This document shows positions 1-64,000 of a stretch of DNA of 64,000 bases, piece by piece. The position numbers and the translations under genes are program-made. Positions within the stretch are counted from its first letter, which is position 1. Each line of letters starts with the position of its first letter. The stretch is from Alphaproteobacteria bacterium (GTDB lineage: Bacteria; Pseudomonadota; Alphaproteobacteria; UBA2966), in assembly GCA_964291395.2 (NCBI GenBank), contig OZ219858.1, positions 512,001-576,000 of the forward strand, in the 5' to 3' direction. The notes beneath the pieces were generated by a model. It worked only from the letters and a program-made list of their open reading frames with translations, was not told the origin of the DNA and did not search any database.

Positions 1-718
1 GCGGTGACAGGCTGCGCGGGTCGACGACCTCGATGTCGATCCCCTCGTCTTCGAGCAGGATCGCCGCCTCGAGGGCCTTCGACACCATCGGACCCACGGC
101 AACGACGGTGACGTCCTCCCCTTCGCGCTTGATGTCGGCCGCACCCAGGGGGATCGGCTCGACCGCTTCGGGCACTTCACCCTCGAGGCTGTAGATCCGC
201 TTGTATTCGAGAAACAGAACCGGATCCGGTTCGCGGACCGCGGTGGGAAACAGTCCCTTCGCGTCCCGCGGCGTGGAAGGCACGACCACGTGCAGCCCCG
301 GCACGTGCATGAACCAGGACTCCAGGGCTTGGCAGTGCTGGGCCGCCGAATACCGGGCAAGTCCGCAAGGCAGCCTCAGGACCATGGGCACGCTCGCCTG
401 ACCCCCGGTCATGTACCGCATCTTCGCCGCCTGATTGACGACCTCGTCCATGGCGATGGTCACGAAGTCGATGTACATGACCTCGGCGACCGGGCGCATG
501 CCGGCCAGCGCCGCCCCCACCGCGATCCCCACGATCGCCGCCTCCGAGATGGGCGTTTCGCGAATGCGGTCGGGGAAGGCCTCGGGAATCCCCTTCGTGA
601 CCGCGAGATTGCCGCCGTGGGTCGCGATGTCCTCGCCGATGAGGAACACGCGATCGTCCCGGGCCATCTCTTCGTGGATCGCCTCGTTCAGGGCGTCCCG
701 GAAGGTCATGGTCCTCAT
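1..718 (-). CDS. TPP-dependent 2-oxoacid/acetoin dehydrogenase E1 beta subunit (3' end runs off window)
   Basis: Translated by hand from the ATG at 718: MRTMTFRDALNEAIHEEMARDDRVFLIGEDI...ETPISEAAIVGIAVGAALAGMRPVAEVMYIDF. ATGA overlap with the E1 alpha stop. Confidence 0.9.
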   Translation of the reverse strand, partial: MRTMTFRDALNEAIHEEMARDDRVFLIGEDIATHGGNLAVTKGIPEAFPDRIRETPISEAAIVGIAVGAALAGMRPVAEVMYIDFVTIAMDEVVNQAAKMRYMTGGQASVPMVLRLPCGLARYSAAQHCQALESWFMHVPGLHVVVPSTPRDAKGLFPTAVREPDPVLFLEYKRIYSLEGEVPEAVEPIPLGAADIKREGEDVTVVAVGPMVSKALEAAILLEDEGIDIEVVDPRSLSP

Positions 719-1695
719 GACGCCGCCGCCTCGTCGACGTAGACGTCGGTGACGATCTCCTCGTCGGGCGGGAAGGGACTGGCCTCGGCGAAGGCGACCG
801 CCGATTCGATCTCGACCGCCGCGGCGGTCCGGATCGCGGCGTCCTCATCCTCGCCGAGCTGCTGACGTTCGATCAGATAGGTCCGCAACAGCTGGATGGG
901 GTCGCGTTCGGTCCGCCAATACTCGACCTCCTCCTTGTCCCGGTATTCCTGCAGATCCCCGGGGCTGTGGCCGTGAAAGCGGTAGGTCACGCATTCGATC
1001 AGGGTCGGCCCGCCGCCCGTCCGCGCGCGGTCGATCGCCCGGCTCGCGACCTCGCTCACCGCCAGCACGTCCTGGCCGTCAACGGATTCGCCCGGAATGC
1101 CGTAGGACGGCGCCATATCCCGGACCGACGTCACCTTGGTCATTCGCCTCTGCGGGATCCACTGCTGGTACTGGTTGTTCTCGCAGACGTAGATCACCGG
1201 AAGGTTCCAGATGGCGCCGATGTTGATCGCCTCGTGGAACGTGCCCCGCTGCATCGCGCCGTCGCCGAAAAAGCAGACGGTGACCCGGTCGTCGCCCCGC
1301 AACTGGCTCGCCAGCGCCGCACCCGTCGCCGGCCCGAACCCCCCGCCCACGACCCCGTTGGCGCCGAGCATGCCGACGGAGAAATCCGCGACGTGCATCG
1401 AGCCGCCCTTGCCCCGGCAGATGCCTCCCGCCCGCCCGAACAGCTCGGCCATCATCCGTTCGATGCGTCCGCCCTTGGCGATGAAGTGACCGTGACTGCG
1501 ATGTGTTCCGACGATGTAGTCATCGGGCCGCAGGTGGGCGCAAAACCCGACGGCGACGGCCTCCTCGCCGATGTACATGTGGAAGGAGCCCTGGACGTTG
1601 CCGAACGCTTGCTGCCGGTTCGCCTCCTCTTCGAAGAGGCGAATCCGCCACATGGTGCGGTACATCTCCTTGAGCCGTTCCGGTGCCGGTTCCAT
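715..1695 (-). CDS. TPP-dependent dehydrogenase E1 alpha subunit
   Basis: HMYIGEEAVA, THRSHGH, GKGGSMH, TPP motif GDGA...NNQY, TYRFHGHS. Confidence 0.92.
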   Translation of the reverse strand: MEPAPERLKEMYRTMWRIRLFEEEANRQQAFGNVQGSFHMYIGEEAVAVGFCAHLRPDDYIVGTHRSHGHFIAKGGRIERMMAELFGRAGGICRGKGGSMHVADFSVGMLGANGVVGGGFGPATGAALASQLRGDDRVTVCFFGDGAMQRGTFHEAINIGAIWNLPVIYVCENNQYQQWIPQRRMTKVTSVRDMAPSYGIPGESVDGQDVLAVSEVASRAIDRARTGGGPTLIECVTYRFHGHSPGDLQEYRDKEEVEYWRTERDPIQLLRTYLIERQQLGEDEDAAIRTAAAVEIESAVAFAEASPFPPDEEIVTDVYVDEAAAS

Positions 1696-1778
1696 GGCTT
1701 GCCTCCCGGATCAGGGATCCCGGCGTCGGCGCATTGAGCTCTCGAGCCCGTCGGGACGACGAACGCGGGAGACTCCGG

Positions 1779-2408
1779 CTACGCTTGCGCGCTGGGCCGG
1801 GCGCCGACCGTTTCGTGCCAGCGCTTGACGTTGGGGTGACCGTCGGGGATTCCGTCCTCGACCCGGGCGGCGAAATCGACCGCCACAAGCGCCGTGATGT
1901 CCGCCACGCTGAAGTCGGTCCCCGCGACGTGCTCGCTCTCGCCAAGCCGTTCGTTCAGCAAGTCCATGAAATAGGCGATGCGCCGGCGCCCCCGGTCCGC
2001 CATCGCCGGAATCTGTTCATGGCCGACCGGACCCGGCAAGGCGCGACCGGCGAACCGGTCGACGCTGTTGCGCAGCACCTCGCCGACGGCGAGCAGGCCG
2101 TCGACCTCGAGCTTGTGTTCCCAGCCGTCTATGGTCGCTCGTTCGATCGCCGTCATTCCCATGAGCGGCGGCTCGGGATGGGTGGCCTCCAAATAGCGGC
2201 AGATCGCCATGGCCTCTCGAATGCACGTGCCGTCATCGAGCTCGAGCACAGGCACGGTGCACCAAGGATTGACGGCCCGAAACCCATCCCCGTGCTGCTC
2301 GCGGGCCATCAGGTCGACCTGCTGCGTGGGCACGGAAATGCCCTTCTCGGCCAGGAAAATCCGTACCCGCCGAGGATTGGGGGCCCCTTCGAAGTCGTAG
2401 AGTTTCAT
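1779..2408 (-). CDS. Glutathione S-transferase family protein (GTT2-like)
   Basis: MKLYDFEGAPNPRRVRIFLAEKG, NPWCTVPVLELDDG, FSVADIT. Start moved to the internal ATG at 2408. Confidence 0.88.
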   Translation of the reverse strand: MKLYDFEGAPNPRRVRIFLAEKGISVPTQQVDLMAREQHGDGFRAVNPWCTVPVLELDDGTCIREAMAICRYLEATHPEPPLMGMTAIERATIDGWEHKLEVDGLLAVGEVLRNSVDRFAGRALPGPVGHEQIPAMADRGRRRIAYFMDLLNERLGESEHVAGTDFSVADITALVAVDFAARVEDGIPDGHPNVKRWHETVGARPSAQA

Positions 2409-2439
2409 GTGGTCGTTCCTCCCTGCGCCGCCGGCCGTT

Positions 2440-3009
2440 CTAGCCGCCATTCTGCCGGGCGCGTATCCAGCCGGCAAATGCGGTCAGCAATGCGCCGATC
2501 CGCTCCCGAGTGCCCTCATCCGTCAGATTGGCGGCGTCGTCGAACAGCGCTCGGGCGCCGGAAATCATCAACTCGGGCCGGTTCATGATGAGGCCGTTAA
2601 GGAATATGAAGGCCTGGCGCAAGTGGTACTGGCACCTCGTCGTGCCGCCGCCGCCCGGGCTCGCCCCCATGATGGCCATCGGCTTTCCGTCGAAGGGCTG
2701 GTCCGGGGGGCGCGAGGCCCAGTCGATCGCGTTCTTGAGGACGCCCGGAATGGAGTAGTTGTACTCCGGAGTCACGATAAGCAATCCATCCGCTGCCGCG
2801 ATCTGCGCGCGAAGCCGGAGGACCGCCTCGGGCATCCCTTCCGCCTCGACGTCACCGTCGTAGAGGGGGATCCCGGAGATATCGGCGATGTCGATCGACA
2901 TGCCGTCGGGGGCCAGGTCGCGGGCGGCGCGAAGAGCGCCTGAATTGAAGGATTTCGCGCGCAGACTGCCCGAGATTCCAAGCACGTCCAATCGGCCACC
3001 GTTCGTCAT
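2440..3009 (-). CDS. NAD(P)H-dependent FMN reductase (ChrR-like flavoprotein)
   Basis: ISGSLRAKSFN, TPEYNYSIPGVLKNAIDWASR, GASPGGGGTTRCQYHLRQ. Confidence 0.9.
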   Translation of the reverse strand: MTNGGRLDVLGISGSLRAKSFNSGALRAARDLAPDGMSIDIADISGIPLYDGDVEAEGMPEAVLRLRAQIAAADGLLIVTPEYNYSIPGVLKNAIDWASRPPDQPFDGKPMAIMGASPGGGGTTRCQYHLRQAFIFLNGLIMNRPELMISGARALFDDAANLTDEGTRERIGALLTAFAGWIRARQNGG

Positions 3010-3145
3010 GATCGTTCCACTCTCAAGGACAGTGTGCACGCCGTGCCCCGGCGCGTTCCACGGCATTCATGCGGGGCCGGCCTGGCTCGCGCCGGAGCGG
3101 CCCCGCTACCCACCCGAAGCGTTTCGGCGGACAGGGTATCGCCGC

Positions 3146-3850
3146 CTAGCGTTTCGATTTCGCCCGCTGTTCCCGCGCCAAGGCATTCGCGAGCGCGGCG
3201 AGATTGGGGACGGCATAGGTCGGCGTGACACCGATCGGCAGGGCCGGATGCCGGGCACGGTTGGTCCACGCGGTATCGAGGCCGCACGTGTCGGCGCCGG
3301 TGATCTCCCAGAAGTGACCCGTGACCCACAGGATCTCGCTCTTCCTGCAGCCGGCCTTGCGGACGCCAAGGTTGAAAACCTTGGGTGACGGCTTGAACGC
3401 CCGAACCTCCTCGCCGCTCGAGATGATGTCGTCGAAATACTCCTGGATACCGGCATACTCGGTGTGGTCGAGCAGCATCTGCTTGGTGGGGTTCGCGACG
3501 ATCTTCAGCTTGAGGCCGAGGCTCTTGAGCTTGCGAAGCGCGTCCGGAACGTCGGGGTACGCCCGCAGCTTGTGGTATTGGGACATCACGTCCCCGATGG
3601 CCTTCTCCGACAGCTTGACGTGGTGATGGTCGAGAGCCCAGCGAAGCGCCGCCTCCGTCAAACCCGGATGCGGCACGAAGCGGTCGCAGAGCGTGACGTA
3701 GAACATCGCCCACTTCTGTTGGAAGCGCCAGTCGCGTGAGATCTCGTTCGACAGATTGCTCTCGCCGACATAGGGCTCGAGCACCTCGGAAATCGAGTAG
3801 TTGTCGACGAGGGTTCCCCAGCTGTCGAAGAGCAGAACTTTGTACTTCAT
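3146..3850 (-). CDS. HAD-superfamily hydrolase, haloacid dehalogenase type II-like
   Basis: LFDSWGTLVD nucleophile motif, YPDVPDAL, KPSPKVF, GLDTAWTNR. GGAGA RBS before the ATG at 3850. Confidence 0.82.
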   Translation of the reverse strand: MKYKVLLFDSWGTLVDNYSISEVLEPYVGESNLSNEISRDWRFQQKWAMFYVTLCDRFVPHPGLTEAALRWALDHHHVKLSEKAIGDVMSQYHKLRAYPDVPDALRKLKSLGLKLKIVANPTKQMLLDHTEYAGIQEYFDDIISSGEEVRAFKPSPKVFNLGVRKAGCRKSEILWVTGHFWEITGADTCGLDTAWTNRARHPALPIGVTPTYAVPNLAALANALAREQRAKSKR

Positions 3851-4122
3851 CAGAGTCTCCCTAGTGCCGTGGTATGGCTGTGGATGGGTTCGATTGCGCG
3901 GAATCCACCCCGGCAACGACGCCCGTTTCGGCCCCGAAGTCTGCACGCCGATCTGAAGAATGTCTGCAATCTTCGGGGTAAACCTGTTCAAATCCTACAT
4001 TACACGGATATCTTGGATACAACCTGCGCGAAACGGCCGTCGTTGCCGGGCCGGATTCCTCGAATGCCACACGGAACCCATTTTCGCTTAACATTCAGAA
4101 ACCAAGAGAGGGAGGCCTCACC

Positions 4123-5112
4123 ATGATGGATCGCCAAGCGCGGCGGCGCAAAGTCACCATTCCCATGCTGCAGCGCAAGATGCGCGAGGGCGACGGGATC
4201 GTTCAACTCGCCGTCTACGATTACCGCAATGCCGTGATCGCCGACCGTCTCGGCGTCGACATCCTCTGCGTATCCGATACGGGCGGCATGATCCTGTTCG
4301 GCCACGGCAGCACCGTCAGCGTCACCTTCGACGAGGTGATGATGATGGCGAAGGCAATCGACCGCGGCACGCAATACGGGCTACGCATGGTCGACATGCC
4401 CTACTGGAGCTTTCACGTTTCGCCCGAACAGGCCGTCGACAATGCGGGCCGATTCGTCGCCGAAGCCAACGCCGAGGTGATGAAGTGCGAGGGCAATCGG
4501 CATCACGCCAAACACATGGAAGCGATCATCAAGGCCGGCATCCCCGTCCAGGGCCATATCGGCATCACGCCCATGCGAATGCCGCAGCTCGGCGGTTTCA
4601 CGGCTCAGGGGAAGACGGCCGACCGTGCCAAAGAGCTGATCGATGACGCCTGGGCGATGGTCGACGCCGGCTGTTTTTCGATTCTCTGCGAGGTGACCAC
4701 GGAAGAGGTCTGCCAGTACCTGACCGAAACGCTGCCGGTGCCCGTGATCAGCCTGGGGGCGGGGAACAAGGCGCACGGGGTGCACATCATCGGCTCGGAC
4801 CTGTTCCACCTGTATGAGGAGCATGTGCCCCGCCACTCCAAGATTTACACGGACCTCATCCCCATCATCGAGGACGTGTATCTGCGTTACATGGACGACG
4901 TGCGGAGCCATACCTACCCGGGACCCGAGCACACCGCCTATATGGCGGACGCCGAGCTCAAGAAGCTCATGAAGATGCTCGACTGGAAACCCGAGATGAA
5001 GAAGACCAAGGCGGAGCAAGAGGCGGCCAAACGCGTCACCCGGCCGGCCGCGGCAGCCAAGAAGCCAGGGGCGAAAAAGCCGGCCCGAGCCGCCGCCAGC
5101 AAGAAGAAATAG
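4123..5112 (+). CDS. panB: Ketopantoate hydroxymethyltransferase-like protein (divergent PanB) with Lys/Ala-rich tail
   Basis: AVYD, VDMPYWSF, KCEG, GHIGITP, QLGGFTAQGK, SLGAG, YPGPEH. Strong GGAGG RBS. Confidence 0.75.
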   Translation: MMDRQARRRKVTIPMLQRKMREGDGIVQLAVYDYRNAVIADRLGVDILCVSDTGGMILFGHGSTVSVTFDEVMMMAKAIDRGTQYGLRMVDMPYWSFHVSPEQAVDNAGRFVAEANAEVMKCEGNRHHAKHMEAIIKAGIPVQGHIGITPMRMPQLGGFTAQGKTADRAKELIDDAWAMVDAGCFSILCEVTTEEVCQYLTETLPVPVISLGAGNKAHGVHIIGSDLFHLYEEHVPRHSKIYTDLIPIIEDVYLRYMDDVRSHTYPGPEHTAYMADAELKKLMKMLDWKPEMKKTKAEQEAAKRVTRPAAAAKKPGAKKPARAAASKKK

Positions 5113-5115
5113 CGC

Positions 5116-5154
5116 CGCTGGAGCGCTTTCGGTTTGACCGGAAGCGCTCCAGCG
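5116..5154. repeat. Palindromic REP-like element (copy 1 of 2 related copies)
   Basis: CGCTGGAGCGCTTTCGG-TTTGA-CCGGAAGCGCTCCAGCG: 17-bp stem with one G-T pair. Shares the TTGACCGGAA core with 19399-19430. Confidence 0.65.
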
Positions 5155-5199
5155 TTCCTCGTCGTCACCGATTCCGCCGCCCGGCCGCGTCGCGGCCTC

Positions 5200-5232
5200 C
5201 ATGGCGGTTCAAGTCCGACTTGAACCGCCATG
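5200..5232. repeat. Perfect 16-bp inverted repeat
   Basis: CATGGCGGTTCAAGTC-C-GACTTGAACCGCCATG. Confidence 0.8.
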
Positions 5233-6013
5233 TCGCTGCGCCCGCCGCGCAGCCCGACGAACGGGTGCCAGCCAGTTGCCCCCTGCAGACTTCCTCGATC
5301 TCAGGTTTCTCGCCGCCGCAATCGTCACGGCGGTGTCCGGCATCATGCGCGGGTTCACAGGTACCGGATCGGCGCTGATCACCGCGCCGTTGTTCACGCT
5401 TCTGTTCGGTCCTCAGGCCGCCATCGGCACGATCGCCCTCTTGGAGATCGGCATCGCCCTTCAACTCATGCCGAATGCCGTGCGGCTGACGCCCTGGCGG
5501 GTCGTGGCGCCTATGACGGTCGTGGGTTCTCTGGTCGTGCCGCTGGGTGCCTGGGCGCTGATCGTCGCCGACGAGACGCTCATGAGGCGTCTCATAGCGC
5601 TCGTCGTCCTGGCGTTTTCGTTGATCTTGTTGTCGGGCTGGCGCTATCCGGGCCAACCCGCACCGGCGAGTTCCATCGCGATCGGAGGACTGAGCGGCAT
5701 CCTGAATGGCGCCACCGGGATGGGCGGCCCGCCGGTAACCCTCTACATCCTTGCCGCGCCGTGGGCGATGGAGGTCGCCCGTGCCGCGCTCATCAGTCAC
5801 GCCTGTCTGATCATGGTGCCGACGTTCGGCTCCCTTGCGGTTGGCGGCGTCGTCACCGGGACTATCGTCTGGCGCGCCTTCCTCCTGCTCCCCGTGTACG
5901 TCGTGACGACCTGGATCGGAAGCCGCGCGTTCCGGACCGCGGACGAGGCTGCGTTCCGACGGGCCGCGCTATGGTTGCTGGTCGTCGTCGCGGTCGCTAC
6001 GTTGATCGTTTGA
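5201..6013 (+). CDS. Sulfite exporter TauE/SafE family membrane protein (start uncertain; TTG at 5276 is an alternative)
   Basis: Hydrophobic throughout, with the paired TauE motifs GIMRGFTGTGSAL and SGILNGATGMGGPP. Confidence 0.8.
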   Translation: MAVQVRLEPPCRCARRAARRTGASQLPPADFLDLRFLAAAIVTAVSGIMRGFTGTGSALITAPLFTLLFGPQAAIGTIALLEIGIALQLMPNAVRLTPWRVVAPMTVVGSLVVPLGAWALIVADETLMRRLIALVVLAFSLILLSGWRYPGQPAPASSIAIGGLSGILNGATGMGGPPVTLYILAAPWAMEVARAALISHACLIMVPTFGSLAVGGVVTGTIVWRAFLLLPVYVVTTWIGSRAFRTADEAAFRRAALWLLVVVAVATLIV

Positions 6014-6035
6014 CAGGACAGTGCAGGGAGCCTCC

Positions 6036-6839
6036 ATGAAGGAAAATCCACTCAGGGCGCTGTGGCGCGAAGGCAAGACGGCCGTCAACGGCTGGTTGAC
6101 CATTCCCAGCGGCCATTCCGCGGAAGTCATGGCGCATCAGGGATTCGACTCCGTCACGGTCGACACCCAGCACGGGATGATCCACTACGACACGGCTCTG
6201 GAGTGTCTGAGAGCAATATGGACGACCGACGCCGTACCCTTGGCGCGCGTGCCGTGGAACGAGCCCGGAATCATCACGAAAATGCTGGATTCCGGCGCCT
6301 TGGGTATCATCTGTCCGATGATCAACTCGCCGGAAGAAGCCGCGGAACTCGTCGCCAACTGCCGCTACGCGCCGGACGGCAACCGCAGTTTCGGTCCGAC
6401 GCGAATCCTGATGCGCATCGGGCCGGATTACGTAACGAACTCGAAAGACCTGGTGCTCGTGATCGGCATGATCGAGACGCAGGAAGCTTTGGACAATGTG
6501 GAGGCGATTGCCGCGACCCCCGGATTGGACGGCCTGTATATCGGTCCTTCCGACCTCTCGCTGTCGCTCGGCCTGACACCGCATCAGGATTCGCGGGAGC
6601 CCGTCATGGTCAAAGCCATAGGCCGAATACTCGCCGCCGCGAAGGACAACGGCATTGTTGCCGGGATCCACAACGCGAGCGGCGCATACGCCCGTGAAAT
6701 GGGCGAGAAGGGATTCGATCTGGTGTCGGTCAGCAACGACACCCGCTTGCTGGCCGATGCCGCGAGTGCCGCGGTGTCGGGCGCTCGGGGAAACGCCGTG
6801 CCGGGAGAGGCCGCGACGGGGTCGGGCGGTGGATACTGA
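6036..6839 (+). CDS. HpcH/HpaI class II aldolase family protein
   Basis: GFDSVTVDTQHG, ARVPWNEP, LDSGALGIICPMINS, MIETQEALDNVEAIAATPGLDGLYIGPSDL. Confidence 0.9.
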   Translation: MKENPLRALWREGKTAVNGWLTIPSGHSAEVMAHQGFDSVTVDTQHGMIHYDTALECLRAIWTTDAVPLARVPWNEPGIITKMLDSGALGIICPMINSPEEAAELVANCRYAPDGNRSFGPTRILMRIGPDYVTNSKDLVLVIGMIETQEALDNVEAIAATPGLDGLYIGPSDLSLSLGLTPHQDSREPVMVKAIGRILAAAKDNGIVAGIHNASGAYAREMGEKGFDLVSVSNDTRLLADAASAAVSGARGNAVPGEAATGSGGGY

Positions 6840-6851
6840 TCGTCCGTCGAA

Positions 6852-7841
6852 ATGAGCAAGAAGAAAATCCTGATCTGTGCCTGGCAACTGGACAAGCGAC
6901 GGGGCTCATGGTTGCGGAAGCTGGAAGCTGCCGGCTTTGACGTCCGGTTCAATCCGCTCGGGCGCAAGTACACGCAGGAAGAACTGACCCGGCATCTGCC
7001 CGGAACCTACGCTACCATCGCGAGCAGCGAGCCCTATAACGACCAGACGCTTTCGGTGGCTCCGGAGCTGCGGATCATCGCGCGCTGGGGAGTCGGATAC
7101 GACCAAGTCGACGTCGACGCCGCGACCCGCCACGGAGTCGCGGTTGCGATGGCATTCGGCGCCAACCACGAGGCGGTCGCGGACGCCGCTTTCGCGCTGA
7201 TGTCGAGCCTGGCAAACGATGTGCTTCAGTACCACCGTCTGGTCGCGGGCGGCGGCTGGGGCGGGCGGTATCATGTCGGTCTCCACGAGAAAACGGTGGG
7301 AATCGTCGGCCTTGGCCGGATCGGCCGCGCCGTCGCGCGGCGGTGCCGGGGATTCGGAACGCGGATCCTCGGCTACGACCCTCCCCTCTCCGACGACGCG
7401 ATACGTGGCTTCGGCGTCGAGCCGGCCTCGCTCGAGGCGCTGCTCGGAAAGTCGGACTTCGTCTCCCTTCACGCGCCGCGCTCACCGGAAACGGAGCGAC
7501 TCATCAATCGCGAGACGCTCGCCCTCATGAAGCCGAGCGCGTACCTCATCAACACGTCGCGCGGCAGCGTCGTGGACGAGGCCGCCTTGATCGAGGCCTT
7601 GACCGGCGGCGTCATCGCCGGCGCGGGGCTCGACGTGTTCGAGACCGAGCCCCCGGTGGGATCACCCCTGCTCAAGCTAGATAACGTGCTTCTCATGCCG
7701 CATTCGGCCGGCGCCAGTTCCGATGCCGTCGAGGGTGTGTCGGAGCGGTGCGTCGATTCGATCATCGCCATCCACCAGGGCCGAGACCCCGGCGACGGCC
7801 TGGTGCTGAACCCCGAGGTTCTGTCGGGCGCAGGCACCTGA
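6852..7841 (+). CDS. D-isomer-specific 2-hydroxyacid dehydrogenase (SerA-like)
   Basis: IARWGVGYDQVD, GIVGLGRIG, INTSRGSVVDE, AGLDVFETEP, PHSAG. Confidence 0.9.
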   Translation: MSKKKILICAWQLDKRRGSWLRKLEAAGFDVRFNPLGRKYTQEELTRHLPGTYATIASSEPYNDQTLSVAPELRIIARWGVGYDQVDVDAATRHGVAVAMAFGANHEAVADAAFALMSSLANDVLQYHRLVAGGGWGGRYHVGLHEKTVGIVGLGRIGRAVARRCRGFGTRILGYDPPLSDDAIRGFGVEPASLEALLGKSDFVSLHAPRSPETERLINRETLALMKPSAYLINTSRGSVVDEAALIEALTGGVIAGAGLDVFETEPPVGSPLLKLDNVLLMPHSAGASSDAVEGVSERCVDSIIAIHQGRDPGDGLVLNPEVLSGAGT

Positions 7842-7849
7842 CGACCTCG

Positions 7850-8875
7850 ATGGATCCGACCGCGCAGCGCAGATTGGGTCGAACCGACGTCGAATTGACG
7901 CTGGTGGGCCTGGGCAGCGCTCCGCTGGGAGGGTTTCGTGGAACCATCCCGGAGGATGTCGCCCTGGCGACGGTCTGGTCCGCCTACAACGCGGGGATCA
8001 CATACTTCGACACCTCTCCGTACTATGGTTACGGCCGGTCCGAACACCGGTTCGGTCAGGTTCTGCGTCAGGTGGACCGCGGGTCCTTCGTGCTGTCGAC
8101 CAAGGTCGGGCGGACGCTCAGCCCGCTGCCGCCGGGCGCTCCGCGGCCCGGCGGGTATCGCGACGGCGGCCTCCCCTTCGCACCGACCTACGACTACAGC
8201 TACGACGGCACGATGCGGTCGATCGAGGACTCGTACCAACGGCTCGGGCTTCCCAGCATCGACGTCGTCTTCATTCACGACGTCGATCTCTACACCCATA
8301 AAGACCAAGACCTGGTGGATCGCTATTTCGGCGAAGCCATGGAGGGCGCCTATGTCGCATTGGATGAGCTGCGAAGGGCGGGTGACATTCGCGCCATCGG
8401 CGGCGGCCTCAACGACGCGGTTTCCTGTGCCCGTTTTCTCCGCGCCGGGGATTTCGACTGCATGATGCTGGCCGGGCGTTACACCCTCCTCGACCAGCGT
8501 GCCCTCGACGACCTGCTGCCATTGTGCCAGGAGCGAGACGCCGGACTCCTGATCGCAGGGCCCTTCAATTCCGGAATCCTCGCGACGGGGCCCGTCGACG
8601 GCGCCAAATACGACTACAGTGACGCGACGCCGGAGGTCCTTCGCAAGGTGCGGGCCATCGACGCCGTGTGCCGCAATCACGACGTGGCCCTGCAGGCTGC
8701 CGCGCTCCAATTTCCGTTGGCCCATCCGTGCGTGTGCGCCGTGGTTCCGGGCGCCATGAAACCGGAAGAGGTCGAGGCAAACCTGACCCACTTCAGGGCC
8801 CCGATTCCCGCCGAGCTGTGGCTGGAGCTCAAGCATGAAAGGTTGATTGCCGAAGCCGCGCCGCTACCCACGTAG
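7850..8875 (+). CDS. Aldo/keto reductase (D-threo-aldose 1-dehydrogenase-like)
   Basis: GLGSAPLGG, YFDTSPYYGYGRSE, LSTKVGR, FIHDVD, LAGRYTLLDQ, GPFNSGILATG. Confidence 0.88.
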   Translation: MDPTAQRRLGRTDVELTLVGLGSAPLGGFRGTIPEDVALATVWSAYNAGITYFDTSPYYGYGRSEHRFGQVLRQVDRGSFVLSTKVGRTLSPLPPGAPRPGGYRDGGLPFAPTYDYSYDGTMRSIEDSYQRLGLPSIDVVFIHDVDLYTHKDQDLVDRYFGEAMEGAYVALDELRRAGDIRAIGGGLNDAVSCARFLRAGDFDCMMLAGRYTLLDQRALDDLLPLCQERDAGLLIAGPFNSGILATGPVDGAKYDYSDATPEVLRKVRAIDAVCRNHDVALQAAALQFPLAHPCVCAVVPGAMKPEEVEANLTHFRAPIPAELWLELKHERLIAEAAPLPT

Positions 8876-8931
8876 AACCGACCGAGGACGCGCCGTGAGA
8901 AGGCCGCCGACCGGAACGGCCGCACCGAACG

Positions 8932-9123
8932 TCAGAAGTCCTTGGCGATTCCCTTTCTTTCCCAGTCTCCGTAGCGCGTCGGTTCGGGACCGACAGGACC
9001 GCCCTGTTCTTCGCGCGGTGCGTCGTTCCGTTTCCGCTTCGGTGTTCCGGCTTGGTCTGCCGCCGCGGCCTTGGCATCGGGCTGCGTGGATGCGCCCTCG
9101 TCCGACTTGATATCCGTTTCCAT
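8932..9123 (-). CDS. DUF1674 / succinate dehydrogenase assembly factor 4-like small protein
   Basis: C-terminal signature EQGGPVGPEPTRYGDWERKGIAKDF. Confidence 0.88.
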   Translation of the reverse strand: METDIKSDEGASTQPDAKAAAADQAGTPKRKRNDAPREEQGGPVGPEPTRYGDWERKGIAKDF

Positions 9124-9283
9124 GGGCTGGAACCTCGGTTCCGTCACGGGGTCTTTGGCACCTGTCACCAAGGCCCTGACATGCATGAACGAGCGGCCCT
9201 CCGTCAATGGGTCGACAATGAACGCGAAGAGATGCCTGCAGACCGTAATCGACAGAGCGATGGGCGTGCGCTAAAGCCATGCC

Positions 9284-10597
9284 ATGGCCACCGCATCGGA
9301 TTCACGCCTGGCGGCATCGGAATTCCTCGCAGCAGTGCTCGAGGGGCACGAGCGACTCGACGATGTGCTTGAAAAAGCATTCGCCGAGGGTGGGAGGCAT
9401 GCACAGCTCGATCGCCGCGACCGGGCGTTTGCGCGGCTCCTGGTGTCGACGGTACTTCGCCGTCTCGGCCAGATCGATCGGGCGGTCGACGCGCTATTGG
9501 ACCGCCCCCTCCCCGAACGACTGACACGCGTCAGAAACGCATTGCGGCTGGGCGCCGCCCAACTGCTGTTTCTGGAGACGCCGCCCCACGCCGCGGTAGA
9601 CCGGACGGTAGGCCTCGTCGGACGTAACAGCCCGTTCAAGGGATTGGTAAACGCGGTGCTGAGGCGGCTGTCGCGCGAACGCGACCGGCTTCACCGCGAG
9701 CAAGATCTCGGCCACCTCAACACGCCTCCATGGCTTTGGGCGTCGTGGTGCACAGCGTTCGGCGAGTCGCAGTCCCAGGCGATCGCGAACATACACGCGA
9801 TGGAGCCGCCCCTGGATCTGTCCGTCAAATCGGATGCCGACGAATGGGCGCGTCGATTGAATGCCGAGATCCTTCCGACGGGTTCCCTCAGACGTGCCGG
9901 GGGCGGTCCGATCGAAGACCTTCCCGGCTATTCCGATGGGAATTGGTGGGTCCAAGATGCCGCGGCCGCCGTCCCGGCGCGCATTCTGCTCTCATCACTG
10001 CAGGGCAACCCCGCGGGGGTCAGAATTCTGGACGCCTGCGCGGCGCCCGGCGGCAAGACGGCGCAGTTGGCCGCTGCAGGCGCCGCGGTCGACGCGCTGG
10101 ACGTTTCCGCTTCCCGACTGCGGATATTGCGCACGAACCTGCAACGGCTGGATCTGAAGGCCAGGGTCGTGGAGAGCGACCTTCGCGCCTGGACGCCGGA
10201 CCAACCGTACGAGGCGATTCTGGTCGATGCGCCCTGCACGGCTACAGGAACCGTACGCCGCCATCCGGATATACTGCACTCGCGACAACCGGCCGACGTG
10301 ACGCGCCTGGCAGGGCTGCAGGGCCAACTGCTCCAAGCCGCGGCCGGCATGCTGGCTCCCGGCGGCGTCCTCATCTATTGCATTTGCTCGTTGCAGCCGG
10401 AGGAAGGTACGGAACAGATCGAGCGCGCTCTGTCGTCTCGTCGCGATCTGAAGCGATGGCCAATCGAAGGCGCGGACGTCGCGGGACTCGAGCAATCCGT
10501 TCTGCCGGCAGGGGACGTCCTAACCCTTCCCTGCCACCTGGCCGAGGCCGGGGGAATCGACGGATTCTTCGTCGCACGCCTGACACGAACGGCGTAG
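9284..10597 (+). CDS. rsmB: RsmB/NOP-family RNA m5C methyltransferase with N-terminal NusB-like domain
   Basis: LVNAVLRR, WVQDAAA, LDACAAPGGKT, LVDAPCTATGTVRRHPD, CSLQPEE, DGFFVARL. Confidence 0.88.
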   Translation: MATASDSRLAASEFLAAVLEGHERLDDVLEKAFAEGGRHAQLDRRDRAFARLLVSTVLRRLGQIDRAVDALLDRPLPERLTRVRNALRLGAAQLLFLETPPHAAVDRTVGLVGRNSPFKGLVNAVLRRLSRERDRLHREQDLGHLNTPPWLWASWCTAFGESQSQAIANIHAMEPPLDLSVKSDADEWARRLNAEILPTGSLRRAGGGPIEDLPGYSDGNWWVQDAAAAVPARILLSSLQGNPAGVRILDACAAPGGKTAQLAAAGAAVDALDVSASRLRILRTNLQRLDLKARVVESDLRAWTPDQPYEAILVDAPCTATGTVRRHPDILHSRQPADVTRLAGLQGQLLQAAAGMLAPGGVLIYCICSLQPEEGTEQIERALSSRRDLKRWPIEGADVAGLEQSVLPAGDVLTLPCHLAEAGGIDGFFVARLTRTA

Positions 10598-10647
10598 CCG
10601 TCCCGACTTCTTGCGGCCGTTCGGGTAAGCTGGTAGGACAGCGCGAC

Positions 10648-11316
10648 ATGAAAAAGGACGTGCGGGTGGCCCCTTCAATCCTGGCCAGCGACTTTTCACG
10701 CCTGGGGGAAGAGGTACACGCGGTCAGCAAGGCTGGGGCCGACTTCATTCACATCGATGTCATGGACGGTCATTTCGTGCCCAACATCACGGTGGGGCCG
10801 TCCGTCGTCAAGGCGATCAGAAGTCACAGCGACCTGCCGTTCGACGTTCATCTCATGATCTCTCCGGTCGACCCCTATGTGGAGGCGTTCGCCGAGGCCG
10901 GATCGGATACGCTCACCGCACATCCGGAGGCGGGGCCTCATCTTCATCGCACCATCCAGTTGATCAAGAAGCATGAGTCACGGGCCGGGGTGTCGCTGAA
11001 TCCCTCCACGCCCGCAGAAGCCATCGGGCCGGTCCTCGGTGACGTCGATCTCATCCTGGTGATGAGCGTGAATCCGGGATTCGGCGGCCAGACGTTTCTG
11101 CATAGCTCGCTGGCGAAGATTGCGGCCGTCCGTCGGATGATCGACGCCGGTGACCGCGATATCGATCTCGCGGTGGACGGCGGGATCACCACCGAAACCG
11201 CACCTCTTGTGGCCGAGGCGGGCGCGGACCTGCTGGTCGCCGGCACCGCGGTTTTCCAGGGGGGACCGGAAAAGTACCGGGTGAACATCCAGGCCCTGCG
11301 CGAGAGTGCCCGATAG
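10648..11316 (+). CDS. rpe: Ribulose-phosphate 3-epimerase
   Basis: APSILASDF, HIDVMDGHFVPNITVGP, DVHLMI, MSVNPGFGGQ, VDGGI. Confidence 0.96.
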   Translation: MKKDVRVAPSILASDFSRLGEEVHAVSKAGADFIHIDVMDGHFVPNITVGPSVVKAIRSHSDLPFDVHLMISPVDPYVEAFAEAGSDTLTAHPEAGPHLHRTIQLIKKHESRAGVSLNPSTPAEAIGPVLGDVDLILVMSVNPGFGGQTFLHSSLAKIAAVRRMIDAGDRDIDLAVDGGITTETAPLVAEAGADLLVAGTAVFQGGPEKYRVNIQALRESAR

Positions 11317-11378
11317 ATACCAGGTATGCCGTGTAGTGCGGCGATGGTAGTGAACGGCGAATTGCGGATACGGATTCG

Positions 11379-13025
11379 GTGAGTTCGAGAGGCTCATCAT
11401 CGACCATTGCCGGGCGTCCGGCCCGGTCTCTGATCGAACGGGCATTGGCGACCAAGCTGTACGCTCGGACCCTGCGGGTCGAGGCACCGTCTTCTCTTCG
11501 CTGTCATCCCGTGGATCCCACGCCCGGCGATCCGGATTTCGCGAACGCGCTATTCCAGGGACGGTACGTATTCCTGGGCGAGCAGCAAACGGCCCTTAAC
11601 GAACCTCCCTGGTCTCTCCAGGGAGCGAGTGATACGTGGCAAGCCGAAGTCAACGCGTTCGAGTGGCTTGCCGACTTCCGAGCGACGGAAGCGGAAACGG
11701 CGCGTCTTCGGGCTCGCGAACTCGTAAGGTCCTGGATCGACCTGAACGGTCAATGGCATGCCCTGTCCTGGCGCCCGGACGTCCTGGGTCGGCGCCTCGC
11801 CTCCTGGGCGTGCCACACGGAATACATTTGCCATGGCGCCGACCCGACGTTCCGCCGGGGGTTCCTGGCCAGCTTCTGCGCTCAGGCCCGCCATCTCTCT
11901 CGCGCCACGGGAATTCTGTCGTCCGATTGCTGGGCCCTGCCGGCGACCGTAGGCCGGTTGGTGGCCCAGGCAGCGCTGACGGAAGAAGACGGGCGGCTCT
12001 CGAACGAGCTTCAGGACCTCCAGCGGCTGATCGTCCAGGAAGTGTTGCCCGACGGCACTCACGCGTCCCGAAATCCCGACCAGGCGCTCGCCGCGTTGCG
12101 ACTTCTCCTGATTGTCCGCACCGCTTTGGAAAGCATCGGTCGGGACTCGCCGGACGCCTTGACGGACGCGATCAAGCGGGTCGCCCTCGGCACGAGATCG
12201 TTCCGGCACGGCGACGGGGGCTTCGGCAACTTCAACGGCGGCGCCGAGAACGATCGCGGGTGCATCGACGGCGTTCTCGCTGTTGCAAAGGCGCGCGGCG
12301 CGACGCCGTCGATACTGTCCGACGGCGGATACCACCGGATGTCGGCGGGCAATACATTGGTGTTGTTCGACGTCGGTACGGCCCAGCGCGACACGGCCAC
12401 CACGTGTGCCGGGCTCTTGAGCTTCGAACTCAGCGTGGGCCGCGACCGCGTCATCGTGAACTGCGGTACCCACGGCGGGCCCCGATGGCGCGAGGCGGGT
12501 AGAACAACCGCAGCGCATTCCACCTTGGTCGTCGCCGACACGAACTCCCGTGACATCTCCGGTTCACGCTCCCGGCGCCCCGCGCCACCGACGGTTCAGG
12601 CTCAGCGACGCGAAGACGGCGGCAACGTTTTGGTCGAGGCGAGCCATGACGGTTACGCCGATCGATTCGGTCTGAGGCATGACCGGGCGATCTACATGTC
12701 GCCCGGGGGAGATGACGTGAAAGGAGAGGACGTCATCGCCGCCGCAGGACCGGAAGGAGATCGAGCGCGGCGCTTCGCCCTCCGCTTCCACCTTCATCCG
12801 CAAGTGCACGCCTCCCCGGCGGCCGACGGCGTGACCGTATTGTTGCGGCTGGCGCACGGCGCCGGGATACGCTTTCGGTCCAGTCACGGTGTCGCCCTGG
12901 AGGAGAGCGCTTATCTCGGGGGCGCCGCAGGAGTCCGTGCCACACGGCAAATCGTCATTCACGGTCGCACCAACCCGGATGGGGTCGAGACGGTGAAATG
13001 GGCTATGACGGTGTTTCGGCGCTGA
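11379..13025 (+). CDS. Heparinase II/III family protein
   Basis: F.WL.D, LPDGTHASRNP, RHGDGG...FNGG, LSFELS...RVIVNCG, RTTAAHSTL, SHDGY, LRFHLHP. This family typically neighbours rsmB/purH in Alphaproteobacteria. Confidence 0.82.
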   Translation: MSSRGSSSTIAGRPARSLIERALATKLYARTLRVEAPSSLRCHPVDPTPGDPDFANALFQGRYVFLGEQQTALNEPPWSLQGASDTWQAEVNAFEWLADFRATEAETARLRARELVRSWIDLNGQWHALSWRPDVLGRRLASWACHTEYICHGADPTFRRGFLASFCAQARHLSRATGILSSDCWALPATVGRLVAQAALTEEDGRLSNELQDLQRLIVQEVLPDGTHASRNPDQALAALRLLLIVRTALESIGRDSPDALTDAIKRVALGTRSFRHGDGGFGNFNGGAENDRGCIDGVLAVAKARGATPSILSDGGYHRMSAGNTLVLFDVGTAQRDTATTCAGLLSFELSVGRDRVIVNCGTHGGPRWREAGRTTAAHSTLVVADTNSRDISGSRSRRPAPPTVQAQRREDGGNVLVEASHDGYADRFGLRHDRAIYMSPGGDDVKGEDVIAAAGPEGDRARRFALRFHLHPQVHASPAADGVTVLLRLAHGAGIRFRSSHGVALEESAYLGGAAGVRATRQIVIHGRTNPDGVETVKWAMTVFRR

Positions 13026-13129
13026 CGCAGATTCCCGATCGACAGGAGAGCCCGTCGCCATGGAGGCCGCGATACGGCCCGCCGGGAATTCCAGGGTCGG
13101 CCCCGGGGTCCGGCCCCAATTCGCTCCAG

Positions 13130-14395
13130 CTAGAGCAGCCAGTACCGTATCTCGGCGGGAAACGACAGATCGCGCCACAAACCCTTGATGTCCGCGACGA
13201 GTCCGCCGCCGCCGAGAAACCCTGCGATCGCAATCGCGTCCAGTTCGAGGTAGGCGTCGTGCGGCACGGCACCCACCACGGCTCCGTAGCCGTTGCCCGA
13301 AAGGTCCGGCAAGAGATGCAACCCGTATCGCTCGAAGGCATCCTCGGGCGCCGCCATGCAGTCGTGGACGTCGACCGAATGTCCGCGCGCCCGGAGGCGG
13401 TGCACCAGGTCGATCACCTTGCTGTTCCGGAGATCGGAAACGTTCTCCTTGAACGTCAAACCGAGCACGAGGATGCGGCTCGGCTCGGCAAGGCGGTCGG
13501 CGATGCAGTCGGCGACGAACGCGCCCATGCCGTCGTTGATCCGCCGCCCGGCAAGAATCACTTGCGGATCGTGACCGATCTCCTGAGCGCGATGGGCGAG
13601 GTAGTAGGGAGCGACGCCGACGCAGTGCCCCCCCACGAGGCCGGGTTTGAACGGCAGGAAGTTCCATTTGGTCCCCGCGGTCTCGAGGACGTCGTGGGTG
13701 GAAATGCCAAGTTTGTGGAAGATCTCGGCGATCTCGTTGATGAAGGCGATGTTGATGTCGCGCTGGGCGTTTTCGATCACCTTGGCGGCTTCGGCGGTGC
13801 GAATGTCCCGGGCCCGGAATACGTTTCCATGCGTGACCCGCCCGTAAATCTCGACGAGGCGATCGGCGACCGCGGCGGTCTGGCCCGATACGACCTTCGT
13901 GATGCGCTCTACGGTGTGCTCCTTGTCCCCCGGATTGATGCGCTCGGGCGAGTATCCCAAGAAGAATTCCTCGCCGCACTTCAGGCCGGACGCCTCGGCC
14001 AGCATCGGGCCGCAGACCTCCTCCGTGGCACCCGGGTAGACGGTGCTCTCGAGCACGACGATGTCGCCGCGGGCGAGATGCCGGCCGACCAGCGCGCAAG
14101 CGTCCTTCACGGCGGAAAGGTCGGGAACGTTGTCCTCATCGACGGGACTCGGGACCGTGATGATATGCACCGACGCCCGCGAGATGTCGTCGGCCTCGCC
14201 GGTGAGGTGCAATCCAGGAGAGCCCAGCGCCTCGGGCGCCACTTCCCCCGTCCGGTCAAGCCCTCGGCGGAGTTCGGAGACGCGCGATGGGTCGATGTCG
14301 AATGCGTGGACCGGGAAGTGGCGAGACAACGCGATGGCGAGCGGCAACCCGACGTAGCCCAGGCCGATCACCGAGATCGTTGTATCCGATGCCAT
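13130..14395 (-). CDS. Nucleotide-sugar dehydrogenase (UDP-GlcNAc/GalNAc 6-dehydrogenase, TviB/WbpO type)
   Basis: GLGYVGLPLA, ESTVYPGATEE, YSPERINPGD, AKVIENAQRDINIA, GLVGGHC, GLTFKENVSDLRNS. Confidence 0.92.
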   Translation of the reverse strand: MASDTTISVIGLGYVGLPLAIALSRHFPVHAFDIDPSRVSELRRGLDRTGEVAPEALGSPGLHLTGEADDISRASVHIITVPSPVDEDNVPDLSAVKDACALVGRHLARGDIVVLESTVYPGATEEVCGPMLAEASGLKCGEEFFLGYSPERINPGDKEHTVERITKVVSGQTAAVADRLVEIYGRVTHGNVFRARDIRTAEAAKVIENAQRDINIAFINEIAEIFHKLGISTHDVLETAGTKWNFLPFKPGLVGGHCVGVAPYYLAHRAQEIGHDPQVILAGRRINDGMGAFVADCIADRLAEPSRILVLGLTFKENVSDLRNSKVIDLVHRLRARGHSVDVHDCMAAPEDAFERYGLHLLPDLSGNGYGAVVGAVPHDAYLELDAIAIAGFLGGGGLVADIKGLWRDLSFPAEIRYWLL

Positions 14396-14456
14396 GGTCC
14401 GGCACCGCCCGGTGTTCCGGCGCGGCGATATACCCGACGCGTCGTCGACGTTGCCT

Positions 14457-14999
14457 CTATGCGTGAACCAACGGGTAAGAGCGCTTGACGATCATGGCCA
14501 CGGCCGCCGCGACAGCCGCCTTGATGACGTCACCGGGAATGAAGATCGTCGAACCGGCCAGGGCCTTCCCGAACTCCAGGTTGGCTACCACGGCAAGCCA
14601 TGGAATGCCGATGACGTAGACGACGACCACGCCGCCGATCACGTTGAACAACAGCAAGTTCCAGAAGTTCAGGCGATGCCAATACTTCTCCACGAACCAT
14701 CCAACGACGAACGCAGCGGGTATCCACGAAAGGATGAAGCCCCCGGTGGGACCCAAAATCACGCCGAACCCGCCTTTCCAGCCCGTGAGCAGGGGCAGGC
14801 CAAGCGCCACGAGCACGACGAACAGCAACAAGGACAAGCCACCCCGTTTGGCGCCGAGAATCGAGCCCGCCAACATCACGCCGATGTTTTGCACGATGAT
14901 GGGTGCCGGGACGAACGGCGCCTGAAACGGCGGAAAGACAGCGCATGCCGCGGTGAGCGCGGCGAACAGCGCGACAAAAACCATGTCTCGTGTGGTCAT
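14457..14999 (-). CDS. bioY: Biotin transporter substrate component BioY
   Basis: MTTRDMVFVALFAAL, PAPIIVQNIGVMLAGSILG, GLPLL...GPTGGF, FIPGDVIKA. Confidence 0.92.
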   Translation of the reverse strand: MTTRDMVFVALFAALTAACAVFPPFQAPFVPAPIIVQNIGVMLAGSILGAKRGGLSLLLFVVLVALGLPLLTGWKGGFGVILGPTGGFILSWIPAAFVVGWFVEKYWHRLNFWNLLLFNVIGGVVVVYVIGIPWLAVVANLEFGKALAGSTIFIPGDVIKAAVAAAVAMIVKRSYPLVHA

Positions 15000-15123
15000 G
15001 TTGCCCCCAAGGCGCGATGCGATCCGATTTCGGGAAATGCCGGGGGTGATACCGGCGGGATTGGCGCTTCCCTTATAGTCCGGGCAGGTCCATGGCATCA
15101 ACACCGGGTTGACGCAAGGATTC

Positions 15124-15756
15124 CTAACCTTTCTTTCGCCATACGGGAACGACCGGCTCGGGATCATATCCGCGGGCCTCGATGGCCTCGGAGAGGTCGT
15201 CCGCCATCTTCAAAGTCTTGATGAGGAGCGGCATCAGCAGGGCGATCGCGTTGCGGTCGAGCCCGCGCGCGCGCTGGGCTTCGAGGATTTCCTGAGCTTC
15301 GCGCATCATCATGGGAATGAATCGAATGACCATCGACAGCATCATGCTGGCCTTGGACGGATTGACGCCGACGTGGCGAAGCGGCCGGATGGCCGCTTCG
15401 AGAACGTCGATCATCTCCGTCGGTTTTGTCGTCAGGGTCACCAGCACCGCCAGCAGGAGAAGAACCAGAATCCTGAGGACGGTCTCCAGACCCAACATCC
15501 AATCCGTGATGAATACGTGAAACAGAAAAATGGGGACCAGAAAAATCAGCACGGTCCGCAACTGGCGGAAGGTGTCACGCCAGGGCAGGCGGGCGGCGTG
15601 AAACAGGCCTGCGATGAGCACGAGCTCGGCCGCGTGCACCGGGATGCTGGAGACCATGAAAAGGGCCGCGCTGCCGATCAGGAGGATCGAGAGCTTGACC
15701 GCTGCGGGCACCCGGTGAATGAACGAACCACCCGGAACGTACAGCGAGAGCATCAC
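15124..15756 (-). CDS. bioN: ECF transporter transmembrane component BioN
   Basis: LYVPGGSFIHRVPAAVKL, IRFIP, AQRARG, AIEARG. Confidence 0.9.
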   Translation of the reverse strand: MMLSLYVPGGSFIHRVPAAVKLSILLIGSAALFMVSSIPVHAAELVLIAGLFHAARLPWRDTFRQLRTVLIFLVPIFLFHVFITDWMLGLETVLRILVLLLLAVLVTLTTKPTEMIDVLEAAIRPLRHVGVNPSKASMMLSMVIRFIPMMMREAQEILEAQRARGLDRNAIALLMPLLIKTLKMADDLSEAIEARGYDPEPVVPVWRKKG

Positions 15757-16427
15757 GCCATCGCCTGCGTATAGCGGCGGGTCGCTTCCCGGGGCGGACC
15801 GTCGGCCACGACGCGCCCTTCGTCGAAAACGATGACGCGCTCGAAGTCCTGCAGGTGGTCCAGATCGTGGGTGATCAGTATGACGGGCTGCTCGATCGTG
15901 TGGATGGTGTCGAGGACCAGCTTCTTGTTCCGCAGATCAAGCAGGGTCATGGGCTCGTCGAGCACCACATACCGGGGCTCCATCACCAAAACCGCCGAAA
16001 TCGCCAGCAGTTGCTTTTCGCCGCCCGACAGGAGATGGGCGGCCTGTTCCCGAAGATGAGTCAGTCCGTACTTCGCGAGCACCGTATCGACCTTTTGCGC
16101 GATTTCGTGCTTCGGCAGCTTCAGGTTCTTCAAGCCAAAGGCGATGTCCTCTTCAACCACGGGAAACACGATCTGGTTGTCCGGGTTTTGGAATACGAAA
16201 CCCACCCGCCGCCGGACCGCTTTCACGTCCTCGCGAGTGTCCAGGCCGTCCACGGTGACGGTGCCGTTGTCGGGGATCAGAAGACCGTTCAGCAAGCGCG
16301 CGAAGGTGCTCTTGCCCGATCCGTTGGCACCGATGACCCCGACGCGACGTTCCCGGATGCTCAAGTTGATGCCCGTGAGCACGTCGCGTTCGCCGAAGCG
16401 GTGATTGACGTTGGAAACCTGGATCAT
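15753..16427 (-). CDS. bioM: ECF transporter ATPase BioM
   Basis: Walker A GANGSGKST, FQNPDNQ, LSGGEKQ, Walker B LDEP. Overlaps the bioN start. Confidence 0.9.
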   Translation of the reverse strand: MIQVSNVNHRFGERDVLTGINLSIRERRVGVIGANGSGKSTFARLLNGLLIPDNGTVTVDGLDTREDVKAVRRRVGFVFQNPDNQIVFPVVEEDIAFGLKNLKLPKHEIAQKVDTVLAKYGLTHLREQAAHLLSGGEKQLLAISAVLVMEPRYVVLDEPMTLLDLRNKKLVLDTIHTIEQPVILITHDLDHLQDFERVIVFDEGRVVADGPPREATRRYTQAMA

Positions 16428-16523
16428 GGTGCGCCTTGCTGTCGCCGCCGGCCGCGGTCGGGCGTATGCTAACGATCGACGCCCATACGTGCGACCTCGT
16501 GATCTCTCGAACCCACTGAACAC

Positions 16524-17570
16524 GTGATCGACGGCTATCTCGTCAATTACCTGTTGTTGGCCTTCCTCGTGGCCTACCCGTTATCGCGATTCGCGACGGG
16601 CCGGTTGATTGGAATCCTTCAGCGGCACGCCGTGCTGGACCGCCCGAATGACCGCTCGAGTCACAGACGCCCCGTGCCGCGGGGTGGCGGTCTCGTGGTC
16701 ATCGGATTATTGGTCATAGCCTGGGGCCACTTCGGCGTTCTCGTGCCTGCGGTCGCGCCAAGCCTGTTCACCATTCTCGGTCTCGCCGTCGCGCTCGGCC
16801 TGGTGTCCTGGATCGACGACCTGCACGGCCTTGCCCCCTTTCTGCGGCTCCTGGCTCACGCTGTTGCCGTCATGGGCGGTTTGTGGGCTCTCCCGCCTGG
16901 TGCCGTGTTTCAAGGATTGCTGCCGGCCTGGCTCGAGTCCGCGGCCGTCGTCCTGCTCTGGCTATGGTTCGTCAACCTGTTCAATTTCATGGACGGGATC
17001 GACGGAATCACCGGAGCGCAGACCGTCGCCATCGGTCTCGGCATCGTCTTGGTCGCCGCCTTTGCCAACCTCGGGCCCGACATCGCGTTGTACGGTGCCA
17101 CGCTGGCGGCGGTGACACTCGGTTTTCTGCGCTGGAACTGGCAACCCGCCAGGATTTTTCTGGGCGACGTCGGCAGCGTTCCGCTGGGCTATATGATCGG
17201 ATGGGTATTGCTGACCATGGCTGCGGAAGGGGAATGGGTGTCCGCGATTATTCTTCCCCTGTACTACCTCGCCGATGCCACGATCACGTTGTTTCGGCGC
17301 CTGTTGCGCGGTGAAAAGGTCTGGCGAGCGCATCGGTCGCATTTCTACCAACTCGCCACCCGAGCCAGCGGTACACACGCGGGGGCGGTTCGCCGAATCA
17401 ACGCCACGAACGTGGCCCTGGTGTTGCTGGCGACCCTGGCCGCCGCGAATCCCGATGCCGCGTCCCTGCTTCTGTCGTTCGCCGTCGCGGTGGTCGCCCT
17501 GCTGCTCTGGTTGCTTGCCGCCCGTCCCATCGCGGCGCCCAACTCCGACATGCCATCTGACGGGGATTAG
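16524..17570 (+). CDS. MraY/WecA-like polyprenyl-phosphate sugar-1-phosphate transferase (WbpL type)
   Basis: DRPNDRSSH..PVPRGGG, WIDD, NLFNFMDGIDG, IFLGDVGS, AHRSHFYQ. Confidence 0.9.
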   Translation: MIDGYLVNYLLLAFLVAYPLSRFATGRLIGILQRHAVLDRPNDRSSHRRPVPRGGGLVVIGLLVIAWGHFGVLVPAVAPSLFTILGLAVALGLVSWIDDLHGLAPFLRLLAHAVAVMGGLWALPPGAVFQGLLPAWLESAAVVLLWLWFVNLFNFMDGIDGITGAQTVAIGLGIVLVAAFANLGPDIALYGATLAAVTLGFLRWNWQPARIFLGDVGSVPLGYMIGWVLLTMAAEGEWVSAIILPLYYLADATITLFRRLLRGEKVWRAHRSHFYQLATRASGTHAGAVRRINATNVALVLLATLAAANPDAASLLLSFAVAVVALLLWLLAARPIAAPNSDMPSDGD

Positions 17571-17826
17571 CCTTAGAGCTTCGACCCCCGGATATTCATC
17601 GCCACCCCGCACGATGCCTTGACGGCGCACGCGAGCTTCGAGCCTGCGCTCGCGCTTCGTGATGACGTCCACGGCGCGCCGCAAGAGTTGTTCCCTTCTT
17701 TGGGAAGCACCCTCATCTTCACTATCGTCGGCGCCCTGACGGAACCCTCGCGACCGTGCTATAGCCGGGTCATGCGACCTTCGACCGCATCGCTCGTTCG
17801 ATCGCCTGACAGACACGAGTAGCACC

Positions 17827-19401
17827 ATGATCCGCCGCGCCGTCCTGTCCGTGTCCGACAAATCCGGATTGGAGGAATTCGGAACCTTCCTCGCCAAGCG
17901 CGGCGTCGAGATTCTGTCGACAGGGGGGACCGCGAGGACACTTCGTGACGCCGGAGTGACCGTCGGGGACATCTCGGATTACACCGGGTTTCCCGAAATG
18001 ATGGACGGACGCGTGAAGACGCTGCACCCGAAAGTGCACGGGGGCATCCTCGCGCTGCGGGACGCGGCAAGCCATCGGGACGCCATGGACCGGCATGGAA
18101 TCGCCGCTATCGACCTGGTCGTGGTCAACCTCTATCCCTTCGAGGAAACCGTCGCCAAGGGCGCGCCCTTCGAAGAGTGCGTCGAGAACGTAGATATCGG
18201 CGGGCCCGCCATGATTCGCTCCGCCGCCAAGAATCACGCCCACGTTACGGTCGTTGTCGATCCGAGTGACTATCGGGCCGTCATGGACGACATGGGAGCG
18301 AACGGCGGGGCCGTGGGCGAGGATCTTCGGCGACGCCTCGCGGCCAAAGCCTACGCCCGAACGGGCGCCTACGACGCCGCGATATCGAGCTGGTTCGCCG
18401 GGGAACTTGAAGATCCCTTTCCGGAGCGGCTCGTCATTTCCGGCAAACGCCGGGACGTTCTTCGCTATGGCGAGAACCCGCATCAGGAAGCTGCGTTCTA
18501 TTTTGGCGGCACCCCCCGTCCGGGCATCGCCACGGCGAATCAGATCCAGGGCAAGGCGCTTTCGTTCAACAACCTGAACGACACGGATGCGGCCTACGAA
18601 TTGGTCGCCGAATTCGATCCGGGACAGCACGGCCCTGCGGTTGCCATCATCAAGCACGCGAACCCCTGCGGCGTCGCGCTCGGCGACTCCCTTGCCGACG
18701 CGTACAGAAAGGCGCTGGCGTGCGATCCGGTCAGCGCTTTCGGCGGCATCATCGCCCTCAACGGCGCTCTCGACCGCGAGACGGCGGAAGAGATTTCCGG
18801 GATATTCACGGAAGCCATAATCGCGCCGGATGCCGACAATGCCGCGAGAGAAGTCCTGGCCAGGAAGGGGAATCTGAGGCTCCTGCTGGCCGGATCGCTT
18901 CCCGACCCAACCTCGCGTGGAATGACCGTCCGATCTCTTGCGGGAGGATATCTCGTGCAAACGCGGGATGATCAACTGACCAGCGGTGAGCTCGAGGTCG
19001 TTACCAGGAGGAAGCCGAGCGGTTCGGAAACCTCGGACCTCATCTTCGCGTTCACGGTCGCCAAACACGTCAAATCCAACACGATCGTGTACGCGAAGAA
19101 CGGCGCCACCGTGGGGATCGGAGCGGGACAAATGAGTCGGGTGGACTCCGCGCGTCTGGCCGTGCGCAAAGCCGAAGAGGCGGCGCGCGAAGCCGGGCAC
19201 GCCGAGCCTGCCACCAGGGGATCCGTGGCCGCCTCCGACGCGTTCTTTCCTTTCGCCGACGGGCTGCTGGCAGCCGCCGAGGCCGGTGTGACCGCGGTGA
19301 TCCAGCCGGGCGGCTCGATGCGCGACGATGAAGTGATCGCCGCCGCCGACGAGGCTGGAATCGCGATGGTGTTCGCAGGGCTGCGTCACTTCCGTCACTA
19401 G
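17827..19401 (+). CDS. purH: Bifunctional AICAR transformylase/IMP cyclohydrolase
   Basis: [65 protein letters not shown]. Confidence 0.98.
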
Positions 19402-19430
19402 AACGGTTCCAGCTTGACCGGAACCGCTCT
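19399..19430. repeat. Palindromic REP-like element overlapping the purH stop (copy 2)
   Basis: TAGAACGGTTCC-AGCTTGACC-GGAACCGCTCT hairpin, related to 5116-5154. Confidence 0.55.
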
Positions 19431-19574
19431 CAGCCTCTTTCGTCGCACGTGTCGCCGCTTTCTGGCCTGCCGTAGCCGGGTTCCGCCGTGCCTGTGCGAG
19501 TTCGTGGCTCGCCCGCATCGGCACCCGGTGCGGCCGTGCCCCGGCCGCTGCCATTCAGCGCTCGGAAACCGCGG

Positions 19575-20927
19575 TCAACTCCAGGGGAAGGGGCTGCTGG
19601 ACACCGGAAGCTGCCGCCCCTCGGCAAACCGCGACATGCGGAAGGGTTCCAGCAGATCGCTGGGGGTGCCGAGCAGTTCACCCGCCACCAGGGCCCCGAC
19701 GCCGATCATCTTGAAACCGTGATTCGAATCGGCGATGACGTAGACATTGTCGTGGAAGCGGTCGAAGACGGGAAAGCTGTCGGGCGTGAAGCAGCCGATG
19801 CCCCCCGACGGCTCGTTTTTGTACTTCGAGATCTGCCCCGAGAAGCGGGACTGGCAGAAGGCCAGCGCCGAGCACCACATGTGGGTGAAATCATCGCCGA
19901 CCACGAAATCCGGGGACTCGGGACCGTAGGGATCGACGGCGACGTCCTCCGCGTCCGCCTCGACCTTGTAAGGCATGGCCCCGCCCTGGATGCCGCCGAA
20001 ATTGAGATCCGGCTTGTAGTAGATGCCCCACATCTCTTCGGTGATCACGGAGCCGTCGACGTCCGAGACGAGGGGCGCGTCCGTGTCCACGTGAATCACC
20101 GGCGGGGCGCCGCCGTCGTTGGTCTTCTGCAAGCCGGGGTCGACGCCGAGAGTCCCTTCCTGGAGGCTCCAGTAGACCCACATGGGCACGTCCTCGTGGA
20201 CCACGCCGTCGGACCTCTTGACGGGAATGGCGGCTGGTAGCTCGAGCATGTCCCAAACGGTCTTGACCCAGGGCCCGGCCGCGACGATGACCTGTTCGGC
20301 TTCGATCACGCCGCGGTCGGTCTCGACCATCGCCACCGCACCGCCGTCCACCCGGAAGCCCGTGACCGTGACGCCGGAGAGAATCCGCGCGCCGACGGCC
20401 TCGGCCTTGCCGGCGAGACCGTGGATGGCGGCCGCGTTGTTGGCATAGCCGCCCTTCTTCTCGTGCAGCACCGAGGTGATGCCTTCCGCCTGCCAGTCGC
20501 TGAACAAGTCCTTCATGTACCTGTCGCTGCGCGCGGCACCCTCGATGAAGGTCGACTCGTACCCGATCGCCGCCTGCTCCTGCGCGATCGTGGCGACGTC
20601 CTCGAACATGCCTTCCGGGCTGATCTGCATGTAGCCCACCGGGTGATAGCTGAATGCTTCGGGATCGCTCTCCCAGACGGAGACACTGTGGGCCATCAGC
20701 TCCCGCATGGCCGACTGGGCGTAGTTGTTGCGCACGACGCCGCAGGCGATGCCGCTCGCGCCGGCCGCGATGCCGGTCTTGTCGAGAACGAGAATGTCGA
20801 CCGCCGAGCCGTTGTTGCGCGGCGTCTGGCCGCGCGCGGCGAGGGCCTCTCCCAGATGCCAGGCGGTGCTCAGGCCGTGGATGCCGGCACCGATGATCAG
20901 GTAGGTGGCTTGAGTGGGAACTGTCAT
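19575..20927 (-). CDS. FAD-dependent amine oxidoreductase (DAO/sarcosine oxidase beta/MgdA-like, single chain)
   Basis: IIGAGIHGLSTAWHL, GASGIACGVVRNNY, VIVAAGPW, FTPDSFPVF, HGFKMIGVG. Confidence 0.85.
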   Translation of the reverse strand: MTVPTQATYLIIGAGIHGLSTAWHLGEALAARGQTPRNNGSAVDILVLDKTGIAAGASGIACGVVRNNYAQSAMRELMAHSVSVWESDPEAFSYHPVGYMQISPEGMFEDVATIAQEQAAIGYESTFIEGAARSDRYMKDLFSDWQAEGITSVLHEKKGGYANNAAAIHGLAGKAEAVGARILSGVTVTGFRVDGGAVAMVETDRGVIEAEQVIVAAGPWVKTVWDMLELPAAIPVKRSDGVVHEDVPMWVYWSLQEGTLGVDPGLQKTNDGGAPPVIHVDTDAPLVSDVDGSVITEEMWGIYYKPDLNFGGIQGGAMPYKVEADAEDVAVDPYGPESPDFVVGDDFTHMWCSALAFCQSRFSGQISKYKNEPSGGIGCFTPDSFPVFDRFHDNVYVIADSNHGFKMIGVGALVAGELLGTPSDLLEPFRMSRFAEGRQLPVSSSPFPWS

Positions 20928-20933
20928 GGGGCT

Positions 20934-21794
20934 CTACCCTCCTGCGGCCAATTTGATTCCCGGAACGTCGGAGTCCGGCACCGAAAATTCGCGGTCGTGA
21001 GTCAACGCCGGAATCATGCGCCGCACCTCCGCGACCTTGGCGGGGTCGATGTCGGAGACGATCACACCGGGTTCCTCGCCGCCTTCCGCGAGAATGCAGC
21101 CCCAGGGATCGATGATGAGCGAGTGGCCATAGCTCTCGGCCTCACCATGGGTTCCGCACTGACAGGCTGCCAGCACATAGGACCCGGTCTCGATGGCGCG
21201 GGCCCGCAGCAGCACGTGCCAGTGGGCTTGACCCGTGGTCTTGGTGAAGGCCGCGGGCACGACGACGAACTCGGCGCCGGCATGGGCGAGTGCCCGGTAG
21301 AGCTGTGCGAACCTGAGATCATAGCAGACGCTGAGCCCGAGCCTGCCCCACGGCGTCTCGGTGACGACCGCGGAGGCACCGGGCTCCACGCTCCTGGATT
21401 CGCGATAGCTCTGACCGCCCGCCAAGTCGACGTCGAAAAGGTGAATCTTGTCGTAGAAGGCGGCGATGCCTCCCCGATCGTCGATCATGTAAGCGCGATT
21501 GCGGATCTTGCCGGTGGGAGAGCGGATCGCGAGCGATCCCATCTGGATCCAGACCCCGAGCTCGTCGGCGATCCCCCGGAACAGGGGAAGACCGGGGTGT
21601 TCTCCTTCCGCGCGATCACCGACGTCGAAGGCGCCATCGCGGAAATCGAGGCAGGAGAAGAACTCGGGCAGGCAGATCAGGGAGGCGCCTTGGCCCGCCG
21701 CGTGCCGCACCAGGGACTCCGCCTCTGCGAGGTTGGCGGCCATGTCGGGGCCGGCGCGGTTCTGCACGCACGCCGCCTTGAAAGACTCTCTCAT
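20934..21794 (-). CDS. Carbon-nitrogen hydrolase (nitrilase superfamily, Nit1/Nit2-like amidase)
   Basis: Catalytic triad motifs LPE, YDKIHLFDV, VCYDLRF; also RARAIE and GHSLIIDPWG. Confidence 0.9.
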   Translation of the reverse strand: MRESFKAACVQNRAGPDMAANLAEAESLVRHAAGQGASLICLPEFFSCLDFRDGAFDVGDRAEGEHPGLPLFRGIADELGVWIQMGSLAIRSPTGKIRNRAYMIDDRGGIAAFYDKIHLFDVDLAGGQSYRESRSVEPGASAVVTETPWGRLGLSVCYDLRFAQLYRALAHAGAEFVVVPAAFTKTTGQAHWHVLLRARAIETGSYVLAACQCGTHGEAESYGHSLIIDPWGCILAEGGEEPGVIVSDIDPAKVAEVRRMIPALTHDREFSVPDSDVPGIKLAAGG

Positions 21795-21822
21795 CACCTC
21801 TTCACCCCGACCGGCACGTCGC

Positions 21823-22542
21823 CTACGCCTTGGTGGCGCGGACAAGCGCGTCGCGGGCCTTCTGCAGATGTCCCTGCATGGCGCCGGCCGCCGCCTCCGC
21901 ATCGCGCCGGACGATCGCCTCAAATATGGCGCGGTGCTGCCGATTGTAACCGGCGATTTCCGGCGGTGTGAGGGTCAGCCGTTTCATGGTCTCCCACTGA
22001 TTGTGGCGCCGCACTTCGTTCACGCGTTCGTACATCCAGATCATCAGGGAATTCTGCGTGCAGGCGGCGAGTCCCAGATGGAACTCCTCGTCCGCAGCGG
22101 AAAATTCCCGATAGTCCTCGCCGATGTTCTCCACCGCCTCCATCGTCAGCTGAAGCTGGTCGAGATCGTGGCCGGTGGCATTGAGGACCGCGAGACGCAC
22201 TATCTGGGGTTCGAGCGCAAACCGCGTATCCACGAGCTCCAAAGGGCTGGTCGACTGGATGATGGTCTGGGTCTGATCGGCCGCGGAGTAGGTGACGTAG
22301 GTGCCGCTGCCCATGCGGCGTTCGACCAGCCCTGCGTCCTCCAGGCGATGCAGGGCTTTGCGTACCGTCCCCCGGGCAACCCCGAACTGCCTGGCAAGCT
22401 CTCGCTCCGGAGGAAGCCGGTCATCCTGCATCAGTCCCATGGATACGATCCGGGAGCGTAGCGATGTGACGATGTCGCTCGAGTTCGGTTGTCTGGCCTC
22501 GCGCTCCGAACCCGCCACCCATCCTGGCGTTGCGTCATTCAT
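21823..22542 (-). CDS. FadR/GntR-family transcriptional regulator
   Basis: RLPPERELARQFGVARGTVRKAL...GSGTYV HTH, plus FCD domain (ADEEFH, QHRAIFEAI, MQGHL). Confidence 0.92.
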   Translation of the reverse strand: MNDATPGWVAGSEREARQPNSSDIVTSLRSRIVSMGLMQDDRLPPERELARQFGVARGTVRKALHRLEDAGLVERRMGSGTYVTYSAADQTQTIIQSTSPLELVDTRFALEPQIVRLAVLNATGHDLDQLQLTMEAVENIGEDYREFSAADEEFHLGLAACTQNSLMIWMYERVNEVRRHNQWETMKRLTLTPPEIAGYNRQHRAIFEAIVRRDAEAAAGAMQGHLQKARDALVRATKA

Positions 22543-22817
22543 GATCCCGGCTCGCGGATCGATTGGTTCATAATTGGATCTCTAGAGATGCAGCCACCAC
22601 GTATTCAAAGGAATTCTGCACCAAAACGGATCCAAAATACAAGCTATTGTTGATCTTAGGTACAATGTTGGTTAACCTGAACTATACAGGTGGATGCACA
22701 TCCGCTACGGTTTCTGAAATTGGCCTGACCGCAGAACCCGAAAAAAGATCAACAGGTCTCACGGGCGGATGGACGCCGGTGAACACGGACGGCAAGGGAC
22801 ATTACGGGAGGTAGCAG

Positions 22818-24299
22818 ATGCCCGAGACAGATCTTGAAAAATACGTCAATGCGGAGGGCCGCTCTGACCTGGTCAGGCAGGTGCGCGAAAAGATCGATGA
22901 ACTGGATATTCGATATATCTATTACCAGTTCATTTCGGTCACGGGACGCATCGTCGGCAAGGGCATCCCGGCGGATCATTGGGAGACCATCGCGGAACGC
23001 GGGTTCCAACTGGTCTACGGCGCCACGGCCAACCTCTACACGGACCGACACGCCAATTACATCGGCTACGGACCGGAGGCGTCGGAGCTGGTCGGCATTC
23101 CCGATCCGGAGACCTTCGCCCAGTTGCCCTGGGACAAGCGCGTCGGCCGCGTTTTCTGCACCTGTTTCCGGAACCGCGAGGAGCTTGAGAATCCCGGGGG
23201 ATTCCTGACCTCGGACTGCCGCGGCAACCTGCGCCGCATCCACGACGAATTCAAGGACAAGCACGACGGCCTGCACCTGCGGCACGGCACCGAGCCGGAG
23301 ATGATGTGGCTGAAGAAGGGCGAGGACGGGCTTCCGGACGGCGGCGTTTCGAAGCCCAACTGCTACCACCTGGACCAGTTCGAGATCTTGCGCCCGGTAT
23401 TCCTCAAGGTCGTCGAATACGCCCAGGCCATGGGCCTCGACATGATCCAGGGAGACCATGAGGACGCTCCCGGTCAGCTCGAGCTCAATTTCACCTTCGA
23501 CGACGCGCTGCGCACCTGCGACCGGTTGACCACCTACCGTCAGGTCTGCGCCGCCGTGGCTCGCGAGTTCGACATCATCGCCTGCTTCATGTCGAAGCCG
23601 TTCATGGGCGTCTCGGCCTCGGGCTGCCACCACAACATTTCGCTGTGGCGCGGCGGCGCCGAACAGCTCGTCAACACCGCGCATGCCGAGTCCAGGCCCG
23701 CGGTCGACGGCGTCTACACGTACTTGAAGGGCGGCGAGAACACGTTCCTGCCCGACCCCGCCATCGACGAGCGCAAGCCGGGACCGATCGGCCTGCAATG
23801 CATCGGCGGCGTGATGGAGCACGTCGGCGCCCTGACGGCGCTCGGTTCGTCGACGGTCAATTCCTACCGCCGGCTGTGGGACACCGGGTTCTGGGCGCCG
23901 GTCTTCGCCGATTGGGGCTATCAGAACCGCACCTGCGCCCTGCGCATCTCGGCGCCGGGACGCTTCGAGTACCGCTCCGTCGACTCGATGGTGAACCCCT
24001 ACTTGATGGCGGCGGGTCTGTTGAAGGCGTTCGATGACGGGATGGCGCGGGACCTTGATCCGGGCGAGCCCGAGGAACGCAACATCTACGAGGCCATGGA
24101 AGCCGGAAAGCTGGTCAAGAAACTTCCCATGTCCTTGGGCGAAGCCCTGGAGCGCCTCGACGACGACGAGGTCATCAAATCCGCCTTACCCGACGAGATG
24201 TACCGGGTGTTCACTCACTACAAAGGCGACGAATGGGCCAAATTCAACGCCACGGTCACCAACTGGGATCTCGAATCCTATTGGGACTGCCTGCCGTAA
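22818..24299 (+). CDS. Glutamine synthetase-like gamma-glutamyl:amine ligase (divergent; System I)
   Basis: GTEPE, DHEDAPGQLE, FMSKP, SGCHHNISL, VNSYRRL, NRTCALRI, RFEYRS.D...NPYL. Confidence 0.88.
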   Translation: MPETDLEKYVNAEGRSDLVRQVREKIDELDIRYIYYQFISVTGRIVGKGIPADHWETIAERGFQLVYGATANLYTDRHANYIGYGPEASELVGIPDPETFAQLPWDKRVGRVFCTCFRNREELENPGGFLTSDCRGNLRRIHDEFKDKHDGLHLRHGTEPEMMWLKKGEDGLPDGGVSKPNCYHLDQFEILRPVFLKVVEYAQAMGLDMIQGDHEDAPGQLELNFTFDDALRTCDRLTTYRQVCAAVAREFDIIACFMSKPFMGVSASGCHHNISLWRGGAEQLVNTAHAESRPAVDGVYTYLKGGENTFLPDPAIDERKPGPIGLQCIGGVMEHVGALTALGSSTVNSYRRLWDTGFWAPVFADWGYQNRTCALRISAPGRFEYRSVDSMVNPYLMAAGLLKAFDDGMARDLDPGEPEERNIYEAMEAGKLVKKLPMSLGEALERLDDDEVIKSALPDEMYRVFTHYKGDEWAKFNATVTNWDLESYWDCLP

Positions 24300-24338
24300 C
24301 GAACAAGCGGTACTGAACGACCGGAGGAGACAAGATCC

Positions 24339-25274
24339 ATGTGCGGCATAGCTGGTCTCATTCATCGCGGCACGACCGCAGACATCGGCACCGAAGTGAC
24401 GAACATGCTGCAGTCGTTGAAGCATCGCGGCCCCGATTCCACGGGCTTTGCGATTTACGGCCAACCGGTCGCCGACGAATACGTCATGCGCTTCAAGGTC
24501 GCCGAACAGGAGGACATGGCGACCGGATTCCGGATTCACGACGAGATCAAGGAGCGGCGGGCGATCGTGGATTCCCGTTTCGATGAAAAGGGCGCGGTCA
24601 TGCTGTCGCAGGAGGATGCCACGGAGTACGCCTACCGCTACCGCTTCACGTTCGACGGCGATCTCGAACAGTTGGCCCGTTACATCGAGGATGTGGAGGG
24701 GGCGGAGATCCTCTCCCTTGGCAGTGGCCTGGAATTGATCAAGGATCTCGGCGACGCAACGGCCGTGTCCGGCCAATACGGACTGAAAGGCTTTCAGGGC
24801 ACGCACGCGATCGGGCATACGCGCATGGCGACGGAGTCGGACGTCGACATCCGCTCGGCCCACCCCTACTGGGCGTATCCGTATAACGACATCTCCGTGG
24901 TCCATAACGGCCAGATCACCAACTACTGGATCATGCGCCGCGAGATGGAGCGGCGCGGACACCGTTTCATGTCCAACTGCGATTCCGAATTGCTGGCGGT
25001 CTACACCGCGGACAAACTGAACAACGGATACACCCTGGAGGAATCGCTCGCCCAATCGATCGAGGAAGTCGACGGCGTGTTCACCTACGTCGTCGCCACG
25101 GCCGACTGTCTGGGGATGGCCAAGGATACCATGGCGGCCAAGCCCATGGTGCTCTATGAGAGCGAGGACACGGTGGCGCTCGCTTCTGAGGAAGTCGCAA
25201 TCCGCGCACTCATCCCGGAGGAGATCGAGACCTACGACCCGTATGACGAGGAGGTGCGGGTATGGCAGGCCTAA
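24339..25274 (+). CDS. Class II (Ntn) glutamine amidotransferase, GlxB/MgsA-like
   Basis: N-terminal MCGIAG, HRGPDSTG, GHTRMATES, AHPY, HNGQITNY, DSE. Confidence 0.9.
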   Translation: MCGIAGLIHRGTTADIGTEVTNMLQSLKHRGPDSTGFAIYGQPVADEYVMRFKVAEQEDMATGFRIHDEIKERRAIVDSRFDEKGAVMLSQEDATEYAYRYRFTFDGDLEQLARYIEDVEGAEILSLGSGLELIKDLGDATAVSGQYGLKGFQGTHAIGHTRMATESDVDIRSAHPYWAYPYNDISVVHNGQITNYWIMRREMERRGHRFMSNCDSELLAVYTADKLNNGYTLEESLAQSIEEVDGVFTYVVATADCLGMAKDTMAAKPMVLYESEDTVALASEEVAIRALIPEEIETYDPYDEEVRVWQA

Positions 25275-26110
25275 GCGATCAGGACGACGCGTCCTATGAG
25301 ATGGGGATGCACACCGAGCAGCTCGCCGGACGCACTCAAGAGGTCTTCTTCTCGCCCCAGGAGGGGGAGAACTTCGTCTACCCGAACTCCTTCGACGTCG
25401 ACTTCGACAAACGCGCCGAGTTCGACGCCGCCGGGCTGGAGATCGCCGAAATCAACCTCAAAATCCGCGAGCTCATGGAGTCCGGACACGGCACCATCGT
25501 GGTCAGGAACCCGGGCGCCCGGCACTCCATTGGCGTCGGCATTCTCAACCGTCTCAATCTGATCATCGATGGCAGTCTGGGATACTTCGGCGTCGGCCTC
25601 ATCGATGGACCCAACGTGCGTATCAGCGGTCGCGTCGGCTGGTCCTGCGCCGAGAACATGATGGCTGGGACCGTGGTGGTCGAAAAGAACGGGGGCTCGA
25701 CCTTCGGTGCCGCGCTGCGGGGCGGGGACCTCGTCTGCCGCGGCGCCGTGGGCTCGCGTACCGGCATAGACATGAAGGGAGGCACCATCATCGTCGGTGG
25801 CGACACGGGTGCCTACTCCGGATTCATGATGCAAAGGGGCCGCATGGTGGTTTGCGGCAACGCCGGCAAGAACCTGGGCGACTCCATGTACGACGGCACC
25901 ATCTTCGTGGGTGGCGAGATCCGGAGCCTCGGCGTCGATGCGGTTCCGGGCGAAATGACGGACCTGGATCGGGCTTGGCTCGAACGAAAGCTCGCCATGT
26001 ACGATCTGCTGCCATCGCGGGGGGTCGGCCACTTCCAGAAGATCGTCGCCGGCAAGCAGCTATGGAACTATGACAATCTCGAACCCACCGAAAAGAAGAT
26101 CGTCCTCTGA
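25262..26110 (+). CDS. GXGXG beta-helix protein, GlxC/MgsB-like, with acidic N-terminal extension
   Basis: NPGARHSIGVG, repeated G-x-x-G turns, ENMMAGT, GIDMKGG, LGDSMYDGTIFVGG. Confidence 0.88.
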   Translation: MAGLSDQDDASYEMGMHTEQLAGRTQEVFFSPQEGENFVYPNSFDVDFDKRAEFDAAGLEIAEINLKIRELMESGHGTIVVRNPGARHSIGVGILNRLNLIIDGSLGYFGVGLIDGPNVRISGRVGWSCAENMMAGTVVVEKNGGSTFGAALRGGDLVCRGAVGSRTGIDMKGGTIIVGGDTGAYSGFMMQRGRMVVCGNAGKNLGDSMYDGTIFVGGEIRSLGVDAVPGEMTDLDRAWLERKLAMYDLLPSRGVGHFQKIVAGKQLWNYDNLEPTEKKIVL

Positions 26111-26123
26111 GAGGGAACGAACG

Positions 26124-27506
26124 ATGTCAGATTCACAACCCCTCGCCCCCATGCCGAATGGCGGTTCACGGAAGCCGTCCCGTAGCAAAGACGTGCTGGG
26201 GCGTAGTCGGATCTTCACGCGCGAGGTCATCGACGACATCCACATCAAGGCGGAGCTCGGACGCTACCGGATGCGCGGGTTCTCCTTGTTCAAGAAGATT
26301 CCGCACTGGGACGATCTGACGTTCCTTCCGGGCACGCTGACGCGCTTCGTCATCGAGGGTTACCGCGAGAAGTGCCTGACCGAGACGGTCATCGGCCCGC
26401 GGGCGAAAAAGCCGATCGTGCTGGACATTCCCGTCTACATCACGGGCATGAGCTTCGGCGCGCTTTCCTACGAGGCCAAGACCGCGCTGGCACGCGGGGC
26501 GACGATGGCGGGCACGGCGACGTGCTCCGGCGAGGGCGGCATGATCCCCGATGAGCGCCGCTATTCGACCAAATGGTTCTACCAGTGCATTCAGTCGCGC
26601 TATGGCTTCAACCCACACCACCTGAGGCTGGCGGACGGCTGCGAGTTCTTCATCGGCCAGGGCTGCAAGGTCGGGCTCGGGGGCCACCTGATGGGCCAGA
26701 AGGTCACCGACCAGGTGGCGGAGATGCGTTCGCTCCCCGCGGGTATCGACCAGCGCTCGCCCGCCCGCCATCCGGACTGGCTGGGGCCCGACGACTTGGC
26801 GCTGAAGATCCAGGAGGTCCGGGAAGCTACCGACGGCCAGATTCCCATCCAGCTCAAGCTCGGCGCGGCGCGCGTCTACGACGACGTGCGCATGGCGGTC
26901 AAAACCGACCCCGACAGCATCTACATCGACGGCATGGAAGGGAGCACCGGCGCCGGGCCGCACCTGGCGACGGAAGACACCGGTGTGCCGGGCATGGCCG
27001 CGATCCGCCAGGCGCGTCGGGCGATCGACGATCTCGGCAAGCGCGGCGAGATCACCCTGATCTATGCCGGCGGCATCCGCAATGGCGGCGATATCGCCAA
27101 GGCGCTGGCGCTCGGGGCCGACGCCATCGCCATCGGTCATTCGGCGATGATGGCCCTCAACTGCAACAAGGACATTCCGGAAGCGGACTTCGAGTCCGAG
27201 ATCGGGGTCGAGGCAGGGCACTGCTATCACTGCCATACGGGCCGCTGTCCGGTCGGGGTGGCGACCCAGGATCCCGTCCTGCGTCGGCGTCTCGATCCCG
27301 ACGCGGCAGCGGAGCGCGTCTACAACTTCCTTCACACGCTCGCCATCGAGTGCCAGATGATGGCGCGGGCCTGCGGCAAGACCAATGTCCACAGCCTGGA
27401 GCCCGAAGATCTGGCGGCGCTGACCATGGAGGCCTCCGCCATGGCCGGTGTGCCGTTGGCGGGGACCGAGTACACGGTAGGCGTGGACGATTACCACCAC
27501 CTTTAG
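26124..27506 (+). CDS. FMN-binding glutamate synthase-family protein, GlxD/MgsC-like
   Basis: GMSFGALS, SGEGG, GQGCKVGLGGHLMGQKV, SPARHPD, DGMEGSTGAG, GGIRNGGD, CYHCHTGRCPVGVATQ. Confidence 0.92.
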   Translation: MSDSQPLAPMPNGGSRKPSRSKDVLGRSRIFTREVIDDIHIKAELGRYRMRGFSLFKKIPHWDDLTFLPGTLTRFVIEGYREKCLTETVIGPRAKKPIVLDIPVYITGMSFGALSYEAKTALARGATMAGTATCSGEGGMIPDERRYSTKWFYQCIQSRYGFNPHHLRLADGCEFFIGQGCKVGLGGHLMGQKVTDQVAEMRSLPAGIDQRSPARHPDWLGPDDLALKIQEVREATDGQIPIQLKLGAARVYDDVRMAVKTDPDSIYIDGMEGSTGAGPHLATEDTGVPGMAAIRQARRAIDDLGKRGEITLIYAGGIRNGGDIAKALALGADAIAIGHSAMMALNCNKDIPEADFESEIGVEAGHCYHCHTGRCPVGVATQDPVLRRRLDPDAAAERVYNFLHTLAIECQMMARACGKTNVHSLEPEDLAALTMEASAMAGVPLAGTEYTVGVDDYHHL

Positions 27507-27521
27507 GGAGGGTACGGATCA

Positions 27522-27932
27522 ATGGCCGGAGGCACCTACAAGGGCTCCGAACTCGGTCATGTCGATCACTTCATCGACGGCGACGGCCTCGACTCGGAAC
27601 GTGAAATCGAGATCGGTCAGCACATCGGCTACCGTTATGACGTCAATCTTCTGCCGGACTACGACCGCCTGACCCCCTTTCTCACGACCTACATCGAGAC
27701 GATGGGTTGGCACGACCTCAACTGGCTTGAAGACGTGCACATGGGCTACGAAGAAGGCCGCCCGGCGGTATTCGACCGCAACATCAACGGCTGGGTCACC
27801 ATCCCGGAAGACACCGAACTGCCAGACAACCAGCAGGATCGCGACATGCTGGCGCGCGAGCTGTTGATCAAGTTTCAGATGTCCAAGCGTCACCCTTTGG
27901 TGGAGTTGAACAAGGCGTACCGGAAATTCTGA
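27522..27932 (+). CDS. Acidic protein of unknown function in the System I operon
   Basis: GGAGG RBS, 15 bp after glxD, host-like codon usage, natural globular composition. Confidence 0.75.
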   Translation: MAGGTYKGSELGHVDHFIDGDGLDSEREIEIGQHIGYRYDVNLLPDYDRLTPFLTTYIETMGWHDLNWLEDVHMGYEEGRPAVFDRNINGWVTIPEDTELPDNQQDRDMLARELLIKFQMSKRHPLVELNKAYRKF

Positions 27933-27971
27933 CCGATCTCGCGCCGTCCATCCGGAGCGGCGGAACGGACC

Positions 27972-28589
27972 TTGACGGAGAGATCCTTGGAGCCATCGCG
28001 TTCAAACGGGGATCAGGTCATCCGGCTCGACAGCGCCAACCGGCAGCTCGCCCTGGCCTTTCTAGGTTGGCAGTGTCGGCTGCGCCAGATCGCCTTCCGC
28101 CAGGACGGCGGTCGACCCAGCGATGGCATGTCTCCAAAGGTTTTTGTGGGCGATGACTGTCGGGCCGCAGGTCGGATCGTCTCAATCCTCAACAAGGCCG
28201 AATCCGACTCCGCGCTCATGGAATTTCAGCATTTCTACCGCCGCACGCGCGATCCCGCCCAGCGCCGAGCCGACGTCACTCGGTTTTTGTCGGAAACCTA
28301 TTTCCAAAGGCCGCAGACCTTCACGGACCGACTGACCACGGTGTTCCCACCCGGGTCCCGGGTGGCCGAATTGCTCGAGTCCGCCGAATCCTGCCGGCTC
28401 GTGTTTGAGCACTTCAATCAGCGTTATGACCTGACGTGCGAAGCGATACGGCTTCGGGAAGACGATCCCCTGTATCGGTCGACGTTCTGGCACAACGCGC
28501 TGTTCAATCCGGATTTGTCAAAGGATTGCAGGATCCTGGCGCTTGTTCCCAATTGGTCGCGTTGCGCTGCGGATCCGGCACCCGCATGA
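27972..28589 (+). CDS. Hypothetical protein
   Basis: 205-aa ORF co-oriented with the operon; aromatic-rich globular composition (WQCRLRQ...GRPS.GM, WHNALFNP). Confidence 0.6.
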   Translation: MTERSLEPSRSNGDQVIRLDSANRQLALAFLGWQCRLRQIAFRQDGGRPSDGMSPKVFVGDDCRAAGRIVSILNKAESDSALMEFQHFYRRTRDPAQRRADVTRFLSETYFQRPQTFTDRLTTVFPPGSRVAELLESAESCRLVFEHFNQRYDLTCEAIRLREDDPLYRSTFWHNALFNPDLSKDCRILALVPNWSRCAADPAPA

Positions 28590-28782
28590 GAGTCGGGTTC
28601 AGAGGTTTGCTGGAACAAATACTTGTTTCGGAAAGCAGAATCGGTGAACATACCGGTTAATGCTGATACGAGACTTGGCGATCGTGGCAGAACTCTCATT
28701 TTGATCTTGAACACCGAACCGGCCGTGTGAACGGGGTGCACGGCGGTTGGTGATTTTATTTACACCCCGCGGAGAAACCTCC

Positions 28783-30153
28783 ATGGATACGGATGTTGCT
28801 GCAATAACAACAGTATTCACTGAATTTTATTACTGGATAACTGTTGCGCTGATGTTCCTGATCCACGTTGGCTTCTGCATGTACGAAGTGGGGGCAAGCA
28901 GGCGCAGGAACCACATGCACACCCTGATGAAGAATTCCATGCTGATCCCGTTGGTCACGGTGACGTGGTTCTTCTTCGGCTGGTGGATTTACTGGGCATT
29001 CGCCGGCGGGCCGGGCATCACGGGCCCGCTCGGCCACCCCGACCCGTCCATTGCGGCGGCCTACACGCCGTGGGGCGAAAGCATGGGTCCACGGCTCGAC
29101 GACCGCATCAGCGGCGTCTTCTGGGCGGCATTCCTGCTGTTCGCCTGGACGGCCGCGTCCATCGTCTCGGGTGCCGTGATCGAACGTATCCGGTCCTTCG
29201 CGTTCTGGATCTTCGCCATCCTGATCGGATCCGTCACCTGGTCGATCGACGCCGCCTGGGGCTGGCACTTCAACGGCTGGATGGTCGAGCTCCTCGGGTA
29301 CCATGACGCGTACGCGTCCGGCGTGATCCACGGGATCGCCGGCGGGACGGCCTTGGGCGTGCTCGTCGTTCTCGGGCCGCGCCTCGGCAAGTTCGCCGCG
29401 GACGGCACGCCGCGCGACATCCTGCCCCACAACCCCTGGCTGGTCTGCATCGGGTTGTTCCTGATCTACACGGGCTTCTGGGGGTTCTACGTCGCCTGCA
29501 ACGTGCCGGTGGCGACGACCGCCTACATCGACGGCCAGCTCACCGGCGCGACCCAGACAGCGACCACCATTTATCTCACGCCGACGACGCTCGGCGCCAT
29601 CACGGTGAACTTCCTGATGTCGTTGGCCGGCGGGATGTTGGTCGGTTACATGGTGTCGAAGGGCGACGCCTTCTGGACCTACTCGGGCGGCCTCGCCGGC
29701 ATCATCACGTCGTCGGCGGGCAACGATCTCTACCATCCGATCCAGGCGCTGATCATTGCCGGCATCGGCACCTTCCTCATGTACAAGCTCCATTATTGGG
29801 TCGAACGGAGGTTCAAGGTCGACGACGCGGTCGGCGCCGTGGCGGTCCACGGCTACGCCGGCTTCATCGGCCTGGTGATCGCGGGCTTCGTGCTCTGGGG
29901 TCACCCCTCGTCACCCTACGAGGGCTTCGCCGCGATCAATCCACTCGGCCAGTTCGTCGGCGCGGTCATCATGTTCGGGGTGCTCGGCTTCGCACCGGGC
30001 TGGATCGTCGCCAAGATCCTCCACTCGCAAGGGATGCTTCGCATTCCGCGTGAGATCGAGGTGCTCGGTCTCGACTTCCACAGCAACAAGGAAGCCGAGG
30101 CCGCGCGCGCGGACGTGGTGGCCGGGGTTCGCTCCGAGTCCGCGGGCGCCTGA
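28783..30153 (+). CDS. Ammonium transporter (Amt) family protein with atypical pore residues
   Basis: About 11 hydrophobic segments; SIVSGAVIER, D......H (HDAYASGVIH), LGPRLGKF, PHN, DDAVGAVAVHG. Confidence 0.92.
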   Translation: MDTDVAAITTVFTEFYYWITVALMFLIHVGFCMYEVGASRRRNHMHTLMKNSMLIPLVTVTWFFFGWWIYWAFAGGPGITGPLGHPDPSIAAAYTPWGESMGPRLDDRISGVFWAAFLLFAWTAASIVSGAVIERIRSFAFWIFAILIGSVTWSIDAAWGWHFNGWMVELLGYHDAYASGVIHGIAGGTALGVLVVLGPRLGKFAADGTPRDILPHNPWLVCIGLFLIYTGFWGFYVACNVPVATTAYIDGQLTGATQTATTIYLTPTTLGAITVNFLMSLAGGMLVGYMVSKGDAFWTYSGGLAGIITSSAGNDLYHPIQALIIAGIGTFLMYKLHYWVERRFKVDDAVGAVAVHGYAGFIGLVIAGFVLWGHPSSPYEGFAAINPLGQFVGAVIMFGVLGFAPGWIVAKILHSQGMLRIPREIEVLGLDFHSNKEAEAARADVVAGVRSESAGA

Positions 30154-30183
30154 GGAACGGATGGGGAATGGAGGAGCACTATC

Positions 30184-30405
30184 ATGTCAACCACACCAAT
30201 TGATTCCTGGGCGGTCGATCTGGCGAACGTGACGCATATCTATCCGTTCGCCGGAGCCGAAGGCCTGATGGCGCTGATCGGGATCGTCCTGTGGCTCGCC
30301 TGGCACGTCTGGCAGGTCAGGCACGAGAACGAGATCCTCAAGGACGGCGTCCAGAAGTACGGCGACGAAGCGACGTTGCAGAGCGCCATCGACGATCACC
30401 ACTGA
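30184..30405 (+). CDS. Small single-pass membrane protein downstream of amt
   Basis: GGAGGAG RBS; YPFAG motif followed by a TM helix (LMALIGIVLWLAWHVWQ). Confidence 0.75.
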   Translation: MSTTPIDSWAVDLANVTHIYPFAGAEGLMALIGIVLWLAWHVWQVRHENEILKDGVQKYGDEATLQSAIDDHH

Positions 30406-30428
30406 GTGGTCTCATCGGCCATGGTCTT

Positions 30429-30462
30429 GGGGCACCGGAATTTCCGGTGCCCCTTTCCTCTT
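30429..30462 (+). terminator. Rho-independent terminator ending the System I operon
   Basis: GGGGCACCGGAA-T-TTCCGGTGCCCC followed by TTTCCTCTT. Confidence 0.75.
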
Positions 30463-30516
30463 GACAGTCGCCGTGCGTCCGTGCCGGTCTCCCGTCGGCG
30501 AAAGGAAGGGTCGAGG

Positions 30517-31032
30517 TTGACCGGGCAGATACCCGGCGAACGCCGCGAGGAATATGCCTTCGGGGTCTCCGCGTCGCGTCGCGTGCACGCCTCAGTCATC
30601 GCAGGACTGCTGGCGGCGATCGGAATCGGGACCATGTTGTTCGGCGACGGCTACGTGCGGGACCATCGGCTGATCGCCGTCGTCTGCTGGGGGCTCGCGG
30701 CGGCCGCTCTCTATGTCTCGCGGGGTGCCTGGTCGCGTGGGACGGCGATGATCATCGACGACACGGGTCTCTGGTACCGCGATTGGGACCTTCCCCCGGT
30801 GCCTTGGCGGCACGTGGCCGGGGCGCGTGCCGTGGGCATCAGGTTGCGGCCTTTGTTGCGTATCGACCTCAAGGACACGGAGTCGTTTTTCGCCATGCTC
30901 GACAGCGCCGCGGGCCGGCGAAGTCGCGGCAATGCCCTGGTCAAGGGCGATCATCTCCTGATTCCCAACAACGCCGTCGAGAAATCGATCCCGGAGATTG
31001 CAGCCCTGATCCGCGAACGTGCGTCGGGTTGA
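30517..31032 (+). CDS. Hypothetical membrane-anchored protein (two TM helices plus possible PH-like domain)
   Basis: Two hydrophobic helices, then IIDDTGLWYR...VPWRHV. TTG start after a purine-rich RBS. Confidence 0.55.
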   Translation: MTGQIPGERREEYAFGVSASRRVHASVIAGLLAAIGIGTMLFGDGYVRDHRLIAVVCWGLAAAALYVSRGAWSRGTAMIIDDTGLWYRDWDLPPVPWRHVAGARAVGIRLRPLLRIDLKDTESFFAMLDSAAGRRSRGNALVKGDHLLIPNNAVEKSIPEIAALIRERASG

Positions 31033-31335
31033 CGGTACAGACTCCTTCCAGGTTCTCGCTGCATCCGCGGAAAGCCGAAACGGGACTCGTTCCGCCGGGC
31101 CCGTCGGACATCCGGCGGGCCGCGTCGTGACCTCCATGACGGTTGGGGAATCGATTGTCAAACCGCGGGCAAACGGCGAATGCGGGGTCCGACGCAGACG
31201 ATTCCCGCCGCAGGCTTCGTCGTATTCCGGACTTCCCGGGTGGCTGGACAAGGTCGTGTGCAGCCATCATCGTTGCGAGTGGTTTATACGTGATGCGCCG
31301 CGAGAATTCTTGTCGGCGCGAGGCAAAGCGGGCCG

Positions 31336-31968
31336 ATGATGACAGAGGCTGAGCGCCTGGACTATCAGCACCCTCACGAGACCGAGGTCGACGACAGCAG
31401 TCTCGAGGTGTCGATCGGCGGGGAGGTGCGGGAATTCCGCAAGAAGCTCGACATGACGGTGGCGGAGCTCGCCAAGGCGTCCGGACTGTCGGCGGGTATG
31501 CTGTCCAAGATCGAGAACGGCATGACGTCGCCCTCCCTGGCCACGCTACGGGCTCTGTCGCGGGCCCTGCACGTTCCCGTCACGGCGTTCTTCCGGAAGT
31601 TCGAGGAGGAATTGGACGCCACCTACGTACGGGCGGGACAGGGTCTGGCCATCGAGCGGCGAGGGACCCGCGCCGGCCATCAATATCAGCTTCTGGGCCA
31701 CAGCGTAGGCAAGAGCGTGGCCGTCGAGCCGTACCTGATCAGCCTGACGGAAGAGTCGGACGTCTTCCCTCTGTTCCAGCATGCGGGGCAGGAGTTCATC
31801 TACATGCTGGAAGGCGAACTGAACTACCGGCACGGGGACAAGACCTACGCATTGCTCCCCGGTGATTCGCTGTTTTTTGACGCGAATGCGCCCCACGGAC
31901 CGGAAGAGCTGCGCAAACTGCCGATTCGCTTTCTCTCCGTCATCGCGTACTCCAGGGACTCGGAGTGA
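31336..31968 (+). CDS. XRE-family HTH regulator with cupin sensor domain
   Basis: IGGEVREFRK...LSAGMLSKIENGMTSPSL HTH; cupin FQHAGQEFIYMLEG, GDSLFFDANAPHGP. Confidence 0.92.
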   Translation: MMTEAERLDYQHPHETEVDDSSLEVSIGGEVREFRKKLDMTVAELAKASGLSAGMLSKIENGMTSPSLATLRALSRALHVPVTAFFRKFEEELDATYVRAGQGLAIERRGTRAGHQYQLLGHSVGKSVAVEPYLISLTEESDVFPLFQHAGQEFIYMLEGELNYRHGDKTYALLPGDSLFFDANAPHGPEELRKLPIRFLSVIAYSRDSE

Positions 31969-31976
31969 AGGAAATT

Positions 31977-32007
31977 TCATGAGAGGAAACTTTTTTTCCT
32001 CTCATGA
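31977..32007. promoter_or_regulatory. 13-bp perfect inverted repeat; probable XRE operator (or terminator)
   Basis: TCATGAGAGGAAA-CTTTT-TTTCCTCTCATGA, AT-rich, between the XRE gene and the System II operon. Confidence 0.55.
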
Positions 32008-32085
32008 CTTGATTCTATCGATCCCGTTTCATACTCTTCGCTGTGCCCCACGCGGGCTCGAAAACGACTGCACGCGAGGTGTGCG

Positions 32086-32994
32086 ATGTGCGGAATCGCT
32101 GGCGTCCTCTTCAAGAATCCCGGACTCAACGCGAAGCTCGGCGAGACCCTGATCGAAATGCTCGATGGGTGTCAGCACCGCGGACCCGATTCGACGGGAT
32201 TCGCGCTGTACGGCGGCGACTCGGACGCCTCGGAGTTCGTCTTGCGGTTCCATGTCGGCACGGGGGACGAAGGTTCCGAGAACGTGGATCGCGTGGTACG
32301 GGCGCTGAAGGAGTTCGAAGCCCAAATCATCGCCGGCGAGCACGTCGGCAGCACCTACCGGGTAACGGTGCGCTACGAAGGCGACGTCCAGAAATTCGCC
32401 TACGCCATGGAGCATGCGGCGAAGCTGTTCTCCATCGGTAGCACCCTCGACATCGTCAAGGACATCGGCGGCGCCCACGACGTCGACGAGGTTTACGACG
32501 TCCAATCGGTGGACGGCAGCCACGGCCTCGGGCACGTGCGTCTCGCCACGGAGTCCGACGTCAAGCCGGAAGCGGCGCACCCGTTCTGGGCCACCGGCTT
32601 CTCCGATGTGGCGATCGTCCACAACGGTCAGATCACCAACTACTGGAAGATGCGCCGGTTGTTGGAACAGCGCGACTACGAGTTCCATACAGACAACGAT
32701 TCCGAGCTCATCGCGGTCTACCTTGCCGACAAGCTCAAGCACGGAGATACCCTGAAGCAGGCCCTTGAGACCTCGATCGACGACCTCGACGGCACGTTCT
32801 CGTTTCTCGTGTCGACCAAGGACGAGATGGGCTACGCCAAAGACCGTCTCGCCGCCAAACCGATGGTGCTCTACGAAAACCACGATCTCATCGCCATCGC
32901 CTCGGAAGAGGTCTCTCTCAACCGCCTGTTTCCGGGTCAGGCCCTCGATACGACCGAACCGCCGCCTGGGACCTGCGCGACATGGTCACGGTAG
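32086..32994 (+). CDS. Class II glutamine amidotransferase, GlxB/MgsA-like (second copy)
   Basis: MCGIAG, HRGPDSTG, GHVRLATES, AHPF, HNGQITNY, DNDSE. Confidence 0.9.
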   Translation: MCGIAGVLFKNPGLNAKLGETLIEMLDGCQHRGPDSTGFALYGGDSDASEFVLRFHVGTGDEGSENVDRVVRALKEFEAQIIAGEHVGSTYRVTVRYEGDVQKFAYAMEHAAKLFSIGSTLDIVKDIGGAHDVDEVYDVQSVDGSHGLGHVRLATESDVKPEAAHPFWATGFSDVAIVHNGQITNYWKMRRLLEQRDYEFHTDNDSELIAVYLADKLKHGDTLKQALETSIDDLDGTFSFLVSTKDEMGYAKDRLAAKPMVLYENHDLIAIASEEVSLNRLFPGQALDTTEPPPGTCATWSR

Positions 32995-34967
32995 ACCTGA
33001 GCGAGCTGCCGGTCCGCGAAGCCAATGACCTGATCCGGAAGGCGGGCGCGGACGGCGAGGACGTCGAAGTCCTCAACCCGGATGCGCGGCACCACATCGG
33101 GGTCGGTTTGGCCCATCCCATCACGGTGCGCATTCGAGGATCGGCCGGCTATTTCTGCGCCGGTCTGACCGACGGACCGCGCTTCGAGGTCGAGAGCAAC
33201 GTCGGCTGGGGCCTCGCCGACAACATGTACCAGGGTTCCGTGGTCGTCGGCGGCAATGCCAGCGCCATTCCCGCCGTCGCCATCCGCGGCGCCGAGGTCG
33301 TGGTCAAGGGGAACATGGGTTCGCGCGCCGGCCAGGTCATGAAGGAGGGCACGCTGCTCTGCGGCAAGAACGCAAACTTCATGGCCGGCTACATGATGTA
33401 CGGCGGGCGTATCGTGATTCTCGGCGATTCCGGTGAGCGCGTGGGCGAAGACATGACCGGCGGCGAGATCTTCGTCGGCGGCAAGATCCAGTCGCTGGGT
33501 GCCGCGGCCATGCAGACCGACATGGAGAGCGCCGAGGACGACGAACTGCGCGCGCTTCTCGACAGGTACGAAATCCCTTTCGAGGGGACCTTCAGCAAGA
33601 TCGTCAACGAAGGCGGCAATCTGCGCTATGGCAACCCGGAGCCGCGGCGCCGGGCCATCCCGTTCTTCACCTTCTCGGGTAAGTCGAGCTACTGGAACGA
33701 GAAGGTCCAGGAGGACATCTACATCAAATCCAAGATCGGTCGTTACCGCATCCGGGGTTATGGCGGTGCGCGGGCGTTGCCGCATCTCAACGACATAGCG
33801 TTCAAGAAGGACCTGAGCGCCGCCGGCAGCGAGACAGACGCCGTCAGCAAGGTCAACCTGCACACCGAAGTCGGCGGGCGCCACGGGGCCAAACCGCTGA
33901 GACTTTCCATGCCGGTGATGATCTCGCCGATGAGCTATGGAGCGCTGAGCAAGTCGACCAAGCTTGCCATGGCCAAGGCCGCGGCCATGGTCGGAATCTC
34001 GGAGAATACCGGCGAAGGCGGGATGATGGACGAGCAGCGCGAAGCCGCCGATCAGCTCATCTTCCAGATGCTGTCGGGGCGCTTGGGTTGGAACGTCCAC
34101 GACATGCAGCGGGCCGATGGTCTTGAGATCTATATCAGCCAAGGCGCCAAGCCCGGGTTCGGCGGCCAGCTTATGGCGGCCAAGGTCACCGAGGAGATCG
34201 CGCGGATCCGTGGCATTCCCCACGGCATCGACCTGCGCTCGCCGTCACGCCACCCGGACATTCTCGGTGCCGACGATCTGGTCATCAAGATCGAGGAGAT
34301 GCGCGAAGCCACGGGCTATCGCATCCCGGTCGCCGTCAAGCTCGGTGCCGGACGCGTGCGCGACGACATCAAGATTGCCGTGAAGGACGGCTTCGATTTC
34401 ATCGAGCTCGACGGCATGCAAGGCTCCACCGGAGCGGCCGGCAATGAGGTGCTCGATTATTGCGGCATCCCGACCATCTCCGCCATCCAGGAGGCCGAGG
34501 AGGCGCTCGCGGACATCGGCCGCCGTCAAGACGTCGACATCGTGCTCATGGGCGGCATCAAGGACGGAATCGATACCGTGAAGGCCTTGGCGTTGGGGGC
34601 CGACGCCATCGGCATGGGAACCTCGGCGATCATCGCCGCGGGCTGTATCGCCTGTATGCAGTGCCACGTCGGTTCCTGCGTCGTCGGGATCGCCACGCAG
34701 GACCCCGAACACGAGAAGCGCTACAACGTGGATATCGAGGCACGGAATGCGGCGCGGTTCCTTGAGAGCGTCCGCTGGCAGATCGCGGCGCTGACCCGTG
34801 CGCTCGGTTACGACGATATCCGCCAGCTCAATCGTGAGGACCTGGTGGCGCTGACGCCCGAGGCGGCGGCCATAACCAAGCTTCCCTACGCGCCGGAGTA
34901 CCGCTCCGGCGAACACCAGATTCAGGAGACCGTGGGCATTCAACGCTCCGGGTCACAGCTCCAGTGA
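32982..34967 (+). CDS. GlxC-GlxD fusion (GXGXG domain plus FMN glutamate-synthase domain)
   Basis: N-terminal NPDARHHIGVG and GXGXG repeats; C-terminal MSYGALS, TGEGG, SQGAKPGFGGQL, SPSRHPD, CIACMQCHVGSC. Confidence 0.9.
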   Translation: MVTVDLSELPVREANDLIRKAGADGEDVEVLNPDARHHIGVGLAHPITVRIRGSAGYFCAGLTDGPRFEVESNVGWGLADNMYQGSVVVGGNASAIPAVAIRGAEVVVKGNMGSRAGQVMKEGTLLCGKNANFMAGYMMYGGRIVILGDSGERVGEDMTGGEIFVGGKIQSLGAAAMQTDMESAEDDELRALLDRYEIPFEGTFSKIVNEGGNLRYGNPEPRRRAIPFFTFSGKSSYWNEKVQEDIYIKSKIGRYRIRGYGGARALPHLNDIAFKKDLSAAGSETDAVSKVNLHTEVGGRHGAKPLRLSMPVMISPMSYGALSKSTKLAMAKAAAMVGISENTGEGGMMDEQREAADQLIFQMLSGRLGWNVHDMQRADGLEIYISQGAKPGFGGQLMAAKVTEEIARIRGIPHGIDLRSPSRHPDILGADDLVIKIEEMREATGYRIPVAVKLGAGRVRDDIKIAVKDGFDFIELDGMQGSTGAAGNEVLDYCGIPTISAIQEAEEALADIGRRQDVDIVLMGGIKDGIDTVKALALGADAIGMGTSAIIAAGCIACMQCHVGSCVVGIATQDPEHEKRYNVDIEARNAARFLESVRWQIAALTRALGYDDIRQLNREDLVALTPEAAAITKLPYAPEYRSGEHQIQETVGIQRSGSQLQ

Positions 34968-37498
34968 GTGTTCAAGGAACGCCGACGCGGGTGAACGTCG
35001 AGTACCCGCCCGAACTCCTCGACGACACCGACGACACCGACTTCGTGCCGGCGCCCTGTCAGGTGGCCTGCCCCATCGGCACGGATGCGCCGTCCTACAT
35101 CGCCTACATCTGGGAAGACAAGGTCGAAGAGGCCTTCGAGGCGATCACCGCCACCAATCCGTTCAGTTCCATCTGCGGCCGGGTTTGCGATGCCCCGTGC
35201 GAGCCGGCCTGCCGCCGCGCCGACTCCGACGGCCCCCTGGCGATCCGCAATCTCAAGCGCTTCGTCATGGATCAGCTCGGAAAGGATCACCATCTGCCTC
35301 CCGTCGAGGTCACGAAGGACAAGACGGTGGGCATCGTCGGTTCGGGGCCGGCGGGCATGACCGCCGCGCAGGACCTGGCCGAGGCGGGCTACGAAGTGCA
35401 CCTCTACGAGATGACCGACCGCCTCGGCGGCATGATGGTCTGGGGCATCCCGGCCTTCCGGCTTCCAGTGGGGATCATCCAGGAGGACATGGACCGAATC
35501 CTCAATCACTGCCCGGGCATCAAGGTGCACCTCAACACCGGGCTCGGACATGAGGTAACCCTCGAAGAGCTCAAGGAGCGGCACGAGGCGGTGTTGCTCT
35601 GCATCGGCTCCTGGTGGGGCAAGACCATGGGCGTGCCAGGCGATGAGGACCCGCGCGTCGTCGACGGCGTGTCCTTCCTGCGGCGCGTCAACGGCGGCGA
35701 ACGGCCCGAACTGCCCGAGACCGTCGTGGTCGTCGGTGGCGGTGACGTCGCCATGGATGCCTGCCGCGTGGCCAAGCGCCTGCCCGGCTGCAAGCACGTC
35801 AAGGTCGTCTATCGTCGGGGGCCGGAGCAGATTCCCGCCCGCAAGGACGAACTCCATGGCGCCATCAAGGAGGGCGTCGAGTTCGTCTACAACACGCAGC
35901 AGGTCGCCGTGGTGAAGAGCGGCAACGAGATCGCGCTACGTTGCGTCATCACCAAGATGGGGGAGCCGGAAGAGGACGGCCGCCGAAGGGCCATCCCGGT
36001 TGAAGGGACGGAGCACGACATTCCCTGCGGCATGGTGATCTCCGCGGTCGGCCAGAAGGCGGAGAGCGACCACCTCGATCAGCTCGGTTTCATGGACTGG
36101 GACCGTATCCACGCCGACTTCGACTCGATGCGTACGGCGGACCCCAACGTTTTCGCCGCCGGAGACGGTGCCTTCGGGGGCTCGACCATCGTGATCGCCA
36201 TGAACCATGGCCATCGCGCGGCCTACTACGTGAAGGCCTATCTGGAAGGGAACGAGGTTCCTGCGTCCTACCGTACCCCCTACCGGACGCGCCGCGTGCC
36301 CGTCGCCCAGGACTCCAATTGGGAGCTTTTCCCGCGCCGGGAGCAGGAGTTCCACGGCCTCGGGGCGAACCCGGTGGCGTTTCCGGAGATCGAGTCGCGC
36401 TACGACGCGCAGACGGCGCGCGACGAGGCGGCGCGCTGCTACCGCTGCGATGCGGAGAACGGATCGGCCGACTACACGGTGTGGAACCGGGAGGATATCT
36501 TCGCCATGGCGCGCATGGCGCCGTCCGACGAGGCCAAGCAGCAGGCCATGCTGTTCAAGCGGATGCAGAACCGCGAGAATCCGTTTCCGGAGGATCGCCC
36601 GCCGACGATCGACGATCTGGTTTTCCTGTCGGCCAACCTCTCGCGCCTCGTGATCGATCCCTACCGCGATTCCTGTGTCACGGAAACCGGCATGATGGGC
36701 GGGTCCCTGGTGATGAAGTACCCCATGATGGTAACCGGCTTCGACGATGTGCCCGACGAGGTCCGCGAGGGACTGGCCGCAGGCATAACGGAACCCAATG
36801 TCGCCTACGTGGGCTTCCGCCGCCTGCACCGGAACGTGCCCTGGCTGCAGCTCGTCGTGCCGGGCGAGAGCGAGCCGGACCCGGACGCCATCGGCGTCGT
36901 CTACGTGACCGGAGAAACCTTCCGTCCCGTGCCGCCGGAACGAGCGAACGAGGGACAGGCCTTGGGCCTGGTGGTCCGCGGGTCCAACGTCGACGAGGCG
37001 GTGCCTTTCGCCCTCGACAGCGGTTTCGATCTTCTGGTCGTGGATTCGACGATCGGAATCGAGACCGCATGGCCGGAGCTTGAAGGCGCTCCCGATCTGT
37101 CGGCGGCACGCGACACGGTACGCAAGCTGCGCGCGCTGAAGCGCGAAGGCGACATCGAGATCGCCTACTTCGGCGGCATCCGGTCGGGGACCGACCTCGC
37201 CAAGCTGCTCGGCCTCGGCAGCCACGCCGGCATCGTCGGCGTCTCGATGGGCCTCGCGCTTGGCGGCGAGATCGTGCCGTCGGGCAATCGTCAGGCCATC
37301 GTTTTCCCGCCCGACCTGACGCACGAGGATCTGAGCACTGGCGCCGCCAACTATCTCAAGGCGTCCAACAGCGAGTGCTCGATGATGGCGCGCTGCGCCG
37401 GCAAGACGAACGTCCACAACATCGAGCCTGAAGATCTGCGCTCCATCACTATCGCGACCGCGGAAGCCACCGGCATTCTGCTTGCCGGCACGCAGTAG
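34964..37498 (+). CDS. GltD-like Fe-S/FAD/NAD(P)H oxidoreductase fused to a degenerate GlxD-like domain
   Basis: PCQVACP, CGRVCDAPCEPAC, VGSGPAG, VGGGDVAMD, YRRG, FAAGDG, EAARCYRC. C-terminal part carries DDLVFL..LSRLVIDPYR, GGIRSGTD and ARCAGKTNVHNIEPEDL. Confidence 0.88.
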   Translation: MSVQGTPTRVNVEYPPELLDDTDDTDFVPAPCQVACPIGTDAPSYIAYIWEDKVEEAFEAITATNPFSSICGRVCDAPCEPACRRADSDGPLAIRNLKRFVMDQLGKDHHLPPVEVTKDKTVGIVGSGPAGMTAAQDLAEAGYEVHLYEMTDRLGGMMVWGIPAFRLPVGIIQEDMDRILNHCPGIKVHLNTGLGHEVTLEELKERHEAVLLCIGSWWGKTMGVPGDEDPRVVDGVSFLRRVNGGERPELPETVVVVGGGDVAMDACRVAKRLPGCKHVKVVYRRGPEQIPARKDELHGAIKEGVEFVYNTQQVAVVKSGNEIALRCVITKMGEPEEDGRRRAIPVEGTEHDIPCGMVISAVGQKAESDHLDQLGFMDWDRIHADFDSMRTADPNVFAAGDGAFGGSTIVIAMNHGHRAAYYVKAYLEGNEVPASYRTPYRTRRVPVAQDSNWELFPRREQEFHGLGANPVAFPEIESRYDAQTARDEAARCYRCDAENGSADYTVWNREDIFAMARMAPSDEAKQQAMLFKRMQNRENPFPEDRPPTIDDLVFLSANLSRLVIDPYRDSCVTETGMMGGSLVMKYPMMVTGFDDVPDEVREGLAAGITEPNVAYVGFRRLHRNVPWLQLVVPGESEPDPDAIGVVYVTGETFRPVPPERANEGQALGLVVRGSNVDEAVPFALDSGFDLLVVDSTIGIETAWPELEGAPDLSAARDTVRKLRALKREGDIEIAYFGGIRSGTDLAKLLGLGSHAGIVGVSMGLALGGEIVPSGNRQAIVFPPDLTHEDLSTGAANYLKASNSECSMMARCAGKTNVHNIEPEDLRSITIATAEATGILLAGTQ

Positions 37499-37610
37499 GC
37501 AGTCGTCGCATTCGAGTCCGATGTAGACCCACCTCTATTTTCCTGCCGTGGCGAAGTTCCTAAACTGCGGCACATCACGAGACAGCGAAAACATCAGGGA
37601 GGGAGTTGAT

Positions 37611-38930
37611 ATGGCTGTCGATCTGGCCAAGGTCGCGAAAGACCGGAAGATCAAATATTTCCTCGTCAGTTTTGTCGATCTGTTTGGCGGCTTGCGGGCG
37701 AAGCTGGTGCCCGCCCGTGCGATCGGGGACATGCAGAAGGAAGGTGCCGGCTTCGCCGGCTTCGCGGCTTGGCTCGACATGACGCCCGCCGATCCGGACA
37801 TGTTCGGCGTGCCCGATCCCGACAGCCTCATTCAGCTTCCCTGGAAGAAGGACGTCGCGTGGGTCGCGGCCGACCTCTGGATGAATGGCAAGGAGGTCGA
37901 GGCCTCGCCCCGCATCATCTTGAAGCGCCAGATCGAGAAGGCCGCCAAGAAAGGCTACCGCCTCAAAACCGGCGTCGAATGCGAATACTTCCTGGTCATG
38001 CCGGATGGTACGGCGATCTCCGATCCCTTCGATACTCAGGAGAAACCTTGTTACGACCAGCAGGCCCTGATGCGGCGCTACGACGTCATCAGCGAGATCT
38101 GCGATGCGATGAACGAACTGGGCTGGGGGCCCTACCAGAACGACCACGAGGACGCGAATGGCCAGTTCGAGATGAACTGGGACTATTCGGACTGCCTGAC
38201 AACGGCGGACCGGCATGCGTTCTTCAAGTTCATGGTCAAATCCGTCGCCGAGAAGCATGGCCTGCGGGCGACGTTCATGCCGAAGCCCTTTGTCAGCCTG
38301 ACGGGCAATGGCTGCCACTGCCACGCATCGCTTTGGGACAAGGCAGGCCGCAAGAACCTTTTCCTCGACAACAAGGACGAGATGGGGCTGTCGAAGCTCG
38401 CCTACAACTTCCTCGGCGGAGTTCTCAATTCGGCGGGTCCCCTGTGTGCCTTTTTCAATCCGACGGTGAACTCCTACAAGCGCATCAACGCACCCGCCAC
38501 GTTGTCGGGCGCCAGCTGGTCGCCGAACTCGGTGACCTACGGCGGGAACAACCGGACCCACATGGTTCGAATTCCGGATGCCGGCCGCTTCGAATTCCGC
38601 CTCATGGATGGGTCGGCCAACCCGTATCTGCTCCAGGCCGGCCTGCTGGCCACGGGTCTCGACGGCATTCAGAACAAGCGGGATCCGGGCAAGCGGCTCG
38701 ACGTCAACATGTACGAGTACAGGCGGGCCTCGGAGCTTCGCCGCCTGCGTATACGGAAGCTGCCGCTGAACCTCCTCGACGCCCTGCGTCTGCTCGACAA
38801 GAGCAAGATCATCCGTGCCGGGATCGGCGACGAGTCGGTCGACAGCTACGTCAAGCTGCGGATGAACGACTGGCTGAGCTACGCCGGCCACCTTACCGAC
38901 TGGGAGCGCGAGCACACGCTCGACTGCTGA
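37611..38930 (+). CDS. gmaS: Type III glutamate-ammonia ligase / gamma-glutamylmethylamide synthetase
   Basis: IKYFLVSFVDLFGGLRAKLVP...GAGFAGFAAWLDMTPADPD, KPCYDQQALMRRY, YQNDHEDANGQFEMNW, SGASWSP, GNNRTH: typical GlnT/GmaS. Confidence 0.85.
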   Translation: MAVDLAKVAKDRKIKYFLVSFVDLFGGLRAKLVPARAIGDMQKEGAGFAGFAAWLDMTPADPDMFGVPDPDSLIQLPWKKDVAWVAADLWMNGKEVEASPRIILKRQIEKAAKKGYRLKTGVECEYFLVMPDGTAISDPFDTQEKPCYDQQALMRRYDVISEICDAMNELGWGPYQNDHEDANGQFEMNWDYSDCLTTADRHAFFKFMVKSVAEKHGLRATFMPKPFVSLTGNGCHCHASLWDKAGRKNLFLDNKDEMGLSKLAYNFLGGVLNSAGPLCAFFNPTVNSYKRINAPATLSGASWSPNSVTYGGNNRTHMVRIPDAGRFEFRLMDGSANPYLLQAGLLATGLDGIQNKRDPGKRLDVNMYEYRRASELRRLRIRKLPLNLLDALRLLDKSKIIRAGIGDESVDSYVKLRMNDWLSYAGHLTDWEREHTLDC

Positions 38931-38944
38931 ACCGCCGAGCTCCG

Positions 38945-38974
38945 ACACGGAGAGCGGCCGGCCGTTCTCCGTGT
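38945..38974. terminator. Stem-loop between convergent gmaS and zur
   Basis: ACACGGAGAGCGGC-CG-GCCGTTCTCCGTGT: 14-bp stem with one G-T pair; no clear U tract. Confidence 0.45.
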
Positions 38975-39077
38975 TCGGCGATTTCGCTCGCCCGCGTCGA
39001 GTGCCGCCTGGCCATTACGCCGGACGCTCCCGCCGTGCACCTCGATCAACCGTTCGGGTGGGGTTTCATGACGCGTG

Positions 39078-39578
39078 TCAGGTCTGCGCCCGTTCACGGC
39101 ACTCGCCGCACAGCCCGGTCACCTCGATGGTCTGCTGGCTGATGCGGAATCCGAGAGCATCCGCCTTCTCGCGTATGAGCTTGCTGATGGCCGGGTCTTC
39201 CATCTCGGCCACCCGGCTGCAGTTCCCGCAGATGAGGAATTGCCCGTTGTGCGCGTGCTCGGGCTCGCCGCATCCGACATAGGCGTTGAGGGACTCGATG
39301 CGATGGACGAAACCGTTTTCGACGAGAAAGTCGAGTGCTCTGTACACCGTCGGCGGATCGGCCCGGCGCCCGTCACCCCGCAGGGCATCCAAGAGATCGT
39401 AGGCGCCGACCGGCATGTGATGCTGCCAGACCAGTTCCAGGACTCTCCGCCGCAGCGGAGTCAGGCGCAATTCCCGCTCCCGGCAAACAGCGGACGCGAT
39501 TTCCAACGCCGCGGCGATACATGCTTCGTGGTTGTGATCGTTTGGCCTGAAATCGCTGAGCACGCTCTTGTCCGTCAC
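39078..39578 (-). CDS. zur: Fur-family zinc uptake regulator
   Basis: HNHEAC, RLTPLRRRVL, GAYDLL, PPTVYRALDFL...HRIESLNAY, FLICGNC, CGEC. Confidence 0.85.
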   Translation of the reverse strand: MTDKSVLSDFRPNDHNHEACIAAALEIASAVCRERELRLTPLRRRVLELVWQHHMPVGAYDLLDALRGDGRRADPPTVYRALDFLVENGFVHRIESLNAYVGCGEPEHAHNGQFLICGNCSRVAEMEDPAISKLIREKADALGFRISQQTIEVTGLCGECRERAQT

Positions 39579-39652
39579 AATCTCTCTCCGGGATGAGTGA
39601 GGGGAGCTGACCGATCCAAGATTTTACACTATATCCTCCACAATTTATATTT

Positions 39653-39669
39653 ATGTTATATCGTATTAT
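39653..39669. promoter_or_regulatory. Possible Zur box in an AT-rich island upstream of zur
   Basis: ATGTTATA-T-CGTATTAT. Left half matches the ATGTTATA-N-TATAACAT Zur consensus; right half is partial. Confidence 0.4.
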
Positions 39670-40053
39670 TACTGTGAGCCGCCGACCGGTGGGATGGACC
39701 ATGTTCATGCACGGCAGCGTCAAAGCATGGACGGTCACGCTCTTGATCTTTGCCTCCTGATTCTGACGTGTGGCACCGGCGAAGCGGATGCGTTTGCTGA
39801 GGCCGCCGAGGGTGGGCCGTCACCCCACGGCTGCTCCCTGCGGCCTTCGGACGCGCGCGAACGCCTCGCCATCACCGCGGCGTGAGTTCTCGCGGAGGTC
39901 CTGATCCGCCTGATTTGCCTTGTCGCCTCCTTTGGATCCAAGAGGGTCGGTTGCGAACCCGTGCCGAATTCGTCATAAGTTGAGGCATATCGGCGGCCGC
40001 GCGGGAACGGCGGCGTGGCTGCCTCAGCCATACAATGATCGAGAGGGTACGAG

Positions 40054-40812
40054 ATGGAACTACAGCTCAAAGACCGGCCATGCCTGGTGACTGGCGCGGG
40101 CACGGGCATTGGACGCGGCGTCGCCAAAATGCTCGCAGCCGAAGGCGCCAAGGTCGCCATCAACGGGAGGCGAGAGAACCTGTTGAACGAGCTCGCCGAT
40201 GAGATCGTGGCGGACGGCGGTGAACGGCCCACGATCATCGCCGAGGACGTCACCACGAAAGAGGCTCCCGAAGTCATCAGGAAGGCGGTGTATGACGCCT
40301 ATGGCCGGCTCGACGTTCTGGTCAATAATGTGGGAGCTGCCGCGGCGTCGCCGATGGATGCTCCCGACGAGGTCTGGGACAACCTCTTCAACATGAATTT
40401 CGTCCCGACGCGGCGGCTGACGAGCGCTTTCCTTCCGGGCATGCAGGAACAGAAGTTCGGCCGCATCGTCAATCTGACGGGCACCCAGGAGCCTCCGGCG
40501 GCCAGCGCATCGACTGCCGCAAAGGCTGCCGTTCAGGCTTGGTCCAAAGGGCTCGCCAACCAGGCAGGTGCCGATGGAATCACCTCCAACTGCGTTTGTC
40601 CCGGGCGGATCATGAGCGAGCAGGTCGTGGAACGGCTGTATCCTACCGAGGAAAGCCGTCAGCAGTTCGCGGAAGCGAACATTCCCATGGGATATTTCGG
40701 CGAACCGGAAGACATCGCCTGCATGATCGTGTTCCTGTGCTCGCCCATCGCGCGTTACGTCACGGGAACCGTGATCGAAGTGGATGGCGGAATGAAGCGC
40801 TATTCGCACTAG
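40054..40812 (+). CDS. Short-chain dehydrogenase/reductase
   Basis: VTGAGTGIG, DVLVNNVG, CPGRI, FGEPEDIA, VTGTVIEVDGG. Confidence 0.9.
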   Translation: MELQLKDRPCLVTGAGTGIGRGVAKMLAAEGAKVAINGRRENLLNELADEIVADGGERPTIIAEDVTTKEAPEVIRKAVYDAYGRLDVLVNNVGAAAASPMDAPDEVWDNLFNMNFVPTRRLTSAFLPGMQEQKFGRIVNLTGTQEPPAASASTAAKAAVQAWSKGLANQAGADGITSNCVCPGRIMSEQVVERLYPTEESRQQFAEANIPMGYFGEPEDIACMIVFLCSPIARYVTGTVIEVDGGMKRYSH

Positions 40813-40896
40813 TGTGGATGGATCGACGTTCCTGCGTTTTGTGCGGTTGGGCCGTGAATCAGGTATAAGGACGGGTTTCGGAGGGCCGAAAACGTA

Positions 40897-41985
40897 GTGT
40901 CAGACGAGCATCCACAGCCTAGGCGACGGCGGGGACGTGGGTTCGTCCGCCTCGTCCTGTTGCTGATCGTGCCGGTTGCGGCCGCGATCAGCGGTCTCTA
41001 CTGGTATGCCCTCGGCGGCCGTTACGTCACGACCGAGAACGCATACGTCAAGACCAACATGATCGCGATCTCCCCGAATATTTCGGGCCGGGTCATCGAC
41101 GTGAAGGTCGAAGACAATCAATCCGTCGACGCAGGAGACGTCCTCTTCCAGATCGACCCGGAACCGCTGCACATCGCCGTCGACCGCGCGGAAGCCCGAA
41201 TCCTTGCGGTGCGCAACGAGATCGAATCGAAACAGGCCGAATATGCCCAGATCGAGGCGGAGATCGGTGAAGTTCTCGAACGCCAGAAGTTCCTGAAGCG
41301 GCAGTACGAACGCCAACAACAATTGCAGGAGCGAGGCGTGGCGACGGCCGTCAGACTTGACGAGGCGGAGAACCTGCTTGCCACGTCCCGGCAGACCGTG
41401 CGAGTGCTGCGCCAGAAGATCCGCCGGGTGGTCGCGGACCTGGGCGGCGATCTGCTGACGCCCGTGGAACGGCACCCCGACTATCTCGAGGCCGAGTCCG
41501 AACGGGATCAGGCCAGGCTGATGCTCAGCTACTCTACGGTATCGGCACCGGCGAGCGGCATCGTCAGCCGCATGCAGCTGCAAGCCGGCGAGTGGGTTGA
41601 AGACGGTGAACCCATCTTCAGCGTCATCGAAAGCAAGGACCACTGGATCGAAGCGAATCTCAAGGAAACGCAGCTCACGCACGTGGTGGTTGGACAAAAG
41701 GTGACGGTAGAGCTCGATGCCTATCCGGATGTCCTGTGGGAGGGTCGGGTCGACTCGATCAGTGCCGCGACCGGTGCCGAATTCTCGATTCTGCCCCCAC
41801 AAAACGCCACCGGGAACTGGGTCAAGGTCGTTCAGCGGCTGCCCGTCCGGATCGCCGTCACGCGAAGCGACGGCAAACCACCCCTGCGCGCCGGCATGAC
41901 GGTCACCGTCTCCATCGACACGGAACGTGAACGTGAGATGCTGAGCATCGCGCGCGAGACATGGGAATCGATCCGAGGCGGATAG
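40897..41985 (+). CDS. HlyD/EmrA-family membrane fusion protein
   Basis: N-terminal TM, TENAYV, ANLKETQL, ATGAEFSILPPQNATGNWVKVVQRLPVRI. Confidence 0.93.
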   Translation: MSDEHPQPRRRRGRGFVRLVLLLIVPVAAAISGLYWYALGGRYVTTENAYVKTNMIAISPNISGRVIDVKVEDNQSVDAGDVLFQIDPEPLHIAVDRAEARILAVRNEIESKQAEYAQIEAEIGEVLERQKFLKRQYERQQQLQERGVATAVRLDEAENLLATSRQTVRVLRQKIRRVVADLGGDLLTPVERHPDYLEAESERDQARLMLSYSTVSAPASGIVSRMQLQAGEWVEDGEPIFSVIESKDHWIEANLKETQLTHVVVGQKVTVELDAYPDVLWEGRVDSISAATGAEFSILPPQNATGNWVKVVQRLPVRIAVTRSDGKPPLRAGMTVTVSIDTEREREMLSIARETWESIRGG

Positions 41986-42100
41986 ACTCGTTCGGGAGAG
42001 GTCGGCGGCGCTCGAAACCGATTCAACCTGTTGATATGGGGTTGGATGATACTATTGAGTTGGAAGTATTCATGATTCCAACTCAACAGAATGCGCGCCA

Positions 42101-43621
42101 GTGGTCACGCCCGAAGCTGCGGACTCTCATTCTTCCTTTGAACGCGCACTGATCCTGGCGATCGTCGTCTTTGCGGGCGCCGTCTACGCCAGCACGCAGA
42201 CGATCATTCTCGTATCCCTGCCGCAAATGCAGGGCGACCTGTCGGCCAGCATCGACCAGATCTCCTGGGTCGTGACCGGCAACATCGTTGCCTCGGCGAT
42301 CGGGATTCCGCCGACTGCCTGGCTTTCGGCGCGGTTCGGGCGCAAGCGCCTGTTCCTGTTCTGCATCGGATGCTTCATCGCCTCGTGCCTGCTGCTCAGC
42401 GTCTCGACCAGCCTCGAGGAGGTCGTGATCTGGCGCATCATGCAGGGCCTGACCGGCGCGCCCCTGATCGCGATCACGCAAGCCATCTCCATGGACATCT
42501 ACCCCAGGGAAAAGCAGGGCATGGCCATGGCGGTCTGGTCCGTCGGGCTGATCGTGGGACCCGTCGTGGCGCCGACAGTGGGCGGCTATCTGACCGAAGT
42601 GGGCGACTGGCGGCTGGTGTTCCTGGCCGTGGTGCCGCTCGCCGTTTTCTCGTTCTTTGCGAGCCTGGCGGTCGTGCCCGAGTGGACCTCGGAGCGTGAC
42701 CTGCGGTTCGATTGGTTCGGCTTCGTCGCCGTGACCTTCGGCATCGGCGCCGCCCAGCTCACCATAGACCAGGGGCAGCGGCTGGACTGGTTCGAGTCGA
42801 CCGAGATCGTCGTTCTGACCGTGGTCGCAGGGTTCGGGCTCTACGTCTTCATCGCCCACATCCTGACCGCCCGAAATCCCTTCCTCGATCCGGGCATTTT
42901 TCGGGACCGGAACTTCTCCGTCGGGTTGTTCACGATGTTCGTCTACAGCCCGCTGATCTACATCCCCATGGTCCTGCTTCCGAACATGCTGGAGGATCTG
43001 AGGGACTTTCCGGCCGTGACCATCGGCCTGCTCCTGCTGCCGCGCGGACTGGGGCAGATCGTCGGACTGTCGATCGCGGGCCGCTTCGTCGGCAAGGTGG
43101 ATTGCCGGAAACTGCTGGTGGCGAGCCTGCTGCTGCAGGCCTTCACGACCTGGACCATGTCCCGATGGGATCTCGGCATCGGTATCTGGGACATCGTCTG
43201 GCCGAGCTTCCTCCAGGGGATCGCCATGGGGTTCATCTTCATGTCCATCATCACCATCACCTATTCCACCCTCGAGCGGGAACGTCGTACGGAAGGGGCG
43301 GCGCTGTTTTCGCTGGTGCGCAACTTCGGAACCTCCATGGGCATCTCGACCGCCGTGACCCTGTTCGTCCGGTTCGCCACCAAGAGCCAGGCGTCGTTGA
43401 CCGAGCATGCCGAGCCCTTCAACGAGCTCTTCCGCCTGCCGGAAAACCTGAGTCTGTGGGACCTCGAAAGCCTGTCCAGCGTCGCGACGCTGGAATCCCA
43501 GATCGTGCGGCACGCCGAGATGGTGGGCTACGCCAACGACTTCTTCGTCATGACCGTATGGGCGCTGTTGCTGATCCCCATCGCGGTCCTGGCGCGGAAC
43601 ACGGTAAGCGCGCCGCGCTGA
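42101..43621 (+). CDS. DHA2-family MFS efflux permease (EmrB-like)
   Basis: LPQMQGDLSASIDQISWV, ARFGRKRLF, RIMQG, GPVVAPTVGGYLTE, QGQRLDWFES, LVRNFG. Confidence 0.92.
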   Translation: MVTPEAADSHSSFERALILAIVVFAGAVYASTQTIILVSLPQMQGDLSASIDQISWVVTGNIVASAIGIPPTAWLSARFGRKRLFLFCIGCFIASCLLLSVSTSLEEVVIWRIMQGLTGAPLIAITQAISMDIYPREKQGMAMAVWSVGLIVGPVVAPTVGGYLTEVGDWRLVFLAVVPLAVFSFFASLAVVPEWTSERDLRFDWFGFVAVTFGIGAAQLTIDQGQRLDWFESTEIVVLTVVAGFGLYVFIAHILTARNPFLDPGIFRDRNFSVGLFTMFVYSPLIYIPMVLLPNMLEDLRDFPAVTIGLLLLPRGLGQIVGLSIAGRFVGKVDCRKLLVASLLLQAFTTWTMSRWDLGIGIWDIVWPSFLQGIAMGFIFMSIITITYSTLERERRTEGAALFSLVRNFGTSMGISTAVTLFVRFATKSQASLTEHAEPFNELFRLPENLSLWDLESLSSVATLESQIVRHAEMVGYANDFFVMTVWALLLIPIAVLARNTVSAPR

Positions 43622-43706
43622 GCAAGCTGAAGAAATTCGGGCGAACCTCTCCCGAGAAAGAGGTCCGCCCCAAGCATCGACCTGGAAATGCCGTCGTTCG
43701 ACGCAC

Positions 43707-44786
43707 TCAGTTGCCGATGGCCCTCGACCATTGATCGGTCCAGTCGCTGATGTCGATCCGGCTGAAGTCGAACGTGAGGATGCGTTCCATCGCGGCGCTG
43801 TCCAAGATCATCATCTCCTGGAGCAGCGGCTCCTTTTGCATACGGGCGATGGCGTTCTTGTTGACGGGTACGACCCCCGTCTTCTTGGCCAACTGGAATT
43901 GGAACTCCTCGCCGATGTACTCGTTGAGATACGCGGTTGCGGCCTCGGGAACCTTGGTGCCGTTGACCACGATCATCAGCGTGTACGTCGCTGCACCCGT
44001 GTGATCGTCGGTGATCTTCGGATAAGCCATCGACACGTTCAGACCGGCGTTTTTCATGCGGACGCACCAACCCGCGTGCACCATCGCGGCGTAAATGTCC
44101 CCGGTTTCCAGATGCGTCACGTTGGCGCTGCCACGCTTCCAGTAAGTGAACGGATCGATCTGCTTGATCAGATCGAGACCCGGCTTGATGTTGTCGACAC
44201 CGCCGCCCGCTGCGTAGGCCACCATCGCCACGTTGCTCAAACCGGGGCCCGCCGTGATATCGGGCCACGAGAGTTTCCTCTTGAGATTGGGGTGCACGAG
44301 ATCCTGGAAGGTCTGCGGAACCGGGATGCCGTTGTCGGCGAACTTCTGCTTTTCGTAGCAGACACCGTATTGAGACGTCAGCGTCACGAACTTGTCGTCT
44401 TCATAAAGCGACGCCGGCATGTTTGCCTTGTTCGGGACGAGGTCGTGGTCGATCTTCGCGGCATAGCCGCCCTCGGCGATCGACGGCAGCAACGGTTCTC
44501 CCACTTCCATGACGTCGATGGGAACGTCCCGTCCCCGTGCGGCCACAAGCTTGGCCAGGTTGTCGTGCGGGCTGGCGGTCACGAATTCGATCTTCATCCC
44601 CTTGGCGACAAGCTGCGGGACGATGTGGTCCTCCTGGACCTTGCGCCAGGAGCCTCCCCAAGTGCCGACGCGAAGTGTCATACCGTCGAATTCGCCGGCG
44701 GCCACGGCACCCGGGAACAGCACGATCGCCATGGCGCCTGCAGATGCACCGACGATGGCCGCCTTCACGTAGTTCATTATTTGCAT
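43707..44786 (-). CDS. PotD/PotF-like extracellular solute-binding protein (no permease nearby)
   Basis: Signal peptide, VGTWGGSW, P.TFQDL.HP. AGGAGA RBS before the ATG at 44786. Confidence 0.82.
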   Translation of the reverse strand: MQIMNYVKAAIVGASAGAMAIVLFPGAVAAGEFDGMTLRVGTWGGSWRKVQEDHIVPQLVAKGMKIEFVTASPHDNLAKLVAARGRDVPIDVMEVGEPLLPSIAEGGYAAKIDHDLVPNKANMPASLYEDDKFVTLTSQYGVCYEKQKFADNGIPVPQTFQDLVHPNLKRKLSWPDITAGPGLSNVAMVAYAAGGGVDNIKPGLDLIKQIDPFTYWKRGSANVTHLETGDIYAAMVHAGWCVRMKNAGLNVSMAYPKITDDHTGAATYTLMIVVNGTKVPEAATAYLNEYIGEEFQFQLAKKTGVVPVNKNAIARMQKEPLLQEMMILDSAAMERILTFDFSRIDISDWTDQWSRAIGN

Positions 44787-44964
44787 GATGTTGTCTCCTT
44801 GCGAGACGAATGAATTGGAAAGACCGCCGCCCCTTCCGGCCGGCCGGCCAAATCTCACCACGCTGTTAACTGACCAATCGACAATCGATGCGCCGACCTT
44901 CAAATTCCCGGCTGGTAGAGTCGCCGCCTGTGTCCGTTGACGCGCCTTCTTCCGATTACTTCGA

Positions 44965-45816
44965 TTAGAACGGTCGATCTCCCTTAAGGGTGACCCGCTG
45001 GAGGTGCCTGCGACGGGGACTGAAGTCCCGTTCGGAATAAAAATAGTCGGCGCTGACCCGATGCAGGGTGCAGCGGTTATCCCACATGGCGATTGAGTTG
45101 ACGCGCCAGTGAAAGCGGCACGAGAAATCGGGGTTCTCCGCGTGACCATACAGAAAATCGAGGATGGCTGCGCTTTCCTTCGGACTCATGCCCTCGAGGG
45201 AAGCGCAGTTCTTGCGGTGAAGATAGAGCGCCTTTCTGCCTGTGACCGGATGGGTTCGCACCACGGGATGGGCGGCGACGAAGTCGCCGGCATCCTCGAT
45301 CGCGGTCATGCCCTGGAACCGGCTGTAGTTCGCGACCCCCCCCTTGAAGACGCATTTCAGACCGTCCAGCAGGCCCCTCATGGTATCGGAGAGCGTTTCA
45401 TAGGCCAGATACATATTGGCGAAATGCGTATCGCCGCTGAACGGGGGAACGTCACGCGCGTAGAGCACGGAACCCAAGGGCGGTTCTTCGAGAAACGGCA
45501 GGTCGGTATGCCAGCCGTCTCCCCAGTTGTGATGTTCCTCCGACTCCTTGACGACCTCGACGATTTCCGGGTGTCCCGGCATGCTCCGCGTCAGCGGATG
45601 GACGTGCAGGTCGCCGAAACGGCGGGCGAACGCCTTGTGCTGGCCGGGTGTGAGTTCCTGGTTGTGGAAGAACAGGACGAGATGGTCGAGAAACGCGTCG
45701 TAGATCTCTGAGAAGGTTTCGTTGTCGAGCGTTTCGGAGAGATCGATGCCGGCGATTTCTGCGCCCAGCGCGCCGGTCACGGGATGGACTTCGATCCTGT
45801 CATAGTTCTCGCGCAT
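44965..45816 (-). CDS. TauD/TfdA-family Fe(II)/2-oxoglutarate dioxygenase
   Basis: GALGAEIAGIDL, WHTD, GDTHFANMYLAYE, HPVVRTHPVTGRKAL, WDNRCTLH. Confidence 0.92.
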   Translation of the reverse strand: MRENYDRIEVHPVTGALGAEIAGIDLSETLDNETFSEIYDAFLDHLVLFFHNQELTPGQHKAFARRFGDLHVHPLTRSMPGHPEIVEVVKESEEHHNWGDGWHTDLPFLEEPPLGSVLYARDVPPFSGDTHFANMYLAYETLSDTMRGLLDGLKCVFKGGVANYSRFQGMTAIEDAGDFVAAHPVVRTHPVTGRKALYLHRKNCASLEGMSPKESAAILDFLYGHAENPDFSCRFHWRVNSIAMWDNRCTLHRVSADYFYSERDFSPRRRHLQRVTLKGDRPF

Positions 45817-45959
45817 CGATACCTCGTGCGCGGCGCTCCTGGCCGCAAGCGCCTTTGGACAATCCGGCTCGAACGCCTCTCCCGACACCCGAGTCCGACC
45901 CGCAAGGCATGTTAGACCTGCGCTCCCGGAGCCACAAGTAAGCCCAGGCGCGCGGGGTG

Positions 45960-46085
45960 TCAGGAATACCGCAGAATTTCCGGCAGATCCCGGGCGCCAT
46001 GAAGCACGCGTACGATCAGCGGCGGATCACGGTCCGGCGTGTAAACGACAACACAGGGGTAGCCGCGGACCGAACGCGCCCGGCG
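45960..46085 (-). pseudogene. C-terminal remnant of a RelE/ParE type II toxin
   Basis: ...SVRGYPCVVVYTPDRDPPLIVRVLHGARDLPEIL*, with the ParE-type VRVLHGARD ending. No start codon or antitoxin. Confidence 0.6.
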
Positions 46086-46135
46086 ATGCCGGAATCGCCT
46101 CCGACGGATGCCTTTCGTTGGGCTACCCGGACAAC

Positions 46136-47080
46136 CTAGTAGTCGATCGGCGTCGTCCACTCCGGGTCGTCGTGCTTCGCCCAGTACAGGTCGCGGATCT
46201 GCTCGGTCTTGGGACCGGGCCGGCCGCCGTTGAGCGGTTCACCGTCGATCGTCGTGACCGGCATGATCCCGCCCGCCGTCGACGTAATGAACACCTCGTC
46301 CGCGCCTTTGAGGTCCGCCGTCGGCACCGGGGCGACATGGGTCTTGATCTGCAACTCCTCGCAGAGCTTGAAGGTGACCTTTCGGGTGATACCCTCCAGC
46401 ATGCCGCGGTGCGGCGTGACCGCTTCGCCATCCCTGACAACGAAGACGTTGAACCCGGGTCCTTCGGTTATGTTGCCGTCCTCGTCGGGCATGAGCACGT
46501 TGTCGCCGCCCCGGTCGAAGGCCTCGAACAGGCCGGCGACGAAATCGAGCCGGTTGTAGTTCTTGATCTTCGGATCGACCGCATCGGGCGAGATCCGCGG
46601 TGCCGAGGCGACGATCATGTTGAGCCCCCGGTCCTGGACTTCCTTCTTGATGGTGTCGGAATAGGGTTGGGCGTAGGCGAAGAAGTTGGGTGTCGCGTCC
46701 CGGGGGTCTCGCGATCCCGGCACCGCCGCGCCGCGGGTGCAGATCGGCTTCACCAGGGCGCGCCGCAGACCGGAGCGGCGTACGCATTCGTCCTGGATCT
46801 CGATCAGCTCCTTGCGCGTCACCGGCAGATCCAGCCGCAGCGTCTCGCACGAGGTCAGGAACCGGTCCAGGTGGAGATCGCGGCGGAAGTACTTGCCGTC
46901 CCACACCTTGAGGGTATCGAAGGTGCAGTCGGAGCGCGTGAACCCGAAGTCGAGGACGGAGATCTTCGCCTCGCGGAGCGGCCGGTAGTCGCCGTCTATG
47001 AAGGCGATGCCCTCCGCCGGATCGATATCCGGGCGGGGCGCCTCCGGCGCCGGCATGGGGGATTCGTTCAAGGCACTCAT
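46136..47080 (-). CDS. Class IV PLP aminotransferase, related to (R)-selective amine transaminases
   Basis: ISVLDFGFTRSDCTFD, HLDRF, DPKIKNY, ITEGPGFNVF, LEGITR, ADEVFITSTAGGIMPV. Confidence 0.88.
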   Translation of the reverse strand: MSALNESPMPAPEAPRPDIDPAEGIAFIDGDYRPLREAKISVLDFGFTRSDCTFDTLKVWDGKYFRRDLHLDRFLTSCETLRLDLPVTRKELIEIQDECVRRSGLRRALVKPICTRGAAVPGSRDPRDATPNFFAYAQPYSDTIKKEVQDRGLNMIVASAPRISPDAVDPKIKNYNRLDFVAGLFEAFDRGGDNVLMPDEDGNITEGPGFNVFVVRDGEAVTPHRGMLEGITRKVTFKLCEELQIKTHVAPVPTADLKGADEVFITSTAGGIMPVTTIDGEPLNGGRPGPKTEQIRDLYWAKHDDPEWTTPIDY

Positions 47081-47292
47081 CGCGACCTCCATCCGCTGTC
47101 CCGCGTCGCCCGTTCAGCGTATCACGGACAGTACATACCGGCCATGCGGACATCGTGCTCGTATCGGCATTGAGCTTGGCGCGGGCCGACGCTTTTGTGG
47201 CATCCTTCACGTCGACGTCTCCAATAAAACGACGATGCGGGATTCTTCGTCCCGCACCGGACTTCAGGATTGCTTCGGACTAGGGGTAGGGG

Positions 47293-49311
47293 ATGGACCA
47301 ACTCGGTCTTCTGGAACTGATACGCGAGGCCTTGATCGCAGTGGTGCACGAAATGCGCGCCAACGTGATTCACTCGTCGTATTCCTCCGTCATCTACGAG
47401 GGTCACGACTTTTCCTGTGCTCTGCTGACGGCCGATGGTCGCCATGTCGCGCAATCGGATGGCGATACGCCCATCCACATCATCGCCGTGCCCTATTCGA
47501 CTCGGGTGGTGATCGAAACCTTCGAGGACGACATCCACGAAGGCGACGTATTCCTGCACAACGACCCCTATACGGGCGGCACCCACCTCAACGACATCCT
47601 GATGCTGCACCCCGTCTTCAGCGGCGGGAAACTCGTCCTCTTCGCGGCCATTCGCTATCACTGGGCCGACGTCGGCGGCATGACCGCGGGGTCGCTGTCG
47701 GGTCAGGCCAGGGAGATCTATCAGGAGGGGATGCGCATCACGCCGACCCGCATTTGCGATAAGGGCGAGATGAACGAGACGTTCCTGCGTCTGCTGGTCG
47801 AGAACATGCGCCTGCCGGCCGAGCGCATGGGCGATTTCAACGCCATGCACGGCACGGGCCGCAAGGCCGAGGAACACGTCCAGCGCCTCCTCAGGCGCTT
47901 CGGGCCGGACAATCTGCTCGAGGCCGTCGAGGAGATCCTTCAACGCTCCGAAGACGTCATGCGGCGGCGCATCCGGGAACTCGAGGACGGTGACTACTAT
48001 GCGGAAGGATATATCGAATCGGACGGCGTGAGTTCCGCGCCCCTGGTGGGCCGCCTCAAACTGACGATCGAGGGCGAGGAGATGATCGCCGATTTCTCCG
48101 GAACGTCCGCGCAGGCCGCGGGGCCGACCAACGTGGGCCCGTCGATGACGCTGACTTCCCTCGGCGCCATCACGAAGGCGTTTCTCGACCCCCATACGCC
48201 GATCAATCACGGCTCGTTCGAGCCGATCACCATCATCGCGCCGGAAAGGACCATCGTGAATGCCCGGCACCCGGCGCCCTGCGGCGGCATGGTCGAGGTG
48301 AAGGCCCTCATGGACACCCTGGTGGCCACGGTCCTCGGTCAGGCCGTTCCGGAGATGAAGGTCGGCGATCTCAAGGGCGGCGCGAACCATATCTACACGA
48401 CGGGCCGGTATCCGGATCGGGACGGCATCTTCATCCTCTACGAATGGCCGTCCGGCGGTACCGGTGCGTCGGACGGCGTCGACGGCAACAACTGTGTGCG
48501 CCAGTACAACGAGGGCGATTTCAATTCGATCCACGCCATCGAGGTGGTGGAGAGCCAATACCCCTTGCGCGTCGAGCGTTCGGAACTGCGCGTCGGTTCC
48601 TGCGGTGACGGCAAGTTTCGAGGGGGACTGGGGCTGCGAAGGGATCTTCGCCTGCTGAGTCCGTCCGGCGCTCTCTCCGTCCTGACCGACAAGTGCACCA
48701 TCCCGCCGATCGGCGTTCACGGCGCCGCGAACGGGGCCGCCAACAACTTCGTCGTGGTTCGCGGCGACGAAATCGTCCAACCGTCCCCCATTCCGGGGAA
48801 GGTCTCCGGGTTTCCGCTGCGCGAAGGCGATATCGTGCGCTACGAATCGGCGGGCGGCGGAGGCTATGGAGACCCGCTCGAGCGGGACCCGCGGCAGGTC
48901 GCCCGCGACGCTCGTCTGGGCTACATCACGGCGCACATCGCCGATATCCGCTACGGCGTCGTTCTGGACGGCGGCGGCGCGGTGGACGACGGGGCGACAA
49001 ACCGCCGTCGCAAGGAGCTGCGGGACGCCCGCCTCCATCTGACGCTGGAGGCGGCGAACGAGGATCGCTACGCGGAGGACCGGCGCATCTTCCGGGTGCC
49101 TTCCGCGATCGCGAACCGGGCCGGAGCGGCCGAGGGCGATCTCGTGGAGATATTCGCGGGCACGGGCCCGCTGGTGCGCGGCTGGGTCGAGCTCGACGAC
49201 TCGAACGGCGATTCGGCCATGCGTATCGGCCCGGATGCATTTCATCTTCTCGCGGCTGTGCCGGGCGATTCGGTCGAGATTCGTCCCGTACGCCGCGAAC
49301 CGTTGACCTGA
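47293..49311 (+). CDS. Hydantoinase B/5-oxoprolinase-family subunit with extra C-terminal domain
   Basis: EGHDFSCAL, NDPYTGGTHLND, HWADVGG, GGTGA...DG, GDGKFRGGLG, GGGGYGDPLERDP. Confidence 0.92.
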   Translation: MDQLGLLELIREALIAVVHEMRANVIHSSYSSVIYEGHDFSCALLTADGRHVAQSDGDTPIHIIAVPYSTRVVIETFEDDIHEGDVFLHNDPYTGGTHLNDILMLHPVFSGGKLVLFAAIRYHWADVGGMTAGSLSGQAREIYQEGMRITPTRICDKGEMNETFLRLLVENMRLPAERMGDFNAMHGTGRKAEEHVQRLLRRFGPDNLLEAVEEILQRSEDVMRRRIRELEDGDYYAEGYIESDGVSSAPLVGRLKLTIEGEEMIADFSGTSAQAAGPTNVGPSMTLTSLGAITKAFLDPHTPINHGSFEPITIIAPERTIVNARHPAPCGGMVEVKALMDTLVATVLGQAVPEMKVGDLKGGANHIYTTGRYPDRDGIFILYEWPSGGTGASDGVDGNNCVRQYNEGDFNSIHAIEVVESQYPLRVERSELRVGSCGDGKFRGGLGLRRDLRLLSPSGALSVLTDKCTIPPIGVHGAANGAANNFVVVRGDEIVQPSPIPGKVSGFPLREGDIVRYESAGGGGYGDPLERDPRQVARDARLGYITAHIADIRYGVVLDGGGAVDDGATNRRRKELRDARLHLTLEAANEDRYAEDRRIFRVPSAIANRAGAAEGDLVEIFAGTGPLVRGWVELDDSNGDSAMRIGPDAFHLLAAVPGDSVEIRPVRREPLT

Positions 49312-49334
49312 GCGTGGTCGGGGAGGAGGATCGT

Positions 49335-51383
49335 GTGACCGTTCAAAACTATCTCGTCGGAATCGACGTCGGTGGAACCTTCACCGACGTTCTTTGCTAT
49401 GACCTCGCGGAAGAGCGGTTTCTGTCCGCCAAGGTGCCTTCACTCCCCGGTGAGCAATGGCGTGGCGTGCTGGATGCGCTCGAAGCGCTCGGCATCAAGC
49501 ACGGAGCCATCGTCGCGTTCGTGCACGGCACCACCATCGCCACGAACGCGCTGCTCGAGCGCAAGGGTGCGAAGACCGGATTGGTCACCACCGAGGGATT
49601 TCGCGACGTGCTCGAGATCGGCAAATGCCGGCGCCTGATCGGCGGGTTGTTCAACATCAAGTTCGTCCGTCCCGCACCACTGGTGAGCCGCGACATTCGC
49701 CTCGAGGTTCCGGAGCGGGTCACGGCCGACGGCGAAATCCTGCGGCCGGTCGCGGGCATCGACTTCTCCGAGGTCGTCGAGAAATTCAACGCGGAAGAGG
49801 TCGAGGCGGTCGCGGTCTGTTTCCTGAATTCCTACGTGAACGAGGAGAACGAACGGGCGGCGGAGGCGGCGTTGTCGAAACTGATGAACGGTACGCACAT
49901 CTGCACGTCTTCGGGAGTGGTGCGCGAGCGTGGAGAGTTCGAGCGTTTCTCCACCGCCGTGCTGAACGCCTATCTGACCCCCAATTTCATCGACTATCTC
50001 GATACCCTCGCCAATGAGCTCGAAGGGCGCGGCGTTTCGGCGCCCGTCAACATCATGGGGTCGAACGGCGGCGCCATGACCCTCGAGAAGGCGCGCGAGT
50101 TCGTGGTCAACACGTTCCTGTCGGGCCCGGTGGGCGGCGTCAGCGGCGCGGTGCGGGTCTCCGAGCTCGCGGACCAGCACAATGTCATCACCTTCGACAT
50201 GGGAGGCACCAGCACCGACGTGGCGCTGGTCTCCGATCTCAGCCCGCGCATCTCGCACGCCAACCAGATCGACGCCTACCCGCTCCAGGTCCCGCAGCTC
50301 GACATGCATTCCATCGGTGCCGGCGGAGGCAGCATCATCTGGGTGCGGCCGGACGGCACTCTCGAAGTCGGCCCCCAAAGCGCCGGCGCGGTCCCCGGCC
50401 CGGCCTGCTATCAGCGGGGCGGCACCGATCCCACGATCTCGGACGCCAATCTGTTGATGGGACGACTGCCGACCGAGCGTAAGCTGTCGGGTGGACTCGT
50501 GCTGTCCTACGATCTGGCGGAAAAGGCCTTCCAGGACGTCGCGGAGAAGCTCGGGGCCGCCGACGCCGATCCGGTCAGGCTCGCCGACTCGGTCCTGCGC
50601 ATCGCCGTCGCGAAGATGGCGGGCGCCGTGCGCGAAGTTTCCGTGCACCGCGGCTACGACCCCCGCGACTTCACCATGGTCGGATTCGGCGGCGCCGGTC
50701 CGATGCATGTCTTCCTCGTCGCCGAGGAACTCGGCATCGCCAATGTGATCGTTCCGCGTTTCCCGGGTCACCTCTCGGCGCTCGGCCAATTGCTGGCCGA
50801 CCAGCGCCGCGACTACGCCGACCCTTTCAAGGGGCGGCTTCGCGAGATCGATCCGGACGAACTGCGGGACCGTTTCGAGGCGCTGCGCAAGGCCGGTGCG
50901 AGCGAGCTCGACGGCAACGGGTTCGGCCCCGACCGTCAGGAGTTCGAATATATCTGCGACATGCGGTATGTCGGCCAGTCGTTCACCCTGCGCATCCCCT
51001 GGCGGCCGGATTGGACGTCGAACGAGCCGCTTCGCGATGCCTTCAACGAACGGCACGAACGGACGTTTGGCTACGCCGACAAGGAGAACGACGCCGAAAT
51101 CAACACCATCCGATTGACGGCGACCGGTATGGTCGACAAGACCGAGCTCAGCTTCGAACCCGAGTCTACCGGCGACCCGCTGCTCGAGAAACGCCGGGCC
51201 TGGTTCAACGGCGAGTGGATCGATTGCCCGATCTACGACCGGGCGTGCATGCGGTCCGGATACGAGTTCGCGGGTCCCGGCATCGTCGAAGAGGCGGGAG
51301 GAACGTCGATCGTGCCGCCCGGTTGGCGCGTACGCCTCCATGACTCGGGCGCCCTGGTCTGTGAATATAGGGACGAGGGCTGA
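49335..51383 (+). CDS. Hydantoinase A/5-oxoprolinase-family ATP-binding subunit
   Basis: GIDVGGTFTD, HGTTIATNALLERKG, LSGPVGG, DMGGTSTD, GAGGGS, SAGAVPGPACY, FGGAGPMH. GTG start after GGAGG. Confidence 0.93.
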   Translation: MTVQNYLVGIDVGGTFTDVLCYDLAEERFLSAKVPSLPGEQWRGVLDALEALGIKHGAIVAFVHGTTIATNALLERKGAKTGLVTTEGFRDVLEIGKCRRLIGGLFNIKFVRPAPLVSRDIRLEVPERVTADGEILRPVAGIDFSEVVEKFNAEEVEAVAVCFLNSYVNEENERAAEAALSKLMNGTHICTSSGVVRERGEFERFSTAVLNAYLTPNFIDYLDTLANELEGRGVSAPVNIMGSNGGAMTLEKAREFVVNTFLSGPVGGVSGAVRVSELADQHNVITFDMGGTSTDVALVSDLSPRISHANQIDAYPLQVPQLDMHSIGAGGGSIIWVRPDGTLEVGPQSAGAVPGPACYQRGGTDPTISDANLLMGRLPTERKLSGGLVLSYDLAEKAFQDVAEKLGAADADPVRLADSVLRIAVAKMAGAVREVSVHRGYDPRDFTMVGFGGAGPMHVFLVAEELGIANVIVPRFPGHLSALGQLLADQRRDYADPFKGRLREIDPDELRDRFEALRKAGASELDGNGFGPDRQEFEYICDMRYVGQSFTLRIPWRPDWTSNEPLRDAFNERHERTFGYADKENDAEINTIRLTATGMVDKTELSFEPESTGDPLLEKRRAWFNGEWIDCPIYDRACMRSGYEFAGPGIVEEAGGTSIVPPGWRVRLHDSGALVCEYRDEG

Positions 51384-51430
51384 ACCGCACCTGTTCACCG
51401 TTGCTACCGGCGACGGGAAGGAGTGAACCG

Positions 51431-52792
51431 ATGAGCCAAACCGAAACGACCGCCGGGCAAGCCACGGACCAGCCCGGCCCACGCAGCATGAAGGAGTACT
51501 ACGAGATCGCCGAGCAGGTGCTGCCCGGCGCGGGTCTTGCCATCTACTCCAATCCGGACGACATCCGCTTCGTCGTCCACAAAGGGGAGGGCGCCAGACT
51601 CCAGGACGTCGACGGGAAGTGGTACGTCGACTATTCGATGGCGGCGTCCGTCAACATCCTGGGCCACGCCCACCCGGCGATCGCGAGTGCGATGAGCGAT
51701 CAGCTCACGCGGGGGCACCTCCACTTTGGCAACCTCAATGTCCCGGTGATCGAACTCGCCAAGGAGCTCGTCGATGCCATCCCCTGCGCCGAGATGGTGG
51801 TGTTCGGCTCCACGGGTTCCGAGGCGAACGCCTATGCGCTGCGGCTCGCACGTGCCTTCACGGGTCGCGACAAGGTCATGAAGTTCGAAGGCGCCTACCA
51901 CGGGGCCCACGACTATTCGGCGATCAGCACGTTCGGCGGCGGGGCCACCGGCATGCCCCACATCGCCAACTTCCCCCAGGGCGTCGCCGACGGTGCCGGC
52001 ATCCCGCAGGCCGTGCAGGACACGGTTCTCGTCGCACCCTTCAACGATCTCGAAGCGGTGCGCAGGATCATGGAGGAGCACGCCGGCGAGATCGCGGCCC
52101 TGACCACGGAGCTCGTGCAGCGCAACATTCCGCCGCATCCCGACTTCCACCAAGGTCTGCGCGACCTCTGCGACGAGTTCGACATCCTGCTCATCTACGA
52201 CGAGGTGGTCTCGGGCTTCCGCATGTCCTATGGCGGCGGCCAGCAGTACTACGGGGTGACGCCCGATCTCGCGGCGTACGGCAAGATCATCGGCGGGGGC
52301 GCGGCCCTGGCCGCGGTCGCCGGGCGGGCGGAGATCATCGCTCAGGCGAACCCGCGCCGCCGCGGCGAGGACGACTACGTGTTCGTCAACGGCACCCACT
52401 GCGGCAACCCTCTGGCCGCGGCTGCCGGTCTCGCCTGCCTGCGCGAGCTCAAGAAGCCCGGCACCTACGACTGGTTGAACGGCCAGGCCGAGAAGATGCG
52501 CCAGGAGGCCCAGAAGGTGTTCGACCGGCACGACATGCCGATCCTCTCCTACGGGGTCGCTTCCTACTGGAACATCCTGTTCCGCGATGCCCCGCCCCGG
52601 AATCAGGCGGACATGGACGCCACCGGCGACCTGAAGGCGAGCAAGGAGTTCGATCTCGAGCTCGTTCGCCAGGGCGTCTACGTCCTGCCCATCAACCGGC
52701 GCTATTTCTCGCTCGCCCACGACGACGGGATTCTGGAAGAGAGCCTGCGGCGGCTCGACGCGGCCTGCCGCGTCTGGACGGCCAGGCACTAG
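51431..52792 (+). CDS. Class III aminotransferase (glutamate-1-semialdehyde aminomutase-like)
   Basis: DVDGKWYVDY, ILGHAHP, TGSEA, KFEGAYHG, DEVVSGFR, GKIIGGG, GTHCGNP. Confidence 0.9.
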   Translation: MSQTETTAGQATDQPGPRSMKEYYEIAEQVLPGAGLAIYSNPDDIRFVVHKGEGARLQDVDGKWYVDYSMAASVNILGHAHPAIASAMSDQLTRGHLHFGNLNVPVIELAKELVDAIPCAEMVVFGSTGSEANAYALRLARAFTGRDKVMKFEGAYHGAHDYSAISTFGGGATGMPHIANFPQGVADGAGIPQAVQDTVLVAPFNDLEAVRRIMEEHAGEIAALTTELVQRNIPPHPDFHQGLRDLCDEFDILLIYDEVVSGFRMSYGGGQQYYGVTPDLAAYGKIIGGGAALAAVAGRAEIIAQANPRRRGEDDYVFVNGTHCGNPLAAAAGLACLRELKKPGTYDWLNGQAEKMRQEAQKVFDRHDMPILSYGVASYWNILFRDAPPRNQADMDATGDLKASKEFDLELVRQGVYVLPINRRYFSLAHDDGILEESLRRLDAACRVWTARH

Positions 52793-52804
52793 AGGACTTC
52801 GCCG

Positions 52805-53542
52805 ATGGCCGGACCGCCGATCGATGCGGCCGGCCGCCTCATCGTCGCGCTCGACGTTCCCACCGTCGCGGAGGCGCGCGAGATCGTGCGCACGCTCGAC
52901 GGCGCCGTCACGTTCTACAAGGTCGGCCTGCACCTCCAGTGGGACGGCGACGTCCAGCCCTTCATCCGGGAACTGCTCGGGGCCGGTCGACGGGTCTTCG
53001 TCGACTACAAGTACGCCGACATCGGAGCGACCATGCGGGGCGGCGTGGCCGGCGCGAGCCGGATTGGGGCGACCTTCCTGACCATCCAGGGCAGCGGCGA
53101 GGCGACCGGCGAGGCGATCGACGCCGCCCTGAAGGGGCGCGGCGACAGGGCGTTCCCGAAGCTCCTGCTCGTGACGGTCCTGACCAGTGTCGACGATGCC
53201 GACGTGGCGGCCCTCGGCCGTCACCGGACGGTGGCCGGACTCGCCGTGGAACGGGCCGAGCGCGCCGCGGACGCCGGTCTGGATGGCGTCATCGCGTCCG
53301 GGCACGAGGCGGCGGCGATCCGGGCGGTGGTGCCCGAAGGCTTCATCATCGTCACCCCGGGCGTGCGGCCGGCGTCAGCGGCCAGTGACGATCAGAAGCG
53401 CATCGTGACCCCTGCCGCGGCCATTGCCGCGGGGGCCGACTACCTCGTGGTCGGTCGGCCGATCATCGCCCACGACGACCGGCGCGCTGCCGCCGAAGCC
53501 ATCATCGCCGAGATGCGGCCGGCCTTCGAAGCGCCCACCTGA
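52805..53542 (+). CDS. pyrF: Orotidine-5'-phosphate decarboxylase
   Basis: LIVALD, YKVG, DYKYADIGAT (DxKxxD), VTVLTS, VTPGVRP, DDQKR, LVVGRPI. Confidence 0.93.
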   Translation: MAGPPIDAAGRLIVALDVPTVAEAREIVRTLDGAVTFYKVGLHLQWDGDVQPFIRELLGAGRRVFVDYKYADIGATMRGGVAGASRIGATFLTIQGSGEATGEAIDAALKGRGDRAFPKLLLVTVLTSVDDADVAALGRHRTVAGLAVERAERAADAGLDGVIASGHEAAAIRAVVPEGFIIVTPGVRPASAASDDQKRIVTPAAAIAAGADYLVVGRPIIAHDDRRAAAEAIIAEMRPAFEAPT

Positions 53543-53635
53543 AATCGGTGGAGAACGGTTTTGCTTTGGGCAATCGCGCCACTATGATGCCGCCGCGCTC
53601 TCCGTGTGCGGTGGGCAGGTCACGCCGGCAGTCTC

Positions 53636-54859
53636 ATGAACCGTATTCTCGAAGGCCTCCGCATCGTCGAAGGCTCCGCTTTCGTCGCGGCCCCGCTCGG
53701 CGGCATGACCCTGGCCCAGATGGGCGCCGACGTGATTCGCTTCGACCCCGTCGGCGGCGGCCTCGACTGGAATCGCTGGCCGGTCACCGACGACGGGGTC
53801 TCGCTCTACTGGGTCGGACTGAACAAGGGCAAGCGCTCGGTCGCCATCAACCTGCGGGAGGAGGAAGGGCGAGAGTTGGCGCGCTCGTTGATCACGGCGC
53901 CCGGCGAGAACGGCGGGCTGTTTCTGACGAATTTCCCGCCCTCGGGCTGGCTCGCCTATGACAGGCTCAAAGAGGAGCGCGACGACCTCATCGTCATGAA
54001 CATCCTGGGTCACAACGACGGATCGTCCGCCGTCGACTATACCGTCAACTGCGCCGTCGGATACCCGTATGCCACGGGAAGCGCCCATCGCGACGCGCCG
54101 GTCAATCACGTCTTTCCGGGCTGGGACGCGGTGTGCGGCGTCACCGCGGCCGCCGGCCTCCTCGCCGCCGAGCGGCATCGCCGCCTGACCGGAGAGGGCC
54201 AATACGTCAGTTTGGCGCTCTCCGACGTGGCCTACGGGATGGTCGGAAATTTCGGGCACATCGCGGAAGCCCAGATCAAGAAGGAGGTCCGTCCGCCTTA
54301 CGGCAACGACCTCTACGGCGCCTACGGGCGCGACTTCGGGACGCGCGACGGCAAACGCATCATGATCGTCGCGATCACTCCCCGGCAATGGACCGAGTTG
54401 GTGAAGGTCGTGGGCATCCAGGAGAAGGTGGCGCACATCGAGGCCCTCATGGACCGGGACCTGAGCAGGGAGGGGGACCGGTTCGAGGCGCGCGACGCCA
54501 TCAGCGCCGTGGTCCGGCCATGGGTCGAGGCACGCACCCTGGCAGAGGTCGAGGCGGCCTTCGACGGCACCGGCGTCTGCTGGGGGCTCTATCGGGATTT
54601 CGTCGAGATGGTTGAGAACGATCCGCGATGCTCGCCGGCCAACCCCATGTTCGAGGAGCTCGAGCAGCCGGGAGTCGGGCGTTATCTCGTGCCGGGCTCG
54701 CCGCTGTGTTTCGGGGCATCGCCCCGCGTGCCCGTCAAGCCCGCGCCGCGGCTCGGCGAGAACACCGACGAGGTTCTGGCCTCGATTCTGGGACTCGGCG
54801 ATGGCCACATCGGCGATCTGCACGATCGCGGAATCATCGCCGGCCCAACCAACGAATAG
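53636..54859 (+). CDS. mct: Mesaconyl-CoA C1-C4 CoA transferase (2-methylfumaryl-CoA isomerase), CoA-transferase family III
   Basis: N-terminus LRIVEGSAFVAAPLGGMTLAQMGADVIRFDP.GGGLD..RWP...LNKGKRS, LITAPG..GGLFLTNFP, VDYTVN and WD closely match my recollection of Chloroflexus Mct. Confidence 0.85.
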   Translation: MNRILEGLRIVEGSAFVAAPLGGMTLAQMGADVIRFDPVGGGLDWNRWPVTDDGVSLYWVGLNKGKRSVAINLREEEGRELARSLITAPGENGGLFLTNFPPSGWLAYDRLKEERDDLIVMNILGHNDGSSAVDYTVNCAVGYPYATGSAHRDAPVNHVFPGWDAVCGVTAAAGLLAAERHRRLTGEGQYVSLALSDVAYGMVGNFGHIAEAQIKKEVRPPYGNDLYGAYGRDFGTRDGKRIMIVAITPRQWTELVKVVGIQEKVAHIEALMDRDLSREGDRFEARDAISAVVRPWVEARTLAEVEAAFDGTGVCWGLYRDFVEMVENDPRCSPANPMFEELEQPGVGRYLVPGSPLCFGASPRVPVKPAPRLGENTDEVLASILGLGDGHIGDLHDRGIIAGPTNE

Positions 54860-54862
54860 GAC

Positions 54863-55720
54863 ATGACCATGAGCGTCGCGGAGACGCCCTATACCGATTG
54901 GATCGGGAACACCCAGGCGATCGAGGACTACATCTCGCCCACCCCGGTCCGCCTCCTGCAGATGACCCTCGACGATACGGAGGCCACGCTCCGGGACGGG
55001 GATTCGCTGCCGCCGATCTGGCACTGGTGCTATTTCCTCGAGGCCGCGCCCCAATCGACCCTTGGTCCGGACGGCCATGCGCCCCGCGGCGGTTTTCTGC
55101 CGCCCGTGGCGCTGCCCCGCCGTATGTTCGCCGGCGGGCGGTTGAAATTCCCGGCGCCGCTTCGCATCGGCGCATCGGCGCGCCAGACCGCCGAGATCAA
55201 GAGCGTCGTCGAGAAGGAGGGCCGGTCGGGACGGCTCTGCTTCGTCACCGTGCTCTACACCACGGAACAGGATGGCACGGTCTGCATCGAGGAGGAGCGC
55301 GACTTCGTCTACCGCGAGGAGGGCGCGCCGCTGTCCGCACCGGAACCGGTCGAGCTGCCCGGCGTGCCCGAAGGGGCGTGGTCGCGCACCGTGACGCCGG
55401 ATCCGGTGATGCTGTTCCGCTATTCGGCGCTGACCTTCAACGGACATCGCATCCATTACGACCAGCCGTACGTCACGCAGGTCGAGCATTACCCGGGCCT
55501 GATCGTCCACGGTCCCTTGATCGCGACCCTGCTGCTCGAGGTGGTGCGCCTCAATCAGGACCGGCCCGTGGCGGCCTTCTCCTTCCAGGCGCGGGCGCCC
55601 CTCTTCGACCTGGCGCCGTTCCGTGTCGTCGCGACGCCGGGCGGGGGCGACGACGTCGACCTCAAGGCCGAAGGACCGGATGGCACGCTCAGCATGCAGG
55701 CCACCGCGACGCTGGGGTAA
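54863..55720 (+). CDS. meh: Mesaconyl-C4-CoA hydratase-like double hot-dog protein
   Basis: LPPIWHWCYF, DGH..RGGFLPPV.LPRRMFAGG, LFRYSALTFNGHRIHYD, VHGPL; directly after mct. Confidence 0.75.
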   Translation: MTMSVAETPYTDWIGNTQAIEDYISPTPVRLLQMTLDDTEATLRDGDSLPPIWHWCYFLEAAPQSTLGPDGHAPRGGFLPPVALPRRMFAGGRLKFPAPLRIGASARQTAEIKSVVEKEGRSGRLCFVTVLYTTEQDGTVCIEEERDFVYREEGAPLSAPEPVELPGVPEGAWSRTVTPDPVMLFRYSALTFNGHRIHYDQPYVTQVEHYPGLIVHGPLIATLLLEVVRLNQDRPVAAFSFQARAPLFDLAPFRVVATPGGGDDVDLKAEGPDGTLSMQATATLG

Positions 55721-55723
55721 ACG

Positions 55724-56611
55724 CTACTTCTCCTGGCTCTTCGACACCGGGTCGCCGAGCGGGATCTCCATGAGATCCTCGCCGTAATAGAGATTCCCTT
55801 CGTAGATCGCGCCGATCTCCCGCAGCACCTTCTCACGGACCCCCGGCTTGTCGATCTGCGGCAGCACGTGGGTGACCACGAGGCTCTTGGCCTTCGCCTC
55901 CTTGGCCATGCGGGCGATCTCGAGGTGGCCGGCGGAGCCGCGGGCATATTCCCTCGACCGCTCGGTGCCGCTGTAATACGGGCACATGTAGACCAGCACA
56001 TCGGCATTCCGGGCAAGCTTGACCATCGCTTTGCACGGCCCGCAATCGCCTGAATAGGCGAACACCCCCTCCGCGGTCTCCATCCGGAAACCATAGGAGA
56101 TCAGATAGGGCTGAACGTGCGGCACCGACCGTGCCGTGACCCTCCAGCCATCGCCCGTGATGGTCTGGCCGGAGCGGATTTCCGTGACCACGGGCCTGGG
56201 CTTTTTGCGGACGCCCGTCCCGCCCCGGGACTGGTAGACGTCGATCGAGCCCTGGTGCCTGGTCCGTGCCTCGAGGTCGGGTCCGAAGACGCCGTTCTTG
56301 CCGATGAGCGCCCGGGTCATCCGCTTGGTGTGGGGCGGACCGTAGACCACGAGTTCCGGGATCTTCCCGGCTCCCTGGTCCCAACGCGTGAGCAGCAGGC
56401 GGGCGTAGTCGAGACAATGGTCGTAGTGCAGATGGCTGAAGAAGACGTGGGTGATGTCGACGGCCCGCTTGCCCGCTTCCATCATGCGGTGATAGGTGCC
56501 GGGCCCCTGGTCGAACAGAATGATGTCGTCGCCCACCTCCACCATGTAGCCGGAGCTCGCCCGGTGAAGCTGCGGCTTGGGCACGCCGGTGCCCAGCAGG
56601 GTGATCTTCAT
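55724..56611 (-). CDS. MBL-fold metallohydrolase (RNase Z/AtsA-like), paralog A
   Basis: LLGTG.P.P, SHLHYDH, VPH, YSGD, AGH, VTH. Confidence 0.88.
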   Translation of the reverse strand: MKITLLGTGVPKPQLHRASSGYMVEVGDDIILFDQGPGTYHRMMEAGKRAVDITHVFFSHLHYDHCLDYARLLLTRWDQGAGKIPELVVYGPPHTKRMTRALIGKNGVFGPDLEARTRHQGSIDVYQSRGGTGVRKKPRPVVTEIRSGQTITGDGWRVTARSVPHVQPYLISYGFRMETAEGVFAYSGDCGPCKAMVKLARNADVLVYMCPYYSGTERSREYARGSAGHLEIARMAKEAKAKSLVVTHVLPQIDKPGVREKVLREIGAIYEGNLYYGEDLMEIPLGDPVSKSQEK

Positions 56612-56621
56612 GGGGCGCTTC

Positions 56622-57509
56622 CTAACGTTCCCGGTCCGTTGCCATCGGCGCCTCGAGCGGGATTTCCATGAGGTCCTCGCCGAAGAAGAGATTCCCCTTG
56701 TAGACCTTGCCCATGTCGCGCAGCACCTTCTCGCGCAGGCCGGGCTCGTCCATCTGCTTCAGTACATGGCTGACGACGAGGTTTTTCACGCCGGCGGCCT
56801 GTCCGACCTCCGCGACCTCCATGTGGCCGGCCACGCCCTTGGCGAAGGCCTTGCTGGGCTCCGTACCCGACAGATAATGGGTCATGTAGACCATGACGTC
56901 CGCGCCCTTCGCGAGTTTCTTCATGGCGTTGCAAGGGCCGCAGTCGCCCGAGTACACGAACGAGCCGTCGTCGGTGTCGAGGCGGAAGCCGTAGGAGATC
57001 AGATACGGCTGCACGTGCGGCACCGAGGTCGCGCGCACGGCCCAGCCGTTTCCCCTTATCACCTGACCGCTGCGGATCTCCGTGACCTCCGGATTGGGCT
57101 TCTTGCGCTTTCCCTTGCCGCCGCGCGACTCGTAGACGTCGATCGAGACCTGATGCTTGGTGCGGGCTTCGAGATCGGGGCCGAACACGCCGTTCTTGCC
57201 GATGATCGCCCGGGTCATGCGCTTCGTGTGCGGCGGGCCGTAGACCTTGAGCTCGGGAATCGTTCCCGCGCCCTGATCCCAGTGGGTCATCAGCAGGCGC
57301 ATGTAGTCGAGGCAGTGGTCATAGTGGAGGTGGCTGAAGAACACGTGGGTCACGTCGACCGCGCGTTTGCCCGCCTCCATCATGCGGTGATAGGCCCCGG
57401 GTCCGTGGTCGAAGAGAATGACGTCGTCGCCGACCTCGACCATGTAGCCGGAGCTCATGCGCTTGAGCGATGGCGCGGGCGTCCCCGTGCCGAGCAGTGT
57501 TATCTTCAT
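56622..57509 (-). CDS. MBL-fold metallohydrolase (RNase Z/AtsA-like), paralog B
   Basis: Same motifs and same 295-aa length as 55724-56611. Confidence 0.88.
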   Translation of the reverse strand: MKITLLGTGTPAPSLKRMSSGYMVEVGDDVILFDHGPGAYHRMMEAGKRAVDVTHVFFSHLHYDHCLDYMRLLMTHWDQGAGTIPELKVYGPPHTKRMTRAIIGKNGVFGPDLEARTKHQVSIDVYESRGGKGKRKKPNPEVTEIRSGQVIRGNGWAVRATSVPHVQPYLISYGFRLDTDDGSFVYSGDCGPCNAMKKLAKGADVMVYMTHYLSGTEPSKAFAKGVAGHMEVAEVGQAAGVKNLVVSHVLKQMDEPGLREKVLRDMGKVYKGNLFFGEDLMEIPLEAPMATDRER

Positions 57510-57804
57510 CTCCCGTTTCCCTCCCGACGCGAAGCGGTCCGATTTACGTCCACTATCCAAAGCCGGACGCAGGAACGCAAGGTTTCGCCGCCGCGCGTGC
57601 CGCACGGGAGAGGTGCGGGGAAGATCAGGTTCGGACATGGATGAGACGCGGCGCTCGAAGGAGGACTCCAGTTCCCCCCTGTCAAGGGGGAATGAGACCG
57701 TCACGGGCCGACCGGTGCCCGGCTCGAGAGACCCCCGCCTCATACGTCCTGAACCGGGACGCCCGGTTGACCGTCACGGGTGCCGCCGCCACGATGCCGC
57801 ACCC

Positions 57805-58967
57805 ATGACCGGAACCGCCGTTCCCATCCGCCAGACCATCGCCGACATTCCGACCTCGGCCATTCGCCGGATCGCCACCATCGGGATGCAGATGGATGAC
57901 GTCATCCCGCTCTGGTTCGGCGAACCCGATGCGCCGACACCGGACTTCATCGCCGAGGCCGGCGCGAGAGCCCTGCGGGAAGGCAGGACCCGGTACACCC
58001 TCAACCGGGGCATCCCGGAACTGCGCGCCGCCCTCGCCGCGTACATGGAGGCCTCTACGGCAAGACGGTCGATGTCGAGCGCGTCACCGTGACGGCGTCG
58101 GCCATGAACGCCATCGCCTTGATCATGCAGTGCCTCATCGATCCCGGGGACAACGCCGTGATGGTCGGGCCGCTGTGGCCGAACATTCCCGCGTGCGCCC
58201 GCATCATGGGCGGCGAGGTGCGGGAGATCGCCCTGACGCCCGGCGAGGAACGTTGGACCCTCGACCTGGACCGTCTGTTCGACGCCGCCGACGAGCGGAC
58301 CCGGGGCGTGCTGGTGAATTCGCCGAGCAACCCGACGGGGTGGGTCATGTCGCGCGACGAGCAGAAAGCCGTCCTCGACTTCTGCCGCAAGCGGGGGATC
58401 TGGGTCATCGCCGACGAGGTCTACGATCGGATCGTTTACGAAGGGACTTTCGCCCCGTCGTTCCTGGAGATCGCGCAACCGGAGGATCTGGTCCTGCGCG
58501 TCAACTCGTTCTCGAAGTCCTGGGCCATGACGGGCTGGCGGCTCGGCTGGATCACCGCGCCGGCGGCGTTCGGACCCGTCATCGAGAAGATGACGGAATT
58601 CAATGTCGCCAATGCCCCGTCGGTGGCCCAGTACGCGGGCATCGCGGCGCTTGCCGAGGGCGAGCCCTTCATCCGCGACACGGTCGGCCGCTATCGCGCC
58701 GCCCGCGATCTGACCTATCAGCGGCTGGGCTCGATGCCGCGCGTGCGCCTCTCCCTGCCGCGGGGTGCCTTCTATGCCTTCCTCGCGGTGGACGGCGTCA
58801 CCGATTCGCTCGCCTTTGCGGAGGACATGCTGCGCCGGACTCGCGTCGGCCTGGCGCCGGGAATCGCCTTCGGGCCACGAAGTGAAGGGTATCTCAGGCT
58901 ATGTTTCGCGAGTGCTCTCGACACGTTGTCCGCGGGATTCGACAGGATCGAGCCGTTGATGTCGTGA
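57805..58967 (+). pseudogene. Class I/II PLP aminotransferase (aspartate aminotransferase-like), frameshifted near 58050
   Basis: The N-terminal part (LWFGEPDAPTP...YT..RGIPELR) and the C-terminal part (NSPSNPTG, ADEVY, NSFSKSWAMTGWRLG, GAFY, LRLCF) are in different frames. Confidence 0.75.
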
Positions 58968-59076
58968 GGCTTCCCGCCGGTTGTCGGCATCCGCGGTCGT
59001 GAAAGTCGGCAGGGCACGGCCATTCCGTGCCATGATGCAACTCTCGATAGTTTGCCAAGCGGCGGGGAGGACGGTC

Positions 59077-59373
59077 ATGGCTACCTACATCGTGTTGTCG
59101 AAGTTCACGCAACAGGGCGTTCAGAACATCAAGGATTCGCCCAAGCGGCTCGCCGCGGACAAACGGCTCGCCAAGAGCCTCGGCGGCCGGATCCGTTCGT
59201 TCTACATGACGATGGGGTCGTACGACGTGGTCGCCGTGCTCGAGTTGCCGGACGACGACGCGGCGGCGACGTTCGCGCTCCAGATGGGGCGGTCGGGGAA
59301 CGCCAGCACCGAGACGCTCAAAGCGTTTCCCGAGGCCGACTACCGGAAGATCATCGGCAGCCTGCCGGAGTAG
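59077..59373 (+). CDS. GYD domain-containing protein
   Basis: MATYIVLSKFTQQG...LGG...YMTMGSYDVV...TETLKAF. GGAGG RBS. Confidence 0.88.
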   Translation: MATYIVLSKFTQQGVQNIKDSPKRLAADKRLAKSLGGRIRSFYMTMGSYDVVAVLELPDDDAAATFALQMGRSGNASTETLKAFPEADYRKIIGSLPE

Positions 59374-59442
59374 CCGTCCGGATCTTCTCGCTCCTGAGGG
59401 AAATGCGGCGCCGGGGCGGCAAGGCGCCGCGTCCCGGATATC

Positions 59443-60645
59443 CTACCGGTGGGCGGCCAGCGGGAATTCCGCTTGTCCATCCTCTGCCGTGAGCGATGCG
59501 AGCGCGGCGGTGACGCCGCCGCTCCGATGAGGAACGCCGGCGGCGGAGAGGCCCATCTCGACGCCGGCCAGCGTGCCGGACAACATGAGCTCGTTGAGAT
59601 CACCCAGGTGTCCGATCCGGAATACCTTGCGCGCGAGCCGGCCCAGGCCGTTGCCGAGTGACAGGTCATAGCGGTCCAGAACCCGGGCGCGGAACTCGTC
59701 CGCATCGTGGCCGCCCGGCATGACCACCGCGGTCACCGTGCTGCTGGCCCGGCGTTCATCGGCGCACTGAAGCTCGAGACCCCAGTGCGCGACCGCCGCG
59801 CGAGTGGCGGCGGCCAGACGCCGGTGCCGGTCGAACACGTTGTCGAGTCCCTCCTCGTCGAGCATGGCCAACGCCTCCCGCAGGCCGAACAGGAGGTTCG
59901 TCGCCGGGGTATACGGAAACGCGCCCCGCATGTTGTCGGCGATGATCGGCTTCCAATCCCAGTAGGAACGGGGCAACCGGGCTTGCTCGGACGCCGCGAG
60001 GGCTTTCTCGCCGACGGCGTTGAACCCCAGTCCCGGGGGCAGCATCAGGCCCTTCTGGGATGCGCCGACCGTGACGTCGACCCCCCAGTCCTCGTGACGA
60101 TAGTCCATGGAGGCAAGGGACGAGATGGTATCGACCATCAACAGCGCCGGATGGCGGACGTCGTCGATCGCGCGGCGGACGGCGGGGATGTCCGTTGTTG
60201 CGCCGGTGGACGTTTCATTGTGCAGAACCGCGACGGCCTTGATCGTGTGATCGGCGTCCTCGCCCAGACGCGCGCCGATCGCCGCCGGGTCGGCACCGCC
60301 ACGCCAGTCTCCCGGAAGAAACGTCACGTCGAGGCCGAGGCGTTCGGCAAGCGCACGCCAGGCCGATGCGAAATGGCCGGTTTCGAACATGAGCACGCGA
60401 TCTCCGGGCGAAAGCACGTTCACCAGCGCCGCCTCCCAGGCGCCGGTTCCGGAGGACGGATAAACGATGACCGGAGCGGCGGTTCCAAAGATGCGCCTCA
60501 ATCCGTCCAGCACCTCGCCGGCCAGCCGCGAAAATTCCGGTCCCCGGTGGTCGATGGTGGGTTGCGCGATGGCACGGAGGATCCGCTCCGGGACGTTGGT
60601 GGGCCCCGGGATCTGCAGGAAGTGTCGGCCGCCGCCGCGTGACAT
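59443..60645 (-). CDS. sgaA: Serine-glyoxylate aminotransferase-like class V aminotransferase
   Basis: GRHFLQIPGPTNVP, DHRGPEF, SSGTGAWEAAL, HNETSTG, DTISSL, SQKGLMLPPG, FPYTP, FRIGHLGD. Confidence 0.8.
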   Translation of the reverse strand: MSRGGGRHFLQIPGPTNVPERILRAIAQPTIDHRGPEFSRLAGEVLDGLRRIFGTAAPVIVYPSSGTGAWEAALVNVLSPGDRVLMFETGHFASAWRALAERLGLDVTFLPGDWRGGADPAAIGARLGEDADHTIKAVAVLHNETSTGATTDIPAVRRAIDDVRHPALLMVDTISSLASMDYRHEDWGVDVTVGASQKGLMLPPGLGFNAVGEKALAASEQARLPRSYWDWKPIIADNMRGAFPYTPATNLLFGLREALAMLDEEGLDNVFDRHRRLAAATRAAVAHWGLELQCADERRASSTVTAVVMPGGHDADEFRARVLDRYDLSLGNGLGRLARKVFRIGHLGDLNELMLSGTLAGVEMGLSAAGVPHRSGGVTAALASLTAEDGQAEFPLAAHR

Positions 60646-60686
60646 GGCGGCCTATTGTGCACCCACCGGGCCGGAGTTGCGAAACA

Positions 60687-60706
60687 TTCCGTGACGTTCC
60701 GTGACG
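60687..60706. repeat. 10-bp tandem repeat (TTCCGTGACG)x2
   Basis: Read directly, about 40 bp upstream of the sgaA start. Confidence 0.6.
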
Positions 60707-60782
60707 GTTCGACCCCGGCTTGCCCGCGCTTGCGCGAGCCCTGCGGCCGGCGGACTCCGACCGGCAAGTGATTTTTTTGGAG

Positions 60783-60827
60783 TTCGGGGGTGCCAGAAGC
60801 GAAATTTGGGGGTGCCAGAAGCGAAAT
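60783..60827. repeat. 22-bp-period tandem direct repeat
   Basis: GGGGGTGCCAGAAGCGAAAT at 60786-60805 and again at 60808-60827. Confidence 0.85.
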
Positions 60828-60969
60828 AAGGACATAGAGTCGGCGGCTCAGCCAGAGTAGTCCGTCATCCGCCCGAATGGCGGTCCGGATGACGGCGTTC
60901 AACACGGCGCAATGTGCGTTCATCAGCCCCGGGGTCATCGCAGCCGGGTGCATGAGGGGAGGAGCAGAA

Positions 60970-62148
60970 ATGCTGAAGTTCAAAGGTCTCCGGAAAGAGA
61001 AGAAAACGGCCCCGCCCGAAAGCGCGGGTCGGGATCGTCGTCGCTTTCTGAAGGGCGGCGCCACGGCCGCCGCCGCCGCGGCGACCGCGGCCGTGGCGTT
61101 CCCGCAAGTCTCCAGGGCCCAGACGGTGACCCTGAAGATGCAGTCCTCGTGGGGCGCGACCAGCCCGTTCCAGGAAATGGCCAAGCAGTACGTCGACCGC
61201 GTCGAGGCGATGGCCGGCGGGCGGCTTAAGATCGACCTGTTGCCGGCGGGCGCCGTCGTCAAGGCGTTCCAGGTGCAGGACGCCTGTCACAGCGGCGTGC
61301 TCGACGCCGCCCATACGGTGACGGCCTATTGGTACTCGAAGAACAAGGCCGCCTCGCTGTTCGGCACGGGCCCCGTGTTCGGCGCCAACGCCTCGCAGAT
61401 AATGGCCTGGATTCACTTCGGCGGGGGCAAGGAGCTCCTGACCGAGCTGCAGCAGGACATCCTCAAGCTCGACATCCTCAGCTTCTTCGCCATGCCCATG
61501 CCGACGCAACCGCTGGGCTGGTTCAAGGAGCACATCAAGAGCGTCGATCAGCTCAAGGGCCTCAAGTACCGCACGGTGGGCCTCGCGACCGACATCATGC
61601 AGGGCATGGGCCTCAAGGTGACCCAGCTTCCGGGCGGCGAGATCATGCCGGCCCTGGAGAAGGGCGTGATCGAGGCGTTCGAGTTCAACAACCCGACGGC
61701 CGACAGCCGGTTCGGGGCGCAGGACGTCTCCAAGCACTACCACATGGGCAGCTACCACCAGGCGGCGGAGTTCTTCGAGATCATCTTCAGCAAGACGAAG
61801 TTCAACTCGCTGCCGAAGGAGCACCAGGCGATCCTCGAGTACGGCGCCGAGGCCGCGAACACGGCCAACTACGGCTGGGCCATGGACCAGTACTCCAAGG
61901 ACCTCCAGTGGCTCATGGCCGATCCGCAGAACGTGAACGTCTACCGCACCGACCAGTCGATCATGGACGCCCAGCTCAAGTCCTGGGACAAGGTGCTCGA
62001 GAAGCTCATGGAGACGGATCCCTTCTTCAAGAAGGTGGTCGAGAGCCAGAGGGCGTGGTCGGAGCGAGTGGCGTTCTACGATCTCGTGAACTCGGCCGAT
62101 TACAAGCTGGCCTACGAGCACTACTTCCCGGGCAAGCTGCCCTTCTAG
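60970..62148 (+). CDS. TRAP transporter solute-binding protein (TakP/alpha-keto-acid type), Tat-exported
   Basis: Tat signal RRRFLKG, GGRLKIDLLPAGAVV, QPLGWF, GLKYRTVG, LPGGEI.PALEKGVIEAFE. Confidence 0.92.
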   Translation: MLKFKGLRKEKKTAPPESAGRDRRRFLKGGATAAAAAATAAVAFPQVSRAQTVTLKMQSSWGATSPFQEMAKQYVDRVEAMAGGRLKIDLLPAGAVVKAFQVQDACHSGVLDAAHTVTAYWYSKNKAASLFGTGPVFGANASQIMAWIHFGGGKELLTELQQDILKLDILSFFAMPMPTQPLGWFKEHIKSVDQLKGLKYRTVGLATDIMQGMGLKVTQLPGGEIMPALEKGVIEAFEFNNPTADSRFGAQDVSKHYHMGSYHQAAEFFEIIFSKTKFNSLPKEHQAILEYGAEAANTANYGWAMDQYSKDLQWLMADPQNVNVYRTDQSIMDAQLKSWDKVLEKLMETDPFFKKVVESQRAWSERVAFYDLVNSADYKLAYEHYFPGKLPF

Positions 62149-62179
62149 CGCGGCGGCCGGGAAAGATTTGCGATAGGCG

Positions 62180-62208
62180 CGGGGCGGCGTCCGTACGGCG
62201 CCGCCCCG
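62180..62208 (+). other. Intercistronic GC-rich stem-loop after the TRAP binding-protein gene
   Basis: CGGGGCGGCG...CGCCGCCCCG, 10-bp stem; likely mRNA-stabilising. Confidence 0.5.
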
Positions 62209-62307
62209 TTCGCGTCCGGCCGTGATCCGCGGCAGGCGCGCGCGCTCCGGATCTCGCGGCGACTCGGAGCAAGAGAGCACGGGAGCAGGCGTCTCCAGTA
62301 CTTCGGC

Positions 62308-62916
62308 ATGGACCGGTTCATCTTCTTCGTAGACAGCTTCACCGCCTGGGTCGGCAAGGCCTTCGCCTGGTGCATCCTCATCCTGACGTTCGGCGTCGCC
62401 TACGAAGTCTTCGTGCGTTACGCGCTGCGCGACCCGACGTCATGGGCCTTCGACCTCAGCTACATGATGTACGGGACCCTGTTCATGATCGGCGGCGCCT
62501 ACACCCTGGCGCGTGACGGTCACGTGCGGGGCGACGTTCTGTTCCGGCTGTGGAAACCGAAGGTGCAGGCAACCATCGAGCTCTCCCTTTATTTCCTGTT
62601 CTTCTTCCCGGGAATCCTCGCGTTCATCATCGCCGGCGCCGATTACGCGGGCGAGTCCTGGTCCTACAACTACGGACGGGGCGAGGTCAGCATCAACAGC
62701 CCGGCCAACGTGCCGATCTCGCAGTTCAAGACCATCATTCCCGTCGCCGGCTCGCTGCTGCTCCTGCAGGGCGTCGCGCAGGTGTTCCGCTGCATCATCT
62801 GCCTGCGCACGGGGGCGTGGCCGGCCCACCTCGAGGACGTCGAGGAACTGGAGAAGGTGCTCCAGGAGCAGCACGAAGAGGGGCTGCTGGACGCGTCCGA
62901 GGGAGCCGCCCGATGA
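62308..62916 (+). CDS. TRAP transporter small permease (DctQ-like)
   Basis: YEVFVRY...PTSWAFD, GAYTL..GHVRGD, four TM segments. Confidence 0.92.
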   Translation: MDRFIFFVDSFTAWVGKAFAWCILILTFGVAYEVFVRYALRDPTSWAFDLSYMMYGTLFMIGGAYTLARDGHVRGDVLFRLWKPKVQATIELSLYFLFFFPGILAFIIAGADYAGESWSYNYGRGEVSINSPANVPISQFKTIIPVAGSLLLLQGVAQVFRCIICLRTGAWPAHLEDVEELEKVLQEQHEEGLLDASEGAAR

Positions 62917-64000
62917 GCAATCCGGAAGTCGCGGTGCTCATGCTGGGCATCTTCATCCTGACCATCATGTTGGGATTCCCGATCTGCTTCACCCTGATGG
63001 CGATGGGCATCTTCTTCGGCTACTACGCCTATTACGAGCCGGAGCGGATGCAGACCATCTTCGACAACCGGGTCTTCGATCTGCTCGTCAATCAGACCTA
63101 CTCGGTCATGGCCAACGACGTGCTCGTGGCCGTGCCCCTGTTCCTGTTCATGGGCTACATCGTCGAGCGGGCGAACCTCGTCGACCGATTGTTCTTCACC
63201 CTGCAGATCGCCGCCCGGCACATGCCGGGCTCCATGGCGATCGCGGCGCTCATCACCTGCACGCTGTTCGCGACGGCTTCGGGCATCATCGGCGCGGTCG
63301 TGACGCTGATGGGTCTGCTGGCCTTCCCCGCCATGCTGAAGGCCCGGTACGACACCGGCTTCTCCTCCGGGGTGATCTGCGCGGGCGGCTGCCTCGGCAT
63401 CCTCATCCCGCCGTCGATCATGCTGATCGTCTACGCGGCAGCCGCCAGCATGTCGGTGGTGCGGCTCTATGCGGGCGCCATCCTGCCGGGCCTGCTGCTG
63501 GCCGGGCTCTACATCCTCTACGTCTCGGGCCGGGCCATGCTGAACCCGAAGATCGCCCCCCCGCCGCGCCAGGAAGACGTCGAAGCCATGCGGACCGGAA
63601 ACGTCGTCATCATGATGATGACGTCGTTCTTTCCGCTGGCCTTTCTCATCCTCTCGGTGCTCGGCGCCATCCTGTTCGGATTGGCGACGCCGACCGAGGC
63701 CGCCTCCATGGGGGCGGCCGGCGGGATCGTTCTGGCGGCCGGGTATCGCATCGGCGAGATTCGCACGGGAAAGACCAAGCCGGAATGGGTGAACGAGGAC
63801 GACAGCCTGCGGCCCTACAACCCGTGGCACTACGCCCTCGGGGCCGGCGGGGTTCTGACCGTCATCCTGTACGTCGCCTATTTCCTGATCCGGATCCTGG
63901 CCAATTGGATCGCCGATGTGCCGCTGCCCACCGAGCGGACGCTGCCCTTCGCTCCCGGTGTCGCCGTCGGTATCGCGCTTGCAGTCGCCGCGGCCGTTCA
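62913..64000 (+). CDS. TRAP transporter large permease (DctM-like), runs off window
   Basis: Translated by hand from the ATG at 62913: MSNPEVAVLMLG...GFPICFTL...LVAVPLFLFMG...GCLGILIPPS...ATPTEAA. Confidence 0.9.
   Translation, partial: MSNPEVAVLMLGIFILTIMLGFPICFTLMAMGIFFGYYAYYEPERMQTIFDNRVFDLLVNQTYSVMANDVLVAVPLFLFMGYIVERANLVDRLFFTLQIAARHMPGSMAIAALITCTLFATASGIIGAVVTLMGLLAFPAMLKARYDTGFSSGVICAGGCLGILIPPSIMLIVYAAAASMSVVRLYAGAILPGLLLAGLYILYVSGRAMLNPKIAPPPRQEDVEAMRTGNVVIMMMTSFFPLAFLILSVLGAILFGLATPTEAASMGAAGGIVLAAGYRIGEIRTGKTKPEWVNEDDSLRPYNPWHYALGAGGVLTVILYVAYFLIRILANWIADVPLPTERTLPFAPGVAVGIALAVAAAV

What the first reader, a model, noticed from the sequence alone, without database searches (positions are those of the whole stretch)
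31336..38930. System II: GmaS next to a split glutamate synthase with its own NAD(P)H module; candidate reductive 'methylamine GS-GOGAT'
Seen: XRE-cupin regulator, Ntn amidotransferase (Cys2 intact), GXGXG-FMN fusion, GltD-like flavo-Fe-S protein and a typical GmaS/GlnT. The three middle genes overlap one another. Established: described N-methylglutamate (NMG) synthase (MgsABC/GlxBCD) has three subunits and no GltD, and how gamma-glutamylmethylamide (GMA) becomes NMG is not well resolved. True GOGAT uses the same GATase, FMN and GXGXG domains plus GltD. Inference: this operon rebuilds a complete GOGAT architecture that hydrolyses GMA, channels methylamine to 2-oxoglutarate and reduces the imine with NAD(P)H to give NMG plus Glu.
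Basis: partly seen in the sequence, partly recalled or inferred. Interest (0 to 1): 0.82.

Follow-up and report, generated by a model that had tools for sequence, protein, structure and literature searches.

The report
Methylglutamate-synthase-like enzyme with built-in reductase
Next to a methylamine-activating enzyme sits an uncharacterised relative of N-methylglutamate synthase that carries its own NAD(P)H-type electron-input subunit, which could show how bacteria turn methylamine into glutamate.

Summary
They are an XRE-cupin regulator, a GlxB-type Ntn amidotransferase, a GXGXG+FMN fusion, a GltD-like protein and a type III glutamine-synthetase homologue. The synthetase keeps every residue that the RhGmaS crystal-structure paper names as GmaS-specific.

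The three-gene core is a conserved, unnamed family, found in 17 of 400 sampled Alphaproteobacteria and in many metagenome clusters. Its gene order (regulator, A, B, C, gmaS) matches the canonical mgsABC-gmaS operon. A type III synthetase is present in 15 of 17 core-bearing genomes against 48 of 383 others. In those 15 genomes it never lies beside a canonical mgsC. In three genomes the core is the only MgsABC-like set, and in two of these it also lies beside SoxB/SoxA-like genes and gmaS.

Canonical GltB co-exists in 17 of 18 genomes, so this is not the housekeeping GOGAT.

The best reading is an NAD(P)H-coupled, GOGAT-like N-methylglutamate synthase variant. The chemistry is inferred, not shown. 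The GOGAT-like model was already proposed in print with an unknown electron donor, so this is a new variant of a known kind.

The parts
31336..31968 (+). XRE-family HTH plus cupin transcriptional regulator (PuuR-like)
   Evidence: HTH_3 E 1.1e-15 and Cupin_2 E 2.2e-13. PuuR model hit is below its cut-off. Homologues at 50-76% identity lie upstream both of System II cores and of canonical glxBCD-glnT operons.
31977..32007 (.). Perfect 13-bp inverted repeat, 9 nt after the regulator's stop codon (hairpin or operator)
   Evidence: Kept in 4 of 7 same-genus-level loci examined (L004, L005, L017, L018), degraded in L001 and L002, absent in L003 and in more distant loci.
32086..32994 (+). GlxB/MgsA-type class-II (Ntn) amidotransferase with catalytic Cys at position 2
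   Evidence: The N-terminus is M/V-C-G-I-A in 73 of 73 homologous loci whose match starts at residue 1. It is 36% identical to GlxB of a canonical plasmid operon.
32982..34967 (+). Fusion of a GXGXG beta-helix domain (MgsB/GlxC-like) and an FMN-binding glutamate-synthase domain (MgsC/GlxD-like) with a four-Cys motif
   Evidence: C-x2-C-x2-C-x4-C is present in 93 of 93 homologues, with the spacing of the GltB C-x5-C-x4-C motif. GAKPG[F/L]GG is present in 93 of 93, where the genome's own GltB has E.
34964..37498 (+). 844-aa two-part protein: GltD-like Fe-S/FAD/NAD(P)H module (residues 30-500, 35051-36463), a linker, and a degenerate FMN-type TIM barrel (residues about 570-820, 36671-37423)
   Evidence: C-terminal model pLDDT is 89.4. 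Best folds are FMN-dependent alpha-hydroxy-acid oxidase barrels, E 6.5e-11. The C-terminal part is 31-32% identical to the C-halves of GlxD-type FMN subunits. The six-Cys N-terminal pattern is present in 97 of 97 homologues and Y-R-R after the second Rossmann motif in 91 of 97.
37548..38930 (+). Gamma-glutamylmethylamide synthetase (GmaS / GlnT, type III GS family); likely true start 37611
   Evidence: TIGR03105 at 661.7 bits, above its cut-off. E 2.8e-191 to the solved RhGmaS chain 7cql. Asp177, Glu186, Arg312, Trp300, Ala48' and Lys30' are all conserved.
22818..30153 (+). It holds a divergent GS-like protein, GlxB-, GlxC- and GlxD-type subunits, two small unknown ORFs and an Amt-family transporter.
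   Evidence: Its FMN subunit is 80-90% identical in 34 of 400 sampled Alphaproteobacteria.

Best explanation
The genes at 32086-37498 encode one multi-subunit flavo-iron-sulfur enzyme. It is a paralogue and functional counterpart of N-methylglutamate synthase (MgsABC) with its own electron-input subunit.

Proposed mechanism (inferred):
1. GmaS (37611-38930) makes gamma-glutamylmethylamide (GMA) from glutamate, methylamine and ATP.
2. The Cys-2 amidotransferase hydrolyses GMA to glutamate plus methylamine.
3. The methylamine reaches the FMN site of the GXGXG-FMN protein and condenses with 2-oxoglutarate.
4. The N-methyl imine is reduced by FMNH2.
5. FMNH2 is regenerated by electrons passing NAD(P)H, then FAD, then the Fe-S clusters of the GltD-like module, then the four-Cys cluster of the FMN domain.

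The net reaction would be GMA + 2-oxoglutarate + NAD(P)H giving glutamate + N-methylglutamate.

The C-terminal pseudo-FMN barrel of the GltD-like protein docks onto the FMN domain and tethers the reductase. A SoxBDAG-type enzyme encoded elsewhere would then release methylene-tetrahydrofolate and a second glutamate. Methylamine nitrogen would thus enter glutamate without free ammonia.

What is shown: the domain content, the conserved motifs, the GmaS signature residues, the operon position and the genome co-occurrence. What is inferred: the substrates, the direction of electron flow and the product.
For: Enzyme unity:
- The three genes are contiguous in 83 of 85 loci. The other two loci have under 160 nt of upstream sequence.
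- One library representative of 1486 aa fuses GXGXG+FMN+Fer4_20+Pyr_redox_2+C-terminal barrel. Another of 1031 aa fuses GXGXG+FMN directly to the barrel.
- The complex model of the barrel with the GXGXG-FMN protein scored 0.77 (median of 3 runs) against a best control of 0.00. That mark was reached by 58 of 80 solved complexes and 2 of 110 mismatched pairs. The runs agree in at least 82% of contacts and the partner pLDDT is at least 88. My own alignments were used, so the calibration counts hold only roughly.

Link to GMA:
- The adjacent synthetase carries all GmaS-specific residues named in PMC7948447.
- The gene order regulator-A-B-C-gmaS is the same as in canonical glxBCD-glnT operons.
- In the same sample of 400 Alphaproteobacteria, TIGR03105 is present in 15 of 17 core-bearing genomes against 48 of 383 without the core. 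Fisher p is 2e-11, uncorrected for kinship; the 17 fall in 10 families.
- GS3 lies within 3 kb of a canonical GlxD in 36 of 44 core-less genomes and in 0 of 15 core-bearing ones. It lies next to the core in 6 of 15.
- G595, G561 and G696 have no other GlxD-type gene. G595 and G696 cluster the core with SoxB/SoxA-like genes and gmaS.
- FolD and SoxB/SoxA-like genes lie beside the core in several metagenome loci.

Not the housekeeping GOGAT:
- Glu_syn_central (canonical GltB) is present in 17 of 18 core-bearing genomes.
- The synthase-loop residue that is E in this genome's GltB is F or L in 93 of 93 homologues, as it is G/L/M/T in GlxD-type proteins.
- The FMN domain is sister to the GlxD clades, with support 97/96.

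Literature:
- A GOGAT-like reductive NMGS with an unknown redox cofactor has been proposed (PMC6237917 passages).
Against: - There is no biochemical or genetic datum for any member of the family.
- gmaS is not adjacent in 34 of 56 dereplicated metagenome loci with at least 1400 nt downstream, nor in 9 of 15 genomes.
- One same-genus relative (L003) has no gmaS within 9 kb downstream.
- Five core-bearing genomes also hold a canonical b-type GlxD and 12 hold the System I type, so another NMGS candidate exists there.
- The SoxB/SoxA-like genes beside the core are only 44% and 34-35% identical to those beside Methylobacterium-type canonical operons. Their identity as NMG dehydrogenase is therefore unproven.
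- In this genome the best SoxB-like match (70%) lies about 540 kb away, at a contig end.
- Fe-S cysteines do not set the core apart, because 12 of 17 canonical GlxD proteins examined also have four Cys.
- Sequence cannot tell the direction of electron flow or the pyridine nucleotide used.
Confidence: 0.55

Rival explanations
1. It is a true glutamine-dependent NAD(P)H glutamate synthase of split, archaeal-like build. It would be a second GOGAT isozyme that pairs with GlnT acting as a glutamine synthetase.
For: All catalytic modules of GOGAT except the central domain are present. The four-Cys motif has GltB-like spacing without the 17-residue insert of GlxD types. Many loci are stand-alone operons with unrelated neighbours, as expected of a general nitrogen enzyme. 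Co-occurrence with a GS-family gene fits a GS-GOGAT pair equally well.
Against: The partner synthetase lacks the ammonium-binding Asp and the Glu-flap Glu of true GS and has the GmaS residues instead. Canonical GltB co-exists in 17 of 18 genomes. The FMN domain groups with GlxD/MgsC types and shares their replacement of the GltB loop Glu. SoxB/SoxA-like and FolD genes, which are C1 handling genes, lie beside it in several loci.
Confidence: 0.15
2. The enzyme has the same build and chemistry but acts on another gamma-glutamyl-alkylamide, such as the ethylamine (theanine) or another small primary amine adduct. It would give the matching N-alkylglutamate.
For: GmaS enzymes accept ethylamine (abstract of PMC7677707, seen in the listing). 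The genome holds three paralogous GlxBCD-like sets, which suggests division of labour among amines. The Sox-like genes beside the core differ from the Methylobacterium-type mgd genes.
Against: The methylamine-site and catalytic residues of RhGmaS are all kept. The SoxA-like neighbour has a GcvT-type folate domain and FolD is linked in L032/L033, which points to a one-carbon unit.
Confidence: 0.12
3. The enzyme performs the redox-neutral NMG synthase reaction (glutamate + methylamine giving NMG + ammonia). The GltD-like module would serve only to re-reduce or regulate the flavin, or it would run in reverse as an NAD(P)+-linked oxidation.
For: The classical enzyme is described as redox-neutral (Pollock and Hersh, as cited in PMC6237917). 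The Methylobacterium-type MgsC lacks Fe-S cysteines yet works.
Against: A full, strictly conserved NAD(P)H/FAD/Fe-S module, with 97 of 97 homologues keeping the Cys pattern, is costly for a repair role. It is fused to the catalytic chain in one representative.
Confidence: 0.1

Closest known systems
N-methylglutamate synthase MgsABC / GlxBCD (EC 2.1.1.21) of Methylobacterium extorquens, Methyloversatilis universalis and SAR11
   Same: It has a GlxB-type amidotransferase, a GXGXG domain and an FMN glutamate-synthase domain. It has the same operon position between an XRE-cupin regulator and gmaS. It shares the replacement of the GltB loop Glu.
   Different: The B and C parts are fused. There is a fourth, GltD-like reductase module plus a pseudo-FMN barrel. 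Identity to a canonical set is only 35-41%. It forms a separate clade. The Fe-S motif has no 17-residue insert.
Bacterial NADPH-glutamate synthase GltBD
   Same: It has an FMN domain with C-x5-C-x4-C spacing, a GXGXG domain, and a small-subunit-like Fer4_20/FAD/NAD(P)H module.
   Different: It has no GATase_2 domain and no Glu_syn_central domain. The GltD models score below their cut-offs (194-256 bits against 447-483 bits). The domains are split over three genes in a different order. It has an extra barrel. It co-exists with true GltBD.
Archaeal-type split glutamate synthase (separate GATase, GXGXG and FMN parts, with a ferredoxin-like insert)
   Same: It has a GlxB-type amidotransferase and split domains. 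One such representative (P0252, GXGXG + 4Fe-4S dicluster + FMN) is a weak hit of the barrel profile.
   Different: Electrons would enter through a GltD-like NAD(P)H module rather than a dicluster ferredoxin domain. Its placement relative to archaeal sequences was not tested by a tree here.
Dihydropyrimidine dehydrogenase and NfnB-type GltD-like modules
   Same: The N-terminal 30-500 residues match these chains at E 1e-32 to 1e-91. As in DPD, a GltD-like module is followed in the same chain by an FMN-type barrel.
   Different: The barrel here derives from a glutamate-synthase FMN domain and has lost the catalytic loops. The working FMN site is on another polypeptide.

Membership tests
N-methylglutamate synthase (MgsABC/GlxBCD) | GlxB-type Ntn amidotransferase, GXGXG and FMN glutamate-synthase parts encoded together | tested here: met
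   The B and C parts are fused into one 661-aa protein.
N-methylglutamate synthase (MgsABC/GlxBCD) | Operon linkage to gmaS, with order mgsA-B-C-gmaS | tested here: met
   Met in the window. Adjacent in 20 of 56 metagenome loci and in 6 of 15 genomes. The order equals that of canonical operons.
N-methylglutamate synthase (MgsABC/GlxBCD) | Three subunits only, with no dedicated reductase subunit | tested here: not met
   A GltD-like 844-aa protein is always encoded directly downstream.
N-methylglutamate synthase (MgsABC/GlxBCD) | Orthology to characterised MgsC | tested here: not met
   It is 41% identical to a Methylobacterium-plasmid GlxD, whereas the System I subunit is 52% identical. It forms a separate clade, sister to the b-type and System I types.
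N-methylglutamate synthase (MgsABC/GlxBCD) | Forms N-methylglutamate from methylamine or GMA | not testable with these tools
   This needs an enzyme assay.
NADPH-glutamate synthase (GltBD) | GltB-type GATase_2 amidotransferase and Glu_syn_central domain | tested here: not met
   There is no PF00310 or PF04898 hit in any of the three proteins at E up to 0.001. The extra barrel hits only FMN_dh and Glu_synthase weakly.
NADPH-glutamate synthase (GltBD) | FMN domain with the Cys motif of the 3Fe-4S cluster | tested here: met
   C-x5-C-x4-C spacing with one extra Cys, in 93 of 93 homologues. Which cluster type it binds is not known.
NADPH-glutamate synthase (GltBD) | Small subunit that meets the GltD family models | tested here: not met
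   TIGR01317 scores 194 bits against a cut-off of 447.7 and TIGR01318 scores 256 bits against 482.95.
NADPH-glutamate synthase (GltBD) | Glu in the G-A-K-P-G-E-G-G synthase loop (its role is recalled from memory, not tested) | tested here: not met
   F or L in 93 of 93 homologues. The genome's own GltB copies have E.
Gamma-glutamylmethylamide synthetase (GmaS) | Catalytic Asp177, Glu186 and Arg312; Trp300 in place of the Glu-flap Glu; Ala48' in place of Asp50' (RhGmaS numbering, PMC7948447) | tested here: met
   Residue-by-residue reading of the alignment to chain 7cql_A, whose numbering is offset by 20.
Gamma-glutamylmethylamide synthetase (GmaS) | Scores above the TIGR03105 cut-off | tested here: met
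   661.7 bits against 469.6 bits.

The most novel reading that the evidence does not exclude
This family is the self-sufficient form of N-methylglutamate synthase. Its GltD-plus-pseudo-FMN subunit would be the long-missing electron-input module. That would show that NMG synthesis from GMA is a reductive, GOGAT-like amidotransfer to 2-oxoglutarate. Bacteria that carry it would run a 'methylamine GS-GOGAT' that moves methylamine nitrogen into glutamate without releasing ammonia. The pseudo-FMN barrel would be a new docking device. It replaces the GltB central domain and can also occur fused to the catalytic chain without the reductase.
Probability: 0.4. Interest if true: 0.8.

Novelty: new variant of a known kind. 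Interest (0 to 1): 0.72.

Why it matters
Methylamine is a widespread marine nitrogen and carbon source, and gmaS is used as its marker gene (abstract of PMC7948447). Yet the step from GMA to N-methylglutamate is biochemically unresolved. Passages of PMC6237917 state that the redox cofactor of NMG synthase is unknown and list NADH, NADPH or ferredoxin as candidates.

An NMGS-like enzyme that encodes its own NAD(P)H module is a self-contained system. With it the reductive, GOGAT-like model can be tested in vitro with three genes. If the model is confirmed, it would change the nitrogen and ATP budget assumed for methylamine assimilation. It would also give gene markers for a second route, and add a compact NADPH-driven N-methylating enzyme for biocatalysis.

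Tried and rejected
- Fe-S cysteines as a discriminator. I first thought canonical MgsC lacks them, because the Methylobacterium-plasmid GlxD does. Among 17 canonical b-type proteins (16 fetched plus the Methylobacterium plasmid GlxD), 12 have four Cys, so I dropped the argument.
- Plasmid collection. The C-terminal barrel gave no match at E up to 1e-20.
- Phylum-wide sample. The single-sequence barrel query matched 0 of 400 other genomes at E up to 1e-30. This says only that the family is uncommon outside the groups later found.
- Riboswitch or other known RNA. There were three chance-level Rfam matches, all below gathering score, and none lay upstream of the operon.
- Sigma-70-like promoters. 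None were found in 30900-39300.
- The 13-bp palindrome at 31977-32007 is not conserved beyond close relatives, so it is not a family-wide operator.
- Conserved extra neighbours of stand-alone cores. None recur. The neighbours include LarA-like, acyl-CoA dehydrogenase and methylmalonyl-CoA mutase genes.
- RNA libraries. Contigs of four metatranscriptome runs from four studies (X1-X4) lie on all four structural genes, and records bridge both gene junctions. They are contigs, DNA carry-over was not excluded, and I could not lay a control stretch. The regulator bins had no cover. I therefore count this as no more than a hint of expression.
- The whole-protein fold (pLDDT 74) was too poor in the linkers for a fold search, so I folded the barrel alone.
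- Organism names for the homologues could not be obtained.
- Supplements of the papers were not opened. Gene tables there might list such a fourth gene.
- Literature searches found no paper describing a GltD-like subunit of NMG synthase. The library lacks most subscription journals.
Full report
**1. What is there.**

- 31336-31968 encodes an HTH_3 plus Cupin_2 regulator.
- 32086-32994 encodes a class-II amidotransferase that begins M-C-G-I-A.
- 32982-34967 encodes a fusion of a GXGXG domain (residues 35-171) and a glutamate-synthase FMN domain (303-610, E 5.7e-98).
- 34964-37498 encodes an 844-aa protein with Fer4_20 and Pyr_redox_2 domains.
- 37548-38930 encodes a protein that scores 661.7 bits on TIGR03105 (type III glutamate-ammonia ligase, cut-off 469.6).

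The middle genes overlap by 13 nt and 4 nt.

**2.

Only residues 30-500 of the 844-aa protein are GltD-like. It matches PDB chains of NfnB, DPD and GltD type at E 1e-32 to 1e-91, and the GltD family models score below their cut-offs.

The last 300 residues or so hit FMN_dh only weakly (E 3.6e-4). They are nonetheless 31-32% identical to the C-terminal halves of GlxD-type FMN subunits. Folded alone on a 30-row alignment, they give a confident beta/alpha barrel (pLDDT 89.4). Its best PDB neighbours are FMN-dependent alpha-hydroxy-acid oxidase barrels (E 6.5e-11, TM about 0.55).

Aligned with true FMN domains, this barrel lacks the G-A-K-P-G-x-G-G loop region and the Cys motif. It keeps a G-G-x-R-[ST]-G-T-D phosphate-binding-like motif in 97 of 97 homologues. 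I read it as a degenerate duplicate of the FMN domain. Whether it still binds a flavin is open.

**3. The synthetase is a GmaS.**

Its best solved relative is the Rhodovulum GmaS (7cql, E 2.8e-191). I read the printed alignment against the residues named in PMC7948447 (abstract and passages). The catalytic Asp177, Glu186 and Arg312 are conserved. So are Trp300, which replaces the Glu of the GS Glu-flap; Ala48', which replaces the ammonium-binding Asp50'; and Lys30'. Homologues align from residue 17-22 onward, so the start is probably Met22 at 37611.

**4. The family.**

The 844-aa architecture is common in public proteins. The 120 best clusters listed are 829-864 aa long, 63-90% identical and cover at least 97% of the query. 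They carry only generic names such as 'FAD-dependent oxidoreductase'.

| Collection searched | Result |
|---|---|
| Own genus | 5 of 5 other genomes |
| Rest of the order | 0 of 17 |
| Phylum-wide sample, single-sequence query | 0 of 400 |
| Plasmid collection | no match |
| Sampled Alphaproteobacteria, profile query | 17 of 400 (10 families, 15 genera) |

In 85 loci (5 MAG records and 80 metagenome contigs), the GXGXG-FMN gene lies directly upstream of the 844-aa gene in 83. The other two contigs have under 160 nt of upstream sequence.

Family-wide features are as follows.

- An M/V-C-G-I-A amidotransferase start in 73 of 73 loci.
- A C-x2-C-x2-C-x4-C motif in 93 of 93.
- G-A-K-P-G-[F/L]-G-G in 93 of 93.
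- The N-terminal six-Cys pattern of the GltD-like module in 97 of 97.
- Y-R-R after the second Rossmann motif in 91 of 97.

**5. One enzyme.**

A profile of the barrel run against 1.84 billion representatives found full-length forms of about 810-857 aa and many fragments. It also found a 1486-aa protein with GXGXG+FMN+Fer4_20+Pyr_redox_2+barrel in one chain. A further 1031-aa protein has GXGXG+FMN fused directly to the barrel with no GltD part.

A complex prediction of the barrel with the GXGXG-FMN protein scored 0.77 (median of three runs) against a best control of 0.00.

- That mark was reached by 58 of 80 solved complexes and 2 of 110 mismatched pairs.
- The runs share at least 82% of contacts, and the partner pLDDT is at least 88.
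- My own alignments were used, so the calibration holds only roughly.
- A resemblance to solved GltB structures cannot be excluded as the source of the pass.
- The near-invariant stretch at the start of the barrel (A2 invariant columns 11-28) lies in the predicted interface.

**6. Context and co-occurrence.**

Canonical operons fetched from a Methylobacterium plasmid and six genomes read (regulator)-glxB-glxC-glxD-glnT. An XRE-cupin regulator 50-65% identical to the window's lies beside three of them, divergently oriented in one. System II has the same order, with the B and C parts fused and the 844-aa gene inserted before gmaS.

I dereplicated the metagenome and MAG loci at 97% nucleotide identity, giving 75 groups. 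Of these, 56 have at least 1400 nt downstream.

- 20 have a GS3 at 60% identity or more directly downstream.
- 2 have a weaker GS.
- 34 have none.
- SoxB-like genes occur in 6 of 75 groups, Amt in 14 of 75 and the regulator in 17 of 75.

Neighbours that were annotated include SoxB- and SoxA-family proteins, the latter with a GcvT-type folate domain, and FolD.

The same 400-genome sample gave the following counts.

| Measure | Core-bearing genomes | Genomes without the core |
|---|---|---|
| TIGR03105 above cut-off | 15 of 17 | 48 of 383 |
| GS3 within 3 kb of a canonical b-type GlxD | 0 of 15 | 36 of 44 |
| GS3 next to the core | 6 of 15 | not applicable |

- The two core-bearing genomes without TIGR03105 are 79% and 91% complete.
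- Fisher p for the first row is 2e-11. It is not corrected for kinship.
- For the adjacency count I entered the 61 GS3 places of about 620 bits or more, covering 59 genomes. I left out four genomes with only lower-scoring hits and all second copies.
- Among the 44 core-less genomes, one more has a System I-type GlxD adjacent to GS3.
- In three of the nine core-bearing genomes where GS3 is not next to the core, GS3 sits beside SoxB/SoxA-like genes with no GlxBCD-like gene within 10 kb.

G595, G561 and G696 contain no GlxD-type gene other than the core's. G595 reads SoxB-SoxA-regulator-GAT-GXGXG/FMN-844aa-gmaS, and G696 is similar. Canonical GltB (Glu_syn_central) is present in 17 of 18 core-bearing genomes, G000 included. 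G000 itself has several copies.

**7. Relationship to known enzymes.**

A maximum-likelihood tree of 33 FMN-domain rows was built from 9 System II rows, 5 System I rows, 17 canonical b-type rows and 2 own GltB rows. All other loci were left out. System II forms its own clade (97/96), sister to System I plus b-type (97/99). GltB sits on a long branch, and the root is at the midpoint only.

The window's parts are 36%, 35% and 41% identical to GlxB, GlxC and GlxD of the Methylobacterium plasmid, and its GmaS is 65% identical.

The Fe-S motif of System II has GltB-like spacing. Most b-type and all System I proteins carry a 17-18 residue insert within the motif, and a Methylobacterium-like subgroup (5 of 17) has no Cys at all.

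**8. Interpretation.**

The simplest reading is that System II is the functional counterpart of MgsABC in a GmaS-dependent pathway, equipped with its own NAD(P)H/FAD/Fe-S input.

The literature I could read describes NMGS as three subunits (PMC3160333 and PMC5023230 passages). PMC6237917 (passages) reports the proposal, attributed there to Gruffaz et al. [quoted passage not shown] It also states that the redox cofactor is unknown.

The new element is an enzyme family that encodes the missing reductase. The reaction, the nucleotide and the direction of electron flow remain inferred.

The main weaknesses are these.

- There is no experimental datum.
- gmaS is often not adjacent.
- Other GlxBCD-like sets exist in many carriers.
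- The identity of the Sox-like neighbours is unproven. They are 44% and 34-35% identical to those beside Methylobacterium-type operons.

**9. Rivals.**

A glutamine-specific second GOGAT is disfavoured. The partner has GmaS residues, the FMN domain has GlxD affinity and loop substitutions, C1 genes lie nearby, and true GltBD co-exists. It is not excluded. A different small alkylamine, or a redox-neutral NMGS with an accessory reductase, also remains possible.

**10. Expression hint.**

Contigs from four RNA libraries of four studies (labelled sponge, coral and marine metagenomes by the tool) lie on all four structural genes with few differences. Records bridge both overlapping junctions. These are contigs, and DNA carry-over was not controlled, so this is only a hint.

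**11. Verdict.**

This is a new variant of a known kind of enzyme. It is of real interest because it makes the unresolved GMA-to-NMG step, and its electron donor, directly testable.

Noticed in passing
Its FMN subunit is unusually conserved, at 80-90% identity in 34 of 400 sampled Alphaproteobacteria. It occurs in 12 of 17 genomes that carry System II against 22 of 383 that do not.
   Followed up: partly
L158 (G451:C1:1197000-1216999): In a 1.4-Mb single-contig genome, about 15 kb (from about 4.8 to 19.7 kb of L158) holds an Amt gene, gmaS (71% identical), orf205- and orf136-like genes, a complete System I set including the divergent GS-like gene, and a canonical glxBCD set. System I therefore also looks tied to methylamine-type metabolism.
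   Followed up: no
L138-L153 and L095: Canonical b-type GlxD/MgsC proteins split into a majority with four Cys around a 17-residue insert (12 of 17) and a Methylobacterium-like subgroup with none (5 of 17). The two kinds may differ in how, or whether, they take up electrons.
   Followed up: partly
P0129 and P0133 (library representatives): There is a 1486-aa single-chain fusion of the GXGXG-FMN protein with the GltD-like protein plus barrel. There is also a 1031-aa form in which GXGXG-FMN is fused to the barrel with no GltD part. Gene-calling read-through was not excluded.
   Followed up: partly
window 31977-32007: A perfect 13-bp inverted repeat lies just after the regulator gene. In one relative (L018) the loop is inverted while the arms are kept.
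   Followed up: partly
G000 contigs C1 (about 500-5400 and 40700-45300) and C2 (about 53700-58300 and 87400-92300): The genome holds several gltB/gltD loci, and the C1 and C2 copies look like near-duplicates. One Glu_syn_central match on C1 is split into two pieces (3267-3926 and 3917-4111). The assembly is rated 9% contaminated, so some copies may be assembly duplicates or may come from another organism.
   Followed up: no
L003 (same-genus MAG record): This relative is 88% identical in the 844-aa protein and keeps the regulator and the three-gene core. It has no gmaS within 9 kb downstream, where three other ORFs of 458-558 aa follow instead.
   Followed up: no
G000:C3:3-4440: The best match to the SoxB/SoxA-like genes that accompany System II elsewhere (70% and about 54% identity) lies at the very start of contig C3. 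The SoxA-like match is broken into pieces, so it may be frameshifted or cut by the contig end.
   Followed up: no
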